64,000 nt of DNA from Candidatus Tayloriibacteriota bacterium (GTDB taxonomy: Bacteria > Patescibacteriota > Minisyncoccia > Phycocordibacterales > PALSA-1337). Below the pieces are notes generated by a model. That model was given only the letters and a program-made list of their open reading frames with translations. It did not search any database and was not told the origin of the DNA. Location of the stretch: positions 41,429 through 105,428 of the forward strand of contig JBAXSG010000001.1 in the NCBI GenBank assembly GCA_037130865.1. Direction: 5' to 3'. The first letter of the stretch is position 1. Every line of letters starts with the position of its first letter. Of this stretch, positions 1 through 64,000 are shown piece after piece. A program made the position numbers and the translations under genes.

Positions 1-236
1 GGGATGTACCTGCAGACAGCGCCAAAAATGGCGCAACAATCGGAAAATATTTCGAGGTCGTAAACAAAATTGCGCAAGCACAAAAGAAAGCTTTCAACCA
101 AGAAATGATACTAAGCAAGATTGTCGGTGAGGAAGTCCCCCATGCACATATCTGGGTCTATCCGAACAAAGAGACCAAAGGAGATAAAGAAGATTTTGAA
201 GGAAATAAAAAGAAGATTGTCGCAGCATTAATCTAA
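1..236 (+). CDS. HIT (histidine triad) family hydrolase, C-terminal fragment running off the window start
   Basis: Frame 3 reads ...MILSKIVGEEVPHAHIWVYPNKETKGDKEDFEGNKKKIVAALI*. The HxHxHxx histidine-triad motif is present. Stop TAA at 234-236. Confidence 0.55.
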   Translation, partial: DVPADSAKNGATIGKYFEVVNKIAQAQKKAFNQEMILSKIVGEEVPHAHIWVYPNKETKGDKEDFEGNKKKIVAALI

Positions 237-249
237 AGACCAAGAAAAT

Positions 250-1386
250 CTATAGATTCAATGCGTCTATACCTGGCAATGTTCCATTAGTAAGAAAATC
301 TAACATAGCGCCACCGGCGGTAGATATGAAAGTGAATTTATCTTCGAGCTTGAGAGTCGCTATAGCTGCCAATGTATCACCACCACCAACTATTGAAGTG
401 ATCTTTCCTGCGGCGCCAGCGACATCAAAACGAGCTGCAATCGCCTTTGCCACTTCTTGAGTCGCTTCACAATAACCACCTTCATATAAGCCGAGTGGTC
501 CATTCCAAAGAATGAAACTTGCCGCATCAATCTTCGCTTTCAAGAGCTCTAGTGTCTTCGGACCAGCATCCATAATTTTGTCAGTATTTATGAGACAGTC
601 CACAGGTCTAGTCTCGCGATTCTCAATAACCACATCTTCCGGAAGCATGAGCACTGGATTGGAAAAATATTTCGAAAGATCAAACTCACCAACAGAGACT
701 AGGGATTTTCCGACTTCGTAGCCTTTGCCTTTGAAAAAATCATGAGCCAGAGCACCTCCAACAAACACAGTATCAGCCAGACGAATAAATCTTTCTAGTA
801 GAGGAAGTTTCGTCTCAAACTTGGCACCACCGAGTATAAAGAGGAATGGATGCATGGCATGAAATGCCTGCGAGAGATGCTCGATCTCATTTTGGAGTTG
901 CAAACCGGCATAGCTCGGCAGAAGCTTCGGCACACCAACGATCGAGGCGTGCTCACGATGACAGACTGAGAAAGCATCATTTACAAAAAAATCTCCAAGT
1001 GAAGCCAATTCCTTAGCAAATTGCTGGTCATTGGTCTTCTCACCGTCGAATTGACGAAGGTTTTCCAAGAGAATGCACGAGCCGGCTGACATCTTCGCAA
1101 TCTCGTCAGTGGCATTGCGGATATTTTTCACAAAAGTTGTCGAAACTCCAAGATTCTCCAGCACACCAACAACCGGTTCCAAGGTCGCCTTTTCACCTTC
1201 CTTCACTTCGAGATGGCTTATCAAAACCACCTTCGCGCCTTTCGCACGCAAAAAGTTTATCGTTGGCAAGGCCATACGGATGCGATAATCGTTAACCACT
1301 TTGCCTTTGATGATCGGCACATTGAAATCCACACGCACAAGTGCGCGAACATCTTTCAAGTATTCGATATCGGAGAGAGTTTTCAT
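250..1386 (-). CDS. pgk: phosphoglycerate kinase
   Basis: 378-aa translation from MKTLSDIEYLKDVRALVRVDFNVPI... with PGK N-terminal substrate-binding and C-terminal nucleotide-binding hallmarks (GGGA/GGGD region). The ATG at 1386 is preferred over the upstream ORF start at 1446. Confidence 0.92.
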   Translation of the reverse strand: MKTLSDIEYLKDVRALVRVDFNVPIIKGKVVNDYRIRMALPTINFLRAKGAKVVLISHLEVKEGEKATLEPVVGVLENLGVSTTFVKNIRNATDEIAKMSAGSCILLENLRQFDGEKTNDQQFAKELASLGDFFVNDAFSVCHREHASIVGVPKLLPSYAGLQLQNEIEHLSQAFHAMHPFLFILGGAKFETKLPLLERFIRLADTVFVGGALAHDFFKGKGYEVGKSLVSVGEFDLSKYFSNPVLMLPEDVVIENRETRPVDCLINTDKIMDAGPKTLELLKAKIDAASFILWNGPLGLYEGGYCEATQEVAKAIAARFDVAGAAGKITSIVGGGDTLAAIATLKLEDKFTFISTAGGAMLDFLTNGTLPGIDALNL

Positions 1387-1509
1387 GAATGCACCATAAG
1401 ACTGGCTTGTTTCAAGTATAACATTAAAAACGAAAGAGCCGCGCACAGTTTTTTTGTTTCTGTGCGCGGTCTTGAATGTCAGCGGCTCATTCCATGCCAG
1501 GTGAATAAA

Positions 1510-2148
1510 TCACCGCCGTGCTTTTACGGGTTTTACGGATTCTGCTAGATAAGCCTGAACCATTAAAGCAAAACCACGCTCAATGACGAACTTGTAGCCG
1601 GGGCGATCGTAGGACGCATCTACCCACCGACCACCATCGGCACAGCCAACACGGAGAAAGAACGGGTTGCCTCTGGAATCCTTGACTGAGTCACACATGA
1701 CAACAATCCAATCCAGACCCATCTCCTTAAAGTCCTCATCCGAGAGCGTCTCACGGATTTGGAACAATATTTCAATGTTCGTCTCCAGTGCTTTTCCATA
1801 CTTCAGTCCGCGCTTGTCACCTTCGGCTTGAATGTTCTTGAAGGTGCGGTTACCGTCTTCGAACAGCACCCCTTTCAGCACCGCGATTTCGCGGATGACA
1901 CCAGTCGTCGGCGGCATAACCAGCTTACTGAAAACTTTAGTGGCTGATTTGCTAAAGCGGAAACCCTGATCCATAAGACGCTCTTTCCACTCTGGATATG
2001 TTGTACCGTTAGTGGCAGGAAGTTGGATATAAATTACACCATCAACTTCACGCCAACGCTTTACATGCTCTTTTGCAGCCATGATGATGGCCTTTCTCCG
2101 ACCAGTGGTCGGGATTGTCCTTATACATACGTGATAAGGATTGTTCAA
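1510..2148 (-). CDS. hypothetical protein on an elevated-GC segment, upstream neighbour of the DGR
   Basis: 212-aa ORF with no recognisable motifs. Local GC is visibly higher than the flanking pgk. Start is uncertain (an alternative Met at about 2082). Confidence 0.4.
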   Translation of the reverse strand: MNNPYHVCIRTIPTTGRRKAIIMAAKEHVKRWREVDGVIYIQLPATNGTTYPEWKERLMDQGFRFSKSATKVFSKLVMPPTTGVIREIAVLKGVLFEDGNRTFKNIQAEGDKRGLKYGKALETNIEILFQIRETLSDEDFKEMGLDWIVVMCDSVKDSRGNPFFLRVGCADGGRWVDASYDRPGYKFVIERGFALMVQAYLAESVKPVKARR

Positions 2149-2190
2149 TGTTCTTTACTGTCAATGGTATAGACCTTTTATGACTATCTG

Positions 2191-3273
2191 TCAATGACAT
2201 GAATTCGTCCACAACATTTGAGACTTTCCTGGTAATTGATTATATAACCTTATTTGTTGGCCTAGTTTATAACTATTTCCATGCGAAAGCATACCTAGAT
2301 AAGAGTTAAGCGTGGCCTCATATTTTTCGCTCTTTTCACTATCACCTTCACTATCTATAACTGCCTTTTTAGCCAACAAGTTTCTAAACATCCTCTTCTT
2401 GGTGGTTGTGCGTAAGACGCGATATTTAGGAAAATGAACCCAGCCAAGAAAATCTATACCGGAAGAAACAGTCTCTATCGATACTTTATCGGGATGAAGA
2501 TCCAGTCGCAATTCGCTCTGCAAAAAATCGCGAACTTTCGGGAGAAGACCGGCCAAAACACCTCGGTCATCATGCATAACCAAAAAATCATCGGCGTAGC
2601 GGATGTAATATCTCTGTTTCAGTTCATGTTTAATAAATTGATCCAATTCGTTTAAGTAAATATTTACCAGAAGTTGCGATGTAAGATTCCCAAGTGGCAG
2701 ACCTTTACCAAAACCGCCGGCACCACCAACAGCACCAACGACCTTACCACTAGAAAAACTGGAGATTATTTTCCAAAGCAACCCGAGAGTCGCATCATCC
2801 ACGGTATGCCTTCGTAAAACCCTCATCAAAACTTCATGATCAATAGAAGCGAAGCACTTGCGCACATCACATTTCAAGACCCAACAAGTTCGCCTGTGAT
2901 TTTTCGAAACTTTGCGTGCAAATTGTCTGAAACGATTTAGTGCTTTGTGAGTTCCTTTGAAATCTCTGCATGAATAAGAGTCAAAGATGAATCTCTTATC
3001 AAAAATCGGATACAAAATTCTGTATATAGAGTGATGCAATAATCTGTCACGAACAGTGGCTTTATGTATTATCCTAGTCTTAGGATCATTTATGATAAAA
3101 CTTTCATATAATCCGTGCGCATAGTTGCCATATAACAAATCTCTATATAAATCCGATATATTGCTAGACAGCTTTATTGTAAATTCAGCCACATCGTCTT
3201 TGCGGTTTTTGTCCACCACAAATTCCCGCCAGGCCTTGCATAAATTTTGAAAAGATATAATATCCTCGTACAT
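2191..3273 (-). CDS. diversity-generating retroelement (DGR) reverse transcriptase
   Basis: 360 aa. RT motifs are present: IINDPKTRIIHKATVRDRLLHHSIY (motifs 1/2), GLPLGNLTSQLLVNIYLNELD (motif 4 with the DGR-specific xGNLTSQ signature in place of group-II QGxxxSP) and YIRYADDFLVM (YADD catalytic motif 5). Size and N-terminus (ISFQNLCKAWREF) are typical of DGR RTs. Confidence 0.9.
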   Translation of the reverse strand: MYEDIISFQNLCKAWREFVVDKNRKDDVAEFTIKLSSNISDLYRDLLYGNYAHGLYESFIINDPKTRIIHKATVRDRLLHHSIYRILYPIFDKRFIFDSYSCRDFKGTHKALNRFRQFARKVSKNHRRTCWVLKCDVRKCFASIDHEVLMRVLRRHTVDDATLGLLWKIISSFSSGKVVGAVGGAGGFGKGLPLGNLTSQLLVNIYLNELDQFIKHELKQRYYIRYADDFLVMHDDRGVLAGLLPKVRDFLQSELRLDLHPDKVSIETVSSGIDFLGWVHFPKYRVLRTTTKKRMFRNLLAKKAVIDSEGDSEKSEKYEATLNSYLGMLSHGNSYKLGQQIRLYNQLPGKSQMLWTNSCH

Positions 3274-3332
3274 ATGAATTTAACTCAAAATCAAAATCTT
3301 TCTCATAGTACCCCCCCCGCAAAACGCCACAA

Positions 3333-3698
3333 GTGCTTTTGAAAGAGAAAGTGGTATACCGATCGTGGATATCGCTTCATAGGAATTTTCCGCGAATAGA
3401 AAGATTGGGTATTGGCCAAAAGATAGAGGCCTCTTTTCTGGATATTCTCGAATATACTTTCGTAGCAATGTATCTGGCATCTGACCAGAAAATTCTGATG
3501 CTCAGTAAAACCATAGCCAAACTAGATAAATTGAAATTTTTCATGCAAATAGCGTGGGAAAATAAACTCATACCAGAAGAAAAATATGCCCAGATATCGC
3601 TGGATCTTGAAGAGATTGGCCGCCAACTCGGCGGTTGGAGAAAGGGGTTGCAAACATCCGACCCAACGAAAACTCCCACCACAGGACAAGCCGCGTAG
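3333..3698 (+). CDS. avd: DGR accessory variability determinant (Avd-like four-helix bundle, 23S rRNA-IVS protein family)
   Basis: 121 aa from a GTG start. FPRIERLGIGQKIEASFLDILEYTFVA ... LEEIGRQLGGWRKGLQ aligns along its length with Bordetella phage bAvd (IPRKHGVAREMFLKCLLGQVELFIVA ... IAEVGRILGSWIARVNRKGQ). It lies between the RT and the TR but on the opposite strand. Confidence 0.72.
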   Translation: MLLKEKVVYRSWISLHRNFPRIERLGIGQKIEASFLDILEYTFVAMYLASDQKILMLSKTIAKLDKLKFFMQIAWENKLIPEEKYAQISLDLEEIGRQLGGWRKGLQTSDPTKTPTTGQAA

Positions 3699-3712
3699 TA
3701 GGAGAAATGGTA

Positions 3713-3830
3713 AGTTTCGGAACCACGATGCGATTCCTGTTCTCGGCGTTCCACACATTGTCGTTCAAGAAGCGGTTCACGTTCACCTTGGGAGCTCCAT
3801 CGGAGTCCAGATTCACGTTCGCGACGAAGA
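3713..3830 (-). repeat. DGR template repeat (TR)
   Basis: 118-nt segment homologous to 4163-4280. The conceptual translation VNLDSDGAPKVNVNRFLNDNVWNAENRNRIVVPKLT is rich in AAC/AAT codons. Every TR/VR difference falls on a minus-strand adenine of the TR. Confidence 0.85.
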
Positions 3831-4146
3831 AAATATGCAATAAACCATCCGTTACACCATCGGCCAAATCATGACCGATTGAATTTCATTTGGGACATAG
3901 AAGTCCGCCAGTTCATTGCACCAACTGACTATTTTTTGTTAATAGGAATACATCCACTCTCCTGCAAGACGTATCCGGCAGAATTCTCGAATGTATTTCT
4001 TCACAAGCGTGGCGCGGAAGCCTTGGCCGCCGCACATTCAGACTTGTGATGCTACTATAACAAAATCACCCCAACCTGTGGAGTGCCATCTTTTTCAGAC
4101 GGCACACCACAAGGGTCAGAGTGATTGATAGTCAGAGCGTCAAGCG

Positions 4147-4836
4147 CTAAGACTCGAGGGTCAGTTGCGGAACCACGATGCGACTCCTGCCCTCGGCGTA
4201 CCACACAATGCCGCACAAGAAGCGGTACACGTGCACCTTGGGAGCCCCATCGGAGTCCAGATCCACGCGCGCGACGAAGAGTTCACCATTGGCTTCGAAT
4301 AGGAAGAGCGTCCAGAAGTCTGTGCTGAGCCACTTGTGGTGGTTCTTCACAAACTGGATGATCTGAGGCTGTGGGAGGCACAGCTTTTTCGAATCCTCCG
4401 ACAAACTATCGAAGATTTTTTGATAGTTGCCGTTCTTGATGAGTTCATGAACAGCAACGTTCGTTTCCTTCGTCGGTTCGCTCTTCACATCGCAACCCCA
4501 GTTCTTGAAGTCGCAGTCGATGCCCCAGGTGAAAACTTTCTCTGCCCGAGCAATAGTCTCCTTGCCATCGGTTGGTTTGAGCGTGATGGTTTCCGCGCCC
4601 GAGATGAGCTTAAGGCAACCGCTCACGTTCTCGGTGATTTCTGCAAGCTTCTTCTTCACCGCTTCCATGACCACGGTTTTGAGTTCATTGCCGCGCTCCA
4701 CGAGTTTCTGAATGTTGTCACCGTTGATGACATCATTCTTTTCGAGGTCTTGGATCGCCTCCTCGGTGGCTTTACGAGCTGCCGATGTTGCGACTGTTAC
4801 GACTTGTTCTTTCTGACCAGATGTAATCGGTTTCAT
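4147..4836 (-). CDS. DGR target (variable) protein with a C-terminal VR-encoded ligand-binding segment
   Basis: 229 aa. The C-terminus ...FVARVDLDSDGAPKVHVYRFLCGIVWYAEGRSRIVVPQLTLES* is the diversified copy of the TR-encoded peptide (N->R/D/H/Y/C/I/Y/G/S, D->G, K->Q). There is no obvious N-terminal signal peptide. A ribosome-binding site AAAGGA lies 9 nt upstream of the ATG. Confidence 0.8.
   Translation of the reverse strand: MKPITSGQKEQVVTVATSAARKATEEAIQDLEKNDVINGDNIQKLVERGNELKTVVMEAVKKKLAEITENVSGCLKLISGAETITLKPTDGKETIARAEKVFTWGIDCDFKNWGCDVKSEPTKETNVAVHELIKNGNYQKIFDSLSEDSKKLCLPQPQIIQFVKNHHKWLSTDFWTLFLFEANGELFVARVDLDSDGAPKVHVYRFLCGIVWYAEGRSRIVVPQLTLES
4163..4280 (-). repeat. DGR variable repeat (VR) inside the 3-prime end of the target gene
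   Basis: Offset exactly 450 nt from the TR. There are 15 mismatches to the TR within 3731-3820 versus 4181-4270, all plus-strand T in the TR changed to C/A/G in the VR (adenine-specific on the coding strand). The 3-prime flank (4150-4170) is GC-rich and shows non-adenine mismatches to the TR (IMH versus IMH*-like). Confidence 0.85.
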
Positions 4837-5031
4837 GCCGTTATCATCCTTTCTTTATACGGCTTTCGGCCGGCCGTTGACTAACCTTCATTGGTTTCGC
4901 CACAGCAGACAGTTGCCATCGACATTAACCAAAATAGTTAACATCCTAGCCACTTTCTGCCATGGCGAAAATCGCATTTTATGTTCATTTCCGCAATATT
5001 CAAGGTGCTTTTACTACCCAATAGTATACAC

Positions 5032-5802
5032 CTAAATAGAGACTCTGTCAACCTCTTTTATAAGCTCCACAAATCCAGGAATATTTACACTTTCGCGGCC
5101 GACAAGAAGACCATCGACTTTTCCGATAGTGATAATGTCCGGCGCATTGCGGTATGTCACAGAACCACCATAGAGCACTGTAACTTTGAGACCCATATCG
5201 GCACCATAGAGATCAGCGAAAACTTTTTTAATGAAAAGCGAAGTCTCGTAAACATCTTCTGGCTTCATAGCTTCCGCGGCGCCGATAGCCCAGATTGGCT
5301 CATAAGCAACTATTATTGACTTGGCTGACTTCTTCAATATATCTCCACAACTGGCCTTGATCTGATCTTTCAGAAAACCTAGATACGCGCCGCTTTCATC
5401 GCGAACGGATTCTCCTATGCAAAGTATCGGCGTCAAACCTTGACCAAGTACCGCTTTCAAACGTGCCGCGACTGTTTCGTTGGTGTCGCCGCGCTTGCGC
5501 TGCTCCGAATGTCCAACGATGACATATTCAACTCCAATATCACGCAACATGTGCGCTCCAACTTCACCTGTATGTGGCCCACCTTCTTCTTGAGTAGAGA
5601 CCGTCTGCGCACCCATGTGAAAATGAGCAATCTTCTTGCGAGATGCGCAAGCTGTAATAAATGGCAATGGCGGACAGATCACGACTTCTGTATTGGCTAA
5701 GGCGGGTGCTGCGCGCTTGAATTTGTGCGAAAGTTTCTTGGCCTCAGCGAGCGTGGCTGGGTTCATTTTCCAGTTTCCGACTACTAGTTTTTTGTTAGTC
5801 AT
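5032..5802 (-). CDS. tpiA: triosephosphate isomerase
   Basis: MTNKKLVVGNWKMNPATLAEAKKL... has the canonical TIM N-terminus (GNWKMN) and catalytic residues. The ATG at 5802 is preferred over the ORF start at 5823. Confidence 0.92.
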   Translation of the reverse strand: MTNKKLVVGNWKMNPATLAEAKKLSHKFKRAAPALANTEVVICPPLPFITACASRKKIAHFHMGAQTVSTQEEGGPHTGEVGAHMLRDIGVEYVIVGHSEQRKRGDTNETVAARLKAVLGQGLTPILCIGESVRDESGAYLGFLKDQIKASCGDILKKSAKSIIVAYEPIWAIGAAEAMKPEDVYETSLFIKKVFADLYGADMGLKVTVLYGGSVTYRNAPDIITIGKVDGLLVGRESVNIPGFVELIKEVDRVSI

Positions 5803-5854
5803 TGGATAATTGTAACACAACAAAAATGTCCCGCCATTACGGCCATTGCTGCTA

Positions 5855-7174
5855 TTATCTCACCTCCTTCCATGAAATCATCTTATATTGATTGCCCTGA
5901 CTTCCTCCTTGTTTGATTATTGGGAAATATGGAGGTGGATTGCCAGCCAGATTCACATCATAAGCGATATTACGAGCTGTATAAGCTGTACCGTCTGTAT
6001 AAGTAAATCCAAATTTCTTATTTGTGGCTATAGAACCATTTAGCGTAAGTGTCGAACGATGAGAATAATCTATACCATCTACTCTACAAGCAGATGGATA
6101 GAAAAATCTACCGACGCGACCATTTTCTGCTATAAGAGCTCCATCTATATGCAAAGAATCAGCGCTGACTAAACCGATATTTATATTCTCCTTGGCAATA
6201 AGTCCAAGAGCTTCGGTGTTATCGTATTTTATGTACGACAAATCTGAATTGACTGTTATATTATTTGCAGCAATCGTAAGTCTTGAGCCGTCTATAGTGC
6301 CGTCGACCCAAACATCATCATTGAAAAATAGAAGACCTTGAACTGGTAAAGTATATGTGCCGAGAAAACTCTGTGAGTGAATACTCCAAGTACCCCAACC
6401 GGCTGTAGCACTGGAACATCCAGCAGGTGCTGCGACCAACTCTGTCACTGTATATAAGGTAAATGTATCATCTTGATTTAAGGCGATATGATATCCGTAT
6501 GCAGGACTTTCATCGTATTGGGATCTTGCATAATAAGTACCACTACTACTTGCGACCGTCTGAAGTCCTTGAAAATCAGCACCAAGCCCAGAAAAATCCA
6601 CCACTGTGACCGGCGCTTGCTTACCAGCATAGAAAACACCTGATCCATCTACTGCAGTGGCGCTCGAGATAATATTATTTGCGATTCCATTGAAGTGGAT
6701 GACTCCATTTGCCATGACTGGTCCAGAGGTTTCAGTATCGAATGAAAATATAAGACCATCATTTGAGACTATGGCGTATTTTGTAAATGTTGGAAGACCG
6801 AACACAGCTTCGATAGTGCGAGAGATCTTCGAACTATTCAAATCCACACTCCCTTTCGAACTAACAGATATCTTGGTCGAACCAACGGTTGTCGGAGCTA
6901 CTTCTAGTACATAATTTCCGAGAATATTACCGTCTTTATCGAAAAAATCTTGCTTATATGTGTGTGTTTGATTATCACTGGTAATATTGGCGATATTTCC
7001 TCTAAACGAACTGAGACCAGCCTCTGCAATCTCAAAAGCTTGCTCGCTCTTGACCGCCATCCTTGCATTTACGATCAAGGTCGCGCCCCAATTTACCAAA
7101 CCAATAACCATAGTCACCGCTACAGCAGCAAAAACCAAAACACTTACGAGTATATCTCCTCGAATTGTCATCAT
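5855..7174 (-). CDS. type IV pilus minor pilin / tip-associated protein, PilX-like (large)
   Basis: The N-terminus MMTIRGDILVSVLVFAAVAVTMVIGL is a hydrophobic prepilin-like helix, followed by AVKSEQAFEIAEAGL (PilX_N-like). It is the last gene of the pilB-pilC-pilin operon. Start is taken at the internal ATG-ATG at 7174 and is uncertain. Confidence 0.55.
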   Translation of the reverse strand: MMTIRGDILVSVLVFAAVAVTMVIGLVNWGATLIVNARMAVKSEQAFEIAEAGLSSFRGNIANITSDNQTHTYKQDFFDKDGNILGNYVLEVAPTTVGSTKISVSSKGSVDLNSSKISRTIEAVFGLPTFTKYAIVSNDGLIFSFDTETSGPVMANGVIHFNGIANNIISSATAVDGSGVFYAGKQAPVTVVDFSGLGADFQGLQTVASSSGTYYARSQYDESPAYGYHIALNQDDTFTLYTVTELVAAPAGCSSATAGWGTWSIHSQSFLGTYTLPVQGLLFFNDDVWVDGTIDGSRLTIAANNITVNSDLSYIKYDNTEALGLIAKENINIGLVSADSLHIDGALIAENGRVGRFFYPSACRVDGIDYSHRSTLTLNGSIATNKKFGFTYTDGTAYTARNIAYDVNLAGNPPPYFPIIKQGGSQGNQYKMISWKEVR

Positions 7175-7217
7175 GTATGCAGTTTTTTGCGATGATATTA
7201 TCTTCATATATTTATAT

Positions 7218-7667
7218 TCATAAATTGCGTAGCTGTACAAAAGCAGAGTAAGAAGCAATCGTTATCCGTACAAAACGCACAGCCGATATGTCTGTAGTGG
7301 TGGCGTCGTTACCATCGAAGTATAAGAATGAAGCCACGGAATCATAAACTATAGGTTCTGGTATACCATCGGCATTTGTATCTGAGAAAAATCTGATCGT
7401 ACTAGACCCAATAGCCGTAAGTGGGTATGCCCCACTTGGTGGTGCTGACATCTGACGCATTTCTCTTGAAATCTTTTTCAAAACTATTTGTGAACTCTGT
7501 GATACATCAAATGATCCTGATATAGATTTCTGATATGAAAATATATTAACTTCAAAAGTTGTGATCGCTACCATAATTACAAGGAATATTGAAAGTGCGA
7601 CTAGGGTTTCAACTAGAGTCATACCTCTCGTATTTTGACTATTTTGATTTTTGGGATGAAATAACAT
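7218..7667 (-). CDS. type IV prepilin / pseudopilin
   Basis: Class III signal peptide ...NTRG|MTLVETLVALSIFLVIMVAI with Glu at +5. Confidence 0.75.
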   Translation of the reverse strand: MLFHPKNQNSQNTRGMTLVETLVALSIFLVIMVAITTFEVNIFSYQKSISGSFDVSQSSQIVLKKISREMRQMSAPPSGAYPLTAIGSSTIRFFSDTNADGIPEPIVYDSVASFLYFDGNDATTTDISAVRFVRITIASYSAFVQLRNL

Positions 7668-7672
7668 AATAT

Positions 7673-8122
7673 CTATATTGATGTCGGTGTCACCTCTCCA
7701 GTCAAAACAATCGGTGTGAAATTCTTACAAGACGCGCATGAAACACTTACTTCCACGAGTTTACTGACGATAGTACCTCCTGTAGAAAATGGCGATTGCG
7801 CATTTTCATCGCGAATATACAAAGCTACAGTAAATGGTACGCCTCCTCGAACTACCTCTTGTCTCGCAGACAAAATCCCATGTGGAATCCCATCGACTAA
7901 ACCAACATCTATATATGACATACCGCGCACTATCTCTAACTGCTCACTTGCCAGAGCCAAGGCCAACAATTTTGTTTGATTCGCTCGCGCTACTTGAAAT
8001 AAGCTGGTATAGGCACTATATGCGGCTATCGCCACCACTAGAAAAAGTGCTGAACCAACAACCACTTCTATGAGAGAGAAGCCTCTTCGTGAAATCTCCT
8101 GTTGTGAGTTTTTGTGTGACAT
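7673..8122 (-). CDS. type IV prepilin / pseudopilin
   Basis: ...EISRRG|FSLIEVVVGSALFLVVAIAAY prepilin leader and cleavage motif. The start at Met 8122 avoids overlap with pilC; the ORF track gives 8137. Confidence 0.75.
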   Translation of the reverse strand: MSHKNSQQEISRRGFSLIEVVVGSALFLVVAIAAYSAYTSLFQVARANQTKLLALALASEQLEIVRGMSYIDVGLVDGIPHGILSARQEVVRGGVPFTVALYIRDENAQSPFSTGGTIVSKLVEVSVSCASCKNFTPIVLTGEVTPTSI

Positions 8123-8126
8123 TGAA

Positions 8127-9359
8127 CTAGATAACATTCACAAGTGAATACATCGGTGAGATCATAGAGATAGCAAAGAAAGCAACAGCAGCACCTATAA
8201 AGACGATCAGGAATGGCTCAATAATCGTAGACATGTCCTTGGTCTTTTGTTCAACATCTTCTTCATAATAATGAGCCACACCTGATAGCATATCCGCAAC
8301 CTTACCAGTCTCTTCACCAACACTTAACATCTCTGCCAAGAAAACCGGATAAGTTTTCGTATTTTCAGAAAAAATCTTCGACATCGAGTCTCCTTTACTT
8401 ATGGCTGTACGAGCTTTTATCAAGACAGATCTGAAGTGGACGTTTTGCACAACAGATGCAGTTATCTCCAGAGAATCGACTACACCAACACCGGATTTCA
8501 TAAGCGAAGATAGAGTACGGGCGGTGCGAGCAGCATTGATCTCTTGGACCAGGGATCCTATAAGTGGTATTTTCAAAATCATCGCATGTACCACTGCCTT
8601 ACCAGATGCACGCTTCGACCATAGATATATAGTGCCGCCAACAATCACCAAGATTATAGCTACAAATAGGCCATGATAACGAATAGCGTCGCTGATATTC
8701 AGGAGAATTCTGGTCGAGATCGGTAAAGCTACATTCAAATCCAGGAAAGTCTTCATCAAGGTTGGTACCACGAATATAAACATGAGTACACCGACAATAA
8801 GCATCACTCCGATTATGACTGCTGGATACAACATAGCTCCGCGAATGCGTCTCTCCAATTCATAAGAGCTCTCTAGCTGCGCAGCCAATATATGTAGAGA
8901 CTCAGCCAGATTTCCTCCTTGTTCACCAGCATGAACCATCGATACAAAGAGTGGTGAAAATACTTTCGGATATGCTACCAATGCTTTTGCAAGAGTTTGC
9001 CCGCCATCAACACTGGTATTTATATCTACTAGGACCTTTTTCAAACTAGCATTTCTGGCCTCCTTGATGATTACCCCCAAAGCGCGTGAAAGTGGTAGTC
9101 CGGCTTCTAACATCGATCCCAAATTCCTGGCCATATTTATCTTTTCTATAGGTTTTACTCTGCCAGATAAGAAAGGTATGTTTATATTCAGTTTGAAGAA
9201 ATCAGCACCAAAGACAGAGTTCTTCTTTTCTTTTACAGAAATAACTTCAGTACCATCTTCGCGCAACATATGATAAAGATCATAACGATCTTTCGCTTCT
9301 TTCACAGAAGAATATACTTCGCCGCTAGATTTTTTGGCTTTGAAAATGAATTTGGACAT
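8127..9359 (-). CDS. pilC: type IV pilus assembly platform protein PilC (GspF family)
   Basis: 410-aa polytopic membrane protein with the two GspF repeats (e.g. ...GLPLSRALGV..., ...LLESGVPILEAL-type segments) and three TM regions. It sits immediately downstream of pilB. Confidence 0.88.
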   Translation of the reverse strand: MSKFIFKAKKSSGEVYSSVKEAKDRYDLYHMLREDGTEVISVKEKKNSVFGADFFKLNINIPFLSGRVKPIEKINMARNLGSMLEAGLPLSRALGVIIKEARNASLKKVLVDINTSVDGGQTLAKALVAYPKVFSPLFVSMVHAGEQGGNLAESLHILAAQLESSYELERRIRGAMLYPAVIIGVMLIVGVLMFIFVVPTLMKTFLDLNVALPISTRILLNISDAIRYHGLFVAIILVIVGGTIYLWSKRASGKAVVHAMILKIPLIGSLVQEINAARTARTLSSLMKSGVGVVDSLEITASVVQNVHFRSVLIKARTAISKGDSMSKIFSENTKTYPVFLAEMLSVGEETGKVADMLSGVAHYYEEDVEQKTKDMSTIIEPFLIVFIGAAVAFFAISMISPMYSLVNVI

Positions 9360-9360
9360 T

Positions 9361-11142
9361 TTATTCTGAAACTACACGAAAGACTTCTTCTATCGTCGTC
9401 AATCCTTGGACGCATTTGAATATTCCATCCTCGAGCATGGTAAGCATCCCCTCTTTTTTGGCTTGTGCCTCAATAACACCAGAAGTGGAATTCTTCATAA
9501 CCAAGTCTTTTATACTTGGAGTCATCTTCAAGACTTCATGAATTCCGACTCGACCCTTGAAGCCATCGTCTGCAGCAGTCGTGGCAGCAGCACCATCAGT
9601 AGTGCTAGAAGGTACGGCTTTGTATAGAGAAATGGTCTTCCACGAATCGTCTTTTTTGATTATATTCTCCTTTTTTAGAGCCTCTAGAACGCGTTCTGTA
9701 TCTACAGCTTTCATAAGTTGCGCCAATTGATCAGCCGAAAGTTTATATGCTTGCTTCGAGTCAGTGAGTTTTCTGACCAATCGTTGTCCTATGACTATGT
9801 CCAATGTTGACACCAATAAAAATGGTTCAACTTTCATATCAAGTAGTCTTGGAATAGCGCCTGCAGCGGAGTTTGTGTGCAAAGTAGAGAGAACTAAGTG
9901 ACCAGTCAAAGCTGCATTCACAGCCAAAGCGGCAGTTTCGTCGTCACGGATCTCACCAACCATAATAATATCCGGGTCTTGGCGTACTAGAGTACGGATA
10001 CCTTGAGCAAAAGAAAAACCTATCTCTGGACGGACTTGTGTCTGATTGACTCGAGGCAACTGATATTCTATAGGATCTTCAATGGTAGATATATTTACAT
10101 GTGGTGTATTCAATACATCGAGCATTGTATAGAGCGAAGTGGTCTTTCCGGAACCGGTCGGTCCTGTAGTAAGGATCATGCCTGTTGTGACATTGAGAGC
10201 GTGGTGAATACATTCCAGCGCTTCACCATGAAAATGCAAAGACTCCAGAGTAAAACCAGTGATACTTTCTCGAAGCAAGCGCATCACTATCTTTTCTCCA
10301 TAATATGTCGGCAATATAGAGACACGAAAAGCGACCTTTTCATTATTTAAATCTAGTTTGAAGCGACCGTCTTGTGGCAAACGCTTCTCATCCAACTTGA
10401 GTGCGGCCAAGACTTTTATACGTGCAGAAACTGATGGTCCAGCCTCTTTCGGTAAAACCATTGCGTCATGCAACATGCCATCTATTCGATATCTGACGAG
10501 GACTTGATCATCCATAGGCTCTATATGAATATCAGATGCGCCTTGTATAGCAGCGTGCTTGACCAAAGTGTCTACAATACGCACTACAGGCAAGTCTTCA
10601 GCGAGTTTCTTCAAATCTGTCTCCGAATCGGTGCTTCCGACACGACTTTTTGCCAAATCTTTCAGAGTAGCTGTATCCTTTTGCAAAATATCACCAAACT
10701 CTGCCTTCAAGCTCTTTTGGTATTGGACCAATGCTTCGCGCATAGAGTCCGTATCTGTGAGACGCGGTAAAATCTTTATATTTACTTTCTTTTTTATAAA
10801 ATCTATAGCCGACAAATCGTTCACATCCAACATAGCTACCTCAAGTCCAGCATCACTCTTCTTAAATGCTACGATATTGTGACCACGAGCAATCGGTTCT
10901 GGTATGAGAGACAGTATATCGAAGGGTATTTTTTCTCCTTTCAGGTCTACGAAAGAAATACCTATAACATAGGCTTGCATACGACGGAGATTGTCAGCTG
11001 TTATCCTGCCAGAAGATATCAGTACATCTCCAAGGCGTTTGCTGGAAGCTTCTGATTCTTTCTTGGCGTCGTCGAGATCAGTCTTGGATACAAGTCCTGA
11101 ATCAGAAATAAATTTATAGAGCTGGGCGTCTTCTGCGAACAT
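9361..11142 (-). CDS. pilB: type IV pilus assembly ATPase PilB (GspE family)
   Basis: 593 aa with an N-terminal GSPII-type domain, Walker A TGPTGSGKTTSLY, Asp box, Walker B DPDIIMVGEIRD and His box LVLSTLHTNSAAGAI. Confidence 0.9.
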   Translation of the reverse strand: MFAEDAQLYKFISDSGLVSKTDLDDAKKESEASSKRLGDVLISSGRITADNLRRMQAYVIGISFVDLKGEKIPFDILSLIPEPIARGHNIVAFKKSDAGLEVAMLDVNDLSAIDFIKKKVNIKILPRLTDTDSMREALVQYQKSLKAEFGDILQKDTATLKDLAKSRVGSTDSETDLKKLAEDLPVVRIVDTLVKHAAIQGASDIHIEPMDDQVLVRYRIDGMLHDAMVLPKEAGPSVSARIKVLAALKLDEKRLPQDGRFKLDLNNEKVAFRVSILPTYYGEKIVMRLLRESITGFTLESLHFHGEALECIHHALNVTTGMILTTGPTGSGKTTSLYTMLDVLNTPHVNISTIEDPIEYQLPRVNQTQVRPEIGFSFAQGIRTLVRQDPDIIMVGEIRDDETAALAVNAALTGHLVLSTLHTNSAAGAIPRLLDMKVEPFLLVSTLDIVIGQRLVRKLTDSKQAYKLSADQLAQLMKAVDTERVLEALKKENIIKKDDSWKTISLYKAVPSSTTDGAAATTAADDGFKGRVGIHEVLKMTPSIKDLVMKNSTSGVIEAQAKKEGMLTMLEDGIFKCVQGLTTIEEVFRVVSE

Positions 11143-11226
11143 GGATATATTTTAACATAAAAAAAAGTACACAGCTCCACCCTTTCAAAGGAGCTATGTA
11201 CTTTCCGGCGTGATGCCGAATGATTT

Positions 11227-11937
11227 TTAGTTTTTGCTGTTAGCGCTGCTAGCGACGGTTTTCTCCGGATTGTTTCGGAGATGTAGTATTCCACCGGGGA
11301 AACCACTCGTCCTAAGGACTTCCTGCAGGGGATAGTAGTCCACCTGAAGGCCCTTACCTTCTCTGCCGCTACGGCGATAGATCGTCACGATTGAGACTGG
11401 TGGACAATTGTGTTCGATTTGTCCATTCGTTACGAAGAAGTGGTGTTCTCCCTCATCGAAGTCTGCCAACTCCCCGCCCTTTTCGCTCTGACGATTCAAT
11501 CCCTGAAGACCTAACTCAATCTGAATCGGGCTGAATATCGCCTTAAGCTCTATAAGCTTTCCGGCGAACTTCATCAGAGCTTCCTCATAAGCTCGCCGAG
11601 AAAAGAGTTCAGACGATGCATCGAGACCCAACGCCAACGAGGCTTTGTACAGCAGATCTGGATCTTCGGCCTTGTTGACCATCTGACAAGTTGTCCAGAG
11701 GCCATCACCCGACGGCGGCACTATCTTGGCCATACCAGAAAAGAATTCCTGGTCGATCCTGAACATGGCTTGCTTCGCTGTGTTTTTGCTACAGAAGCAT
11801 GCCTCCGAGACTATAGATGGACATTGTTGAACCTGGATACCGGTCTCTATAAATTTCACCGGACCCGAACAACTCACTGTTGGTTGATTAGTCTGTTTAA
11901 CTTGAGCGACCATTTTTCCTCCTCGTGGTATTGCCAC
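11227..11937 (-). CDS. hypothetical Cys-containing protein on an elevated-GC segment
   Basis: 236-aa ORF with C-x-C and HNCPP motifs and no family recognised. It is co-oriented with, and downstream of, the LeuD-like gene. Confidence 0.35.
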   Translation of the reverse strand: MAIPRGGKMVAQVKQTNQPTVSCSGPVKFIETGIQVQQCPSIVSEACFCSKNTAKQAMFRIDQEFFSGMAKIVPPSGDGLWTTCQMVNKAEDPDLLYKASLALGLDASSELFSRRAYEEALMKFAGKLIELKAIFSPIQIELGLQGLNRQSEKGGELADFDEGEHHFFVTNGQIEHNCPPVSIVTIYRRSGREGKGLQVDYYPLQEVLRTSGFPGGILHLRNNPEKTVASSANSKN

Positions 11938-11961
11938 TTTTGTTTATGTTAATGTTCACGA

Positions 11962-12402
11962 TTATGCGATAGAGTAAGGGATATCATATCCACCACCACT
12001 ACCGTTGCTGATGAAGATTCTCTGTGTCTTTGTGTCAATCTTCAACATGTTCAATGCCCTCGGTATACCACTGACAATGTCGCAGTGATATGAGGGTGGC
12101 AGTACAACACATACAAGACCTAGACTCTTAACACTCGCACGGAAACCATCATCGAAAGACGGTGCAATCACTACCTTGATACCGTAATTCTTGATCTGGC
12201 TCGCGGCGAATGCTCTACTTGGCCCTTGACCGAAACCATTCTCCACAACCATGATTACGGCCGGGGTAACTTGATATCTCTCATCGAGCTTATGGGGGTC
12301 TTTACCCAACCGCTCAAGTTTATCGGTACATACATCACCAGCGCTTATATTTTCGCCTGGCCAATGAAATGCCCTACCTTTAATGATCTGATTATCTGCC
12401 AC
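11962..12402 (-). CDS. aconitase-swivel-domain protein (LeuD-like small subunit)
   Basis: IKGRAFHWPGENISAGDV...VIMVVENGFGQGPSRAFAASQIKNYGIKVVIAPSFDDGFRASVKSLGLVCVVL matches the LeuD/aconitase C-terminal pattern (GxNFGCGSSRExA...GI.xVIAxSFADIF...GLLPI). Confidence 0.55.
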   Translation of the reverse strand: MADNQIIKGRAFHWPGENISAGDVCTDKLERLGKDPHKLDERYQVTPAVIMVVENGFGQGPSRAFAASQIKNYGIKVVIAPSFDDGFRASVKSLGLVCVVLPPSYHCDIVSGIPRALNMLKIDTKTQRIFISNGSGGGYDIPYSIA

Positions 12403-12647
12403 AAACCACCTCCTGTTGTTTCAATGTTTCACCACCTCATGATTCAGCATAAAATCTAGCGAATCTAATAGAACCATATAATAAAAAATGAAACCATGCA
12501 ATAGGCTTTACTTCCTTCATTACTTATGCTACATTACTTCCGTAATCAGTTCGCCCGACCGGCGGACTTATTTGTTAGAAGGGTGCCATCGGCGCCACAG
12601 TAAAATTTAATAAAAACTAAATAACAACGCGCATAAGCGCTAAATAC

Positions 12648-13901
12648 ATGGAAAACATATTTGATTTGAAAGTAATAAACGCAGTCGTAGCACAACTAGA
12701 AGAAGAGCGTGGTATTCCTAAAGAAAAGACTTGGGAGGCTATCGCTATGGCTATGGCTACTGCTTATAAAAAAGAGTATGGAAAGAAAGGTCAGATCGTC
12801 CGTGCTTCATTTGACCAAAATACCGGTGCAACCGAGTTCTGGCAAGTGAAAATAGTCGTCGATCGCAATCAAGTCATCATGGAAGGTGATGAGGATGCTA
12901 CTCATGAGGATATTAAGGACGCGGCTATTGAAGATATCAAGATCCGCTTCAATACAGAACAGCATATGCTTATTGAAGACGCTCGCAGGATCAAGAAAGA
13001 TGCTGTTATTGGTGATGAGCTAGTATTCCCTCTCGAAGCCAAGGCTGATTTCGGTCGCATTGCTGCACAAACAGCCAAGCAGATAATCATCCAAAAGATT
13101 CGTGAAGCAGAGAAGGTCTCAGTCATGAGTGAATATGGTCAAAAAGAAGGCGAGATCGTCGCTGGAACTGTCGAGCGTGTTGAACGCGGAATGGTTCACA
13201 TCGATATGGGTCGCGCTGTTGGTCTTATACCTTATGAAGAGCAGATTCCTAGCGAACGCTGGAAGACTGGCGATCGTATCCGTGCTTATCTCTACGCCGT
13301 GGAGGAAACTCCTCGTGGTATTGTCTTGAAACTTTCTCGTTCACATCCAAAATTCCTTGCAAAACTCTTTGAGACTGAAACTCCAGAGATTGCCAACGGC
13401 ACAGTCGAGATAAAGGCTATTGCTCGCGAAGCCGGTTCTCGTTCCAAGATTGCTGTCATCTCTCATGATCTACACATCGATCCTATCGGTTCAATGGTCG
13501 GCCAACGCGGTGTTCGTGTTTCTACTGTTACCAGCGAACTGTCCGGTGAAAAGATAGATATCGTCGAATGGAATGAGGATCCAGCTTTGTTCATAGAAGA
13601 GGCTCTATCCCCTGCAGAAGTGATCAGTCTTGAACTTGATGAGGTCGCACATCGTGCCATCATCACTGTTACAGAAGAGGAGCAATCTCTCGCTATTGGT
13701 AAAGGTGGTCAAAATGTCCGCCTAGCCGCAAAGCTCACTGGTTGGAAGATCGATATTAAATCTTCTGGCGGAAAAGAGGTCGCTGAAGCAGATGTTGACG
13801 AAATCGAAGCAGCCGTCGAAGACAGCAAGGAAGTGAAAGAAGAGATAAAGAAGGTGGAGGAGGAAATTGCTACTCCAGCCAAAGAAGAGAAGAAGAAATA
13901 A
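12648..13901 (+). CDS. nusA: transcription termination/antitermination factor NusA
   Basis: 417 aa. N-terminal RNAP-binding domain, S1 domain (GEIVAGTVERVERGMVHIDMG) and tandem KH domains (GQRGVRVSTVTSELSGEKIDIVEW). Lys/Glu-rich tail. Confidence 0.92.
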   Translation: MENIFDLKVINAVVAQLEEERGIPKEKTWEAIAMAMATAYKKEYGKKGQIVRASFDQNTGATEFWQVKIVVDRNQVIMEGDEDATHEDIKDAAIEDIKIRFNTEQHMLIEDARRIKKDAVIGDELVFPLEAKADFGRIAAQTAKQIIIQKIREAEKVSVMSEYGQKEGEIVAGTVERVERGMVHIDMGRAVGLIPYEEQIPSERWKTGDRIRAYLYAVEETPRGIVLKLSRSHPKFLAKLFETETPEIANGTVEIKAIAREAGSRSKIAVISHDLHIDPIGSMVGQRGVRVSTVTSELSGEKIDIVEWNEDPALFIEEALSPAEVISLELDEVAHRAIITVTEEEQSLAIGKGGQNVRLAAKLTGWKIDIKSSGGKEVAEADVDEIEAAVEDSKEVKEEIKKVEEEIATPAKEEKKK

Positions 13902-13913
13902 TTTCGCGAAAAA

Positions 13914-14669
13914 CTATTTCAATTGTTTGCGGCCGGTTCTACCGGCTGCTTTCAATTCTATTTTCACTTCACGGATATGCTTCTCTGGTTTTAGATTCTC
14001 TGGCATGGTACCGCCGAGGTCTTTTATTGCTTGACGGACTTTCTCGCCAACCTGTTGATGGGTTTTGCGTGCATCAAGATCACCTCTTACTTGTTCTCTT
14101 TTAAGTTTTGCTTCTGTTTGAGTGATTCTAAACCAATTTGCTCCCAATTCTTCCGAACCAGATCGATCCAATAGTTCGCCAGATCTAATATTTTTCTTCT
14201 CTTCGATTTGTGACAGCGGCATTCCATACAAACCCTTATATCCAGCATCATTGAATAGACCAAAATGTGAAACACCTGCCTGCTTGGCCGCACTGAATAA
14301 AAATCTATTTTTATCAGCCACATCACCTCTCATGTGAATCCTTTTCTCTTTATCAGATAAGTTCTGAAATATTTCTTGCCTGCGCGTTTGAATGGCAAAA
14401 TACGTCTGAGCTAAAGCGATCTGTGGTTTTGTTGGGTCACCGTTTTGTGCGATGAGATAACATGCATACCTATCTAATTTGAAGTCGTCAAGTTTTCTAA
14501 TCGTTCCGTGGCCTACTTGCGTCATATTGCTGATATCAGCAATATGATCGGCAAAATCCTGACCACTGCTAATACATGACTTTTTTGCCTTTTTAATAAC
14601 ATCTACAAAATTCCTCCACTGAACATAACCAAGCACTTGTGCAAGTTCCCTCGCCGTCCAATACTCCAC
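13914..14669 (-). CDS. dinD: DNA-damage-inducible protein D homolog
   Basis: ARELAQVLGYVQWRNF...RYACYLIAQNGDPTKPQIALAQTYFAIQTRRQE...GYKGLYG...FRITQTEAKLKRE...GEKVRQAIKDLGGTMPE matches E. coli DinD block for block. Confidence 0.82.
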   Translation of the reverse strand: MEYWTARELAQVLGYVQWRNFVDVIKKAKKSCISSGQDFADHIADISNMTQVGHGTIRKLDDFKLDRYACYLIAQNGDPTKPQIALAQTYFAIQTRRQEIFQNLSDKEKRIHMRGDVADKNRFLFSAAKQAGVSHFGLFNDAGYKGLYGMPLSQIEEKKNIRSGELLDRSGSEELGANWFRITQTEAKLKREQVRGDLDARKTHQQVGEKVRQAIKDLGGTMPENLKPEKHIREVKIELKAAGRTGRKQLK

Positions 14670-15004
14670 ACCATTTTCATCAAATTTCTTTATAGATTCA
14701 AAATCTTTACTTGGGCCGATAGGTTCAACAACTTCTAACGAATCATTTTTTGATTCATAATATTTTATTAGATTAAATTATTAATACTAAACCGAGAAAC
14801 AAAGTCTAGTCCAAATCACTAGAAATGGGGCTGATAGGCCGATGAAGTATGTCAATTATATCACCAGAAAAAGTTTTGCAATCTACCGTGCGTCAAGATT
14901 TTGTTTTGTAATGCAAAAAATATCTTTGTAGAGAAATTGTTCCATTCCTTATATAGATATATGCCTAATCTGTCTTGATCCTGCTTTCGTGATATACTGC
15001 TCTT

Positions 15005-15697
15005 ATGAAAAAATATCAATTCACAGGTGCTTTTCTAGCCCTATCTTTAATAGTTTCACCAATCCTAGTCTACGGACAAGTTCGTGAACAAAAGGACAAT
15101 CAAAGACCCAATCAAAGTGACAACGAAAATGCCAAGCCGATAATAATGCCTTACCGAGTAGGGACTTCCACTCCAAAAGTATTCAGTTCGACAACTCGTC
15201 AGGATATACAAGAAAATATCCGCCAACAGATCGATCAGAAGCGCAACGAAATTAACGATAACCGCAAAGAGCTTCGTGTCGATATATTCAAACTCCAACA
15301 GAACAATATCACGAGACAACTCGAGCGCTCTTTGGAAAACCTCAAGCAAGTGAGCTCTCGTATCAGTGCTCGTATAACAAAGGCTGAACAAAGCGGAAAA
15401 ACCATGACTTCAGCAAAAGCCTTGCTTGTTATAGCAGAAGAAAAAATGACTGCTGCTGAAACTGCGGTTGCTTTATTTGTAGCTTACAGTCCTACAGCAT
15501 CAAGTACTATCGCTTCTACAAGCACAGCTGCTACTTCCACAAATATTCAACTCGATAAACCTCGTCAGGTTGCTTCTACTGCAATAACAGCGATAAAGAG
15601 CGCCAAAGACGCATTGAATGCTGTTGTTGTTTCCATTGCACAAGACATGGGTATTAACCTTAGTGATAGTCCAATATCAAATACAGAAAATAAATAG
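15005..15697 (+). CDS. hypothetical secreted coiled-coil protein
   Basis: Signal peptide MKKYQFTGAFLALSLIVSPILVYGQ. Gln/Arg-rich heptad region and a low-complexity Ser/Thr/Ala C-terminus. Confidence 0.5.
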   Translation: MKKYQFTGAFLALSLIVSPILVYGQVREQKDNQRPNQSDNENAKPIIMPYRVGTSTPKVFSSTTRQDIQENIRQQIDQKRNEINDNRKELRVDIFKLQQNNITRQLERSLENLKQVSSRISARITKAEQSGKTMTSAKALLVIAEEKMTAAETAVALFVAYSPTASSTIASTSTAATSTNIQLDKPRQVASTAITAIKSAKDALNAVVVSIAQDMGINLSDSPISNTENK

Positions 15698-15721
15698 TTT
15701 AAAAGCATAAAATAAAGCAAT

Positions 15722-16009
15722 ATGGACACAAACAATCAAACAACCCAACCAACAGAACACAGAAAGATTGGACCAATCGTAGTAACTCTAGTGGTTGTAC
15801 TGGTACTAGTCATCGTAGCTCTATACATGTTTGCATCAAGAATAAGCCAGCAAGGTGCTCCAGATATGACCAAGTCCGATACTTCGACGGCTCCAGTAGT
15901 CCAACAACCTCAAACAGTACCAACTGTCACAAACACAGCAGACGATGTTCAATCATTGAAAGATGACCTCAATGCTTCTGTAAGTGGTCTAGATAGTCAG
16001 AATTTCTAA
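15722..16009 (+). CDS. hypothetical small membrane protein
   Basis: One TM helix (IGPIVVTLVVVLVLVIVALYMFA) followed by a Thr/Pro/Val-rich tail. Confidence 0.4.
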   Translation: MDTNNQTTQPTEHRKIGPIVVTLVVVLVLVIVALYMFASRISQQGAPDMTKSDTSTAPVVQQPQTVPTVTNTADDVQSLKDDLNASVSGLDSQNF

Positions 16010-16067
16010 TTTATAGATATATAGATATTTTCTTGCAGTTTTTTCATTATCCGTGTAAACTCACGAC

Positions 16068-17138
16068 ATGAAAAACTACACATCTGCTACTATTAATAAA
16101 GCTGGAAAATCCCAAATAGAAATTGTTGGATCTATTTCTGCTGAAGTTCTCGGCTCTTACCGTGCGAAGGCATTAAAAAATATAAATGATTCCATATCCA
16201 TAGACGGATTCCGCAAAGGCTTTGTACCTGAAAATATCCTAGTAGCCAAGGTTGGCGCCATGGCTATCTTGGAAGAGATGGCGGAGATGGCTATTTCCAA
16301 GGCTTATTTCGATATCATAGTCGATAACAAGATCGATGCTATCGGCAGGCCTGCAACACAGATCACTAAACTTGCAGAGAACAATCCTCTAGAGTTCAAA
16401 ATAACCACAGCTGTCATGCCAGAGATATCTCTACCGGATTACAAGAAGATCGCCGAAAAAGAAGTTAAAAAATCTGCCAAGGATAGTGACGAGCTCAAAG
16501 TAAATGACAAAGATATTGAAGAGGTTATTCTGCGTATCCGTAAATCCCACGCTTCTCACGAAGGTCATGATCATGAGAAAATGTCCCCAGAAGACCACGA
16601 GAAAGCGGTGATGGCTAACCTACCAGAACTAACAGATGATTTCGTGAAGAAATTGGGCGATTTCGCCGATGTTCCAGATTTCAAAGTGAAGCTATCTGCG
16701 ATGATTGCTGAACAGAAACAAAACGAAGCCAAGGATAAGCGTCGTATCCGTATCGCTGATGCAATAGCCGAGGAGACGAAAGTCGAGCTGCCAGATATCA
16801 TGGTGGAAAGCGAGCTTCATCGTACAGAATCACAATTCGCCGCCGATATAGAAAGGATGGGTGTCAAACTCGATGATTATCTGAAACATGCCAAGAAAAC
16901 TCTTGAGGATATGAAAAAGGAGTGGAGGCCTTATGCAGAAAAAAAGGCTAAGTTGCAGCTGATTCTAAACTCTATTTCAGCCGCCGAAGACATAAAGCCA
17001 GAACCGGAAGAGGTTGAAGAAGAAGTAGACCATATCGTCGAACACTATAAGGATGCAGATCGCGAGAGTGCGCGCACATATGCAGAGACCGTCCTCACAA
17101 ATGAGAAAGTGTTCCAGTGGTTAGAGAAGACGGAGTAG
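16068..17138 (+). CDS. tig: trigger factor lacking the PPIase domain
   Basis: The N-terminal ribosome-binding domain carries the GFRKGFVP signature (GFRxGxxP). The C-terminal chaperone arm is present. No FKBP-type PPIase segment is visible in the 356 aa. Confidence 0.72.
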   Translation: MKNYTSATINKAGKSQIEIVGSISAEVLGSYRAKALKNINDSISIDGFRKGFVPENILVAKVGAMAILEEMAEMAISKAYFDIIVDNKIDAIGRPATQITKLAENNPLEFKITTAVMPEISLPDYKKIAEKEVKKSAKDSDELKVNDKDIEEVILRIRKSHASHEGHDHEKMSPEDHEKAVMANLPELTDDFVKKLGDFADVPDFKVKLSAMIAEQKQNEAKDKRRIRIADAIAEETKVELPDIMVESELHRTESQFAADIERMGVKLDDYLKHAKKTLEDMKKEWRPYAEKKAKLQLILNSISAAEDIKPEPEEVEEEVDHIVEHYKDADRESARTYAETVLTNEKVFQWLEKTE

Positions 17139-17167
17139 AAAAGGATGTGAAATTGAAAATAGAAAAA

Positions 17168-17200
17168 GGGTCGTCCACCACCGGACGGCCCTTTTCTGAT
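17168..17200. terminator. bidirectional rho-independent terminator between tig and the downstream minus-strand ORF
   Basis: GGGTCGTCC-ACCACC-GGACGGCCC stem-loop with an A-tract on one side and a T-tract on the other. Confidence 0.6.
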
Positions 17201-17229
17201 TTACCACGACAGCATTATTGTCATCGTGT

Positions 17230-17487
17230 TTATATTGCGTGAACAGCTGCCAGACTAAAGGCTGCTTTCATTGGGGATAGACCCAGAACAGAGGTCTTAC
17301 CACCACCAATAGTCGGTGCAAAAACTGTCCATGCAGATGGTCCGACGCGTCGAAGATTGACCTTCTCATTGCGAGCCGAGACCCAAAGCCGTAGCTTCGG
17401 ATCCCAGTAGAATGTCCTCTTGTGACGGCCTTGTCTAACCACGCAAACACCTTTCAATGGTGTATGAATGTCTTTATTCATGGTCAC
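17230..17487 (-). CDS. hypothetical small basic protein (doubtful)
   Basis: 85-aa ORF in a GC-richer patch with no motifs. It could be spurious. Confidence 0.2.
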   Translation of the reverse strand: MTMNKDIHTPLKGVCVVRQGRHKRTFYWDPKLRLWVSARNEKVNLRRVGPSAWTVFAPTIGGGKTSVLGLSPMKAAFSLAAVHAI

Positions 17488-17586
17488 CCCTTTCCATGGA
17501 ACAGACTATAGCATCCATACCGAAAAAGCTAGTCATTGAATGAGGTCACCTATTTCCGCACTCTGCTGGTAATTATGTGAAATCGC

Positions 17587-18315
17587 TTAATTAGAAAACA
17601 CAACCTTCGACAGGGCAACAATAACCGCTGTTTCAGCCCTTAGAACCTGGTTTCCTAAGCATTTAACAGCTATTTTGCTCTTGTGAAACAAGTCCACTTC
17701 ATCTGCAGACCACCCGCCTTCTGGACCTATGAAAACAAATGTTGGTGACTTAGTATCGATATCTGCATCAGTAAATAATTCTGCTTCAGTGTGGAAAGCT
17801 ACAGACTTCATATTTTCGGTACTATTTGCAAGAGAGATAGCTTGTTCAAGGTTGTTAATAGGCAAAATCGTTGGCACACTTCCACGACCACTCTGCTCAC
17901 TTGCTTCGACGGCGATCTTACGCAGACGCACTTCATTTAAAGATTTCTTCTCACTCCTCTCAGCCAAGACAGGTATTATGTGTGTGACACCGAGTTCGGT
18001 GGCTTTTTCAACAATCCATTCAAAAGTATCCTTCTTTGTAATAGCGGCGCACAAGTAAATATCACGCTTTGGCATATAGTGACTGCGTTCGGAAGAGACG
18101 ACTCGCAAATTTAGTGAATCTTTTTCTCCGCCAGCAATTTCACATTCAAAATCAAAACCAGATCCATCAAAAATGATGACCTTGTCGGCATTTTTCAGAC
18201 GGAATACTCGGCGTATCTGATTCGTAAGTTCAGCGGATTCAATAGAAAATTCTTTCTGAGCGCCTATCTTGCCGCCATTTATATTCTCAGTTAGAAAAAA
18301 TCTATGAAGCCTCAT
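17587..18315 (-). CDS. rsmE: 16S rRNA (uracil1498-N3)-methyltransferase RsmE
   Basis: 242 aa. PUA-like N-terminus and the SPOUT C-terminus ...VFIGPEGGWSADEV...LGNQVLRAETAVIVAL. Confidence 0.85.
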   Translation of the reverse strand: MRLHRFFLTENINGGKIGAQKEFSIESAELTNQIRRVFRLKNADKVIIFDGSGFDFECEIAGGEKDSLNLRVVSSERSHYMPKRDIYLCAAITKKDTFEWIVEKATELGVTHIIPVLAERSEKKSLNEVRLRKIAVEASEQSGRGSVPTILPINNLEQAISLANSTENMKSVAFHTEAELFTDADIDTKSPTFVFIGPEGGWSADEVDLFHKSKIAVKCLGNQVLRAETAVIVALSKVVFSN

Positions 18316-18903
18316 TTATTTCTTGCCAGACAAAACCTGATCGACGATACCGTACTTCTTGGCTTCATCGGCATCCATGAAGAAATCACGATCTACATCT
18401 TTCTCTATTCTACTTAGTGGTTGACTCGTATTTTTAGCCAAAATCTTATTTAAGAGACTTCTCATCTTGATTATATGCTTGGCACTTATCTCAATATCCG
18501 CCGCCTGACCTTCTGTGCCACCAATAGGTTGATGAATCATTACTTCGGCATTTGGTAAGATTTGACGCTTCCCTTTTGTACCACAAGACAATATCACCGC
18601 AGCCATAGAAGCAGCTAGACCGACACCGACCGTGGCGATGTCATTTTTTATATGCTGCATAGTGTCTATAATAGCCAAACCAGCATGGATAGAACCACCA
18701 GGAGAATTTATATACATACTAATCTCTTTCTTTGGGTCTTCGGATTGCAAGAATAGCAGTTGAGCGATAACTATATTTGCCATAGCGTCATCTATTGGAC
18801 CACCAAGAAAGACAACACCTTCTTTGAGTAGGCGTGAGTAGATATCATAAGCACGTTCGCCTTGTGGGCTTTTCTCTATAACTGTTGGGATGAGGTATGA
18901 CAT
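18316..18903 (-). CDS. clpP: ATP-dependent Clp protease proteolytic subunit
   Basis: [39 protein letters not shown]...[19 protein letters not shown]... with the catalytic Ser-His-Asp context. Start is at the internal Met (18903). Confidence 0.93.
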
Positions 18904-19155
18904 ATGTTTTGTTTGGTTAATGAAAACAATATAACACGCAACAGATTGATTGACAAGAGTACTTGGTAATACATATACAAACAACCAGGTTTTCTTGTAC
19001 TCGGCATAAGAGTTTGCGCAAAAACCTACACTGTTGTACTATACACATGTTACCAATTTAATTTTTGATTCCGCTTTTTTAAGCCTTTGTGATAAAAATG
19101 TTATACAATTCAGTCATATCGCCATAGTCTCTAAAAGAGCGAATCACATTCGCAT

Positions 19156-20685
19156 ATGTCATTAAAACTAGTTGCACTTCTCCTCTCGATCGCCGGGGTT
19201 GTCGGTGCGGCTGTTGGTTATTACTTGCGTTTGATCATTTCCTTAGGAAAGAAGGGTTCAATGGAACTCGAAATCAAGGAGATGCTCTTGACCGCCAAAG
19301 AAGACGCAAAGAAGATTACTGCCGACGCCGAAGCCAAGAACGCTAAGATCCAAGAGAATGCCAGAATTGAGATAAAAGAGAAAGAAGACAAAGTCCACCA
19401 AGTTGAAGACCGCCTTATAAAAAAGGAGGATTTTCTAGATAAACGCCAAGTCGACCTCGACAAAGAAGTTGAGTTGGTAAAACAGCGTGTTGCTGAGATA
19501 AAAACCATTCGTGAACAAGCTGATAAGCTAGGACTAGAGCGCGCAGCAGCTTTGGAAAAGGTTGCACGACTCACAGAAGAACAAGCCAAGGATGAGGTCA
19601 TCAAGACTGCTGAGAAGCATTATGAAGAAGACATCATGGTTCGTATGAATAAACTCGACACACAAGGTGAAGAGCTCTTAGAAAATAAGGCTAGAGATAT
19701 TCTTGCTGTTTCTATACAGCGTCTAGCTTCTTCTGTTGCTTCAGATGTTATGTCCACTGTTGTACCGATACCAAGTGATGATGTGAAAGGTAAAATCATC
19801 GGTAAAGAGGGTCGCAACATCAAGTCATTTGAACGCATCACCGGCGTTGAAGTCCTTGTCGATGACACTCCTGGTGCTATTACTATTTCTTCATTTGATC
19901 CAGTCCGTCGTCATGTCGCTCGTCTGGCCCTCGAAGAGCTTCTAAAAGATGGCCGTATACAGCCATCTCGCATAGAACAGGTTGTAGAAAAAGCTAAACA
20001 GGATATAAACAAAACTATCAAAGAGAAGGGTGAGCAAGCCGCATACGAGTGCGGAGTCATCGGCCTCGATCCTCGCATATTACTCATACTTGGTCGTCTA
20101 CATTTCCGCACCAGTTATGGTCAAAATGTCCTCATGCACTCAATGCAAATGTCTCACATTGCAGGAATGATTGCAGAGGAGCTCGGTGCCAATGTTCAAG
20201 TCGCAAAAGCCGGTGCTCTTCTACATGATATCGGTAAAGCACTCGACCATGAAGTTACAGGTACTCACGTCGAGATAGGTCGTCGTATATTGCAAAAATT
20301 TGGTGCCCCTGAAGAGGTTATAAAGGCCATGCAAGCCCATCATGAGGAATATCCTTATGAAACTATCGAGTCACGCATAGTCCAAACCGCTGACGCCATT
20401 TCCGGAGCTCGTCCAGGCGCACGCCGCGACAATGTTGAGAATTATCTCAAGCGTCTTGGTGACCTTGAAGCTATCGCTACTTCATTCAAAGGCATAGAAA
20501 AAGCCTATGCTCTCCAAGCTGGTCGTGAAATCCGCGTCTTCGTCAGACCAGAAGAGATGGGTGATGTTGAATCCAAGAATGTAGCCCGCGAAATCGCTCT
20601 CAAGATTGAAAAGGATCTGAAATATCCTGGTGAAATCAAGGTTATCGTCATTCGTGAGCAAAGAACGGTGGAGTTTGCTAGGTAA
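19156..20685 (+). CDS. rny: ribonuclease Y
   Basis: 509 aa. N-terminal TM anchor, coiled-coil, KH domain (GKIIGKEGRNIKSFERITGVEV) and HD domain (LLHDIGKALDHE...). Confidence 0.93.
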   Translation: MSLKLVALLLSIAGVVGAAVGYYLRLIISLGKKGSMELEIKEMLLTAKEDAKKITADAEAKNAKIQENARIEIKEKEDKVHQVEDRLIKKEDFLDKRQVDLDKEVELVKQRVAEIKTIREQADKLGLERAAALEKVARLTEEQAKDEVIKTAEKHYEEDIMVRMNKLDTQGEELLENKARDILAVSIQRLASSVASDVMSTVVPIPSDDVKGKIIGKEGRNIKSFERITGVEVLVDDTPGAITISSFDPVRRHVARLALEELLKDGRIQPSRIEQVVEKAKQDINKTIKEKGEQAAYECGVIGLDPRILLILGRLHFRTSYGQNVLMHSMQMSHIAGMIAEELGANVQVAKAGALLHDIGKALDHEVTGTHVEIGRRILQKFGAPEEVIKAMQAHHEEYPYETIESRIVQTADAISGARPGARRDNVENYLKRLGDLEAIATSFKGIEKAYALQAGREIRVFVRPEEMGDVESKNVAREIALKIEKDLKYPGEIKVIVIREQRTVEFAR

Positions 20686-20782
20686 TACTGGAATTTCTCC
20701 CAATAAAAACTCAACCCCACCTTCGGTAGGTAGGGTTGGTCGGGGCTAGCCTTTCTTCTAGCTCACCTAATTAATCTTGATG

Positions 20783-21268
20783 TTACTCCATAAAATTCAT
20801 GGGTACAGTTTTACGACCATTCAATTCCACGATTTTACGCGGGCGGTCCTTGTTTTCTAGCTTGATCTTGAATTTGACCCTGAATTTGCCGTCCTTATTG
20901 AGGATTCTGCTCACCTCCTTAGCAAACGCCTCACTTCTTGAACTATGACCAATGTCGATATTTCCACGTCCACTGGACACAACGGATGTGATGTAAACGA
21001 CAATGTCTTCGCGATCAAATATTATCTTGCGACGGAAGACATGATCATAAGTCATCACTGACGCCAGACTCTCCTCGACCAAACCAATTGCTTGCGCGAT
21101 GATTTGCTGGGACACGAGGAATATACGGAAATCCTCATGCACTTTGTTGTTTGTGTGTATGATCTTATCAGCCACCTTACGTAACTTCCTGATATACAGC
21201 CGTAAGACTATGAGACCACCGACACAAGCGACCATAATGATCAACCTGATAACATCTATTAATTTCAC
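20783..21268 (-). CDS. hypothetical membrane-anchored protein
   Basis: 161 aa with an N-terminal TM helix (LIIMVACVGGLIVLRLYI). No family recognised. Confidence 0.4.
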   Translation of the reverse strand: MKLIDVIRLIIMVACVGGLIVLRLYIRKLRKVADKIIHTNNKVHEDFRIFLVSQQIIAQAIGLVEESLASVMTYDHVFRRKIIFDREDIVVYITSVVSSGRGNIDIGHSSRSEAFAKEVSRILNKDGKFRVKFKIKLENKDRPRKIVELNGRKTVPMNFME

Positions 21269-21449
21269 AAAGAGCTCCTTTCTTTGAGTTAAATCGAGTT
21301 AAATTTCATTCGTTCAGACAATACCGTATCACAGATTGAGCTGTTGCGTCAAATTATCAACTATTTTGCAGCCTATTGCCTAAAATATGGCTTACTATAT
21401 AATGTATCTACAGTTAGTCTAGTGTTTATTAGCAATTAATAAAGCAAAT

Positions 21450-21722
21450 ATGAACAAAGCAAGCATTGTAGAAGCAGTTCACGGAGTTCTCGGTGGTACC
21501 AAGGTACAGGCCGAGCAAGCAGTCGAAACCATGATCAATAGCGTCATCGATTCACTCAAGAAGGGTGAAGAGGTGTCTATAGCTGGTCTCGGTATCTTCT
21601 CTGTTAAGCAGCGTGCAGCTCGTCAGGCTCGTAACCCTCGTACTGGTGAGGCTATAAATGTCCCAGCTATGAAGGTTCCTAAGTTCCGCGCCGCAAAGGC
21701 ACTCAAGGACGCAGTTAAATAA
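21450..21722 (+). CDS. hup: DNA-binding protein HU
   Basis: 90 aa: MNKASIVEAV...GLGIFSVKQRAARQARNPRTGEAINVPAMKVPKFRAAKALKDAV, with the HU arm and signature. Confidence 0.9.
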   Translation: MNKASIVEAVHGVLGGTKVQAEQAVETMINSVIDSLKKGEEVSIAGLGIFSVKQRAARQARNPRTGEAINVPAMKVPKFRAAKALKDAVK

Positions 21723-21786
21723 AGCTATTTATAGGTGCTTGACCAGCCTTCGACAGCTGACCAATCTCCTACTATCGAACAAAAGA

Positions 21787-21810
21787 CCTCCGTAAGGGGG
21801 CTTTTTGTTT
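21787..21810 (+). terminator. rho-independent terminator after hup
   Basis: CCUCC-GUAA-GGGGG stem with a GNRA loop followed by CTTTTTGTTT. Confidence 0.7.
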
Positions 21811-21829
21811 ACATAGCCAGGAATCCTCA

Positions 21830-22795
21830 CTATGCGAGCAACCCCTTTCTTTTGGAAAGATAGGTGCGAACCCCTTCTATAAAGTCCGCCTTCTTCTTTC
21901 TGTGCCAATCGTATGATTTTATATAGCAATTTAGAAGTAAAGCAGAGTGTAATACACTTTCATCATAAGGTTTGCCGCCGAAATATCCCACCAGCCATTG
22001 TTCATTTTCTTTGCTTTCATCTTTTGTGATGCCGAGCAACATCGAACGGGCCAAATCGAAGTATCCCACGTTAAATTTCGGATTGGGATCAAAAACAGTA
22101 ACTGGTTCTGTGGCAAATATATTTGAGATATTGAAATCGTCATGGCAATAGCTAGTACTCTTCTGTGTGCTTACATAGCTATTCAATATCGACAGAGCAT
22201 TTTCCAATGATCCGTGCTCATCACCAAGGACATTGTTGTCTCGAACGTATTTTATTCGTCTCTATATTTCTTCGGACGATATCCATTCATTGAAAGAATC
22301 AAATTCAGCCTTTCCGTTGGCCACTCTGCCAAACCCTTCTGCTTTCGGTTCGTGCATCCTCCTCAAAGTCTTCCCAAGATCGACAAAAACCTCCATTTCA
22401 AGTAGCTGTTCCTCGCTATATTTATCGAGTAGAGTAGGCTCGTCTATGAATTCCATAACGAGATAGTGATGGTCACCAATCGTGCCTGTTTCAAATATTT
22501 TCGGCGTCTTCACTCCGATACTCGCCCATTTTTCCAAGAATTCTGATTCGCCTTCAGCAAAATTCAGACTCAAAGGAACCTTGAGAATGTATTTACCATC
22601 CGCTGATTCGATCAAACACACGATCGATCCTACACCTTTCTGCATGTATGAAACTTGAACTTCTTTATCCTTAAAAAGTCTATGGCCTGAAATAAATTCT
22701 TCTATGAGCGGTATGAGCTTTTCTCTTCTCTCATTAAGAGTTTTATGTGCCTCAAATTCTGAAAACTTTGGCTTATTAAGGATTGATATCGACAT
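21830..22795 (-). pseudogene. aminoglycoside/choline-kinase-type phosphotransferase (APH family), interrupted by an in-frame TAG
   Basis: The upstream ORF (22262-22795) encodes the N-lobe (...HHYLVMEFIDEPTL...). The collinear downstream ORF (21830-22207) begins with the catalytic-loop motif CHDDFNISNIF (HxDxxxxN). They are separated by a stop at 22262-22264 and a 55-nt gap. Confidence 0.6.
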
Positions 22796-22801
22796 TGGTT
22801 G

Positions 22802-22872
22802 TGCGGGATGCGGGAGTCGAACCCGCGACATTTGTTTGGAAAACAAAAATTTTACCGTTAAACTAATCCCGC
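22802..22872 (-). tRNA. tRNA-Gly (anticodon TCC), no encoded CCA
   Basis: Reverse complement is GCGGGAT...TTTGT-TTTCCAA-ACAAA...GCGGGTTCGACTCCCGC-ATCCCGC-A. It has a 7-bp acceptor stem, a T-arm GGTTCGA and an A/T-rich D-arm. Confidence 0.82.
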
Positions 22873-22877
22873 GAGCC

Positions 22878-23552
22878 TCACTTTTCTAGAACACGGTCAA
22901 TCGTAGCAAGTATTTTCCTATGTAACAAGACGCCGAGTTCTTTGTCACCATAACTTTTTACACCAAGATGAGCTGTCCCAAATGGTAAGATCCCCGCTTT
23001 TTTTGTCTTCTTATTGAGACGACGGTCGATATAACATGGTAAGAAAGAACTTTTTGGTATCTTTAATTGTCTGACCCAAAATTGCAGCGCAGCATCTTCG
23101 TCACTATCGGGATATATATGAAGCCTAACTCTTATATTTGTATTGGGTACATTGAAACATTTATTTAGCCAAATGATTGAAAACCTAATTATCCTTGGAT
23201 CAGCATTAACTATTCTCAAAATATTGTGGGTCTTACTACCCTCTCCAATATAGATGCCAACGCCGAGCAGGAATAAGTCTCTGTGAGATAGTTTGCCAAT
23301 CATTCCCTCTGCATACCTATCTGCTTCAATAAGAGACCGGATTTTATCTACTCTTTTACCTACAACGCCCATCTTTTGGCCTTTAAGAATTGATTGTTTA
23401 GTTGTTTCGTTTGGCAAAAAATCAACATTTCTTAACCAACAACTTAGGGTGCTTTTCGAGACATTCAATTTTTGTGATATATAGCCATAAGCAAAACCCT
23501 TCTTACGGTAACCAATGGCTCGCTTTTTCAGTGCATACGAATACATATGCAC
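22878..23552 (-). CDS. HTH + LAGLIDADG-like (homing-endonuclease-like) protein
   Basis: N-terminal HTH (GYISQKLNVSKSTLSCWLRN) followed by two degenerate LAGLIDADG-like blocks (DLFLLGVGIYIGEGSK and ...FGTAHLGVKSYGDKELGVL). Its stop is 5 nt from the 5-prime end of tRNA-Gly. Confidence 0.45.
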   Translation of the reverse strand: MHMYSYALKKRAIGYRKKGFAYGYISQKLNVSKSTLSCWLRNVDFLPNETTKQSILKGQKMGVVGKRVDKIRSLIEADRYAEGMIGKLSHRDLFLLGVGIYIGEGSKTHNILRIVNADPRIIRFSIIWLNKCFNVPNTNIRVRLHIYPDSDEDAALQFWVRQLKIPKSSFLPCYIDRRLNKKTKKAGILPFGTAHLGVKSYGDKELGVLLHRKILATIDRVLEK

Positions 23553-23597
23553 TAATTATATCAGACCAGATGTGGTTCGTGCAATTCTTAAATTAAT

Positions 23598-24113
23598 TTA
23601 CCCCCTCTTTTCATCCGGATGATGAACAGCGTGTTCGTGCTCCATAACCTCTTTTATTTCATCTATTTCTTCTTTGATTATCTTCAGATCAACAATATCT
23701 TGCTCCATCTTTATCTCATCAACTTCTTTCTTCATTTCTTTTATGGTCGCTCTCATTCCCTTCAATTCCGCCTCCTCTTCTTCAACCTCTTTCTCTGTCT
23801 TTTCTGTTGTCTTTTTCTGCTTTTTAAGACCACTCATAAGTATCGTGTCACCTATAAAGTATGAAACGAATAGTCCGGTCATGAGCAAAACTATTGTCAT
23901 GATCACTAAGTTGTTCGGCTCATAGAAAATCAACTCCAACCAACCACCTTTGGCTTGTAAGATATCTGCTGTATGCCACACTCCCCTCCAGAAAAGCACT
24001 ATAGCCACACCACCGATGATTGTATAGATTATTGGATATTGACTCAAGTGTTCACGCACATGATCTTCGAGTTTATCGAAAAACCAGACTATTTTTTTGA
24101 ACAATGAAATCAT
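23598..24113 (-). CDS. hypothetical membrane protein with an acidic coiled-coil tail
   Basis: Two TM helices, then an EEEA/KEVDEIK-rich C-terminus ending in HEHAVHHPDEKRG. Confidence 0.4.
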   Translation of the reverse strand: MISLFKKIVWFFDKLEDHVREHLSQYPIIYTIIGGVAIVLFWRGVWHTADILQAKGGWLELIFYEPNNLVIMTIVLLMTGLFVSYFIGDTILMSGLKKQKKTTEKTEKEVEEEEAELKGMRATIKEMKKEVDEIKMEQDIVDLKIIKEEIDEIKEVMEHEHAVHHPDEKRG

Positions 24114-24152
24114 CTTTGTATTTTTTATCTTTCTCTGAAGAAACTCTTACCT

Positions 24153-24227
24153 GTCGGGGCGCCGGGATTCGAACCCGGAGTCACCTCTTCCCAAAAGAGG
24201 CATGTTAGCCGTTACACCACGCCCCGA
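24153..24227 (-). tRNA. tRNA-Pro (anticodon TGG), no encoded CCA
   Basis: Reverse complement ...CCTCT-TTTGGGA-AGAGG...CCGGGTTCGAATCCCGG-CGCCCCGA. Anticodon loop TTTGGGA. Confidence 0.8.
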
Positions 24228-24281
24228 AATATCCCTATTCCACTACAAACTAACTGTCGCATTATCGTAGCATAAAACATT

Positions 24282-24725
24282 CTATAAGACTAGATTTTTT
24301 AACCATTTTACATGTGCGAGACGAGTTCCTTTGTCCATATAGACGCAAAGTACATGAAATTGAAATTCTGACTCTGCTCCCCTACCAGACACCTCACTAC
24401 TCCTTTGCCCAAATTCTGCCATATATGTCTGAATCATTCGACGGATCTGCCTTAACTTGAAATTATGGACATTTTCTTCTGGTTCATGTCCGTTTGGATG
24501 ATTTCTCTGTACTGTCACACTCTTCACCTCAAAAAAGTGTAGAGTTGCTGATGTTGCACGTGAAACATCACTAGACTCGCGCGCAATAATATCTATCTCG
24601 CCCCATTTCTTGCGATAATTCCTCGCAGTAATGATAAAGCCCTTCTTCTCCAAAAACTTACAAGCTATATCCTCACCTATGTTTCCTATTGATCTTGTGC
24701 TCATAAATATTTTCTTAGAATCCAT
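24282..24725 (-). CDS. yraN: YraN/UPF0102-family endonuclease-like protein
   Basis: GNIGEDIACKFLEKKGFIITARNYRKKWGEIDIIA matches the YraN signature (GxxGExxAxxxLxxxGxxIxxRNxRxxxGEIDLIA). Confidence 0.7.
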   Translation of the reverse strand: MDSKKIFMSTRSIGNIGEDIACKFLEKKGFIITARNYRKKWGEIDIIARESSDVSRATSATLHFFEVKSVTVQRNHPNGHEPEENVHNFKLRQIRRMIQTYMAEFGQRSSEVSGRGAESEFQFHVLCVYMDKGTRLAHVKWLKNLVL

Positions 24726-24956
24726 ATTTTCAACACATTTTCAGTGACTTTTAAACTGTCTTATCCCAAAATCCACTGGCTGAGCCACAACAAGAAAAGA
24801 CATCATAAAATACACAAAAACTACGATAATTAGCCGTTTTTTATGTCTTTTATAGACAGCATCCACAGACTTATCCACAGTTTCTGTTTATACACTTATA
24901 CGATTAGCCATTCGTAAAGGAAAAACAGACAAGGACATATAAAGGCCAATGAAGTG

Positions 24957-25027
24957 TGCGGGTAGGGAGAATCGAACTCCCACCTCGTCCTTGGCAAGGA
25001 CGCGTCCTACCATTAAACAATACCCGC
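24957..25027 (-). tRNA. tRNA-Gly (anticodon GCC), no encoded CCA
   Basis: Reverse complement GCGGGTA...CGTCC-TTGCCAA-GGACG...GGGAGTTCGATTCTCCC-TACCCGC-A. Confidence 0.86.
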
Positions 25028-25140
25028 AATTATATATGTAATGACCTTAAAAATCTGACGTGCTTCAGTATAGCGCAACTTTCATTTTTTACAAAATCTT
25101 CTCACATAAATAAACTATCATCGTATCAACTGTTACCGTG

Positions 25141-25212
25141 TGCCCCCGGAGGGACTCGAACCCCCAACATCAGTTCCGAAGACTGGTGTGATATCCATTT
25201 CACCACGAGGGC
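25141..25212 (-). tRNA. tRNA-Arg (anticodon TCG), no encoded CCA
   Basis: Reverse complement GCCCTCG-TG-GTGA-AATGGATA-TCAC-A-CCAGT-CTTCGGA-ACTGA-TGTT-GGGGG-TTCGAGT-CCCTC-CGGGGGC-A. The cloverleaf folds with one mismatch in the anticodon stem. Confidence 0.72.
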
Positions 25213-25292
25213 ATTGATGAATAAACATCATCTCGTGCCACATCATACTACCGCACATAGCCAAAAAGCCCAAATGGTGCTACGATATCACC

Positions 25293-26780
25293 ATGAAAAT
25301 GGCTCAAAACAGCCCTATTCCGACAGAAGTGGTCAATGTTGTAACTGGTTTGGAGAAGGCCGGCTTCCAAGCATATCTAGTAGGCGGATGCGTCCGTGAT
25401 ATTTTTCTTGGCAGAAAACCGAAGGATTGGGATGTCACCACAAATGCAAAACCGGAAGAAATACAAAAAATATTTCCAAAAACTGTTTATGAAAATATAT
25501 TCGGAACAGTCGCGGTGATAAATGAAACAACAGAAGATGAAACAGTCCGTTCTGTTGAAGTCACTCCTTACAGACTTGAGACTGGTTATTCAGATCGTAG
25601 ACATCCTGACCAAGTTTCTTTCAGTGAAAAATTAGAAGATGACCTTAAGAGACGAGATCTCACTATAAACGCTATTGCTGTTTCCTTGTCCGATGGAGCT
25701 ATAAAGGACATCGTTGATCTATATGGCGGTTTTGCCGATATAAAAGCCAAGATTATACGAACTGTAGGAAAACCGTCTGATCGCTTCAACGAAGACGCCT
25801 TGAGAATGATGCGCGCAGTCAGATTGGCCGTAGAACTGGGTTTCACGATAGAAAAAGATACTTATACGGCTATACAGAGCCAAAATAAACTAATAAAAGA
25901 CGTGTCAGCAGAACGAGTTCGTGATGAGTTTACTAAGATTGTTATGTCTCCAAACCCTAAAATAGGGCTTGAAATGCTTCATGAAACGGCTCTACTTAGC
26001 CATTTTTTGCCAGAAATAGAGCGCGGTATTGGTGTAGAACAAAGAGGAACCCATATATACGATGTCTGGGAACACCTAGTTAGAAGTCTCCAACACGCCG
26101 CCGACAAGGAATGGGGGCTAGAAATAAGGCTTTCTGCCCTATTTCACGACATTGGTAAGCCGAAAAGCCGTGGGTTTTCACGTGAAAGCAACTCTTATAC
26201 GTTTTATGGCCATGAGGTAATTGGTTCACGTGAAACACGTCAAATCCTCGAAAGGATGAAGTTTTCACGTGCAACAGTAGAGAAAGTCTATAAACTGTGC
26301 CGTTGGCATATGTTTTTCTCTGATACAGAGCAAATCTCCCTATCTGCTGTCAGGCGTATGATTGTGAATGTAGGGCGTGAAAACATATGGGATCTCATGA
26401 ATGTGCGCATATGCGACCGTATAGGCACTGGTAGACCCAAGGAAAACCCTTATAGACTCCGTAAATACAAGGCTATGATCGAGGAAGCTCTAAATGGGCC
26501 GGTTTCCGTCTCTATGCTTAAAATTGATGGTAAAAGGGTTATGGATGTATGCAAGATACCAGCTGGACCTAAGATTGGTTGGATACTGCATGCCCTCTTT
26601 GAAGAAGTCATCGAGGATGTGAAACTTAATACACCAGAGTATTTGGAAAAACGCGCAAATGAACTATCAGTCATGAATGAAAAGGAACTTAAAGCTCTTG
26701 GTGAAGCTGGAAAAGATAGAAAAGAAGAGGAAGGAGAAAAGAAAGTGCAAGAGATTCGAAAAAAACACTTCGTATCCTAA
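25293..26780 (+). CDS. cca: tRNA nucleotidyltransferase (CCA-adding enzyme), PolyA_pol head + HD domain
   Basis: N-terminus ...AGFQAYLVGGCVRDIFLGRKPKDWDVTTNAKPEEI (GGxVRD...DxD class II nucleotidyltransferase), followed by an HD domain (LFHDIGKP). Confidence 0.85.
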   Translation: MKMAQNSPIPTEVVNVVTGLEKAGFQAYLVGGCVRDIFLGRKPKDWDVTTNAKPEEIQKIFPKTVYENIFGTVAVINETTEDETVRSVEVTPYRLETGYSDRRHPDQVSFSEKLEDDLKRRDLTINAIAVSLSDGAIKDIVDLYGGFADIKAKIIRTVGKPSDRFNEDALRMMRAVRLAVELGFTIEKDTYTAIQSQNKLIKDVSAERVRDEFTKIVMSPNPKIGLEMLHETALLSHFLPEIERGIGVEQRGTHIYDVWEHLVRSLQHAADKEWGLEIRLSALFHDIGKPKSRGFSRESNSYTFYGHEVIGSRETRQILERMKFSRATVEKVYKLCRWHMFFSDTEQISLSAVRRMIVNVGRENIWDLMNVRICDRIGTGRPKENPYRLRKYKAMIEEALNGPVSVSMLKIDGKRVMDVCKIPAGPKIGWILHALFEEVIEDVKLNTPEYLEKRANELSVMNEKELKALGEAGKDRKEEEGEKKVQEIRKKHFVS

Positions 26781-26806
26781 AGGACACACTTATCCCCAGT
26801 GTGTCC
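26780..26806 (+). terminator. hairpin terminator after cca
   Basis: Perfect 10-bp inverted repeat AGGACACACT-TATCCCC-AGTGTGTCCT overlapping the cca stop. The downstream T-tract is weak. Confidence 0.5.
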
Positions 26807-27358
26807 TTTACACTTGTCTTTAATAAATATAAAATATACCCAGATCAGTATTTCGTCCGAGAAATTTAAAGTTATGTTGTGTGTTCGTAACCAACATGAC
26901 AAACGATATACACCTGATCTTTATATAGGTACCGGAATTTCGCCGATACCAAAAAGAAGCCACTGGGTAGGCTTCAACAGAGAGGGATCTTCCTGATCTC
27001 ACTCAAAGTGAAGTTAAGCAAAGATTTTTTAAAGAGGGTAATACCTCAAAGTGCATCCGATCGGTGCTCGGTCATAAAGGTGGTGTGATTGTCTACAAAT
27101 TACATCAAAGCCTCCTTCCGGAGAGCAATAACTTTAAGACATATTGCACACCACTTACCGCTGATGAATGCCGTGAAAAGCTTCATCTAGGACTGGTTTG
27201 GATAGCATCAGTTCTTTCGTCAGTTTTCTTTGCGAGACTTCTAAGACCGTGTCACACGCCGTTCTGTCTGAACCGTCACTGATACGGTCTTTTTGTTGAT
27301 TATACCGGACACACTAAATACTAATTTTTACTTTATACGCCTATATCAGGCCGTATAA

Positions 27359-28126
27359 TTATCCAATAACTATATCGATAGGGCAATGGTCAGAACCCAT
27401 TATTTCATCAAGGATTCTAGCTTTTGTCACGCGTGCAAGTATTCCTTTGGTGGCGAAAAAGTAGTCGATTCTCCAACCAACATTGCGATCTCTGGCAAAA
27501 GTTTTCATATCCCAATACGTATATTTCCCGACCTCACCAGAGTGAAAATGTCGGAACACATCTGTATATCCTGCATCGACAACTTTATCCATCCAAGCAC
27601 GCTCGATTGGTAGAAAACCGGTGTTGTCAATATTTTCTTTGGGACGTGCAAGATCCATCTCTGTGTGAGCTGTATTGATGTCACCACAAAAGATAATCTC
27701 ACGACCTTCATTCTTCAACTTATTTATATAATTCAAAAAGTGATCATAGTAGCGGAGCTTAAAGGACAAGCGCTCTGGACCGCCACCGCCGTTAGGGAAG
27801 TAATTATTCAAAAGGACAAAATCCTTAAAAAACAATGCCAAGAAACGTCCCTCTTGGTCATATTCTGGAATTCCCATGCCATATTCGACTTTATCGGGTT
27901 TTATTTTCGAATAAACAGCTACTCCGCTATAACCTTTGCGGCCTTTTGAGTGATCGAAGTATGAAAAATACCCAGCTGGGTTACGAACACCTTCTTCAAG
28001 CTGATCTGGGTGAGCTTTTGTCTCCTGAATACAGAAAATATCAGGGGACTCGTTGATAAACCAATCAAAACTGCCTTTTTTAACATTTGCTCGTAGCCCG
28101 TTTACATTCCATGAAATGATACGCAT
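27359..28126 (-). CDS. xth: exodeoxyribonuclease III (AP endonuclease)
   Basis: MRIISWNVNGLRA...IFCIQETKA...GDHCPI... are EEP-family hallmarks. Confidence 0.92.
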   Translation of the reverse strand: MRIISWNVNGLRANVKKGSFDWFINESPDIFCIQETKAHPDQLEEGVRNPAGYFSYFDHSKGRKGYSGVAVYSKIKPDKVEYGMGIPEYDQEGRFLALFFKDFVLLNNYFPNGGGGPERLSFKLRYYDHFLNYINKLKNEGREIIFCGDINTAHTEMDLARPKENIDNTGFLPIERAWMDKVVDAGYTDVFRHFHSGEVGKYTYWDMKTFARDRNVGWRIDYFFATKGILARVTKARILDEIMGSDHCPIDIVIG

Positions 28127-28127
28127 A

Positions 28128-29057
28128 TTATTTTTGTTTATTATGAAACTTCTTATGAATATTTTTCAATTCACTGTCGGTCACGTGCGTGTATATTTGT
28201 GTCGTGCCTATATTCGCGTGGCCAAGAAGCATTTGGACTGAACGAAGATCGGCACCATTGCGCAAAAGATCTGTAGCAAATGAGTGGCGAATAACATGGG
28301 GAGTGACTTTCTTGGAAATCCCGGCTCTGACGGCGTATTGTTTTACAATCCTCTCGACGGAACGCGAAGTAAGACGCAAAGAATCTCTATCTGTTGCAAG
28401 TTTTGTACCTGTAATCTGTATGAAGAGGGCATCGTCCATATCATCTCGCTTATCTAGATAGGATTTGAGCCATTTTTTCGACTCTTCAGAAATAAAGACA
28501 ACGCGCACTTTGTCGCCTTTTCCGCGCACAGAAAGCTCATCAAGTTTCAGATTTATATCGCGGGGCAGGGCACAAAGCTCGGAAACACGCAGTCCGGTAG
28601 AGAAAAGTAGTTCCATAAGCGTGCGGTCGCGCAAACCTCGTAGAGTAGCCGTGTCTGGAGCATCTAGTAGACGACCGAGCTCCTCCATAGTTATAAGATC
28701 AAGTGAGCGCTCTGGTATTTTCGCGAGTTCTATACGATCTGGTGACATAGACTTCACATCCATACGCGCCATGTATTTCAAAAATGCACGCAAAGCAATC
28801 ATATAGTAGTTCTGTGTCTTCCTCTTGAGTGTGGTAAGTGCTGCTCCTTTTTCTTCACGGGTTTCTTGGCGGTTCAACCAGAGACGATACTCACGAACAA
28901 CACTATCATCGATATCTTTAGGGTTTTTCACCTTCGAATGTTCTATGAAACGGCTCAAGTAGCGATCATAATTCTCAACAGTCTTCAAACTGCGGCCTTT
29001 TTCTATTTCAATGTATTCAAGAAACTGCTGTTTTAGATCTGAGATATTGTGCGACAT
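28128..29057 (-). CDS. xerD: tyrosine recombinase XerC/XerD family
   Basis: C-terminal catalytic box ...HVIRHSFATDLLRNGADLRSVQMLLGHANIGTTQIYTHV (R..H.R.Y) and an N-terminal SAM-like domain. Confidence 0.88.
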   Translation of the reverse strand: MSHNISDLKQQFLEYIEIEKGRSLKTVENYDRYLSRFIEHSKVKNPKDIDDSVVREYRLWLNRQETREEKGAALTTLKRKTQNYYMIALRAFLKYMARMDVKSMSPDRIELAKIPERSLDLITMEELGRLLDAPDTATLRGLRDRTLMELLFSTGLRVSELCALPRDINLKLDELSVRGKGDKVRVVFISEESKKWLKSYLDKRDDMDDALFIQITGTKLATDRDSLRLTSRSVERIVKQYAVRAGISKKVTPHVIRHSFATDLLRNGADLRSVQMLLGHANIGTTQIYTHVTDSELKNIHKKFHNKQK

Positions 29058-29265
29058 GGTTATAGTGTAACAGGTGAATCATATTCATGGATACTTGACA
29101 TATATAGTATTGGATGATAGGGTATTTGAGAAAGAGAACAAGGAGGTCAATTGAACAAAGACCCGCCCGAGTAAAAGACGGCCCTCTGCGGACTGTGGGA
29201 CACCTAAAGAATGTGTTGCCACTGCTCCGCCGAGGGTCGTTTAAATTTACTGTTGTTTTTCCAAC

Positions 29266-29294
29266 AGATTTGCATCAAAACCCTATTCGTGCTA
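29266..29294 (+). promoter_or_regulatory. candidate sigma70-type promoter for rpsO (TTGCAT-17-TACTAT)
   Basis: Consensus-like -35/-10 hexamers with 17-nt spacing. The -10 ends 13 nt before the rpsO ATG, implying a very short leader. Confidence 0.4.
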
Positions 29295-29307
29295 CTATAT
29301 TCGCACA

Positions 29308-29577
29308 ATGCTTACAACACGACAAAAGACGAAAGTTATCAAAGAAACAGCTATTCACGCCAAGGATACTGGTTCTTCAGAGGTTCAGGTCGCTATTTTG
29401 ACCAAAAGGATCACAGAATTGACCGATCATTTGAAGAAACACAAAAAAGATAATCATTCTCGCCGCGGTTTGCTCGGTATGGTTGCAGATCGTCAAACAC
29501 ATTTGACTTACCTCAAGAAAAACTATCCTCGTCGTTATTCTTCTATCACAAAGAAGTTGGAGCTCAGGGCTAAATAA
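29308..29577 (+). CDS. rpsO: 30S ribosomal protein S15
   Basis: 89 aa: [13 protein letters not shown]...[29 protein letters not shown], an S15 signature. Confidence 0.93.
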
Positions 29578-29685
29578 TCTAATTTCCATAATAGGGTATA
29601 ATAGTAGTGTGATAAGTCATGGTCTTGTTGTGCGCATTTTAATAATAGTTAGTGTAACGGGCATTTGCCCAAAATTTTAATAAAT

Positions 29686-30207
29686 ATGTCAGTAATAAAA
29701 CATAAGGAACAGCGCGTCGGCGTTTATATCGACACGCAGAACTTGTATCATAGTGGTAAAAATCTTTATCACTCCAAGGTGAATTTCGGCGCCATTGTGA
29801 AAGATGCCGTCGATGGTCGCAGGCTAGTCCGCGCGATCGCCTACGTCATAGCCACAGAATCAGGTGATGAAAATGCCTTTTTCGACGCACTTACCAAGAC
29901 CGGTATCGAAACCAAGGTTAAGGATCTACAAATATTCGGCTCTGGTGCCAAGAAAGCCGATTGGGATGTCGGTATGGCTATAGATGCAGTGAAACTTGCA
30001 CCAAAACTCGACTCAGTTATCTTACTCACAGGTGATGGAGACTTCTGTCCACTCGTCGAGTATCTACAAATGAACCAGGGTTGTCAGGTTGAGGTTGTCT
30101 CATTTGGCAAATCCACTTCTGCCAAGCTTATCGAGGTTGCGGATCATTTCACGGACTTGGATGCTTCGCCAAATAAATATCTCTTGAGATCTGGAGGGAG
30201 AAGGTAA
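29686..30207 (+). CDS. NYN-domain (LabA-like) predicted RNase
   Basis: ...QRVGVYIDTQNLYHSG...SVILLTGDGDFCPLVEYLQ are NYN/LabA motifs. ATG 29686 is preferred over the TTG at 29665. Confidence 0.72.
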   Translation: MSVIKHKEQRVGVYIDTQNLYHSGKNLYHSKVNFGAIVKDAVDGRRLVRAIAYVIATESGDENAFFDALTKTGIETKVKDLQIFGSGAKKADWDVGMAIDAVKLAPKLDSVILLTGDGDFCPLVEYLQMNQGCQVEVVSFGKSTSAKLIEVADHFTDLDASPNKYLLRSGGRR

Positions 30208-30214
30208 AACAAAA

Positions 30215-30236
30215 CTGGTCGCGCGGATGCGACCAG
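30215..30236 (+). promoter_or_regulatory. GC-rich hairpin in the pnp 5-prime region
   Basis: CTGGTCGC-GCGGAT-GCGACCAG, an 8-bp perfect stem about 200 nt upstream of the pnp ATG. Confidence 0.35.
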
Positions 30237-30440
30237 TGGAAGTTGGGTCTCTTGGCCGAAGCCAGATTTATTTAATATTGGCAAAACCTGTGTCGCCATG
30301 CTACATTACTCTTATTGCTACCCAGTATTTTGAGTTTATTAATAGTTAACTTCGCCTCCAGATAGGCAGAGTTGAACGCCGCCTTTATACTTTATATGGC
30401 GCGCTCATTCAAAGCTGAAATCTGTGGGCGACATATTCGC

Positions 30441-32591
30441 ATGACAAAAAAAGAATACTCGATAGATTTCGGCGGTAAGAAGCTTACGGCTGAATTCAAC
30501 GATTTAGCAGATCAAGCCAATGGCGCGGTGATGTTGCGTTATGGCAACACAGTTATCCTCGCAACAGCTGTTATGGGTCGCCTCAAGGATGCCGACTTTT
30601 TTCCATTGACAGTGGATTATGAAGAACGCTTCTACGCAACTGGTCGTATCTTGGGATCACGCTTCGTCCGTAGAGAGGGAAGGCCTTCGACAGAAGCTAT
30701 ATTGTCCGGTCGCATCGTCGATCGCACGATTCGTCCTCTTTTCAATCAGCAGACTCGTAATGAAATACAGGTCATATTGACAACGATTTCTATCGACCAA
30801 GATGATCCAGAAGTTGTGGCTGTTATTGCGGCTTCTCTAGCACTCGGAACCTCGGATATTCCTTGGAATGGTCCGGCTTCTGCAGTCAGAATGTGCAAAA
30901 ACAACGAATGGTTAGTCAATCCTGACTTCAAAGCTCGTGAAGATGCTGGTATTTCACTCGATCTCTTGGCTTGTGGTAAGGATGGCATGATAAATATGAT
31001 CGAAGTATCCTCAAAAGAGGTTGGTGAGACATTGGTAAATGAAGGCTTGGCACTTGCTTCCGCTGAAATCGAAAAGATCCAGGCTTGGCAGAAGAAAATC
31101 ATCGCCGAGATTGGTAAAAAGAAGGCGGTTATCCAACTTCCGGAGATGACTCCTGGGACAAAAGAACTCTTCGATGCTGAGATCGCGCCATTGCTAGAAA
31201 AATACGTATTTTGCAATGAGCCTGGTAAAGAAAAAATACACGAATTGCATGATAAGTGGACTGAACTCTTCGCGGAGAAGTTTCCAGAAGGAAATGCGGC
31301 CATGGCCAATGATATTTTTGAGGAAGCTATCAATAAAACCATTCACGATGGTGCCATAGACAAAAATAAACGTGCTGATAATCGCGACTTCGACACAATC
31401 CGTCCTTTGTCAGTACAAGCCGGCGGTGTTTCTCCGGTGTTGCACGGATCTGGTATCTTCTATCGTGGTGGAACGCACGTCATGTCTGTCCTCACCCTCG
31501 GTTCTCCAGGTGATGCTCAAGTTGTAGAAGGTGTAACTGTGGCTGAAAATAAGCGTTTCATGCACCATTACAATTTTCCTCCTTTCTCAAGTGGTGAAAC
31601 AGGTAAGGTCGGCGGTGTAAATCGTCGCGCTGTAGGTCACGGCGCTCTCGCAGAGAAGGCTTTGTTCCCAGTCATTCCAGAAAAGGATAAATTCCCTTAC
31701 ACTGTACGTCTAGTATCAGAATCTTTTGCTTCAAATGGTTCAACCTCTATGGGATCTGTCTGTGGATCTACGCTCGCACTCATGGACGGCGGAGTTCCAA
31801 TAAAAGCACCTGTTGCTGGTATCGCTTCTGGTCTTATGATGCGCAGCCCGACCGAATATAAGCTCATGACCGACATACAAGGTCCAGAAGATGAACATGG
31901 TGATATGGATTTCAAGGTCGCCGGTACTCGTGAAGGTATAACTGCGGTGCAAATGGACGTGAAAGTCGGAGGTATTCCGCTCAAGATTCTCGCTGAAGCT
32001 TTCGAGAAAGCAAAAACAGCTCGCTACCAGATTATCGACGTTATAGAAAAGGAGATTGCTAAGCCTCGTGAGAAAATATCTCCAAGTGCTCCGGAAATCA
32101 TTGCAATGAAAATAACACCTGACCAGATCGGTCTAGTTATCGGTTCTGGAGGTAAGACAATCAACGAGATCCGCGATGTCACCCACGTGGAAGACATAAC
32201 TATCGAAGATGATGGCTCGGTATTCATCACTGGAAAGGCCGGATCAGCTGAAAAGGCCCGCGAAATCATATTCAATATGACTCGTGAATATATGCCTGGC
32301 GAGAAATTCGACGGCGAAGTCACTCGTCTTATGGACTTCGGTGCCTTCGTAAAGATCGGACCAAACGCAGAAGGACTTGTCCATGTTTCCGAGATTGCAC
32401 CATTCCGTGTCGAACGAGTTGCCACATATCTTATAGAAGGAATGAAAGTCCCAGTCACAGTGAAAGAAGTTGATGATAAAGGAAGAATCAATCTTTCCAT
32501 CAAGGCTGCCAATCCTACTTTCTTCACAAAGAAAGATGAATTACCTGCTCCTCCAAGACCTCCTCGTACTGATTTCAAGAAGAGATACTAG
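30441..32591 (+). CDS. pnp: polynucleotide phosphorylase
   Basis: 716 aa with two RNase PH domains, KH (GLVIGSGGKTINEI) and S1 (GEKFDGEVTRLMDFGAFVKIGPNAEGLVHVSEI) domains. Start is taken at MTKKEYSIDFGGKKL. Confidence 0.93.
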   Translation: MTKKEYSIDFGGKKLTAEFNDLADQANGAVMLRYGNTVILATAVMGRLKDADFFPLTVDYEERFYATGRILGSRFVRREGRPSTEAILSGRIVDRTIRPLFNQQTRNEIQVILTTISIDQDDPEVVAVIAASLALGTSDIPWNGPASAVRMCKNNEWLVNPDFKAREDAGISLDLLACGKDGMINMIEVSSKEVGETLVNEGLALASAEIEKIQAWQKKIIAEIGKKKAVIQLPEMTPGTKELFDAEIAPLLEKYVFCNEPGKEKIHELHDKWTELFAEKFPEGNAAMANDIFEEAINKTIHDGAIDKNKRADNRDFDTIRPLSVQAGGVSPVLHGSGIFYRGGTHVMSVLTLGSPGDAQVVEGVTVAENKRFMHHYNFPPFSSGETGKVGGVNRRAVGHGALAEKALFPVIPEKDKFPYTVRLVSESFASNGSTSMGSVCGSTLALMDGGVPIKAPVAGIASGLMMRSPTEYKLMTDIQGPEDEHGDMDFKVAGTREGITAVQMDVKVGGIPLKILAEAFEKAKTARYQIIDVIEKEIAKPREKISPSAPEIIAMKITPDQIGLVIGSGGKTINEIRDVTHVEDITIEDDGSVFITGKAGSAEKAREIIFNMTREYMPGEKFDGEVTRLMDFGAFVKIGPNAEGLVHVSEIAPFRVERVATYLIEGMKVPVTVKEVDDKGRINLSIKAANPTFFTKKDELPAPPRPPRTDFKKRY

Positions 32592-32637
32592 TCAAGATAT
32601 TAGTCAATGGTCGCGCTTACGCGCTATAATATAGCCC

Positions 32638-33657
32638 ATGGATGAAGACAAAGTTCCGCAACCACCGGTTGTACCACAAACAAAACCAGTAGCACCACTC
32701 AAAACACTCCGTACTTACGAGAGTGATGTCGCTGATATTCTAGCCAAGAGAAATACTTCGGCTGTGACTATTGCTCTGGCTGAAAGCAGAAAAAGTCGTG
32801 GCGGTGAAATCATAGGGAACGGTGATAGCTTCGACTCAAGTCAGACTGGAAAAAAGATTATCGTCATAGTGATAAGTATAATTTTAGTCGTTGGTGGAGT
32901 ATTTGGAGCTTATTATCTATACAGTATAAGCCCATTAGCACCATCACCAGTGGTCTCAAAACCAGCACCTGGATATAGTTCTGTTGTACCTGTAGATTCT
33001 CAGACCGTGCTCACTGTAGACTTGGCAGCTCCATACGACATAGAAAATAAGATCAAATCTGAATTGGCAAAAAGTCAGGCACCAAAAACAATCCGAGAAC
33101 TAGTCTTGGTCGCTACAAATAATACAGACACAAAAAATCCAACCGTTGCGCGTATTCCCGCACCAGCAGTTATAACCGCCTTAAATATATCCATGCCGGA
33201 TATACTGTATCGATCTATTGCTCCAAGTTGGTTGCTTGGTATATATGCAAACGCCCTGGGACAGAAAAGTATATTCGTAGTTGTCACAAATAATTTCTTC
33301 CAAAACTCTTTCGCTGGAATGCTTCAGTGGGAAAATCTCATGGCTGATGACTTAAAAGCTTTCCTTGTACCTAGTGGTGTAAATAACATCGCCAATATAT
33401 CGAACTTCTCTAACCAACAAATCGGCACATCTACAGCAACTAGTACGGATCAATATATATCACAATATACGGTATTGCGTGGACAATTTATAGACAAAAT
33501 TATAAAGAATAAAGACATTCGTGAATTCATTGGGATCGATGGTAAGACAATCTTCTTGTATTCATTTATAGACAATAGCCGCATAATATTTACCGCTGAA
33601 GAAAGTTTGGTAACAGAGATAATCAATCGCCTTGAAAAACAGACAAATCTGCGCTAG
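32638..33657 (+). CDS. hypothetical membrane protein with a Pro-rich N-terminus
   Basis: PQPPVVPQTKPVAP, one TM helix (IIVIVISIILVVGGVFGAYYLY) and a long extracytoplasmic domain. No family recognised. Confidence 0.4.
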   Translation: MDEDKVPQPPVVPQTKPVAPLKTLRTYESDVADILAKRNTSAVTIALAESRKSRGGEIIGNGDSFDSSQTGKKIIVIVISIILVVGGVFGAYYLYSISPLAPSPVVSKPAPGYSSVVPVDSQTVLTVDLAAPYDIENKIKSELAKSQAPKTIRELVLVATNNTDTKNPTVARIPAPAVITALNISMPDILYRSIAPSWLLGIYANALGQKSIFVVVTNNFFQNSFAGMLQWENLMADDLKAFLVPSGVNNIANISNFSNQQIGTSTATSTDQYISQYTVLRGQFIDKIIKNKDIREFIGIDGKTIFLYSFIDNSRIIFTAEESLVTEIINRLEKQTNLR

Positions 33658-33669
33658 ACTGGGGTTGTT

Positions 33670-34035
33670 ATGAATACAAAAGATATAAAATATTTTGAGG
33701 AAAAACTCAATGCTGAGAGAATTGAACTTGAAGAAGAACTCGGTGAAATAGCAAAAAAAGACACTCACAATCGTGGTGGTTGGGAACCTACGGCTGGTAA
33801 CATGGAAGTAGACAACGCCGATGAGAACGAAGTTGCTGACAAATTTGAAGAAATAGAAGAGAACACCATCATTGCAAACCAGCTCGAGAACCAGCTGATA
33901 GAGGTTAAGGCTGCTTTGGATCGTATAAAGACTGGCAAATTCGGCCTCTGTGAGAAATGCGGCAAACCTATAGAAGCCGGTCGTCTTGAAGCCAATCCTT
34001 CTGCTAGATTATCTATCAAACACGAGCACAACTAG
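33670..34035 (+). CDS. DksA/TraR-family C4 zinc-finger protein
   Basis: Coiled-coil N-terminus and C-terminal ...GKFGLCEKCGKPIEAGRLEANPSARLSIKHEH (CxxC...CxxC-type TraR/DksA finger). Confidence 0.78.
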   Translation: MNTKDIKYFEEKLNAERIELEEELGEIAKKDTHNRGGWEPTAGNMEVDNADENEVADKFEEIEENTIIANQLENQLIEVKAALDRIKTGKFGLCEKCGKPIEAGRLEANPSARLSIKHEHN

Positions 34036-34134
34036 GGTTTTTTGAGCAATATTTGAACAATACTTGAGAACTTCTTGAGTATTTCTTCATAACTTTTTCA
34101 TCAGAATTTTATCACATCGCTGTATGATGCTTGT

Positions 34135-35685
34135 ATGAGCATTGCTCAATCATATAGCGCACAACTAGTTGGTCTAGATGCTGAAATAATAACTATCGAG
34201 GTAGATATCTCAAATGGTCTACACTCTTTTTCTGTTATTGGACTCGGTGATCGCTCAGTAGAAGAGTCGAAAGATAGAGTTTCGGCTGCAATAAAAAATA
34301 CTGGTTATACATCTCCTAAACAAAAGAATCAAAAACTGGTTGTTTCTCTGGCGCCAGCCGATGTCCGAAAAGAGGGGCCAGCTTTTGACCTAGCTATTGC
34401 GATCGGTTATCTGGTTGCATCATCGGAAATAGAGTGTGGTCCAAAATACGAAGTGACAAAAAACATATTTCTCGGCGAGCTTTCCTTGGAGGGAAATATC
34501 CGTCGAGTCAGCGGTATCCTGCCTATGCTTTTTTGTGCTCTAAGAAATGGCTTCGGACATGCTTTCATACCAGCAGAAAATGCTCGTGAAGCTTCGTTAG
34601 TACAGGGTATAGATGTGTATGCAGTTTCTACACTGGCAGAGGTGATAGGTCATATAACTGGAAAAAAGACGCTGCAAAAGATTTGTATGGATGATCTTTT
34701 CTCTCAGACCATCTTATTCCAAGACAAATCTACACATCCGGACATATCATTGGTCCGAGGCAATGAAGTCGCAAAAAGAGGATTGGAAATAGCGGCCGCC
34801 GGTGGGCACAATATGCTTATGTATGGATTGCCGGGTACTGGTAAAACTATGCTAGCTCAAAGTCTTCCAACTATATTACCTCCACTTTCTTATGAACAAT
34901 CAATCGAGGTAACAAGTATACATTCGGCGGCGCGCGCCCTAACGTCTGAGTTCATAACCACACCGCCATTTCGCGCGCCGCACCATACCGCCTCTCATAT
35001 CTCTATTATTGGCGGTGGCACTTTTCCAAAACCTGGAGAAATAACTTTGGCCCATCGTGGTGTCATTTTTCTAGACGAATTCCCAGAATTTGACCGACAA
35101 ACTATCGAAGCATTGCGACAACCACTCGAGGAAAGACGAATCACGGTGTCTAGAGCAAAAGGAAGTCTGACATTTCCTGCACAGACTATTTTATTGGCTG
35201 CGATGAACTCTTGTCCTTGTGGAAAACCGAAAAAGAAAGGCTGTATGTGTAGTGAATCAATGATCAGAAACTATTGGCGCAAAATATCTGGACCGATTAT
35301 GGACCGTATCGACATTTGGGTGCACATAGACTCTGTAGAATACAAAAAGTTGTCCGCTCCACCAGAAGAACATAGATGGAGCTCAGCAATCATGGCTGCG
35401 AGAGTACGCAAAGCGCGTGCAAAACAACAAGAACGCTTCAAACAGATCGGCCGACCAATCTATTTCAATAGCGAGATGGGTGCTGCTGATATTGAAAAAG
35501 TCATCGTTATGGATGATCGCGCACGATTTGCATTGGAGACTTCAGCACGTAAGTTCAATCTCTCTGGCCGCGCCTTTCACCGCATAATAAAAGTCGCCAG
35601 GACCATCGCTGATCTGGACGATATAGAAATAATCACACAAAAACAAATACTGGAGGCATTACAATTCAGAAAAAAGAGTACTTAG
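34135..35685 (+). CDS. comM: Mg-chelatase-like AAA+ protein YifB/ComM
   Basis: Lon-protease-like N-terminal domain, Walker A LMYGLPGTGKTMLAQSLPTILPPLS, Walker B VIFLDEFPEF and a C-terminal Mg-chelatase domain. Confidence 0.88.
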   Translation: MSIAQSYSAQLVGLDAEIITIEVDISNGLHSFSVIGLGDRSVEESKDRVSAAIKNTGYTSPKQKNQKLVVSLAPADVRKEGPAFDLAIAIGYLVASSEIECGPKYEVTKNIFLGELSLEGNIRRVSGILPMLFCALRNGFGHAFIPAENAREASLVQGIDVYAVSTLAEVIGHITGKKTLQKICMDDLFSQTILFQDKSTHPDISLVRGNEVAKRGLEIAAAGGHNMLMYGLPGTGKTMLAQSLPTILPPLSYEQSIEVTSIHSAARALTSEFITTPPFRAPHHTASHISIIGGGTFPKPGEITLAHRGVIFLDEFPEFDRQTIEALRQPLEERRITVSRAKGSLTFPAQTILLAAMNSCPCGKPKKKGCMCSESMIRNYWRKISGPIMDRIDIWVHIDSVEYKKLSAPPEEHRWSSAIMAARVRKARAKQQERFKQIGRPIYFNSEMGAADIEKVIVMDDRARFALETSARKFNLSGRAFHRIIKVARTIADLDDIEIITQKQILEALQFRKKST

Positions 35686-36743
35686 AAAGGATTTCGTGCG
35701 CCACGAATCTCGAAGTGCACATGAGGTCCGGTAGATTCACCAGTGGAACCTAGTAGGGCAATCGTCTGACCTTGCGCTACATACTGACCAGCAGAGACAA
35801 GCACCTTGGAGGCGTGTCCGTACAGTGTTTGTGTTCCATTATTATGAGAAATGATGACAAAACTACCATAACCACCGTTCCATCCACCTGTTCTGGCAAC
35901 GATTACAGTTCCTGCGGCAGAAGCGTATATTGGAGTACCTGTCCTATCAGCCAAATCAATCGCATTGTAACCATGTAGACCTTGAGTTCTACGACCACCA
36001 TCGATAGGACGAATATAATAACCTGGATACATTGGTCCATTTGTATCATGTGCTGGGTTATTTCCAACAATAATCTTTATGGGAACAGATATGATTATTT
36101 CAGCGTTCGGTATGATGATCGTATCTCCAACGGCTAGAGTGGAAGTTAAAGAAATATCATTGTAAGCAAGCACATCACCGATATCTGCTTTATATTTCTT
36201 AACGATAGCTTGTATAGTATCGCCTTTTTTCACTGTGTAATTGATTCCGGATATAGGAAGAATGACAAGAGTATCTCCTACATGCAAAGCTGATTTGCTA
36301 TTTATGTTGTTGGCCCACAAAACAGTACTTACTGACACGCCAAACATCTTCGCAACACTAGAAACAGTGTCACCACTCTGAACAACATAGGTGCTGATCT
36401 GTGTATTTATCGGTGTGTCTGAACTTGTATCATTTGTCATGGCGATATCTGCTACAAGTGTCTCTCCGGAACCTATAGGGGAGATCTCGCCGGCTTTATC
36501 AGGATTTGGGTCTATATTGTTTGCGGCTTGAAGCAAAGCTATGTTCTGTGAGTTAGAAGATGAGGCAAATCGGTCCAATTTTGCTGAAACTGGCTGATTC
36601 CAAAGTGATGCCAAAAAAGAAAAAAGACTGGCATTGGCAGTCTTGGTTTGCAGTATGGCAGGTAAACTTATCGCTATGATAAGTGTAATGGTCCAGACGA
36701 AGAAACGCTTATTTGTTTCAGGATTATAGTGTGAATTTTTCAT
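35682..36743 (-). CDS. LysM-domain M23 family metallopeptidase
   Basis: N-terminal TM. Two LysM repeats (YVVQSGDTVSSVAKMFGVSVSTV..., YTVKKGDTIQAIVKKY...). C-terminal M23 motif ...LYGHASKVLVSAGQYVAQGQTIALLGSTGESTGPHVHFEIR. Confidence 0.85.
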   Translation of the reverse strand: MKNSHYNPETNKRFFVWTITLIIAISLPAILQTKTANASLFSFLASLWNQPVSAKLDRFASSSNSQNIALLQAANNIDPNPDKAGEISPIGSGETLVADIAMTNDTSSDTPINTQISTYVVQSGDTVSSVAKMFGVSVSTVLWANNINSKSALHVGDTLVILPISGINYTVKKGDTIQAIVKKYKADIGDVLAYNDISLTSTLAVGDTIIIPNAEIIISVPIKIIVGNNPAHDTNGPMYPGYYIRPIDGGRRTQGLHGYNAIDLADRTGTPIYASAAGTVIVARTGGWNGGYGSFVIISHNNGTQTLYGHASKVLVSAGQYVAQGQTIALLGSTGESTGPHVHFEIRGARNPF

Positions 36744-36964
36744 TATGAATATCTCTCTTCTGAAATGTTACCTCTTGACTCATATGGCTCTGTTGAGCCA
36801 TTATTCTGACATCAAATTCGGAGTAACCTTAACAGAGTAGCAGGGTGACAGCCATTGTCAATGACCCATATACACAAGATGTGCACAGCCATATAAGTTG
36901 ACTGAATGTCAAAATATATTATGTTTTATAACATCTGACGCCTTCTGCATGCTAATATATCCGC

Positions 36965-38965
36965 ATGCTCAATGACGCTCAACAAAAAGCTGTGGAGACG
37001 ACCAATGGTCCTCTGCTTATTATCGCCGGAGCCGGATCGGGGAAGACTAAAGTCATAACACATCGTATTTTAGGCCTTATTAAGAAGGGTGTGGCGCCGC
37101 ATTCTATACTGGCCATAACTTTCACGAACAAAGCCGCAAATGAGATGAAAGATCGAGTCGGCGCACTCTTATCTGAAGATAAGTCTCTAAATAGGCCTAT
37201 TTCCATAAGCACGGATTGGCGCGAGAGGCCCTTTGTGAGCACATTTCACGCACTCGGTGTGCATATCATCCGCGAAAATGCGCAACTCCTCGGGCTAACA
37301 AGACATTTCACAATATATGATCGAGGAGATTCGAGGCGTGCAGTGAAAGAAGCTATGGCGCAGTGTTCTCTGGACCCGAAAGCACATGATCCTGGAACTA
37401 TTTTGAACATGATATCGCGCGCAAAGGGTGATGGTATGAACCGATTGGAGTATTTCGACCGCGCAAAAGGCTATATCGAAGAGATGGTCGCCAATATCTG
37501 GGAAAAATACGACGCCATATTGGCAAAAGAGAAGTCACTGGACTTCGATGATCTACTTTTGAAGACGGCCTTGTTGCTAGAAAAATATCCTGATGTGAAA
37601 AATCACTATGCGGAGATCTGGAAATACATCCATATCGATGAATATCAAGATACCAACCGCGTCCAGTACAAGATTGCGCGTGCGCTTGCAGAAAAAAGCA
37701 GAAATATTTGCGTGGTGGGCGATGTCGACCAGAATATTTACTCTTGGAGAGGTGCGACTATAGAAAATATTCTGAATTTCGAGAAAGATTATCCGGAAGC
37801 AACGGTTGTCACGCTGGAAAAGAACTATAGATCTACAAAAACGATCTTAGCGGCGGCAAATTCTGTGATTTTGAAGAATAGAATGCGACGAGACAAGACT
37901 TTATTCACCGACAATGAGCATGGCGAGAAGATTGCGCTCATTGTTTCATACAGTGAAACCGAAGAAGCTCGTGCTATCGCCGACAAATCGCGTGAACTTA
38001 TATCCGCTGGTACTTCACCTAGTGAGATTGCTGTCTTGTACCGTGCAAATTTCCAATCACGTGTGCTCGAAGATTCATTTATAAAAAAACAAATACCATA
38101 TCAGTTGCTCGGCGTGAAATTCTTCGAAAGAAAAGAGGTGAAAGATGTTATATCTTATGTTCGCGCAGCATTGAACCGAGATAGTTGGGGTGACATCGCG
38201 CGTATCATAAATATTCCGCCACGCGGAATAGGGAAGGTGACATTGGCGAAGATTTTGTCAGGGGCGCCGACCGAAGGTGCTGTACAAGCAAAGCTATCTG
38301 GATTCTGGAAACTGCTGGATGATATAAAAGCAGAAATAGCTGAAAAAGGCCCAAGTGAAGCCGTAAAATTCGTAATCCAAGAAACGGGAATTGAGCGTAT
38401 GTATCGCGAAGGAGTAGGGGATGACGAAGAACGTTTGCTCAACGTGCGCGAATTGGTAACCGTCGCGGCACAATATGATTCACTGAAAAGCGAAAAGCGC
38501 AAGACGCAAGGCGCAAGTGAGTCGCAAGACGAAAAATCCGACGAAAATTTAACGGAAAATCGCGCCATCGAGGCCTTCCTAGAAAATGCAGCACTCGCAA
38601 CTGATCAAGATGAACTGGAGAAAAAAGAAGACGCGGTGAAACTCATGACTGTGCACGCCGCCAAGGGTTTGGAATTTGAATATGTATTCATCGCGGGTCT
38701 TGAGCAGGATCTTTTTCCATTTAAACATATGAATGACGCCGAGATTGACCAAGCTGGTGAAGAAGAGGAGCGTCGTCTGTTCTATGTAGCTCTCACGCGT
38801 GCGAAAAAGAAACTTTTTTTGAGTAATGCCATCATCCGTACAGTCTATGGAGCACAAAGAGTGTGTGCGCCATCGGAATTCATTGCGGACATAGAGAAAA
38901 CTCTGATCGAAGAGTCTGTGCCAGAGAAACCAAGTGGTGCCAAGGCGATATTTATTGATTTTTAA
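36965..38965 (+). CDS. uvrD: ATP-dependent DNA helicase UvrD/PcrA family
   Basis: Motif I IIAGAGSGKTKVITHRI, motif II IHIDEYQDTN, motif V/VI ...MTVHAAKGLEFEYVFIAGL... and a C-terminal ...FYVALTRAKKKLFLS. Confidence 0.9.
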   Translation: MLNDAQQKAVETTNGPLLIIAGAGSGKTKVITHRILGLIKKGVAPHSILAITFTNKAANEMKDRVGALLSEDKSLNRPISISTDWRERPFVSTFHALGVHIIRENAQLLGLTRHFTIYDRGDSRRAVKEAMAQCSLDPKAHDPGTILNMISRAKGDGMNRLEYFDRAKGYIEEMVANIWEKYDAILAKEKSLDFDDLLLKTALLLEKYPDVKNHYAEIWKYIHIDEYQDTNRVQYKIARALAEKSRNICVVGDVDQNIYSWRGATIENILNFEKDYPEATVVTLEKNYRSTKTILAAANSVILKNRMRRDKTLFTDNEHGEKIALIVSYSETEEARAIADKSRELISAGTSPSEIAVLYRANFQSRVLEDSFIKKQIPYQLLGVKFFERKEVKDVISYVRAALNRDSWGDIARIINIPPRGIGKVTLAKILSGAPTEGAVQAKLSGFWKLLDDIKAEIAEKGPSEAVKFVIQETGIERMYREGVGDDEERLLNVRELVTVAAQYDSLKSEKRKTQGASESQDEKSDENLTENRAIEAFLENAALATDQDELEKKEDAVKLMTVHAAKGLEFEYVFIAGLEQDLFPFKHMNDAEIDQAGEEEERRLFYVALTRAKKKLFLSNAIIRTVYGAQRVCAPSEFIADIEKTLIEESVPEKPSGAKAIFIDF

Positions 38966-38971
38966 GAATTC

Positions 38972-39853
38972 GTGTATGATGTAGAAATGAGCCCTGAAAA
39001 ATCCCTAAAACCAAAAAAATCCCTCGGTCAACACTTTCTACATTCGCCGTCGGCGCTAAAAAAGATTGTTGAGGCCGCGAAGATAATGCCAGATGAAACC
39101 GTACTCGAAATAGGCCCGGGAACTGGTATTTTGACTGAAGCACTTCTCGCAACTGGCGCGCAAGTGGTGGCGATAGAGAAAGATGCACGCGCATACGAAG
39201 TTTTGTCACAAAAATTCTCAAAAGAGCTCGCTAGTAAACAGTTAAAACTGATTATCGGCGATATTTTGGAAGAAAATTTTGAAAAACTTGGTGCCGAAGA
39301 TATCAAAGAAGGGAAATATGCCCTCGTCGCGAATATTCCTTACTACATAACTGGCGCGATTCTAGAAAAATTCCTCGAACACACACCGAGACCGAACCGT
39401 ATGATCTTATTGGTGCAAAAAGAAGTGGCTGAACGCATCATCGCTCGTGATAAAAAAGAAAGCGTACTTTCTATATCTGTAAAAGCCTTTGGTACGCCAC
39501 ATATAGTGGCGATTGTACCGCGTGGAGCATTTGTACCAGCACCAAATGTAGACTCCGCAATACTGGAGATAACGGATATATCCGATGTGCGTTTCAACCC
39601 AAATATTGAAAAAATGGCTCTAAATAGCCAAAAAACGCTTGCAATACCTAGATTTTTCAAGATCGTCAAAGCTGGTTTCGCACACAAAAGAAAGTTTGCG
39701 CGCAGAAATCTAGAAAATTTGGCTGGAACAGAAGAATTCATAACTCGTGAAAAAATCGAGGAGATTTGGCAGAAAATAGGACTGGATGAAAAAATCAGGC
39801 CTGAAGATATGACTGTAAAAAACTGGTTAGAAATATTGACATTGAGTTGTTAA
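38972..39853 (+). CDS. rsmA: 16S rRNA (adenine1518/1519-N6)-dimethyltransferase
   Basis: KKSLGQHFLHSPSALKKIVEAA...VLEIGPGTGILTEALL...ANIPYYIT, KsgA/RsmA motifs. Confidence 0.9.
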   Translation: MYDVEMSPEKSLKPKKSLGQHFLHSPSALKKIVEAAKIMPDETVLEIGPGTGILTEALLATGAQVVAIEKDARAYEVLSQKFSKELASKQLKLIIGDILEENFEKLGAEDIKEGKYALVANIPYYITGAILEKFLEHTPRPNRMILLVQKEVAERIIARDKKESVLSISVKAFGTPHIVAIVPRGAFVPAPNVDSAILEITDISDVRFNPNIEKMALNSQKTLAIPRFFKIVKAGFAHKRKFARRNLENLAGTEEFITREKIEEIWQKIGLDEKIRPEDMTVKNWLEILTLSC

Positions 39854-39903
39854 CAGTTTGCTTAGTTAGACATCGCGCAATCTGCTATAATCTACAAGGT
39901 ATT

Positions 39904-40773
39904 ATGCCAATTATCCCAAAGAGCAGGCAGACTATTGTAGTATCTGTAATATGCCTTTTAATCGTGGTGGCTACTCTAGTCATCGTCTATGGTTTTCCTG
40001 GAAATAATCCAGCAAATAACGGTGTCGTAGCCGATGCAACCGCCTCTCTCGCTTCACAAAACATGTCCACGAGTACTGATTGGCAGAAATCCTTCTACGA
40101 GGTCTCTGGTACATCTACAAAACCATATGGTGCAGATCTTGCTGCCACCACAAACTCTGGATCATCTACGGAAATATTGACGAATACAGATATTTTGGGA
40201 AGGAATTTTCTCACAGTGTATTCACAGATGCATCAAGCTGGTATAGAAAGTGATTCGCAAACAGTAAGCACAGTCGCAAACAAGCTTGCATCAAACAGTC
40301 TGGCTGGTGTGGGTTCTCCAAATATATATTATGGCAATGACATAAAAATCGTGGCGGATTCTTCTGCTAATGCTGGTACATACGCAAAATCTCTAAGTGT
40401 TATCTTGTCTGGATCTATACCTTCTGAAAATGAAGCCGTCATCGCAGACAATGCTTTTCAGAAAAATGACATGACTATATTAAAAAAAATAGATCCTGTG
40501 ATAGCAGGGTATAATAAGACCATAAAATCTCTGTTGGCCACACCGGTCCCTCAGTCTGCCAGCCAGTATCATATCGATCTTGTAAATGGTTTCAGTATGC
40601 AAGTCTACAATGCGACCGCTTTGCGACATGTAGACAGTGACCCTGTTCTTAGTCTTGCAGCGATAGGTCAAGTGATTCCAGCACTTCAGCGTATCAGTAC
40701 GGCACTGGTGAATCTACAGAGATATTTCAATACAAGTGGTGTGACTTTCATAGCTCCTACACCTGGCCAATAA
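39904..40773 (+). CDS. hypothetical secreted / membrane-anchored protein
   Basis: N-terminal TM/signal (TIVVSVICLLIVVATLVIVYG), Ser/Thr-rich. No family recognised. Confidence 0.4.
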   Translation: MPIIPKSRQTIVVSVICLLIVVATLVIVYGFPGNNPANNGVVADATASLASQNMSTSTDWQKSFYEVSGTSTKPYGADLAATTNSGSSTEILTNTDILGRNFLTVYSQMHQAGIESDSQTVSTVANKLASNSLAGVGSPNIYYGNDIKIVADSSANAGTYAKSLSVILSGSIPSENEAVIADNAFQKNDMTILKKIDPVIAGYNKTIKSLLATPVPQSASQYHIDLVNGFSMQVYNATALRHVDSDPVLSLAAIGQVIPALQRISTALVNLQRYFNTSGVTFIAPTPGQ

Positions 40774-40792
40774 TTTTCAATAATTAAAATCT

Positions 40793-42424
40793 ATGAAAAT
40801 AAATGAATCATATAAAAAAATAGTCAGCATCATACTCTTAACAGCTATAGTGTTTTCTTATGTACAAGTGGTGGCGCCACAAAGAGCAAGTGCTGTTGCA
40901 GGAATAGCAGATGTAACCGTCGTCACTGTAGCCGCAAATACTAGCCCTACCGAGCTACAAAACACTGTAAACTCTTGGATGGAGCGCATAAAAAACTTCA
41001 TCTTGGACCGTCTAGCAACAGCTATAGCAAACGCTATCTTGAACCAGATGACCGCCAGTGTTATAAACTGGATAAATAATGGCTTCCAAGGTAGCCCTTC
41101 ATTTATGACAAACCCTGAAGATTTTTTCCTGGATGCTGCCGACCAAGTAACTGGTCAATTCATCGCTGAAACAGGTATTATGTCGCAACTATGTTCGCCG
41201 TTTAGTATAAATATCCGCGCAAACCTGGCTCTTGGTAGCGCACAATCTTCTCGTGGAAGTTACGCTTGTACTTTGAGAACAGTTGTAGCAAATGCAAAAA
41301 ATATCCCAAACAACATAACTCTAAATGGACAAAACATTCAAGGATTTATGGATGGAGATTTCCGACAAGGTGGTTGGGTTTCATTCAACTCAATAATGAT
41401 GGACCCACAAAACGATCCATTCTTCGCATATCATTCAGCTGTTGGTGATATAAGAGCAGCCGTTACCACAAAGAAAAATGCTATCAATCTAGATCTGTCT
41501 GCTGGTGCTGGTTTCATGTCATTTAAAGTGTGTGATCCTGTACCTGTTGGCGGAACATATATAGATGCCTCTGGTGCAAAAGCGGTAAACACTCCTGCTC
41601 CTGCAGATCTTGTTGGTCCTCCAGCTCCTCCTCCAAAAAATTGTCACACGGAAACACCTGGATCCGCTATTTCTAACAGCTTGACTAAGACTCTTGGTGT
41701 GCCGTTCGACAAGCTTACACTGGCAAACAATATAAACGCTATTATAGACGCCTTGGTCTCACAGATGGTCATGCAGGTGCTTGGTGGTGGTTTGCGTGCT
41801 ATGAGTAGTGGTAGTAGTGGTGGTCCTTCATACACTAGTCAGATATACGATACATCATTGAAAGACAATTCAAATTCCGCATACTCCGTATATGGCCAGA
41901 GTAGCGATCCAATATTGGGAATTGTTCAGGAATATAAATCAAACTACGATACAGCAGTCTCGTTGATGCAGGGCGGTCAGGCAAACTTGAATTCTGCAAA
42001 GGCCTGTCTTGCAGGAAAGTATAGTGGTTTGTCTTCGGTGATAAGCAATCCGAAAATGACCCAGCAAGATAAGGCCAAGTATCAGAACATTATGAGTGAT
42101 ATACAATCACGAATAAACTCTATAGACAGTAGCTTGCAAAACCAGGTAAGCGTGCTTCTAAGCACATTTGGCCGCGGCGCAGCAGATGGTTATGCCAAGC
42201 TTGCTCAAGCACAAAATGTAAACCAGGTGCTTATATCAAACAGTTACGATGGTACCGCCAGTGCTACTGCAGCCGCTTCCATATCAGCAGAGCTACAAGC
42301 AGGAAAGCTTGATACCTCGAGAACTGACCTGCAAAATGCTCAAAATACAGCAAGTAGTCTAAACTCTGGTGCGGATTCTTATAACCAATTCTGTAATAGT
42401 ATATCTGTGCCAGTCATACAATAA
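40793..42424 (+). CDS. hypothetical secreted protein, first gene of the type IV secretion-like cluster
   Basis: Signal peptide MKINESYKKIVSIILLTAIVFSYVQVVAPQRASA. 543 aa. Pro-rich linker PAPADLVGPPAPPP. Confidence 0.4.
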   Translation: MKINESYKKIVSIILLTAIVFSYVQVVAPQRASAVAGIADVTVVTVAANTSPTELQNTVNSWMERIKNFILDRLATAIANAILNQMTASVINWINNGFQGSPSFMTNPEDFFLDAADQVTGQFIAETGIMSQLCSPFSINIRANLALGSAQSSRGSYACTLRTVVANAKNIPNNITLNGQNIQGFMDGDFRQGGWVSFNSIMMDPQNDPFFAYHSAVGDIRAAVTTKKNAINLDLSAGAGFMSFKVCDPVPVGGTYIDASGAKAVNTPAPADLVGPPAPPPKNCHTETPGSAISNSLTKTLGVPFDKLTLANNINAIIDALVSQMVMQVLGGGLRAMSSGSSGGPSYTSQIYDTSLKDNSNSAYSVYGQSSDPILGIVQEYKSNYDTAVSLMQGGQANLNSAKACLAGKYSGLSSVISNPKMTQQDKAKYQNIMSDIQSRINSIDSSLQNQVSVLLSTFGRGAADGYAKLAQAQNVNQVLISNSYDGTASATAAASISAELQAGKLDTSRTDLQNAQNTASSLNSGADSYNQFCNSISVPVIQ

Positions 42425-42426
42425 AA

Positions 42427-44301
42427 ATGTTCAATAAACACAAGTACAAATTCATAAGTCTGGCGCTACTAGTTGTACTGGCTGGTGTTGCTTTGCCGAT
42501 ACATTTTGCGCATGCAGGTTTATCTGATCTGCTTGGAATAGGAAATATTCCATCTGCGGTTATATTGTTTGTTATATCTGTAGGTATGACTGTAGTGTTC
42601 CATGTGGTTGGATTCTTACTGACTATGGCTGGTGGTTTATTGAACATATCCATAAATCTTACTCTCCATATAAAAGACTTCGTACAAAATACAGCCGGTG
42701 TCTACCTTGTATGGCAGACCATACGAGATGTATCTGGAATGCTTATAATATTCCTACTTCTCTATACATCTTTCCGAACAATTCTTGGTATCGATCAGGG
42801 TATAAATAAGCTGATAAAAGATATTATCATCGCTGGTATACTCATAAACTTCAGCTTCTTCTTGGTTGGTGTAATGATAGATGCTTCAAACATGATCTCT
42901 TTGTCTGTATTCAATGCTATAGCTCCAGCACAGGGAACTACTTGTAATGTTGGTTCTGGTAATTTTTCCAGCTGTTCCGTATCTAGTATGTTGGACTCAT
43001 CGACATACGACGGAGGATTATCTTCTATAATAATGCAAAATTTGAAGATTACTGGACTATTTTCTGCAAAATGGATGAGTCTAGATGTGGTAAATATGAG
43101 CGCAACCCAATTTAAGATATTGTTCATACAGATAATCGGTATCTTAGTGATGGGTGGTCTGGCAATAAGTTTTATTGTAGCTGCAATCGCTTTTGTAGTA
43201 AGGCTCGTAATGCTTATATTTATATTGGCCTTCTCACCAGTCTGGTTTGCCTCGTGGATATTCCCTGACATGAAACCGCTGTCCGACAAATTCTCTAGTG
43301 CTTTGAAGGGTCAACTCGTCTTCATGCCAGTCTATCTGTTCTTGTTATATGCGGCCATAAAGATATTAGAGACAATGAAGCTCGGTTCGTCTGCAACTTC
43401 AATAGATACCTCTTCAGCCGCGGTTGCTGCAAAAGGAGCTTTGTCTCTACTCATAAACTCTACTTTCGTCATCGCTATGATCAACCTACCACTCATGGGT
43501 GCAATAAGTGTGGCTGGATTGACAAATAGCTGGTTCGACAAGATGACAAGTTCGATAAAAAATAAGACAACAAGTTTTATTGGAAGAAATACTCTTGGTA
43601 GGGCAGCAGCGAAGTTTGAGAATTCTAAATTTATGCGTGACCAATATAACAATGGAAATCCATTGGTTAGCCGCGCACTCTCTTTGGGTCTTTCTAAGAC
43701 AAGAACAGCTGGATTTGGTGGAGGAAAAGGTTCTGGTTTCGATGATGTAAGGAAGAAAAAGGTAGAGGCTTATACGAAGATAGCACAAAAGGGTGATCTC
43801 AACGATGAAGAAAAAGATGCAATAAAGAAAAATACAGAAAACAGCGCGGATTACAAAGAAAACCAAGCTAAAATAGCTGCACTGAAGAGTGGTCGAGTAC
43901 AAGAATTGCAGGACAAGAAGAAGGTTTTGAGGGAGGAGATGGAAATTCTTGCAAAAAGCTTAGGTTCGACAAAAGCAGGATCTGCTGAACAGAAAAACAT
44001 AGCAACAAAGATAGAAGCAAACAAAGAGCAGTCGAAAAATGTAAGAGAGGAGTTATCAGAACATACAGATGCGATAAAATCTCATGAGGAGGCAAATACT
44101 ACACTTGTAAAGAAGGCGCAAGATGAAAGAAAATCAGCACTCGTAATGAAGTGGAAGGCTAAGGGTGGTGTATACAAGGAAGCTGCCAAAAAATACGGGA
44201 AAGATGAGACGACTGCAGATAAAATCAATAAAGCCTTGCGAGAAGAGGCACAAAAGATAGCAGCATCTACTCCTCCTACTACTCCACCAGCGGCATCTTG
44301 A
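42427..44301 (+). CDS. VirB6/TrbL-like polytopic membrane protein with a charged coiled-coil tail
   Basis: At least seven predicted TM helices in the first 400 aa, then a Lys/Glu-rich coiled-coil C-terminus. Its position is adjacent to the VirB4-like ATPase. Confidence 0.5.
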   Translation: MFNKHKYKFISLALLVVLAGVALPIHFAHAGLSDLLGIGNIPSAVILFVISVGMTVVFHVVGFLLTMAGGLLNISINLTLHIKDFVQNTAGVYLVWQTIRDVSGMLIIFLLLYTSFRTILGIDQGINKLIKDIIIAGILINFSFFLVGVMIDASNMISLSVFNAIAPAQGTTCNVGSGNFSSCSVSSMLDSSTYDGGLSSIIMQNLKITGLFSAKWMSLDVVNMSATQFKILFIQIIGILVMGGLAISFIVAAIAFVVRLVMLIFILAFSPVWFASWIFPDMKPLSDKFSSALKGQLVFMPVYLFLLYAAIKILETMKLGSSATSIDTSSAAVAAKGALSLLINSTFVIAMINLPLMGAISVAGLTNSWFDKMTSSIKNKTTSFIGRNTLGRAAAKFENSKFMRDQYNNGNPLVSRALSLGLSKTRTAGFGGGKGSGFDDVRKKKVEAYTKIAQKGDLNDEEKDAIKKNTENSADYKENQAKIAALKSGRVQELQDKKKVLREEMEILAKSLGSTKAGSAEQKNIATKIEANKEQSKNVREELSEHTDAIKSHEEANTTLVKKAQDERKSALVMKWKAKGGVYKEAAKKYGKDETTADKINKALREEAQKIAASTPPTTPPAAS

Positions 44302-44319
44302 GATAAAAAATAGTGGCAA

Positions 44320-44982
44320 ATGAACTTACAAAAAGACACCAACATGAATACTGACCAACACCCAATACAACTGATAAAAGAGCGTTTTGCTGAACTTCCA
44401 CCAGAAGTGCAAGCCGCTGTCACTGCATCTGACTTGAAAGATAAGATGCGTGCGATTGGTGATAAATACAACCTCCTTCTAGACAAACAGAGTGATCTCC
44501 AGAGGTTAATCTTGATAGTTATGTTGGGACTTATGTCATCGAGTGAATTCGTGCCATCTCTTATGGAAGAATTGAAGATAAGCCGCACTGAAGCAAATTT
44601 GATAGCCAATGATGTCAGTGAACAGATATTTGCCCCTATCCGTACACATTTGAGAGAATGGGAAGAGCAAACAGAAACAGATCTCGAGCGCCTTGGAGAC
44701 TTCACTATAGACCATACCCAGACGGCGGGGAATGAGTCTCTATCTACAGAAGACAATGCTGGCAACGGTATGCTTGTGGAAAGACGACCTACAATTCTAG
44801 ATAGTATAGAGAACCCTCAACCAGCCAAGAGGACATTTGTCACAAAAACATCAGAAACACGTACAGAGCCACTCACTGACCATCTCTTGAGCACTCCTGT
44901 CACAGTTCCACCACAAAGGATTGTACAGCCAAGCACACAGACCCAGAAGTCAGCAGACCCCTACAAGGAATCAATCGCTTAG
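44320..44982 (+). CDS. hypothetical acidic protein
   Basis: 220 aa with no motifs, inside the T4SS-like cluster. Confidence 0.35.
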   Translation: MNLQKDTNMNTDQHPIQLIKERFAELPPEVQAAVTASDLKDKMRAIGDKYNLLLDKQSDLQRLILIVMLGLMSSSEFVPSLMEELKISRTEANLIANDVSEQIFAPIRTHLREWEEQTETDLERLGDFTIDHTQTAGNESLSTEDNAGNGMLVERRPTILDSIENPQPAKRTFVTKTSETRTEPLTDHLLSTPVTVPPQRIVQPSTQTQKSADPYKESIA

Positions 44983-44994
44983 TGTGATATAATT

Positions 44995-45447
44995 GTGACA
45001 ATGCGCTTTCAAGTTCCTCAATTTATCGAGATTGAAGATAAGATATTTGGCCCATTGACGCTGAAGCAGTTTATTTATTTGGCTGGTGGTGGTGGGTTGT
45101 CTTTCATGGTGTACATATTCCTTAACAACCTTTTCTTGTCTGCGTTACCGATCTTGATCATAGTGGGTATATCTGGATTGTTGGCATTCTTCAAGATAAA
45201 CAATAAACCCCTAATAAACGTTATCGAATCTGCTTACAAATATTATGTCGGCGACAAGCTCTATATCTGGAAGAAGGTGGCCAATCCACAACCAACAATA
45301 GAGCCGGCGACTACCAATGATATGAAAAATTATGCCTCCATCATGGTCCCAAAGATGTCAAATAGTAAATTGAAGGATCTAACCTGGAGTTTGGATGTGC
45401 AAGATAGTAGATATGCAAATAAAAACTCAAAGAGTAACAACCGCTAA
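44995..45447 (+). CDS. small two-TM membrane protein (VirB3/PrgI-like position)
   Basis: 150 aa. Hydrophobic segments LAGGGGLSFMVYIFLNNLFLSALPILIIVGISGLLAFF. It is located two genes upstream of the VirB4-like gene. Confidence 0.35.
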   Translation: MTMRFQVPQFIEIEDKIFGPLTLKQFIYLAGGGGLSFMVYIFLNNLFLSALPILIIVGISGLLAFFKINNKPLINVIESAYKYYVGDKLYIWKKVANPQPTIEPATTNDMKNYASIMVPKMSNSKLKDLTWSLDVQDSRYANKNSKSNNR

Positions 45448-45456
45448 AAAAATATC

Positions 45457-46104
45457 ATGGCACAAAGCACAAAAACAACTCAAGATTTTATACCAATACA
45501 AGAAATACGCGACGGTATAATCATACTGAAGGGCGGTGGTATGCGCTCAGTTATATTGGCGTCATCTCTGAACTTTGCTTTGAAGTCTGGAGATGAGCAG
45601 GCGTCAATCTTGATGCAATTCCAAAACTTTTTGAACTCTCTGGATTTCTCTGTGCAGATTTTCATTCAGTCAAAAAAGCTTGATATAAGGCCATATTTGG
45701 CTCTTCTGGAAGATCGTTACAAAGAACAAAATACGGATCTTATGAAGATCCAAGTTCAAGAATATATCGGATTCATAAAAGCTTTCGTGGAGAGTACAGA
45801 TATTATGACAAAAAGCTTCTTTATTGTTGTTCCTTATGATCCACCAATGCTAACTGCCAACAATAACCCGATCACAAATCTTTTTGGCGGTAAAAATTCC
45901 ACCGGTAATACCTCAGCTTCTGCTGAAAAACAAAAAAGTTTCAGTGAATATAGGAGTCAGTTGGAACAGCGTTCAGCTGTGGTAGAACAAGGTCTGGTTC
46001 GTTGTGGTGTGCGCGCAGCAGAGCTTGGAACAGAGGAGATCGTCGAGCTCTTCTACAAACTCTTCAATCCAGGCGAAACAGAAAAGCCGATACAGATAAC
46101 ATAA
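45457..46104 (+). CDS. hypothetical T4SS-associated protein
   Basis: 215 aa (...DFIPIQEIRDGIIILKGGGMRSVILASSLNFALKSGDEQ...). It resembles N-terminal regions seen in Gram-positive conjugative ATPase partners, but this is not certain. Confidence 0.35.
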   Translation: MAQSTKTTQDFIPIQEIRDGIIILKGGGMRSVILASSLNFALKSGDEQASILMQFQNFLNSLDFSVQIFIQSKKLDIRPYLALLEDRYKEQNTDLMKIQVQEYIGFIKAFVESTDIMTKSFFIVVPYDPPMLTANNNPITNLFGGKNSTGNTSASAEKQKSFSEYRSQLEQRSAVVEQGLVRCGVRAAELGTEEIVELFYKLFNPGETEKPIQIT

Positions 46105-46116
46105 AATATTAAAATC

Positions 46117-47931
46117 ATGTCATTCCTAGGAAAAATCTTCAATAAAAAAGAACAATCACCGATTGTTTCTATACTGCCACAAGAAATATATCAGGCTGGA
46201 GTCTTGGAATTGCGTGATGTTATAGCACCATCAGCTCTGAAGGTCACTCCAAAAGAATTAAATCTTGGCGAAAAGGTTGCACGTACACTCTTCGTCATTT
46301 CATATCCACGCTTCTTGGAAGAGAGTTGGTTTGCACCGATCATCAACCTCGACAAAGTCTTCAATGTCTCCATATTTATTCATCCTGTGGATACTGCAAA
46401 GATTTTGCGACATTTCCAAAAGAAGGTGGCTGAAGTACAGAGCCAGATATCTAGAAGGGAGGACAAGGGTCTTGTGCGCGACCCTTCACTAGATACCGCT
46501 TACCAAGACCTAGAAACACTGCGTGACCAGCTTATGCAGGCTCAAGAGCACCTCTTCGATGTGGGTATATATATCACCATATTTGCTGATAGTGATAGTG
46601 AGTTGGACAAGCTCGAATCCGAGATCAAATCCATGTTGGAGTCCAAGCTTATATATGTGAAGCCAGCATTGTTCCAGCAAGAACAGGGCTTTAAGAGCGT
46701 TATACCTATAGCCGATGACCAACTTTCTGTGCATTCCAAACTCAACTCTTCACCACTTTCGAGTATATTCCCATTCGTTTCATTTGATCTGACGGAAAAC
46801 AAGGGTATCCTTTATGGTATAAATCGTCACAATTCTTCTCTAGTCTTGTTTGATAGATTCTCTCTAGAAAACTATAACTCTGTGACCTTCGCTGTCGCTG
46901 GTGCTGGTAAATCTTACTGCACAAAGCTGGAAATCTTACGCACACTCATGTTCGATACCGATGTCCTTGTTATTGACCCTGAAAAAGAATATGAATACAT
47001 GGCTGAAGCTACTGGTGGAAAATATTTCAATATCTCATTGAACTCTGAACACCATATAAATCCATTTGATTTGCCAGTACCAGCAGAAGATGAATCAACT
47101 TCAGATGTCTTGCGTTCAAATATCATAAACTTGGTCGGTCTTTTCCGTATAATGTTCGGCGGTTTGTCACAAGAAGAAGATGCCATCATAGATCGTGCCA
47201 TCACTGAGACTTATGCTTTGAAAGATATAACAGCAGACTCTGATTTCCGTAATGTTGAGCCACCTCTTCTCTCTGATTTCGAGCTAGTCCTCGCTGGGAT
47301 GGAAGGTGCAGAGTCTCTAGTAGAGCGTCTGACGAAATATACGAAGGGAACATGGGCTGGTTTCATCAACAGACCATCCAATGTCGACATAAATAACAAA
47401 TTTGCTGTCTTTTCACTCCGTGATATGGAAGATGAGCTCAAACCGGTGGCTATGTATATAGTTACACACTATATATGGAACATGGTCCGCAGAACGAAGA
47501 AGAAGCGTCTTCTTGTGGTCGATGAAGCTTGGTGGATGATGAAATCCGAAGATACGGCCTCATTCTTGTTCGGAATAGCAAAGAGATGTCGCAAATACTG
47601 GCTTGGTTTGGCCACAATAACGCAAGATGTGGATGATTTCTTGAAATCTCCTTATGGTCTACCGATCCTAACAAACTCTTCTATACAGGTTTTGCTAAAA
47701 CAATCGCCGACAATAATAGATCATATCCAAGAGACATTCCATCTAACAGATGAAGAAAAGTATTTGCTTCTAGAGTCCGATGTTGGAGAAGGTATCTTCT
47801 TCGTTGGTCTCAAACATGTGGCCTTAAAAGTGGTCGCTTCGTACACAGAAGACCAGATCATCACCACAAATCCAGAACAGGTCCAACAAATCCAGCGTGC
47901 AAAGAAGGAGCTAGAGGCGGCAGGGCAGTAG
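46117..47931 (+). CDS. virB4: VirB4/TrbE-family conjugation/secretion ATPase
   Basis: 604 aa. N-terminal ...LGEKVARTLFVISYPRFLEESWFAPIINLD..., Walker A FAVAGAGKSYCTK and Walker B RLLVVDEAWWMM. Confidence 0.8.
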   Translation: MSFLGKIFNKKEQSPIVSILPQEIYQAGVLELRDVIAPSALKVTPKELNLGEKVARTLFVISYPRFLEESWFAPIINLDKVFNVSIFIHPVDTAKILRHFQKKVAEVQSQISRREDKGLVRDPSLDTAYQDLETLRDQLMQAQEHLFDVGIYITIFADSDSELDKLESEIKSMLESKLIYVKPALFQQEQGFKSVIPIADDQLSVHSKLNSSPLSSIFPFVSFDLTENKGILYGINRHNSSLVLFDRFSLENYNSVTFAVAGAGKSYCTKLEILRTLMFDTDVLVIDPEKEYEYMAEATGGKYFNISLNSEHHINPFDLPVPAEDESTSDVLRSNIINLVGLFRIMFGGLSQEEDAIIDRAITETYALKDITADSDFRNVEPPLLSDFELVLAGMEGAESLVERLTKYTKGTWAGFINRPSNVDINNKFAVFSLRDMEDELKPVAMYIVTHYIWNMVRRTKKKRLLVVDEAWWMMKSEDTASFLFGIAKRCRKYWLGLATITQDVDDFLKSPYGLPILTNSSIQVLLKQSPTIIDHIQETFHLTDEEKYLLLESDVGEGIFFVGLKHVALKVVASYTEDQIITTNPEQVQQIQRAKKELEAAGQ

Positions 47932-47952
47932 AGGTGGTATAATTCGTTTATT

Positions 47953-48468
47953 ATGGCTTATAAAAGGAAATCAGACGGCTGGATACTGTTGTATATATTT
48001 GCAGGAGGGATGGATTTTATACAATTCTTCATACTAGAGTTAATCTTTGTGTGGTTTTTTGGGGCTGGCGCAGCTATAAACGAGGTTATAGATCCTATTG
48101 TTGGGGTAATATTGGCTGGTTGGATACAGTTTATCAAGAAAGTGTCTTTGGTTTCCCGCCCACAAAGACTTGTCTCCATGTTTGCGACAGAGGCTGCGGC
48201 CGCACTGACTGGTGGTATAGCTCAATTCTGGATTCTTGATGTTTGGTACATACACAATGATGTAAAAAAGGAGGATAATGAAGCCGAGCAGCAAGAGTTA
48301 CAAAAAAATTTGAGGCCAGAACAAGATGAGCCTATAAATAAAGTTGGTAGTGATGGTGTACCAACACGCCTACCAGAGAAAGCTACACAAGAGGCGGCTG
48401 TAAGTAATATCAGATCAACACCACCCTTAAATATAGTGGCTGGTACCAGTAGACCGCGTGGAAGATAG
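47953..48468 (+). CDS. hypothetical membrane protein
   Basis: 171 aa with three or four hydrophobic helices and an acidic/Gln-rich tail. Confidence 0.35.
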   Translation: MAYKRKSDGWILLYIFAGGMDFIQFFILELIFVWFFGAGAAINEVIDPIVGVILAGWIQFIKKVSLVSRPQRLVSMFATEAAAALTGGIAQFWILDVWYIHNDVKKEDNEAEQQELQKNLRPEQDEPINKVGSDGVPTRLPEKATQEAAVSNIRSTPPLNIVAGTSRPRGR

Positions 48469-48518
48469 TGCATAACCACTTTAGCTATTTTCTCATTTAC
48501 TTGATAAAATACTAGTTA

Positions 48519-49577
48519 ATGAAACCTCGTAATTCTATTGTATTTGTCTGTCTGGTCGCTTCGATAATAACCAGTGTTGTTTTCTCGATCAAAGCTGCAC
48601 AAGCTCAACTAGTTCCTGTGTCTATAAGCGTACTCCAGCTTTCAATATTACCGAAAAATCCAAGCCCAAATGAGTCTGTTGTTGTAAAAGTAGAAAGTTA
48701 TGCCACAGATATCAGTGGTGCAACTATATCTTGGTCAGCAAATGATACGGTTATGAAGAAAGGGGTAGGACTGACAACATTTACTACACAAGCTCCAAAG
48801 TTGGGAAAAACACTAACTATACAAGTAAATGTCGTGACTCCTTCTGGACAACAATACAACGAGAGTTTACCTATAAAATCTGGTGGTGTAGATTTCATCA
48901 CAGAATCCAGTGGTTACACTCCTCCTTTTTTCCTAGGAAGATTGCCGGTTGTTTATGAAAACACTGTGAGAATCGTGGCTGTGCCGCATTTGGCAAATTC
49001 TGCTGGTGTGGAATATGATCCATCGACGCTGATATATAAATGGGAAAAAGACAGTGGCGAGGTTTTGTCTGACATGTCTGGATATGGAAAGAGTTCTATT
49101 GACCTGAAAGGGGATATCATACCTAGACCTTATTCACTTACTGTCACCGTGAATACAAAAGATGGCACAAATACAACAAAAGGAACTGTGTCTGTAATAC
49201 CACAACGAGCTAGTCTGGTTTTTTATGTAAATGATTCTTTGTATGGTCCTTTGTACAACAGATCTATAGATACAGTAAATCTTGGTACACAAAAAGAACT
49301 TTCTGTAGTCGCTGTTCCATTTGGTTTTGATAAAGTTTTAAATGGTCTAGGTAATCTTGTTTTAAATTGGTCAATAAATGGCACCTACAACTCCGACTTG
49401 GGTTCTAGTAACAATATTGTCTTGAGAGCACCAGACGGCTCAGCTGGTTCATCTGATATCAATCTTAGTATAAGCAATAAAAGGGAATTCCTACAGAGCG
49501 CTAATAGCGGCTTCGCCACAAATTTCAGTGGAGCTACTGATTCGACCAATTCAACAAGTAATCCTGTAACATTTTAA
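48519..49577 (+). CDS. hypothetical secreted beta-rich protein
   Basis: Signal peptide MKPRNSIVFVCLVASIITSVVFSIKAAQA. Ser/Thr/Asn-rich with repeated beta-strand-like segments. Confidence 0.4.
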   Translation: MKPRNSIVFVCLVASIITSVVFSIKAAQAQLVPVSISVLQLSILPKNPSPNESVVVKVESYATDISGATISWSANDTVMKKGVGLTTFTTQAPKLGKTLTIQVNVVTPSGQQYNESLPIKSGGVDFITESSGYTPPFFLGRLPVVYENTVRIVAVPHLANSAGVEYDPSTLIYKWEKDSGEVLSDMSGYGKSSIDLKGDIIPRPYSLTVTVNTKDGTNTTKGTVSVIPQRASLVFYVNDSLYGPLYNRSIDTVNLGTQKELSVVAVPFGFDKVLNGLGNLVLNWSINGTYNSDLGSSNNIVLRAPDGSAGSSDINLSISNKREFLQSANSGFATNFSGATDSTNSTSNPVTF

Positions 49578-49582
49578 ATAAT

Positions 49583-51040
49583 ATGAAAATGAAAAAAGAA
49601 AAAATTATCATTCTAGGAATAGTTGCGTCAGTATTGTTTGGTGGTGTTGTTAATGGTCAAACTACTAAAAACACTCCAACATCAGTCTCTGGGCCAGTTC
49701 CAACCTCAACAACTACTCAATCTCTAGGCTCTCTAAACATCCTATCACCAGGAACAAATTCAATCTCAGACGGAGTGACACCGTCAGCTGCTGCAAAACT
49801 TGATCAAAACCTACAGTTTCAAAATAATGGTGGTTTAGTGAACACACCAACTAAATCTCCTGGTAGCTACACCCTTCTAGAACCACTGCCTTGTATTGAG
49901 GCATTGAAAAATGGTGCTCCTGGTATCGAGTGTATAAATGGTCAAGTGGTAGATATGAATATAAAAGGTTATGTTCAGTATATGTTCAACTTGCTTATAG
50001 CAATATCAGCCGTGGCTGCGGTGTTCATGATTGTTTTGGGAGGATTCGAATATATGACATCAGACGCTATACAAGGAAAAAGTGAAGGAAAAGAGAAGAT
50101 TAAACATGCTATTGAGGGCCTTCTTCTGGTTTTGTGTTCTTATTTGATCCTACGAACAATAAATCCACAGTTTGTGAATATACCAAATACTTTAGTGGCA
50201 CCGCTAACTACTCAAGTAAAGACTGGCGTCCTAGATTTTTCAACAGTTTTAAATGATCAGGCCAATTTCGCCATAAATAATAGAAACTATGCAGTAACAA
50301 CTCTAAATAATGCCAAAACAACCATCGCCAATCTATCTACACAACACAACACAATCTCTGAACAGTTGATGTCTAACCAAAATACAGATGGTACACCTTT
50401 AACTGCTAGTCAGAGGGATACATTGATTCTACAAAATGCAGAGTTTCAAGATCAAATAAACCAAATGAAGGCAGTAGTTGTTGTTAATTCAGGTGCTCAA
50501 GCATTTCAAACTAGTGTCACATATGCTGCTCAAGGAAAAACTGATATGACTTTAGATGCTAATATAGCTAATATTGACAACATATACAAACAAGATGCAA
50601 CTAGTTTAGTTGATGGTGGTCTGGCCGCACAACCATACACCACAGCAGATGGTTATAAAACCACAGCGGCACAACAATTAAAAGATCAAGCTTCTTACGC
50701 AAAAGGTTTGTTGTTGATTCAACAAAGCCAGCAAATAGACTCTAGTAATCTTGGTATAAAAACTATTGTAGGTTCGACTGCTGCTGGTGCAGTCACTGGA
50801 GCGACCGTAGCTGGTGCCGGTGGAACATTTGTAGTCCCTGTAGTAGGAACTGCTGTTGGTGCTGGTGGTGGTGCTGTTGTTGGTGGTGGTATAGGACTTG
50901 CATCAGGTCTTGCCGTCACTGCAAAAGGGTTGTACTTATCTGCAGAAAACAGCTCTAGGTATAAAGATATTGTTGCCTCTATCCAAGACCCTAAACTACA
51001 AGAGGAACTCAAATCTGCAGCGATAAAAGCTGGTCAATAA
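49583..51040 (+). CDS. pilin-like protein (TrbC/VirB2-like double hydrophobic helix) with a Gly/Ala-rich C-terminal region
   Basis: Signal/TM N-terminus. A central pair of hydrophobic helices (MFNLLIAISAVAAVFMIVLGGFEY ... LLLVLCSYLILRTINPQF) is separated by a short charged loop. The C-terminus is GAVTGATVAGAGGTFVVPVVGTAVGAGGGAVVGGGIGLASGLAV. Confidence 0.35.
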   Translation: MKMKKEKIIILGIVASVLFGGVVNGQTTKNTPTSVSGPVPTSTTTQSLGSLNILSPGTNSISDGVTPSAAAKLDQNLQFQNNGGLVNTPTKSPGSYTLLEPLPCIEALKNGAPGIECINGQVVDMNIKGYVQYMFNLLIAISAVAAVFMIVLGGFEYMTSDAIQGKSEGKEKIKHAIEGLLLVLCSYLILRTINPQFVNIPNTLVAPLTTQVKTGVLDFSTVLNDQANFAINNRNYAVTTLNNAKTTIANLSTQHNTISEQLMSNQNTDGTPLTASQRDTLILQNAEFQDQINQMKAVVVVNSGAQAFQTSVTYAAQGKTDMTLDANIANIDNIYKQDATSLVDGGLAAQPYTTADGYKTTAAQQLKDQASYAKGLLLIQQSQQIDSSNLGIKTIVGSTAAGAVTGATVAGAGGTFVVPVVGTAVGAGGGAVVGGGIGLASGLAVTAKGLYLSAENSSRYKDIVASIQDPKLQEELKSAAIKAGQ

Positions 51041-51066
51041 TTATAAACACTTAAGATACATCACCC

Positions 51067-52356
51067 ATGTCCAACCGAGCAGCAACAATCACAATCATCA
51101 TCTTGGTACTTGTCCTCATACTTCTTGGGGTGGGATATTGGTGGTATATGTCACATCTTTCAACACCTGGTCCTATAACAAATAGCTCGAACCCTACTGG
51201 TTTTGTCCCATTAAATCGTGACTCTGGCAGTGGTAGTCAAAGCTCTTCTACTGGAAATGGTTCTATCACAAATTCGACGACTACTGGAAACCAACAAATC
51301 GGTACTATCAAAACAAACCCTATACCTGTTCTTCGTCTCCTAAGTAATACTCCTGTAGGTGGATATGCGGCCAGCACAACTGGTACAACAACGGTGATGC
51401 GTTGGGTTGATAGGGGCCGCGGCAATGTCTACCAGACTCGAGGTGACACATTGAACATAACAACTCTCTCTAACACACTCCTTCCACGCCTTTATAACAG
51501 CTCTTGGAACAAAGATTTGACGGCGTTTATTGGCCAAACATTGCAAGATGATAGTGAAACTCCGACTTCTATATATGCCCAGCTCCAGTCTCGCGCGATA
51601 ACTTCAACAACAAGTGCCTCAACATCCTTTGATTTGCGTGGAAAAAATCTACCAGATAACACTATCGGTTATGCTGTTTCTCCCAAAAAGGATCAGGTCT
51701 TCCTGCTTGTGAAGGGTGATACTGTATCTACTGGATATGTAACCAACTTCGATGGCACAAAGGCTGTACAGATATTTACAACTCCTCTTGCTCAATTAAA
51801 TGTTGATTGGCCATCTGACAATATAATCTCCATAACAAACAAAGGAACTGCTGATAGGGCTGGTTATCTCTATTTCGTAAATCCAAAGACTGGTGCTTGG
51901 ACAAAAATCCTTGGCCCTCTAAATGGTCTAAGCTCTCGTGTCAGCCAAGATGGTAAAAAAGTCTTCTTCTCAGTCGCCGGATCTAACGCCGATGTAAAAT
52001 CTGCTATATATAATATCGCCAGCAGCACAATAACAGACGTGGTTATACAAACTCTCGCCGATAAGTGTGTTTGGGGTAATTTCTACAAAGAAATAGTTTA
52101 CTGCGCGGTACCATTCCAACCTGTTTCTGGTACATATCCAGATGATTGGTATTTGGGCTCTCTCTCAACCATAGACAAGATTTGGCAGATAAACTCTATA
52201 ACAGGGGAGACGAAGCTTGTGAACAACCTTATTGGTCAAGCCGACAGAGTTATAGATGCTTTCAGTCTCGTCTTAGACAACAAAGACAACTTCCTGTTGT
52301 TTATGAATAAAAACGACTTGTCCCTTTGGTCACTTGATCTAGTAAGAAGTAAGTAA
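51067..52356 (+). CDS. hypothetical membrane-anchored protein with a beta-propeller-like C-terminal domain
   Basis: N-terminal TM (ITIIILVLVLILLGVGYWWYM), a Ser/Thr-rich linker and PD40/TolB-like repeat character (DGKKVFFSVAGSN...). Confidence 0.4.
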   Translation: MSNRAATITIIILVLVLILLGVGYWWYMSHLSTPGPITNSSNPTGFVPLNRDSGSGSQSSSTGNGSITNSTTTGNQQIGTIKTNPIPVLRLLSNTPVGGYAASTTGTTTVMRWVDRGRGNVYQTRGDTLNITTLSNTLLPRLYNSSWNKDLTAFIGQTLQDDSETPTSIYAQLQSRAITSTTSASTSFDLRGKNLPDNTIGYAVSPKKDQVFLLVKGDTVSTGYVTNFDGTKAVQIFTTPLAQLNVDWPSDNIISITNKGTADRAGYLYFVNPKTGAWTKILGPLNGLSSRVSQDGKKVFFSVAGSNADVKSAIYNIASSTITDVVIQTLADKCVWGNFYKEIVYCAVPFQPVSGTYPDDWYLGSLSTIDKIWQINSITGETKLVNNLIGQADRVIDAFSLVLDNKDNFLLFMNKNDLSLWSLDLVRSK

Positions 52357-52382
52357 AAAAGCCCCCTCAGGGGCTTTTTTGT
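52355..52382. terminator. bidirectional rho-independent terminator
   Basis: AAAAAA-GCCCC-CTCA-GGGGC-TTTTTT sits between the convergent genes at 51067-52356 (+) and yidC (-). Confidence 0.8.
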
Positions 52383-52393
52383 TGCTTATTGTT

Positions 52394-53152
52394 TTATATC
52401 TTCAAGAGTTTCTTTCTAACATATAACTCCTGACCTAGTGTAAATAATGTGCTCACAGACCAATATATTGCGATTATAGAGGCCGCTTGAGGGTATCTGG
52501 CTGGAATTAGCCAGTAAACTGATGCGAAGGCTAGAATCGGCATAAAATACTTCATGTTTGTATTCATAGATGACATCATATCTGCTGTAGATCCTGTTTT
52601 TGCCACCGTGTTGCCATCTTGTGCATTCTTTTTGGCTATCAAGCGAATCTGATGTGATGCGAGGGAGTAATGTAGTTGAAAAAACTGAATAACACCAGTT
52701 AGAAGCGCCAGTATTAAGCTTTTACCAAGTAGGTTTATACCTAGAAGGCTGATGTGTGCGGTTGGCACATGAACAAAACTATAAAGAAGTTCTGGTTGCA
52801 CTGTTGGCACAATTTTATAAAAGACTGAGATCAGTGCTATTAAGATTGGTAATTGAATAATAATCAAAAGAACACCAGAAAGTGGCTTGATTTTCTTTGT
52901 TTTGTACAATTCCATCGTCTTTTGTGCTTGCATCTGACGATTGTCGGCATGCTGGGCTTTTATTTTATTGAGTTCAGGTTCAGCATCCTTCATACGAACT
53001 TGGGTTAGAAGAGCACTCTTAGAGAGGGGATAGAGGATCAGACGAACTATCGCTGTAAAAAGGATGACAGCAAGTCCAACATCTATACCTGGGATGTTCA
53101 TCAGAGCCACGAGGCCATTATAAAGAGGAAGGAAGATGAAAGTATTGTACAT
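52394..53152 (-). CDS. yidC: membrane protein insertase YidC (short form)
   Basis: 252 aa. Five TM helices with the conserved hydrophilic groove context (...LPLYNGLVALMN...LLIIIQLPILIAL...). Confidence 0.85.
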   Translation of the reverse strand: MYNTFIFLPLYNGLVALMNIPGIDVGLAVILFTAIVRLILYPLSKSALLTQVRMKDAEPELNKIKAQHADNRQMQAQKTMELYKTKKIKPLSGVLLIIIQLPILIALISVFYKIVPTVQPELLYSFVHVPTAHISLLGINLLGKSLILALLTGVIQFFQLHYSLASHQIRLIAKKNAQDGNTVAKTGSTADMMSSMNTNMKYFMPILAFASVYWLIPARYPQAASIIAIYWSVSTLFTLGQELYVRKKLLKI

Positions 53153-53190
53153 AAGTATATTTAAATAATTAAATGATTATTGAATATCTA

Positions 53191-53553
53191 CTATAGCACA
53201 CCCGCCTTACTAAGGAGAGTTTTCAGATCAGTGGTGAGTGTCTTTAGGTTGGCCCCAATGGACGCGGCTTTACAAAGAACAATGACTTGGAAACCTGGTT
53301 TGACCAAAACACCTGTAAGTTTCAAGGCTTCGTATGTTCGCCTTCGGGCCAAATTCCTAGCAACCGCTGTTTTGGCGATCTTTTTTGAAACAATGGCTGC
53401 AAAGCCGTTTCCTAAAACCGGTTTTGGTGTCTTAAGGGTCTTTGGAGTCTTGACGAGGACTTTTAGAGTAAAAAAGGGGGAGTGAAAGGACTTACTGTTT
53501 TCCATAACAGCAGAAACTTGCTCGGTAGTGAGCCTTTGGGTTTTTTTAAGCAT
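53191..53553 (-). CDS. rnpA: ribonuclease P protein component
   Basis: 120-aa basic protein, MLKKTQRLTTEQVSAVMENSKSFHSPFFTLKVL..., starting 2 nt after the rpmH stop. This is the classic rpmH-rnpA-yidC order. Confidence 0.82.
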   Translation of the reverse strand: MLKKTQRLTTEQVSAVMENSKSFHSPFFTLKVLVKTPKTLKTPKPVLGNGFAAIVSKKIAKTAVARNLARRRTYEALKLTGVLVKPGFQVIVLCKAASIGANLKTLTTDLKTLLSKAGVL

Positions 53554-53555
53554 TA

Positions 53556-53690
53556 TTAGACCGCGACACGCTTGCGACCCTTCGCACGGCGTCTTGCAAG
53601 AGCCTTGCGGCCGCCTGGAGTCTTCATGCGTACTCGAAAACCGTGTGATTTGGAGCGCTTTCGCTTCTTGGGGTTGTATGTAAATGACAT
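53556..53690 (-). CDS. rpmH: 50S ribosomal protein L34
   Basis: Reverse-complement translation [44 protein letters not shown]. It was missed by the ORF track because it is 44 aa. Confidence 0.9.
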
Positions 53691-53835
53691 GTCAGCAATA
53701 ATACATTATTTATACAGAAGCGCAAGCTTCCAGAAGGTTGGGAAGTGTTTCCTAATGCGTAATCCACATGTTATCAACATATTTTTGAGCACTCCACAAG
53801 TTTGCAGAATTATAAACAAAGGTATACTTAGACCC
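53691..53835. promoter_or_regulatory. rpmH-dnaA divergent intergenic region with DnaA-box-like 9-mers
   Basis: TAATCCACA (53760-53768) and TTATCAACA (53771-53779) each differ by one base from TTATCCACA. CACTCCACA is nearby. Confidence 0.45.
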
Positions 53836-55182
53836 ATGCAAGATTACTCAAAACTTTGGCAGACAGCCCTTATAGAGATAGAGTCCGCCGTATCACAAGC
53901 CAATTTCTCCACATGGTTCAAGGAGACTAGGATTGTAAGGGAAGCTGATGGTGTTATATATCTTGGTGTTCCAAATTCATTTACACAAGAATGGCTCTAT
54001 AAGAAGTTCCATAACTCTATTTTGCGCATATTACGCCAGACAAACGAGCAGGTTAGGGCACTAGAATACATTATAGAGAAAGAAAATGGCTCAAAGAAGG
54101 AAGATGGTAAGAAAAAGGCTGTTTTGGCACCAACAATCTCTATGCCTTTGCAGGATTTTTATATCAACAAAGAAGATAATTTGAATCCAAGATACACTTT
54201 TGAAAGTTTTGTCGTTGGTTCTTTCAATGAACTAGCTCACGCCGCCTCCCAAACAATAGTGACCGCTCCTGGTCAAACCTATAATCCATTGTTTATATAT
54301 GGAGATCCTGGTCGTGGCAAAACACACCTTATACAAGCGGTTGGAAATAAAATAAAAAAGGATATGCCGGACAAAAAAGTCTTTTATCTTACTTCAGAGC
54401 GTTTCTGTACTGAGTTCTTCGCCGCTCTTCAAGAAAATAAAGCCAACCAATTTAAAGAGAAGTATAGGAAGTATGATGTGGTGATTATGGATGATATCCA
54501 ATTCTTCTCTGGTAAAGAAAAGTTTCAAGAGGAGTTGTTCCATTTCTTCAATACCTTCAAAGATAGTTGCAGACAGCTTGTATTCTCGTCTGATAGACAC
54601 CCAAATGTCATCCCTGGGCTTGAGGAGCGTCTGAGAAGTAGATTCAACACTGGTATGGTTGTAGACCTCCAAGAGCTTGATCAAGAGTCTAGAATGGCTA
54701 TAGTTAGGGCTAAATGCGCCACACAAAACATAACCATGTTGGCCGAGGTTGTAGAGCTTATCGCCTCATCAATAGGGGACAATATCCGTGAAATAGAGGG
54801 GGTGGTTAATATCATCGCTTGCCAAACACAACTCAAAAACCGTGAGTTAAACTTAAATGAAATAAAGAATATCCTAAAAAACAACACGAAACCAAAGAAA
54901 ATGGTGTCTGTTAAGGATATAGTTAAGGTTGTTTCAGATTTCTACAACATAGACGAACAGAGTATATTCGATAAAACCAGACGTAAAGAGGTTGTTAGGC
55001 CACGCCAAATGATTATGTACCTTTTGCGTGAGGATTTTGGTATTTCTTTTCCTTCGATTGGAGAGAAATTAGGTGGAAGAGATCACACCACAGTGATTCA
55101 CTCTTACGAGAAGGTGAAAGAGGAGTTGAAAAGAGATACTATATTATCTCAGGAGGTGGCACAGTTGAGGTCAATGATTTAG
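53836..55182 (+). CDS. dnaA: chromosomal replication initiator protein DnaA
   Basis: Start at MQDYSKLWQTALIEIES. AAA+ Walker A GDPGRGKTHLIQAVGN, Walker B VVIMDDIQF, and a C-terminal DnaA-box binding HTH (...LLREDFGISFPSIGEKLGGRDHTTVIHSYEKV). The ORF-track N-terminal extension overlaps rpmH and is rejected. Confidence 0.93.
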   Translation: MQDYSKLWQTALIEIESAVSQANFSTWFKETRIVREADGVIYLGVPNSFTQEWLYKKFHNSILRILRQTNEQVRALEYIIEKENGSKKEDGKKKAVLAPTISMPLQDFYINKEDNLNPRYTFESFVVGSFNELAHAASQTIVTAPGQTYNPLFIYGDPGRGKTHLIQAVGNKIKKDMPDKKVFYLTSERFCTEFFAALQENKANQFKEKYRKYDVVIMDDIQFFSGKEKFQEELFHFFNTFKDSCRQLVFSSDRHPNVIPGLEERLRSRFNTGMVVDLQELDQESRMAIVRAKCATQNITMLAEVVELIASSIGDNIREIEGVVNIIACQTQLKNRELNLNEIKNILKNNTKPKKMVSVKDIVKVVSDFYNIDEQSIFDKTRRKEVVRPRQMIMYLLREDFGISFPSIGEKLGGRDHTTVIHSYEKVKEELKRDTILSQEVAQLRSMI

Positions 55183-55401
55183 GTTTTAGTTGTTGATAAG
55201 TTTGTGGAAAAGTTTGTAGTTAGTAATAGGATAAGTTGGTGGTAAGAATGGTTTTAAAAAACAATCAAAAACAATTCACTTGTTATTAAAAAATAAAACT
55301 TAAAAAACCAAGCTTTTAGGCCACAGAAAAACTTGTTCACATAAATACACCCTTAATAGCGATTAATTTATTTAAATAAGAACAATAATACTATTACTAA
55401 C
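55183..55401. promoter_or_regulatory. dnaA-dnaN intergenic AT-rich region, candidate oriC DNA-unwinding element
   Basis: 219 nt with a strongly AT-rich core (TTTTAAAAAACAATCAAAAACAATTCACTTGTTATTAAAAAATAAAACTTAAAAAACC). Degenerate DnaA boxes TGTGGAAAA and TTGTTCACA are present. Confidence 0.5.
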
Positions 55402-56508
55402 ATGAAAATCGAGATTCAGACACAAAAAATAAAAGAGATTATCCAAAAAATAGACCGCATAGCTGGAAAACACACCACTCTTCCTGTTTTGTCTTGTATT
55501 TTGATTGAGTTTAATAAAAACACAGCAATTTTCAAAGCTACAAACTTAGATGTTGGTATTGAAGTGTCTATACCAATCAAATCAGAAGGTTCTGGCGCTG
55601 TAGCAGTACCAGCACACACCTTAAGTGCTTTTATATCTCAACTACCAGACCAAAATGGTGTTGTTTCTATGGAAATAGACGGTGGAAACATAAAAATAAC
55701 CACCCCACACTCAAACGGAGTAATAAAGACAGTACCAATTGATGATTTTCCAACAATACCAAAAGTTGTTGATGGTCAAACATACGATCTTCCAGCAGAT
55801 GTTTTTATAAAAGGCCTCAAATCTGTGTGGTACAGTGCCTCAGTTTCCAGTATAAAACCAGAACTTTCAAGTATTTACATATATCGCGATGGTGAGTATA
55901 TAAACTTTGCGGCTACAGACTCATTCCGTTTAGCAGAGAAGAAAGTGAAGGCGCCAAACACAGCCAAAATGGGGGATATTTTGATTCCATTCAAAAATAT
56001 TGCTGACATAGTCAGGTTTCTGGAGGGTGTTGGTGGAACAGTGAAAGTAACAACCAGCAAAAACCTAATTTCTTTTAGTGAAAATGGTACATACCTAGTT
56101 TCAAGAGTGATTGACGGTGTTTTCCCAGATTATCACCAAATCATTCCTAAAAGCTTTATAACAGAAGCAGTAATCTTAAAACAGGACTTTATAAACGCAC
56201 TCAAAATATCAAATATATTCTCAGATAGGTTCAATCAAATCAAACTAGTGATCGACCCGAAGAAAAAAGTTTTTGATATCCAAACAAAAAACAGTGATGT
56301 TGGTGAAAATAAAACCTCCGTTTCAGCGGCATTGTCTGGTGAACAAATAGAGGTCAATTTCAACTACAAATATGTTGCCGACTGTTTCCAGTCTATAGAA
56401 GCCGACAGCCTCTCATTACAACTTGGCGGCCTCAACAAACCAATGCTTATCCGCTCCGTTTCTGGTGACCAAACATTTTTATATATAGTGATGCCAATGA
56501 ATAGATAA
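55402..56508 (+). CDS. dnaN: DNA polymerase III beta sliding clamp
   Basis: 368 aa with a three-domain beta-clamp architecture: MKIEIQTQKIKEIIQKIDRIAGKHTTLPVLSCILIEF..., ...IRSVSGDQTFLYIVMPM. Confidence 0.92.
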   Translation: MKIEIQTQKIKEIIQKIDRIAGKHTTLPVLSCILIEFNKNTAIFKATNLDVGIEVSIPIKSEGSGAVAVPAHTLSAFISQLPDQNGVVSMEIDGGNIKITTPHSNGVIKTVPIDDFPTIPKVVDGQTYDLPADVFIKGLKSVWYSASVSSIKPELSSIYIYRDGEYINFAATDSFRLAEKKVKAPNTAKMGDILIPFKNIADIVRFLEGVGGTVKVTTSKNLISFSENGTYLVSRVIDGVFPDYHQIIPKSFITEAVILKQDFINALKISNIFSDRFNQIKLVIDPKKKVFDIQTKNSDVGENKTSVSAALSGEQIEVNFNYKYVADCFQSIEADSLSLQLGGLNKPMLIRSVSGDQTFLYIVMPMNR

Positions 56509-56519
56509 TGGAATAGGTA

Positions 56520-56780
56520 ATGTTCAATATAAATCATCTTTTGGATAGGATGCGCGCCATTCGCAACAGCGATGTTGGTTTGCGTACAACAACACAGGCT
56601 GCCCTAAAGAAACACACCAATATAGATGTTCCAATCGAATCTATACAAGTTAAATCTGGAAGAGTTTCAATCAAAAACATACCAGGAGCTGCTAGAGCAG
56701 AAATCTTTATGAAGAAGACGCAAATTCTAGAGGAAATTAAAAACAACACTGGTAGCAGTAAAATAGTAGAGATAAACTAA
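56520..56780 (+). CDS. small DUF721 (DciA-like) protein
   Basis: 86 aa. ...IESIQVKSGRVSIKNIPGAARAEIFMKKTQILEEIKNNTGSSKIVEI fits the DUF721 pattern (v.v.n.awaqel...~iLeeln...g..i.~I). It occupies the usual position downstream of dnaN. Confidence 0.4.
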   Translation: MFNINHLLDRMRAIRNSDVGLRTTTQAALKKHTNIDVPIESIQVKSGRVSIKNIPGAARAEIFMKKTQILEEIKNNTGSSKIVEIN

Positions 56781-56795
56781 AAACAAACGAATCTA

Positions 56796-59393
56796 TTATT
56801 GTGTTTGTGCTACGTGGAAATTTAGACTGGCCTGGCCTTTATTGTAGACACCGTCGTAAACAGTCACAGATAAAACATTGTCTGCAGACAAGTCGGTGAC
56901 GTCGGCTGGCACAAAACTTATATTGAGAGGACTCTGTGTTGAAGTAAGCACGTATTTTCCATTTATATACACATCAGTCTTGGTTATTTGGTAAACATTG
57001 TTTGATCTTATTTGTATAGACAAAGGCAACTGTGGGTCTATGGTTGAACCTTCAATAGGGGACACAATGCTTATTTGGGGCGATTTCTCTGGAGTATGGA
57101 CGTCGTCGGTGGCCGTTGGGATTGGTGTGGGAACAGTCTCTCTGAAATCAGGGTGTGATTTAACATAGTTTGTAAACCAATTACGAACACCATATTCCCA
57201 ATACTGGAATTGGGAGTCTTTGGTTGGGTCTATTGGCGCCAAACCACGAGGGTCATCTTTGTTCAACCAATAAAGAATTGAGTGGACATTATTGAAGACA
57301 ACCTCTTTTTTTGTTTCTACTGGGGTGTACGGAGTTGCTACTTTTCCAGATATTGTATCTACCCAATATGAAATGCCTCCTTGCCAGACGCCATGTAATA
57401 CCGGCTTACCACTAGTATATGGTTGAGGAGGAGCCACAAAATTACTTGGAGGAAAATTCTTGGCTACTTGTGACATGAAAGCGCCCCAAAGAGGAGAAAT
57501 AATCAAACCAGCAACATTGTGTTGCATTGGAGTGTTGTCGTTGTTTCCAGCCCAAGCACCAACAACCAAATCTGGAGTGTAACCAAGAGTCCAAACATCA
57601 CGGTAGTCGTTTGTTGTACCTGTTTTTATAGCTACAGTACGGCCAACACTTTCTCCTATTGGTTTCAAACTAGCCATACGGACATTTGTATCAGAAAGAA
57701 TGCTAGAGATTTGACGCACCGCCTCTGCTGGCACAACTTGTGATGGGTTTAAGGTTGCCTTTTCCAAAACATTACCCTTACTATCATCGACTTCTAACAC
57801 AGATCTGTAAGGATTACGGACACCATCGTCAGCAAAGACACCATAAGCACTAGTGATATCAAGAAGAGAAACCTCACCACCACCAAGAACAAGTGTTAGA
57901 CCATATCTATTTGGGTCACTAAGGGTGGTTATACCCATTTCTTGGGCTGTTTGTAAGGAATCACCAATACCTGCTAAGTAAAGAGCTTTAACCGCTGGTA
58001 TATTGCGAGATTGGGCCAATGCTTGTCGTACAGTGAGTGGACCTTCGAAGATATTGTCGTATTCTCCAGGTGAATAACAAGGCGTGCTGGAAGAATATGC
58101 ACCACTTGGGTTTTCCCAAAAACCAGTTAAATTGTTGAATAGCAAATCTGGAGCAAGTGCTGGGTTTTTTGGCCTACCATCGACAGTACACTCTGTAGAA
58201 AACTCTGTTTCTGCATCGAAAAGAACAGTTTCTGGCGTATAACCCTTTTCAAACAAAGTTGTATATACAAAAGGTTTGAAAGTAGATCCTGGTTGGCGGT
58301 TTGCCAAGGCGACATTGTAATTACCATCGATACTTTCATCGAAATAATCTTTTGATCCAACCATAGTCAGAATATCTCCAGTTTTTGGATCTATAGCGAC
58401 CACGGCGGTATTACTAGCGTTGTAGTTTTCAGAGAGTGAGGCACTAAATTTTGTTACTACATCCTCTGCTTTTTTCTGCATATCATAATCAAGGGAGGTG
58501 ATAACTTTCAGGCCACCATTTAGAACAACATCCTCACCATATTTTTGTGTTAAATAATCTTTCACATACATCACAAAATGTGGGGCACGAATACTTCCAG
58601 CACTACGGGATGAGAAGATAACCTTTTCTTTTAAAGCAGCTTGGTATTCTTTGTCGGAGATCATCCCAAGAGACTTCATTCGTGATAGGACAGTTTTCTC
58701 TCTCGCATCCAAAGCGCTCTTATGTAATCCGTTTGGGGAATAATAGCTCGGCGCCTGTGGAATAGCCGCGAGATAGGCCGCCTCGGCGATAGTTACATTT
58801 TTTGCTGGTTTACCAAAGAATATTTGAGAGGCTTCTTCTATACCATAAGTGGTTCCACCATAAGGAGTTTCGTTGAAATATGCCTGCAAAATCTGATCCT
58901 TCGTCATCACTTGAGTGAGTTTGATAGCTAGAACCAACTCTTTTATCTTTCTAGTTATAGTTTTGTCTTGGGTCAATAAAGAATTTTTTATAACTTGTTG
59001 AGTGATAGTAGAAGCACCTTGGTTGTAACCACCTGTAGATATGTTGGCCAAAAAAGCTCGGATTATAGAGAGCGGTTCTATGCCGGAGTTGTGATAAAAA
59101 TTTGAATCCTCTATAGCGATCGTCGCCTGTTGAATATAAGGAGATATTTCAGAAAGGGTAACAGTTTTTCTTTTTATATTTGCTCCAGTGTCGTAAAGAA
59201 GTATTGTTCCAGTACGGTCATAGATCTTCGTAGACTCCACAACCTGTCTACTTGTGAATGAACTCAAATCTGGTATTGGTAGAGTTGCTACCCACAAAGC
59301 CATTAAACCACAAGAGATGAAGACAACAGATAAAACAATCAATAAAAGCGACTTTATATGTCGTTTATGTTTGCGATAATGATGACGTATCAT
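56796..59393 (-). CDS. class A penicillin-binding protein (PBP1A-type transglycosylase/transpeptidase) with an Ig-like C-terminal extension
   Basis: N-terminal TM, GT51 motifs (IAIEDSNFYHNSGIEP, GASTITQQVIKN), transpeptidase SxxK/SxN/KTG (STFKP..., KTGTTND) and a roughly 150-aa extra beta-rich C-terminus. Confidence 0.9.
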   Translation of the reverse strand: MIRHHYRKHKRHIKSLLLIVLSVVFISCGLMALWVATLPIPDLSSFTSRQVVESTKIYDRTGTILLYDTGANIKRKTVTLSEISPYIQQATIAIEDSNFYHNSGIEPLSIIRAFLANISTGGYNQGASTITQQVIKNSLLTQDKTITRKIKELVLAIKLTQVMTKDQILQAYFNETPYGGTTYGIEEASQIFFGKPAKNVTIAEAAYLAAIPQAPSYYSPNGLHKSALDAREKTVLSRMKSLGMISDKEYQAALKEKVIFSSRSAGSIRAPHFVMYVKDYLTQKYGEDVVLNGGLKVITSLDYDMQKKAEDVVTKFSASLSENYNASNTAVVAIDPKTGDILTMVGSKDYFDESIDGNYNVALANRQPGSTFKPFVYTTLFEKGYTPETVLFDAETEFSTECTVDGRPKNPALAPDLLFNNLTGFWENPSGAYSSSTPCYSPGEYDNIFEGPLTVRQALAQSRNIPAVKALYLAGIGDSLQTAQEMGITTLSDPNRYGLTLVLGGGEVSLLDITSAYGVFADDGVRNPYRSVLEVDDSKGNVLEKATLNPSQVVPAEAVRQISSILSDTNVRMASLKPIGESVGRTVAIKTGTTNDYRDVWTLGYTPDLVVGAWAGNNDNTPMQHNVAGLIISPLWGAFMSQVAKNFPPSNFVAPPQPYTSGKPVLHGVWQGGISYWVDTISGKVATPYTPVETKKEVVFNNVHSILYWLNKDDPRGLAPIDPTKDSQFQYWEYGVRNWFTNYVKSHPDFRETVPTPIPTATDDVHTPEKSPQISIVSPIEGSTIDPQLPLSIQIRSNNVYQITKTDVYINGKYVLTSTQSPLNISFVPADVTDLSADNVLSVTVYDGVYNKGQASLNFHVAQTQ

Positions 59394-59414
59394 ATCGCGA
59401 TATTATAACACTAA

Positions 59415-59657
59415 CTACCAATTATCACCGCTCAAGAGGTCCATATCCTCCTCGTCTTCAGTTTCTTCAGTCTCTATTTCCAAATCCTCTGGAACCTCTT
59501 CCACCAAAACCGGATCTATTACATCCAAAACCTTCAACTCATCTACCTCTTCCTTTTCTATTTTGGGTGTAGCCTTCACGATGGGGGTGACGAGCGGCCG
59601 CTTTTTTTTGTCTGATTTTGTGTGACGGGTAGCCGTCCTTTTTTGCACTTTTGTCAT
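59415..59657 (-). CDS. hypothetical small basic/acidic bipartite protein
   Basis: 80 aa: a Lys-rich N-terminal half and an extremely acidic C-terminal half ending ...DEEDMDLLSGDNW. Upstream of the PBP gene. Confidence 0.3.
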   Translation of the reverse strand: MTKVQKRTATRHTKSDKKKRPLVTPIVKATPKIEKEEVDELKVLDVIDPVLVEEVPEDLEIETEETEDEEDMDLLSGDNW

Positions 59658-59698
59658 TGTGCATAATTTGTAACAAAACAGATTTATTTTGGCAAGAA

Positions 59699-60163
59699 CT
59701 ACCGGCTGTGGATAATTGCGGCGTGTGTCAGGGCTACAGCTATCGCATCATATTCGTCATCAAGCATTTTTTTCTTTGGTAAAGAGACAAGGAGATTTAC
59801 CATTTTTATCATGCGAGATTTATCGCTCGATCCGTCGCTAGTCACAGCGGTTTTTATTTGCATAGGGCTGTATTCGTAAATAAGGACGCCTCTTTTTATT
59901 GCTTCATACATGATAATACCTCGCGCCTCAGCAACACGCATTCCGGTTTTTTGGTTTGTTGATATGAAAAGAGTTTCTATTGCCAGTGCGTCTGGTTGGA
60001 ATTTTTCTATAATTTTCGATATCTCCACACCGATCTCGCCGAGGCGTTTGTGTATATCATCTTTCGCCGATGTGCGAAAACAATCCGAGTAGAGGACGGT
60101 GTTTTTTTCGATTACTGCGATGCCGAGTCTTTCATAGCCAGGATCTATACCTAGGATTCGCAT
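59699..60163 (-). CDS. ruvC: Holliday junction resolvase RuvC
   Basis: MRILGIDPGYERLGIAVIEK...YEYSPMQIKTAVTSDGSSDKSRMIKMVNLLV... with the RuvC catalytic acidic residues. Start is at the internal Met 60163. Confidence 0.9.
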   Translation of the reverse strand: MRILGIDPGYERLGIAVIEKNTVLYSDCFRTSAKDDIHKRLGEIGVEISKIIEKFQPDALAIETLFISTNQKTGMRVAEARGIIMYEAIKRGVLIYEYSPMQIKTAVTSDGSSDKSRMIKMVNLLVSLPKKKMLDDEYDAIAVALTHAAIIHSR

Positions 60164-60164
60164 G

Positions 60165-60695
60165 TTATTCTGCGTTTGTGAAGACTTCTTGAACCTCATC
60201 ATTGTTTTCTAGATCTTCTACGATTTTTCCCAACTTTTCTATGTCGGCATCTTCCAAAGGAGTTGTGGTTGTGGCTTGCCATCCTTCATGTGTTTTTGTA
60301 AATGCCCACGAGGCGCTTCCTTGAGCTGCCAATTCGAGTTCATGTAGAGCCAATATGTGTTTAATCTCTTGTGCAGCCTTGTTTTTGTTATCAGTTAAGG
60401 CTTCTATGAGGATTGCTACGCCACCAGGACCGTAAGACTCATAGAGGTGCAGTTCCATAGCTGTACTGTTGTCGGTGGAACCTTTTTTCACCGCACGATC
60501 GATCGTGTCGTTTGGTAGGTTTTCTTTGCGGGCTTTGTCTATCGCGGCAGCGAGACCTGGAGAGAGGATGTTGCCTTTGGCTTTCTTCGACTCTACTGTT
60601 ATAAGACGGACGAATTTACCAAAAGCTTTGCTCTTTTGAGCGTCGTTTTTGGCTTTCAAGTGCTTTATTTTTGAGAATTTATTGTGTCCGGACAT
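60165..60695 (-). CDS. yebC: YebC/PmpR-family transcriptional regulator (short form)
   Basis: MSGHNKFSKIKHLKAKNDAQKSKAFGKFVRLI... matches the conserved YebC N-terminus ([23 protein letters not shown]). 176 aa is shorter than the usual roughly 240. Confidence 0.78.
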   Translation of the reverse strand: MSGHNKFSKIKHLKAKNDAQKSKAFGKFVRLITVESKKAKGNILSPGLAAAIDKARKENLPNDTIDRAVKKGSTDNSTAMELHLYESYGPGGVAILIEALTDNKNKAAQEIKHILALHELELAAQGSASWAFTKTHEGWQATTTTPLEDADIEKLGKIVEDLENNDEVQEVFTNAE

Positions 60696-60729
60696 GGTCG
60701 TTGTTGGTTATGGTGGTATTATACACGAA

Positions 60730-61047
60730 ATGAAGAAGATTTATATCAACCCTAGAATAATACAAGCGATGAGGCTTTCTGAAAATGAGAAGGTTGTTTG
60801 GAGTGTACTTCTTGGCCAGCAGTTCGGTAAAACTCCTGGGAGGATTGCTAGGTTGGCGGGAATCCCTAGAACAACGGTTGCTTATATACTCAAAAAATTT
60901 CATAAATATGGACTTGTTATAAGAGAGGTAGGCGTTTCTGGACACAGGTGTCCTGTTTGGAGATACAAGAAAGGATTGGAGTTTATGCATTATAAAAACA
61001 AAGAAGACAAAGTTCCTTTGGAAATAAGGTTTGATCACGAATGTTAA
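60730..61047 (+). CDS. small winged-helix (MarR/ArsR-like) DNA-binding protein
   Basis: 105 aa from MKKIYINPRIIQAMRLSENEKVVWSVLL...GRIARLAGIPRTTVAYILKKFHKYGLVIRE (HTH). Upstream Mets would overlap yebC. Confidence 0.45.
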   Translation: MKKIYINPRIIQAMRLSENEKVVWSVLLGQQFGKTPGRIARLAGIPRTTVAYILKKFHKYGLVIREVGVSGHRCPVWRYKKGLEFMHYKNKEDKVPLEIRFDHEC

Positions 61048-61108
61048 GTTTTGAGCCGTATTTTTGTGCCTAGGGGGGCACAAGCAATTCGAGCACATAT
61101 GCGAAAAC

Positions 61109-61123
61109 GACGAAATTTTCGTC
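61109..61123 (-). terminator. palindromic hairpin GACGAAA-T-TTTCGTC, candidate ruvB terminator (T-tract on the minus strand)
   Basis: 7-bp perfect arms followed on the plus strand by AAAAAC, which is a T-run on the minus strand. Confidence 0.45.
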
Positions 61124-61172
61124 AAAAACGCCGCGCAACCCAGGCCTAGAATTAGACCTAACTATAGCCACG

Positions 61173-61197
61173 AAAATGACGAACTTTTCGTCGTTTT
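61173..61197 (+). terminator. palindromic hairpin AAAATGACGAA-CTT-TTCGTCGTTTT, candidate terminator for the plus-strand wHTH gene
   Basis: 11-bp arms with one mismatch, followed by a TTTTTCC T-tract. It is a sequence relative of the hairpin at 61109-61123. Confidence 0.45.
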
Positions 61198-61265
61198 TCC
61201 ATATGGTGTCGCGGAGCATGTGTCCCACCAGCCTCCTTTTTGTTTTTATGAGAAAATTGTGGCCA

Positions 61266-62318
61266 CTAAAGCAACTTCGCCGATCCTGGCCGGCCACCCT
61301 TCACACCAATATGCCCATACGCCTTCTCAGTTGCTGTGCGACCACGCGGTGTTCGTTCAAGCAAACCAAGCTGTATCAAATACGGCTCATAAACTTCCTC
61401 AATCGTCGCCATCTCTTCAGACAAAGCGGCAGCAATAGTATTTAGTCCGACTGGCCCACCACCAAACTTATTTATAATCACTTTCAAAATATCACGATCG
61501 GCGCCAGTGAGTCCGATTTTATCGACACCCAACATATCCAAAGAAGCTTCAACAACATCTTTATTCAAATCCTTTTTTTGTATTTGTGCCAAGTCACGAC
61601 TCCTTTTCAGATGATAATTGGCTGTTCGAGGGGTGAATCGTGAACGGACAGCGATCTCAGCCAAAGCTTCAGGTTGAGCCTTTATTCCTAAAATCTTCGC
61701 AGAGCGACGGACAATCTCAGCTATTTCTTCATTTGAATAAAACTCCAACTTGAAGACTCCACCAGAGAAGCGTGAACGCAAAGGCGCAGATATCATAGCC
61801 ACACGCGTGGTTGCAGCTATCAAAGTAAATGGTGGCAACTCAAGTTGTATTGTTCTTGCTGAAGGTCCTTTGCCGATGATGATATCGAGAGTACCAGATT
61901 CCATAGCAGGGTAGAGAACCTCCTCAATAGCTTTGTTAAGACGGTGGATCTCGTCGATAAACAAAATATCTCCAGCCGACAAATTTGTCAGGATAGAAGC
62001 AAGGTCGCCAACTTTGAGAATTGCCGGACCGGAAGTGACTTTGATTTGCGCGCCAGTCTCTTTTGCGATCAAATGAGCAAGAGTCGTCTTTCCAAGTCCT
62101 GGAGGACCATAGAAAAGTATGTGTTCTGGTGGATGGTTGCGCTCTTTTGCAGCCGTAAGGAGGATACGCAGGTTTTCTTTTGTGTTTTTCTGGCCGATAT
62201 AGTCATCCCAGCGAGTTGGTCGTAGGGTTTGGTCTAGAAAACCAGTCTCTTTTTCATCCACGGCCACTGGAGGTGTCTTTGCGGCTCTGTTTGGCTGTTT
62301 TTTATTTTCTCTTGACAT
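61266..62318 (-). CDS. ruvB: Holliday junction branch-migration helicase RuvB
   Basis: Walker [19 protein letters not shown], Walker [11 protein letters not shown], sensor and winged-helix C-terminus. 350 aa. Confidence 0.93.
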
Positions 62319-62630
62319 AATAGATAGTTTATGCTAGACTTATGGAGGTTACAAATGGAGGGCTGAAAAGCCCAAAACTCGAGCTTATGAATCTCTAAGC
62401 AATGGCCTTCCCAGGTTTGGGCATAGTGCTAAGGACATTTTGGTCATTACGCTTGTCGTAATGCCACTGGAATTATCCTCGGGACTCTGCCTCGCTTCCG
62501 ACATCACGTCGAAAGATTTTGCTTAGAGACTCTTGTGCTTGAGTCTAACTTTACCTGAACCTATCCTACCGTTTTAGCTATACAAAAAGCAATTGACAGT
62601 AGGGGATAATTTGAGCTGTAAGGATTTTCT

Positions 62631-63920
62631 TTAATTTTCCAAAGAGATCACACGCCTAAGTTCATCCATAGAAGTAACACCGGCCAATACTTTCGTCACA
62701 CCATCTTGTTTCATTGTTAGAAGACCTTGGCCTTTTGCGGCATCCCAGATTTCTCGATCACTTGAATTTTGTTGTACCACAGCCTCTATTTCACGAGTCA
62801 TTAATATGGCTTCATATATACCTATTCTGCCTTTGTAACCAGTTTTATTACATCGATCACAACCAACCGGAACATATATTTTCGAACGATCTGTTGGAAC
62901 AAGTGTTTTATCTTCTATGCCAGCAACAGTATCTTCGATCTCTTTTTTATCTTGTACCAAATCAATAGAGACTTCCTTTTTGCAATACTTACAAAGTCGG
63001 CGCACAAGGCGTTGTGCCATAGAAACACGCAAAGCCGAAGGAATAATTTTTGGATTTACACCAAGCTCAGCTAAACGAGGGAATGTTCCAGCGGCATCAT
63101 TTGTGTGGATGGTAGAGAAAACCAAGTGACCAGTAAGAGCTGAGTTGATGGCAATATCTGCAGTTTCATTGTCACGAATTTCACCGATCATAATAATATC
63201 TGGATCTTGGCGGACAGCAGCACGTAAACCATCGACGAATGTATAACCTTTGTCGTTGACCTGTGTCTGGACGATTCCAGGCAAGTGGTACTCAATAGGA
63301 TCTTCAATAGTGATAATCTTCACATCGCTTGTGTGGATCTTTTTCAGAAAGGCATAGAGAGTGGTGGTTTTTCCAGAACCAGTTGGTCCTGTAGTAAGAG
63401 TCATACCATCTGGGCGTTGTATTTCTTCAAGCAAGATTTTCAACAGTTTCGGATATATACCAAGCTCTTCAAGAGGAACACTGATAGATTTTGGATTCAA
63501 GAGACGCATAACAACCGACTCATCATATGCTCCTGGTAAAATAGAAACACGAACCTCAATATCACCGATAGGTAGATGAATACTAAAGCGGCCATCTTGC
63601 GAAGATTTCTTCACATTTAACTTCATACCAGAAATAAGTTTGATACGAGAGAGGAGCAGGGCATAGGTTTCATTGTCGAAACGAGTGACATCTTGCAAGA
63701 CACCATCTAGACGATAACGCAGACGAACATATTCTTCCTCTGGCTCCAAATGCATATCTGACGCCTCTAGTGCCAGTGCACCCGCCACCACAACTTCCAA
63801 AATTCGAGAAACACGGTAACTCTTTTTCATTGTTATGGTATTTTCCAGTATAGATATTACAGTTGGAAGACTTTTTGCCTTTTCCACAATGACAGATATT
63901 TCCTCGGCTGATATTTGCAA
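62631..63920 (-). CDS. short GspE/PilB-family secretion ATPase (second copy, lacks N-terminal GSPII domains)
   Basis: Walker A LTTGPTGSGKTTTLYA, Asp box, Walker B DPDIIMIGEIRD, His box LVFSTIHTNDAAGTF and a tetracysteine CKYC...GCDRC zinc motif (PilB/GspE-like, not PilT-like). 429 aa. Confidence 0.85.
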   Translation of the reverse strand: MQISAEEISVIVEKAKSLPTVISILENTITMKKSYRVSRILEVVVAGALALEASDMHLEPEEEYVRLRYRLDGVLQDVTRFDNETYALLLSRIKLISGMKLNVKKSSQDGRFSIHLPIGDIEVRVSILPGAYDESVVMRLLNPKSISVPLEELGIYPKLLKILLEEIQRPDGMTLTTGPTGSGKTTTLYAFLKKIHTSDVKIITIEDPIEYHLPGIVQTQVNDKGYTFVDGLRAAVRQDPDIIMIGEIRDNETADIAINSALTGHLVFSTIHTNDAAGTFPRLAELGVNPKIIPSALRVSMAQRLVRRLCKYCKKEVSIDLVQDKKEIEDTVAGIEDKTLVPTDRSKIYVPVGCDRCNKTGYKGRIGIYEAILMTREIEAVVQQNSSDREIWDAAKGQGLLTMKQDGVTKVLAGVTSMDELRRVISLEN

Positions 63921-64000
63921 TGAGCCGGCCTTACTCTCGTAAGCAAAAGAAAGGTCACGGTATCCTTTCCATGCTTTTTCAAGACTTTGTAAAGATGATA

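What the first reader, a model, noticed from the sequence alone, without database searches (positions are those of the whole stretch)
40793..52356. Roughly 11.5-kb co-directional type IV secretion / conjugation-like cluster without a coupling protein or relaxase in view
Ten consecutive plus-strand genes: a VirB4-family ATPase (46117-47931), a VirB6-like polytopic protein with a long charged tail (42427-44301), a VirB2/TrbC-like double-helix pilin candidate carrying an unusual Gly/Ala-rich C-terminus (49583-51040), small membrane proteins, and several large secreted proteins of unknown fold. The cluster ends at a strong bidirectional terminator. No VirD4 or relaxase appears in the window, so this looks like the minimal T4SS-like apparatus reported in host-dependent CPR lineages rather than a mobile conjugative element. 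Its cargo (DNA uptake versus host interaction) is unknown.
Basis: partly seen in the sequence, partly recalled or inferred. Interest (0 to 1): 0.7.

Follow-up and report, generated by a model that had tools for sequence, protein, structure and literature searches.

The report
Patescibacterial type IV secretion locus at oriC
This is the chromosomal, non-conjugative type IV secretion gene cluster that nearly all Patescibacteria (CPR bacteria) keep next to their replication origin and probably use to exploit a host cell; it is a genuine but already described kind of system.

Summary
Ten tightly packed plus-strand genes (40793-52356) end at a real bidirectional terminator, and an upstream membrane-protein gene (39847-40773) probably belongs with them.

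HMM searches identify four parts with direct support in the window:
- A VirB4 ATPase of the Gram-positive CD1110 family.
- A PrgI/VirB3-like protein, also missed.
- A VirB2-type pilin.

The 624-aa polytopic protein is only weakly supported as VirB6, through its orthologues.

No coupling protein, relaxase, integrase border or tRNA border was found. I checked every ORF of 250 aa or more in the window, and the called genes in a further 10 kb on each side.

The window comes from a Candidatus Taylorbacteria (Paceibacteria) MAG. The order uvrD-ksgA-[cluster]-yidC-rnpA-dnaA-dnaN recurs in all 42 related species examined. VirB4 (median 80% identity) is more conserved there than DnaA (59%).

Small additions from this work:
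- One accessory protein is a membrane-anchored 7-bladed beta-propeller.
- Another is made of three tandem homologous repeats.
- The pilin's C-terminal extension is hypervariable. In 15 of 62 relatives, but not here, it is a Hedgehog/DD-peptidase-type domain.

The cargo remains unknown.

The parts
39847..40773 (+). 308-aa bitopic membrane protein (one TM at residues 22-54, Ser/Thr-rich linker, about 200-aa outer domain). Probable eleventh member of the cluster.
   Evidence: A positional homologue was found in 29/42 syntenic loci at 20-38% identity. No Pfam, NCBIfam or PDB relative. Membership is inferred from synteny only.
40793..42424 (+). 543-aa protein with an N-terminal signal/anchor. It has a conserved Cys-containing domain (residues about 60-340: WINxGFxGxPxF motif, invariant C134, C159, C247, C284) and a C-terminal three-helix bundle (363-536).
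   Evidence: Found in 42/42 loci. AlphaFold2 gave mean pLDDT 61, with only residues 363-536 confident. No PDB fold or sequence relative. The DUF4141 hit on orthologues covers only the N-terminal TM and is below cutoff, so it was rejected.
42427..44301 (+). 624-aa VirB6-like polytopic membrane protein with a 258-residue charged C-terminal tail ('extended VirB6' layout).
   Evidence: Hydrophobic N-terminal half (broad hydropathy peaks up to residue 366), then a tail with 52 K+R and 36 D+E. Four of 29 orthologues hit Pfam TrbL/VirB6, best 2.6e-4; the window protein itself has no hit. Found in 41/42 loci.
44320..44982 (+). 220-aa acidic, probably cytoplasmic protein of unknown role. Orthologues share a C-terminal DPY(R/K)E motif.
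   Evidence: Alignment A7 has invariant D213, Y215 and E217. Detected in 24/42 loci. No family or PDB relative.
44995..45447 (+). PrgI/VirB3-like small membrane protein (150 aa, hydrophobic hairpin at 35-70).
   Evidence: Pfam PF12666 PrgI, 2.2e-10, 41.4 bits against GA 27. Found in 42/42 loci, median 52% identity.
45457..46104 (+). TrsD-like protein: the N-terminal domain of VirB4 encoded as a separate 215-aa gene.
   Evidence: Matches the N-terminal parts of three profiles: VirB4_plasma positions 100-233 (1e-9), CD1110 positions 1-111 (5e-6) and TrsD/TraD (7.5e-6). All are below the curated cutoffs. It is a separate ORF of about 211 aa in 80 loci. Median identity 63%.
46117..47931 (+). VirB4 ATPase (604 aa), the motor and signature protein of the system.
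   Evidence: NF045971 at 9e-110, 368 bits > 325, covering profile positions 178-732. P-loop_TraG 1e-24. PDB 4AG5 at 3.4e-39. Walker A at 259-266 and Walker B at 465-470. 77-92% identical across the 80 closest Paceibacteria loci kept of 584 confirmed relatives.
47953..48468 (+). 171-aa small polytopic membrane protein with a hydrophilic tail. Fast-evolving but conserved in position.
   Evidence: Sequence homologues were found in only 5/42 loci. Most loci nevertheless have a 110-250-aa ORF with 2-4 TM segments in the same gap between virB4 and the next gene.
48519..49577 (+). 352-aa exported or anchored protein made of three tandem homologous repeats of about 105 aa. A beta-sandwich (Ig-like) fold is only a guess; I made no secondary-structure or fold prediction for it.
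   Evidence: hhalign between repeat profiles gave 96%, 93% and 80% probability. Invariant W72, W175 and W284 are spaced about 105 residues apart. Only weak Ig-like hints from PDB and Pfam. Found in 42/42 loci.
49583..51040 (+). VirB2-type T4SS pilin (485 aa). It has a signal peptide, a Ser/Thr-rich stretch, a conserved two-helix pilin core (about 95-205), then a hypervariable 280-aa C-terminal extension with a Gly/Ala-rich hydrophobic segment (397-450).
   Evidence: Pfam T4SS_pilin at residues 134-191, 28.3 bits > 26.6. The core is conserved in all 62 orthologues. It is the only pilin-core match in the window. Most homologues cover only 23-60% of the query. The Gly/Ala segment occurs in 2/52. 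NCBI names it 'pilin'.
51067..52356 (+). 429-aa membrane-anchored surface protein: a TM helix (4-29), a disordered Ser/Thr/Gly linker (34-82) and a 7-bladed beta-propeller (89-424).
   Evidence: AlphaFold2 gave mean pLDDT 84 and pTM 0.75. Foldseek returns generic WD40/TolB/DCAF1-type propellers at E 1e-10, TM about 0.5. No Pfam family. Found in 42/42 loci, and 398 homologues in the large protein database.
52352..52383 (.). Bidirectional intrinsic terminator shared with the convergent yidC gene.
   Evidence: A stem of 11-14 pairs with a 4-nt loop and T-runs on both strands.

Best explanation
The region is the core chromosomal type IV secretion system of a Candidatus Taylorbacteria (class Paceibacteria, Patescibacteria/CPR) genome. 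It belongs to the Patescibacteria-specific T4SS lineage derived from the conjugation machinery of monoderm bacteria (MPF-FATA).

Shown here:
- Eleven co-directional genes (39847-52356) run without a strong internal terminator.
- They encode a cytoplasmic-membrane translocon: a VirB6-like channel protein, PrgI/VirB3, and a VirB4 ATPase split into a TrsD-like N-domain and an ATPase gene.
- They also encode one VirB2-type pilin and five lineage-specific envelope proteins, including a membrane-anchored beta-propeller and a three-repeat protein.
- Every ORF of 250 aa or more in the window, and every called gene in the 10 kb beyond each end, lacks a coupling-protein or relaxase family hit.
- The cluster sits at a fixed place beside yidC-rnpA-dnaA-dnaN in all related species examined.
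- Its ATPase evolves more slowly than DnaA.

Inferred:
- VirB4, docked on VirB3 and VirB6, powers assembly of a pilin-based tube or short pilus through the monoderm envelope.
- The surface proteins and the variable pilin extension mediate contact with, and possibly local breaching of, the host cell envelope.
- The apparatus serves the obligate host-dependent lifestyle, either importing host macromolecules or exporting effectors, and does not serve conjugation.
- The direction of transport and the cargo are not established by any evidence here.
For: - **Family hits.** VirB4 CD1110 family at 368 bits > 325; TrsD-like N-domain; PrgI; T4SS_pilin.
- **VirB6.** Weak TrbL/VirB6 hits in 4/29 orthologues.
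- **Closest solved structure.** A Firmicute VirB4 (4AG5, 3e-39) rather than the proteobacterial TrwK (1e-4).
- **Synteny.** uvrD-ksgA-cluster-yidC-rnpA-dnaA-dnaN is conserved in 42/42 loci from different Paceibacteria species. Median identity is VirB4 80%, against DnaA 59%, DnaN 51% and UvrD 54%.
- **No mobility signatures.** No T4CP or relaxase in the ORFs and called genes checked across about 84 kb. No tRNA or repeat borders. GC is 0.408 in the cluster against 0.422 in the rest of the window.
- **Literature.** The same components, the same lack of relaxase and the same dnaA/dnaN/rnpA/ksgA neighbourhood are reported across 2,400 Patescibacteria genomes (PMC12102498). The homologous cluster is essential for epibiotic growth of Southlakia epibionticum, whereas comEC is not (PMC10633639; PMC12857230). 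Tubular structures suggested to be T4SS pili were seen at the parasite-host interface of a cultivated Minisyncoccota (bioRxiv 10.64898/2026.06.21.733656).
Against: - No function was tested. Essentiality data come from Saccharimonadia, a different class with a different accessory gene set and pilin arrays.
- The VirB6 assignment rests on topology plus sub-threshold hits in a minority of orthologues.
- No VirB8-like or VirB1-like component was recognised inside the cluster.
- The TrsD-like match is far below NCBIfam's curated cutoffs.
- A T4CP could lie elsewhere in the genome. The 2025 survey finds VirD4-like proteins in most Patescibacteria genomes, usually far from virB4.
- The loci compared were chosen by VirB4 similarity, which slightly inflates VirB4's apparent conservation.
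Confidence: 0.85

Rival explanations
1. It is a working conjugation (DNA export) system whose coupling protein and relaxase are encoded elsewhere in the genome.
For: All recognisable parts descend from Gram-positive conjugation machinery. VirD4-like proteins are reported in most Patescibacteria genomes, usually far from virB4 (PMC12102498). Only about 84 kb of this genome could be inspected.
Against: - Relaxases were found in only 103 of 3,035 Patescibacteria genomes (PMC12102498).
- The T4CP homologue is not essential in Southlakia although the T4SS is (PMC12102498, PMC10633639).
- The locus is a fixed, vertically inherited core-genome feature at oriC, with purifying selection stronger than on DnaA.
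- It has no mobile-element borders.
Confidence: 0.05
2. It is specifically a DNA or RNA import machine, working like H. pylori ComB or the archaeal Ced system, that feeds host nucleic acids to a cell unable to make nucleotides.
For: - The system lacks T4CP and relaxase, as ComB does.
- VirB4 gives a weak hit to the DNA-import ATPase CedB (35 bits).
- The authors of PMC12102498 propose import of DNA or other macromolecules.
- A 2026 preprint reports host-RNA feeding and T4SS-like tubes in a cultivated Minisyncoccota (10.64898/2026.06.21.733656).
- PNPase (30372-32591) and RNase Y lie in the same window.
Against: - The CedB score is 35 against a cutoff of 700, and the CD1110 conjugative family scores ten times higher.
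- No nucleic-acid-binding domain was found in any cluster protein.
- A separate T4P plus ComEC route for DNA uptake exists in this genome.
- No experiment links a Patescibacteria T4SS to nucleic-acid import.
Confidence: 0.25
3. It is an effector-export system that injects proteins into the host bacterium or archaeon, like T4CP-less effector or toxin T4SSs such as Bordetella Ptl.
For: T4CP-independent protein-secreting T4SSs exist (Ptl, Brucella VirB; PMC12857230). Wang et al. suggest the Southlakia system may export proteins (PMC10633639).
Against: No candidate effector, toxin or immunity gene is recognisable in or next to the cluster. The neighbours are housekeeping genes. The conserved accessory proteins are membrane-anchored rather than free substrates.
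Confidence: 0.25
4. It is a decaying remnant of an integrated conjugative element with no present function.
For: Conjugation-specific parts are missing and VirB4 is split into two genes.
Against: - All genes are intact.
- The split is conserved as two ORFs in 80 loci.
- VirB4 is 77-92% identical across species (80 closest loci of 584) and more conserved than DnaA.
- Synteny is conserved in 42/42 loci.
Confidence: 0.01

Closest known systems
Patescibacteria-clade T4SS (Quinonero-Coronel et al. 2025, PMC12102498), Paceibacteria arrangement
   Same: It has VirB4 with a separate TrsD-like protein, PrgI/VirB3, a divergent VirB6 and a VirB2-like pilin near virB4. It has no relaxase or T4CP nearby and is chromosomal. 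The neighbours are dnaA, dnaN, rnpA and ksgA.
   Different: Nothing essential differs. This locus has a single long pilin (485 aa) rather than an array. Its conserved accessory genes (beta-propeller, three-repeat protein, Cys-rich/three-helix protein) are not named in that paper.
Southlakia epibionticum ML1 T4SS, SEML1_0006-0019 (Wang et al. 2023, PMC10633639)
   Same: It is a monoderm-type T4SS with pilins and no recognisable coupling protein or relaxase. Its low gene numbers (SEML1_0006-0019) hint that it too lies near the start of the chromosome, but I did not verify this.
   Different: It belongs to a different class (Saccharimonadia). It has an array of six small pilins, with peptidase and lysozyme genes downstream of virB4. 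Essentiality was shown there and not here.
Gram-positive conjugative T4SSs of the MPF-FATA class (C. difficile CTn CD1110-type; pGO1/pSK41 Trs; pCF10 Prg; Mycoplasma ICE)
   Same: The VirB4 passes the CD1110-family cutoff. TrsD-like and PrgI-like partners are present, and there is no outer-membrane core (VirB7/9/10).
   Different: Those systems have T4CP, relaxase, oriT and a VirB1-type hydrolase, lack VirB2 pilins, and are mobile. This one has a pilin, lacks the DNA-processing parts and is fixed in the chromosome.
T4CP-less T4SSs (Bordetella Ptl, Brucella VirB) and DNA-uptake T4SSs (H. pylori ComB, archaeal Ced)
   Same: They operate without a coupling protein or relaxase, showing that a VirB4-only motor can move protein or import DNA.
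   Different: Those (apart from the archaeal Ced system) are diderm systems with VirB7-10 cores, or archaeal. Sequence affinity is low here (CedB 35 bits against a cutoff of 700).

Membership tests
Type IV secretion system (VirB4-defined superfamily) | VirB4-family ATPase with intact Walker A and B motifs | tested here: met
   NF045971 at 368 bits > cutoff 325; TraC and VirB4_CagE profiles also match. Walker A at 259-266 and Walker B at 465-470. PDB 4AG5 at 3e-39. No FtsK or HerA family outranks it.
Monoderm MPF-FATA / Patescibacteria-clade T4SS | VirB3/PrgI-like membrane protein next to virB4 | tested here: met
   PF12666 at 41.4 bits > GA 27, two genes upstream of virB4.
Monoderm MPF-FATA / Patescibacteria-clade T4SS | TrsD-like protein (VirB4 N-terminal domain) encoded separately | tested here: met
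   Three profiles align to their N-terminal or TrsD regions at E 1e-9 to 7.5e-6, all below the curated cutoffs. It is conserved as a separate ORF of about 211 aa in 80 loci.
Monoderm MPF-FATA / Patescibacteria-clade T4SS | VirB6-type polytopic channel protein | tested here: inconclusive
   The window protein has no hit at E <= 1. Four of 29 orthologues hit TrbL/VirB6, best 2.6e-4. Topology and position fit. No PDB relative.
Monoderm MPF-FATA / Patescibacteria-clade T4SS | VirB2-like pilin near virB4 (a distinguishing feature of the Patescibacteria clade among monoderm systems) | tested here: met
   PF18895 at 28.3 bits > GA 26.6. All ten orthologues scanned also hit it. The core is conserved in 62 orthologues.
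Monoderm MPF-FATA / Patescibacteria-clade T4SS | No outer-membrane core complex (VirB7/VirB9/VirB10) | tested here: met
   No such family hit among the cluster proteins.
Monoderm MPF-FATA / Patescibacteria-clade T4SS | VirB4 falls inside the monophyletic Patescibacteria clade in a phylogeny | not tested
   No reference tree could be built. As a proxy, the protein is 77-92% identical to VirB4 in the 80 closest loci kept of 584 confirmed relatives, all labelled Patescibacteria/CPR lineages (some only 'uncultured bacterium'), and its best curated family is the Firmicute CD1110 type.
Monoderm MPF-FATA / Patescibacteria-clade T4SS | VirB8-like (NTF2-fold) and VirB1-like (cell-wall hydrolase) accessory proteins | tested here: inconclusive
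   No sequence match in the cluster. A LysM-M23 peptidase lies 4 kb upstream on the opposite strand.
Monoderm MPF-FATA / Patescibacteria-clade T4SS | Chromosomal location near dnaA/dnaN/rnpA/ksgA (typical of Paceibacteria) | tested here: met
   ksgA lies at 38972-39853, yidC, rnpA, dnaA and dnaN at 52394-56508. The same order is seen in 42/42 loci.
Conjugative element (ICE or plasmid) | Relaxase (MOB family) | tested here: not met
   No relaxase family in any ORF of 250 aa or more in the window, nor in the genes called in the 10 kb beyond each end. The rest of the genome was not seen.
Conjugative element (ICE or plasmid) | Type IV coupling protein (VirD4/TcpA) | tested here: not met
   Same scans. 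The other large ATPases in the window are the T4P PilB-type (T2SSE), RuvB, ComM and DnaA.
Conjugative element (ICE or plasmid) | Integration module and borders (integrase next to the element, att repeats, tRNA target), with patchy distribution | tested here: not met
   The nearest tyrosine recombinase (28128-29057, Xer-like) is 11 kb away. The tRNAs lie at 22.8-25.2 kb. Only chance-level repeats were found. GC is like the flanks. The position is invariant in 42 species.
DNA-import T4SS (Ced/ComB) | CedB- or ComB-type ATPase and partner proteins | tested here: not met
   CedB profile scores 35 bits against a cutoff of 700. No CedA- or ComB-like partners were found.

The most novel reading that the evidence does not exclude
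In this Paceibacteria T4SS the VirB2-type pilin may be a modular carrier. A conserved two-helix pilin core is followed by a rapidly exchanged C-terminal 'payload', which by analogy with F-type pili (my own recollection that the pilin termini face outward; not checked here) could be exposed on the outside of the tube.

The payload differs between lineages:
- In 15 of 62 syntenic relatives it is a Hedgehog/DD-peptidase-type (LAS zinc peptidase) domain.
- In one relative it is a 3D (MltA/Rpf-like) cell-wall-lytic domain.
- In this window it is a 280-residue low-complexity stretch ending in a Gly/Ala-rich hydrophobic segment.

If this reading is right, the pilus would carry its own host-wall-cutting or host-binding module. 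That would replace the missing VirB1 and determine host range. I did not find this described in the papers I read.
Probability: 0.3. Interest if true: 0.6.

Novelty: new member of a known kind. Interest (0 to 1): 0.3.

Why it matters
The Patescibacteria T4SS is one of the few conserved machines likely to explain how these ultrasmall, biosynthetically poor bacteria live off other cells. Its cargo and transport direction are still open questions.

This locus adds no new kind of system. It is a clean, complete Paceibacteria example that shows three things:
- The ATPase is under stronger constraint than the replication initiator.
- A fixed set of lineage-specific surface proteins travels with the core: a beta-propeller, a three-repeat protein and a Cys-rich/three-helix protein.
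- The pilin's outer extension is the fastest-changing part, and in relatives it carries peptidoglycan-peptidase-like domains.

These features are concrete targets for structural work and for host-range studies.

Tried and rejected
1. The DUF4141 (Bacteroides Tra-like) hit on orthologues of the 543-aa protein covers only the N-terminal TM segment (residues 15-47) and is below cutoff. Rejected.
2. Profile searches of PDB sequences with orthologue alignments of the 624-, 543-, 352-, 308- and 220-aa proteins gave only coiled-coil or low-complexity noise.
3. The AlphaFold2 model of the 543-aa protein was poor for the conserved N-terminal domain (pLDDT < 50 for most of residues 28-165 and 289-362). 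Its fold search returned only generic helical bundles, so a VirB5-like reading of the three-helix bundle is not supported.
4. The propeller's fold matches are generic (WD40, TolB, DCAF1, oligogalacturonate lyase) and give no functional lead.
5. A search for a second pilin gene or pilin array in the window found none.
7. An ICE reading was rejected: no att-like repeats, no adjacent tRNA or integrase, no GC anomaly.
8. One look-up by exact protein (62631-63920) found nothing on record. RuvB was used instead.
9. The literature search for pilin-hydrolase fusions in Patescibacteria returned only the two papers already read.

Full report

Yes. ORF listing shows ten consecutive plus-strand ORFs at exactly the stated coordinates, from 40793 to 52356. 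They are separated by only 2-50 nt.

The string is in fact longer. uvrD (36965-38965), ksgA/rsmA (38972-39853) and a 308-aa membrane-protein gene (39847-40773) precede it on the same strand with gaps of 6, -7 and 19 nt.

The cluster ends at a perfect bidirectional terminator at 52352-52383, which scores on both strands and is shared with the convergent yidC gene. The cluster's GC content (0.408) matches the rest of the window (0.422).

**2. What the genes are**

Pfam and NCBIfam scans give the following.

- **46117-47931 is a VirB4 ATPase.**
  - It matches the 'VirB4-like conjugal transfer ATPase, CD1110 family' at 9e-110 (368 bits, above the curated 325).
  - Weaker matches go to the Mycoplasma ICE VirB4, F-type TraC and VirB4/CagE families.
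  - Walker A is AVAGAGKS at residues 259-266 and Walker B is LLVVDE at 465-470.
  - Its closest solved structure is the Thermoanaerobacter VirB4 C-domain (4AG5, 3.4e-39). The proteobacterial TrwK scores only 1e-4.
- **45457-46104 (215 aa) is the detached VirB4 N-terminal domain.**
  - It matches the N-terminal parts of the same VirB4 profiles (CD1110 positions 1-111; VirB4_plasma positions 100-233, 1e-9) and the TrsD/TraD family (7.5e-6). The big ATPase covers positions 178-732.
  - VirB4 is thus split into two genes, as in pGO1/pSK41 TrsD-TrsE.
  - The split is conserved as a separate ORF of about 211 aa in 80 related loci.
- **44995-45447 is PrgI/VirB3-like** (PF12666, 2e-10, above the gathering threshold).
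- **49583-51040 is a T4SS pilin.** It carries Pfam T4SS_pilin at residues 134-191 (28.3 bits against GA 26.6). NCBI already names the identical protein 'pilin [Candidatus Taylorbacteria bacterium]'.
- **42427-44301 is VirB6-like, with weak support.**
  - It has a hydrophobic N-terminal half (hydropathy peaks up to residue 366, enough for at least six membrane spans) and a 258-residue charged tail.
  - It has no family hit of its own.
  - Four of 29 syntenic orthologues hit TrbL/VirB6, best E 2.6e-4.
  - I treat the VirB6 assignment as likely but not proven.

**3. The 'unknown' proteins**

- **The 429-aa protein (51067-52356)** folds with high confidence (pLDDT 84).
  - It has a TM helix, a disordered Ser/Thr/Gly linker and a 7-bladed beta-propeller.
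  - Fold matches are generic WD40/TolB-type propellers.
- **The 352-aa protein (48519-49577)** consists of three tandem, mutually homologous repeats of about 105 residues (hhalign 96%, 93% and 80%). A beta-sandwich fold is only a guess; I did not predict its structure.
- **The 543-aa protein (40793-42424)** has a strongly conserved Cys-containing N-terminal domain that AlphaFold could not model, and a confident C-terminal three-helix bundle at residues 363-536. It has no PDB relative by sequence or fold.
- **The 171-aa membrane protein (47953-48468)** has diverged beyond tblastn in most relatives. An ORF of 110-250 aa with 2-4 TM segments nevertheless occupies the same gap in most loci.
- **The 308-aa and 220-aa proteins** have no detectable relatives outside the lineage.
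- No VirB8-like or VirB1-like protein was recognised in the cluster. A LysM-M23 peptidase lies 4 kb upstream on the opposite strand.

**4. Mobile element or core genome?**

All evidence points to core genome.

- Every ORF of 250 aa or more in the window was scanned. The content is housekeeping genes (pgk, tpiA, nusA, tig, RNase Y, the CCA-adding enzyme, exonuclease III, a Xer-like recombinase, PNPase, comM, uvrD, ksgA, yidC, dnaA, a class A PBP, ruvB) plus a type IV pilus set (PilB, PilC, pseudopilins).
- No coupling-protein or relaxase family appears.
- Looking 10 kb beyond each end of the window on the same contig adds HIT, RecJ, RNase H, ComEC, SOD and S12/S7 on one side, and a T2SSE ATPase, Pol I and TsaE on the other. 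Again there is no T4CP or relaxase.
- tRNA genes lie 15 kb away, and only chance-level repeats flank the cluster.

**5. Comparative evidence**

The 543-aa protein is identical to a protein of a Candidatus Taylorbacteria MAG.

A genome-collection scan with VirB4 confirmed 584 relatives. The 80 best kept are 77-92% identical and carry Patescibacteria/CPR labels: Paceibacterota, Parcubacteria, Taylor-, Zambryski- and Kaiserbacteria, many loosely labelled 'Candidatus Saccharibacteria', and some only 'uncultured bacterium'.

In all 42 loci with full 10-kb flanks the order is the same: uvrD, ksgA, 308-aa, 543-aa, VirB6-like, 220-aa, PrgI, TrsD, VirB4, (small TM), three-repeat protein, pilin, propeller, then yidC(-), rnpA(-), dnaA, dnaN.

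Median identity to the window protein across those loci:

| Protein | Median identity |
|---|---|
| VirB4 | 80% |
| TrsD-like | 63% |
| DnaA | 59% |
| UvrD | 54% |
| PrgI | 52% |
| DnaN | 51% |
| Pilin (core only) | 41% |
| Envelope accessory proteins | 27-32% |

The loci were selected by VirB4 similarity, which biases that figure upward somewhat. Even so, the contrast within the same genome pairs is large.

This pattern describes an ancient, vertically inherited and strongly constrained machine, with a slow-evolving cytoplasmic motor and fast-evolving surface parts.

**6. Relation to what is known**

This is the system described in three papers.

- **Quinonero-Coronel et al. 2025 (PMC12102498).**
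  - VirB4 occurs in 2,417 of 3,035 Patescibacteria genomes.
  - It forms a monophyletic clade nested in MPF-FATA.
  - TrsD, PrgI/VirB3, VirB6 and VirB2-like pilins lie nearby.
  - Relaxases occur in only 103 genomes.
  - In Paceibacteria the neighbourhood is dnaA/dnaN/rnpA/ksgA.
- **Wang et al. 2023 (PMC10633639).** The homologous cluster is essential for epibiotic growth of Southlakia epibionticum. It lacks recognisable coupling and relaxase proteins.
- **The 2025 FEMS review (PMC12857230).** It calls these systems unique among monoderm T4SSs for being essential and for their potential to build pili.

In addition, a 2026 preprint reports tubular structures that may be T4SS pili at the interface between a cultivated Minisyncoccota parasite and its host, together with host-RNA feeding.

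**7. Mechanism**

Shown here: the parts list, the operon-like organisation, the absence of DNA-processing genes nearby, the fixed origin-proximal location and the selection pattern.

Inferred:
- VirB4, with its TrsD-like N-domain, is anchored by PrgI/VirB3 and the VirB6-like channel.
- It energises assembly of a pilin-based tube across the monoderm envelope.
- The propeller, the three-repeat protein, the Cys-rich/three-helix protein and the pilin extension form the outward-facing, host-contacting part.
- The apparatus supports host-dependent growth.

Transport direction and cargo are not resolved by any data here. I rate nucleic-acid import and protein export as about equally likely sub-hypotheses (0.25 each), classical conjugation as unlikely (0.05) and a decayed remnant as excluded.

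**8. The one thing that may be new**

Only residues about 95-205 of the pilin are conserved. Most database homologues cover just 23-60% of the query.

The C-terminal extension varies from 0 to about 400 residues.

In 15 of 62 syntenic orthologues from more distant Paceibacteria, the extension is a domain of about 130 residues with invariant His, Asp and His. The evidence for its identity is:
- Its profile matches Hedgehog N-terminal domains, which share the LAS/DD-peptidase zinc-peptidase fold, at E 7e-6.
- One member hits Peptidase_M15_4 at 6e-4.

Another orthologue carries a Pfam 3D domain above threshold.

Pilin-hydrolase fusions of this kind are not mentioned in the papers I read. They suggest that the pilin displays exchangeable wall-cutting or host-binding modules. 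This concerns relatives, not the window itself, and remains a hypothesis.

**9. Verdict**

- The locus is a new member of a known kind.
- Interest is low to moderate (0.3). The system class is biologically important and its cargo unknown, but this instance is typical.

Noticed in passing
L038, L047-L050, L052, L059, L063, L065, L070, L071, L074, L075, L078, L080 (the pilin gene downstream of virB4, e.g. L059:13287-14159, L074:12876-13730); L033:13862-14797: In 15 of 62 syntenic orthologues, the T4SS pilin carries a C-terminal domain of about 130 aa with invariant His/Asp/His. Its profile matches Hedgehog N-terminal (LAS/DD-peptidase fold) chains at E 7e-6, and one member hits Peptidase_M15_4 at 6e-4. 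Another orthologue (L033) carries a 3D domain instead. The window's own pilin has neither.
   Followed up: partly
window 2191-3754 (- strand), possibly to 4836: This looks like a diversity-generating retroelement. A reverse transcriptase (2191-3273, RVT_1 3e-27) sits next to a gene that the public gene call marks as bAvd (L081:7689-7919, roughly window 3470-3700). The 229-aa ORF at 4147-4836 may be the target. Template and variable repeats were not searched.
   Followed up: no
window 5855-11142 (- strand) and 62631-63920 (- strand): A type IV pilus / T2SS-like set shares the window with the T4SS: PilB-type ATPase (9361-11142), PilC (8127-9359), two pseudopilin-like genes (7218-8137) and a 467-aa protein with no family hit (5855-7258). 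A second T2SSE ATPase lies at the right end of the window, and ComEC lies 5 kb beyond the left end.
   Followed up: partly
window 46117-47931 compared with 53572-55182, across L003-L080: Within the same genome pairs VirB4 is more conserved (median 80% identity) than DnaA (59%), DnaN (51%) and UvrD (54%). The envelope proteins of the same operon are at 27-32%.
   Followed up: yes
window 44320-44982: The 220-aa acidic protein ends in a motif that is invariant among orthologues (D213, Y215, E217; consensus DPYREPI, window DPYKESIA). This could be a docking peptide. No known relative was found.
   Followed up: no
window 35682-36743 (- strand): A LysM + M23 peptidase gene lies 4 kb upstream of the cluster and is transcribed divergently from uvrD. 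The 2025 survey notes VirB1-like proteins with M23/LysM domains near virB4 in Paceibacteria. Whether this gene serves the T4SS was not tested.
   Followed up: no
window 13914-14669 (- strand); L083:402-1286: Bro-N domain proteins, often phage-associated or DNA-damage-associated, occur in the window and again just beyond its right end.
   Followed up: no
window 30372-32591 and 19156-20685: PNPase and RNase Y lie in the same origin-proximal region as the T4SS. A 2026 preprint links PNPase and VirB4 to a proposed host-RNA-feeding lifestyle in this phylum. No functional link was tested here.
   Followed up: no
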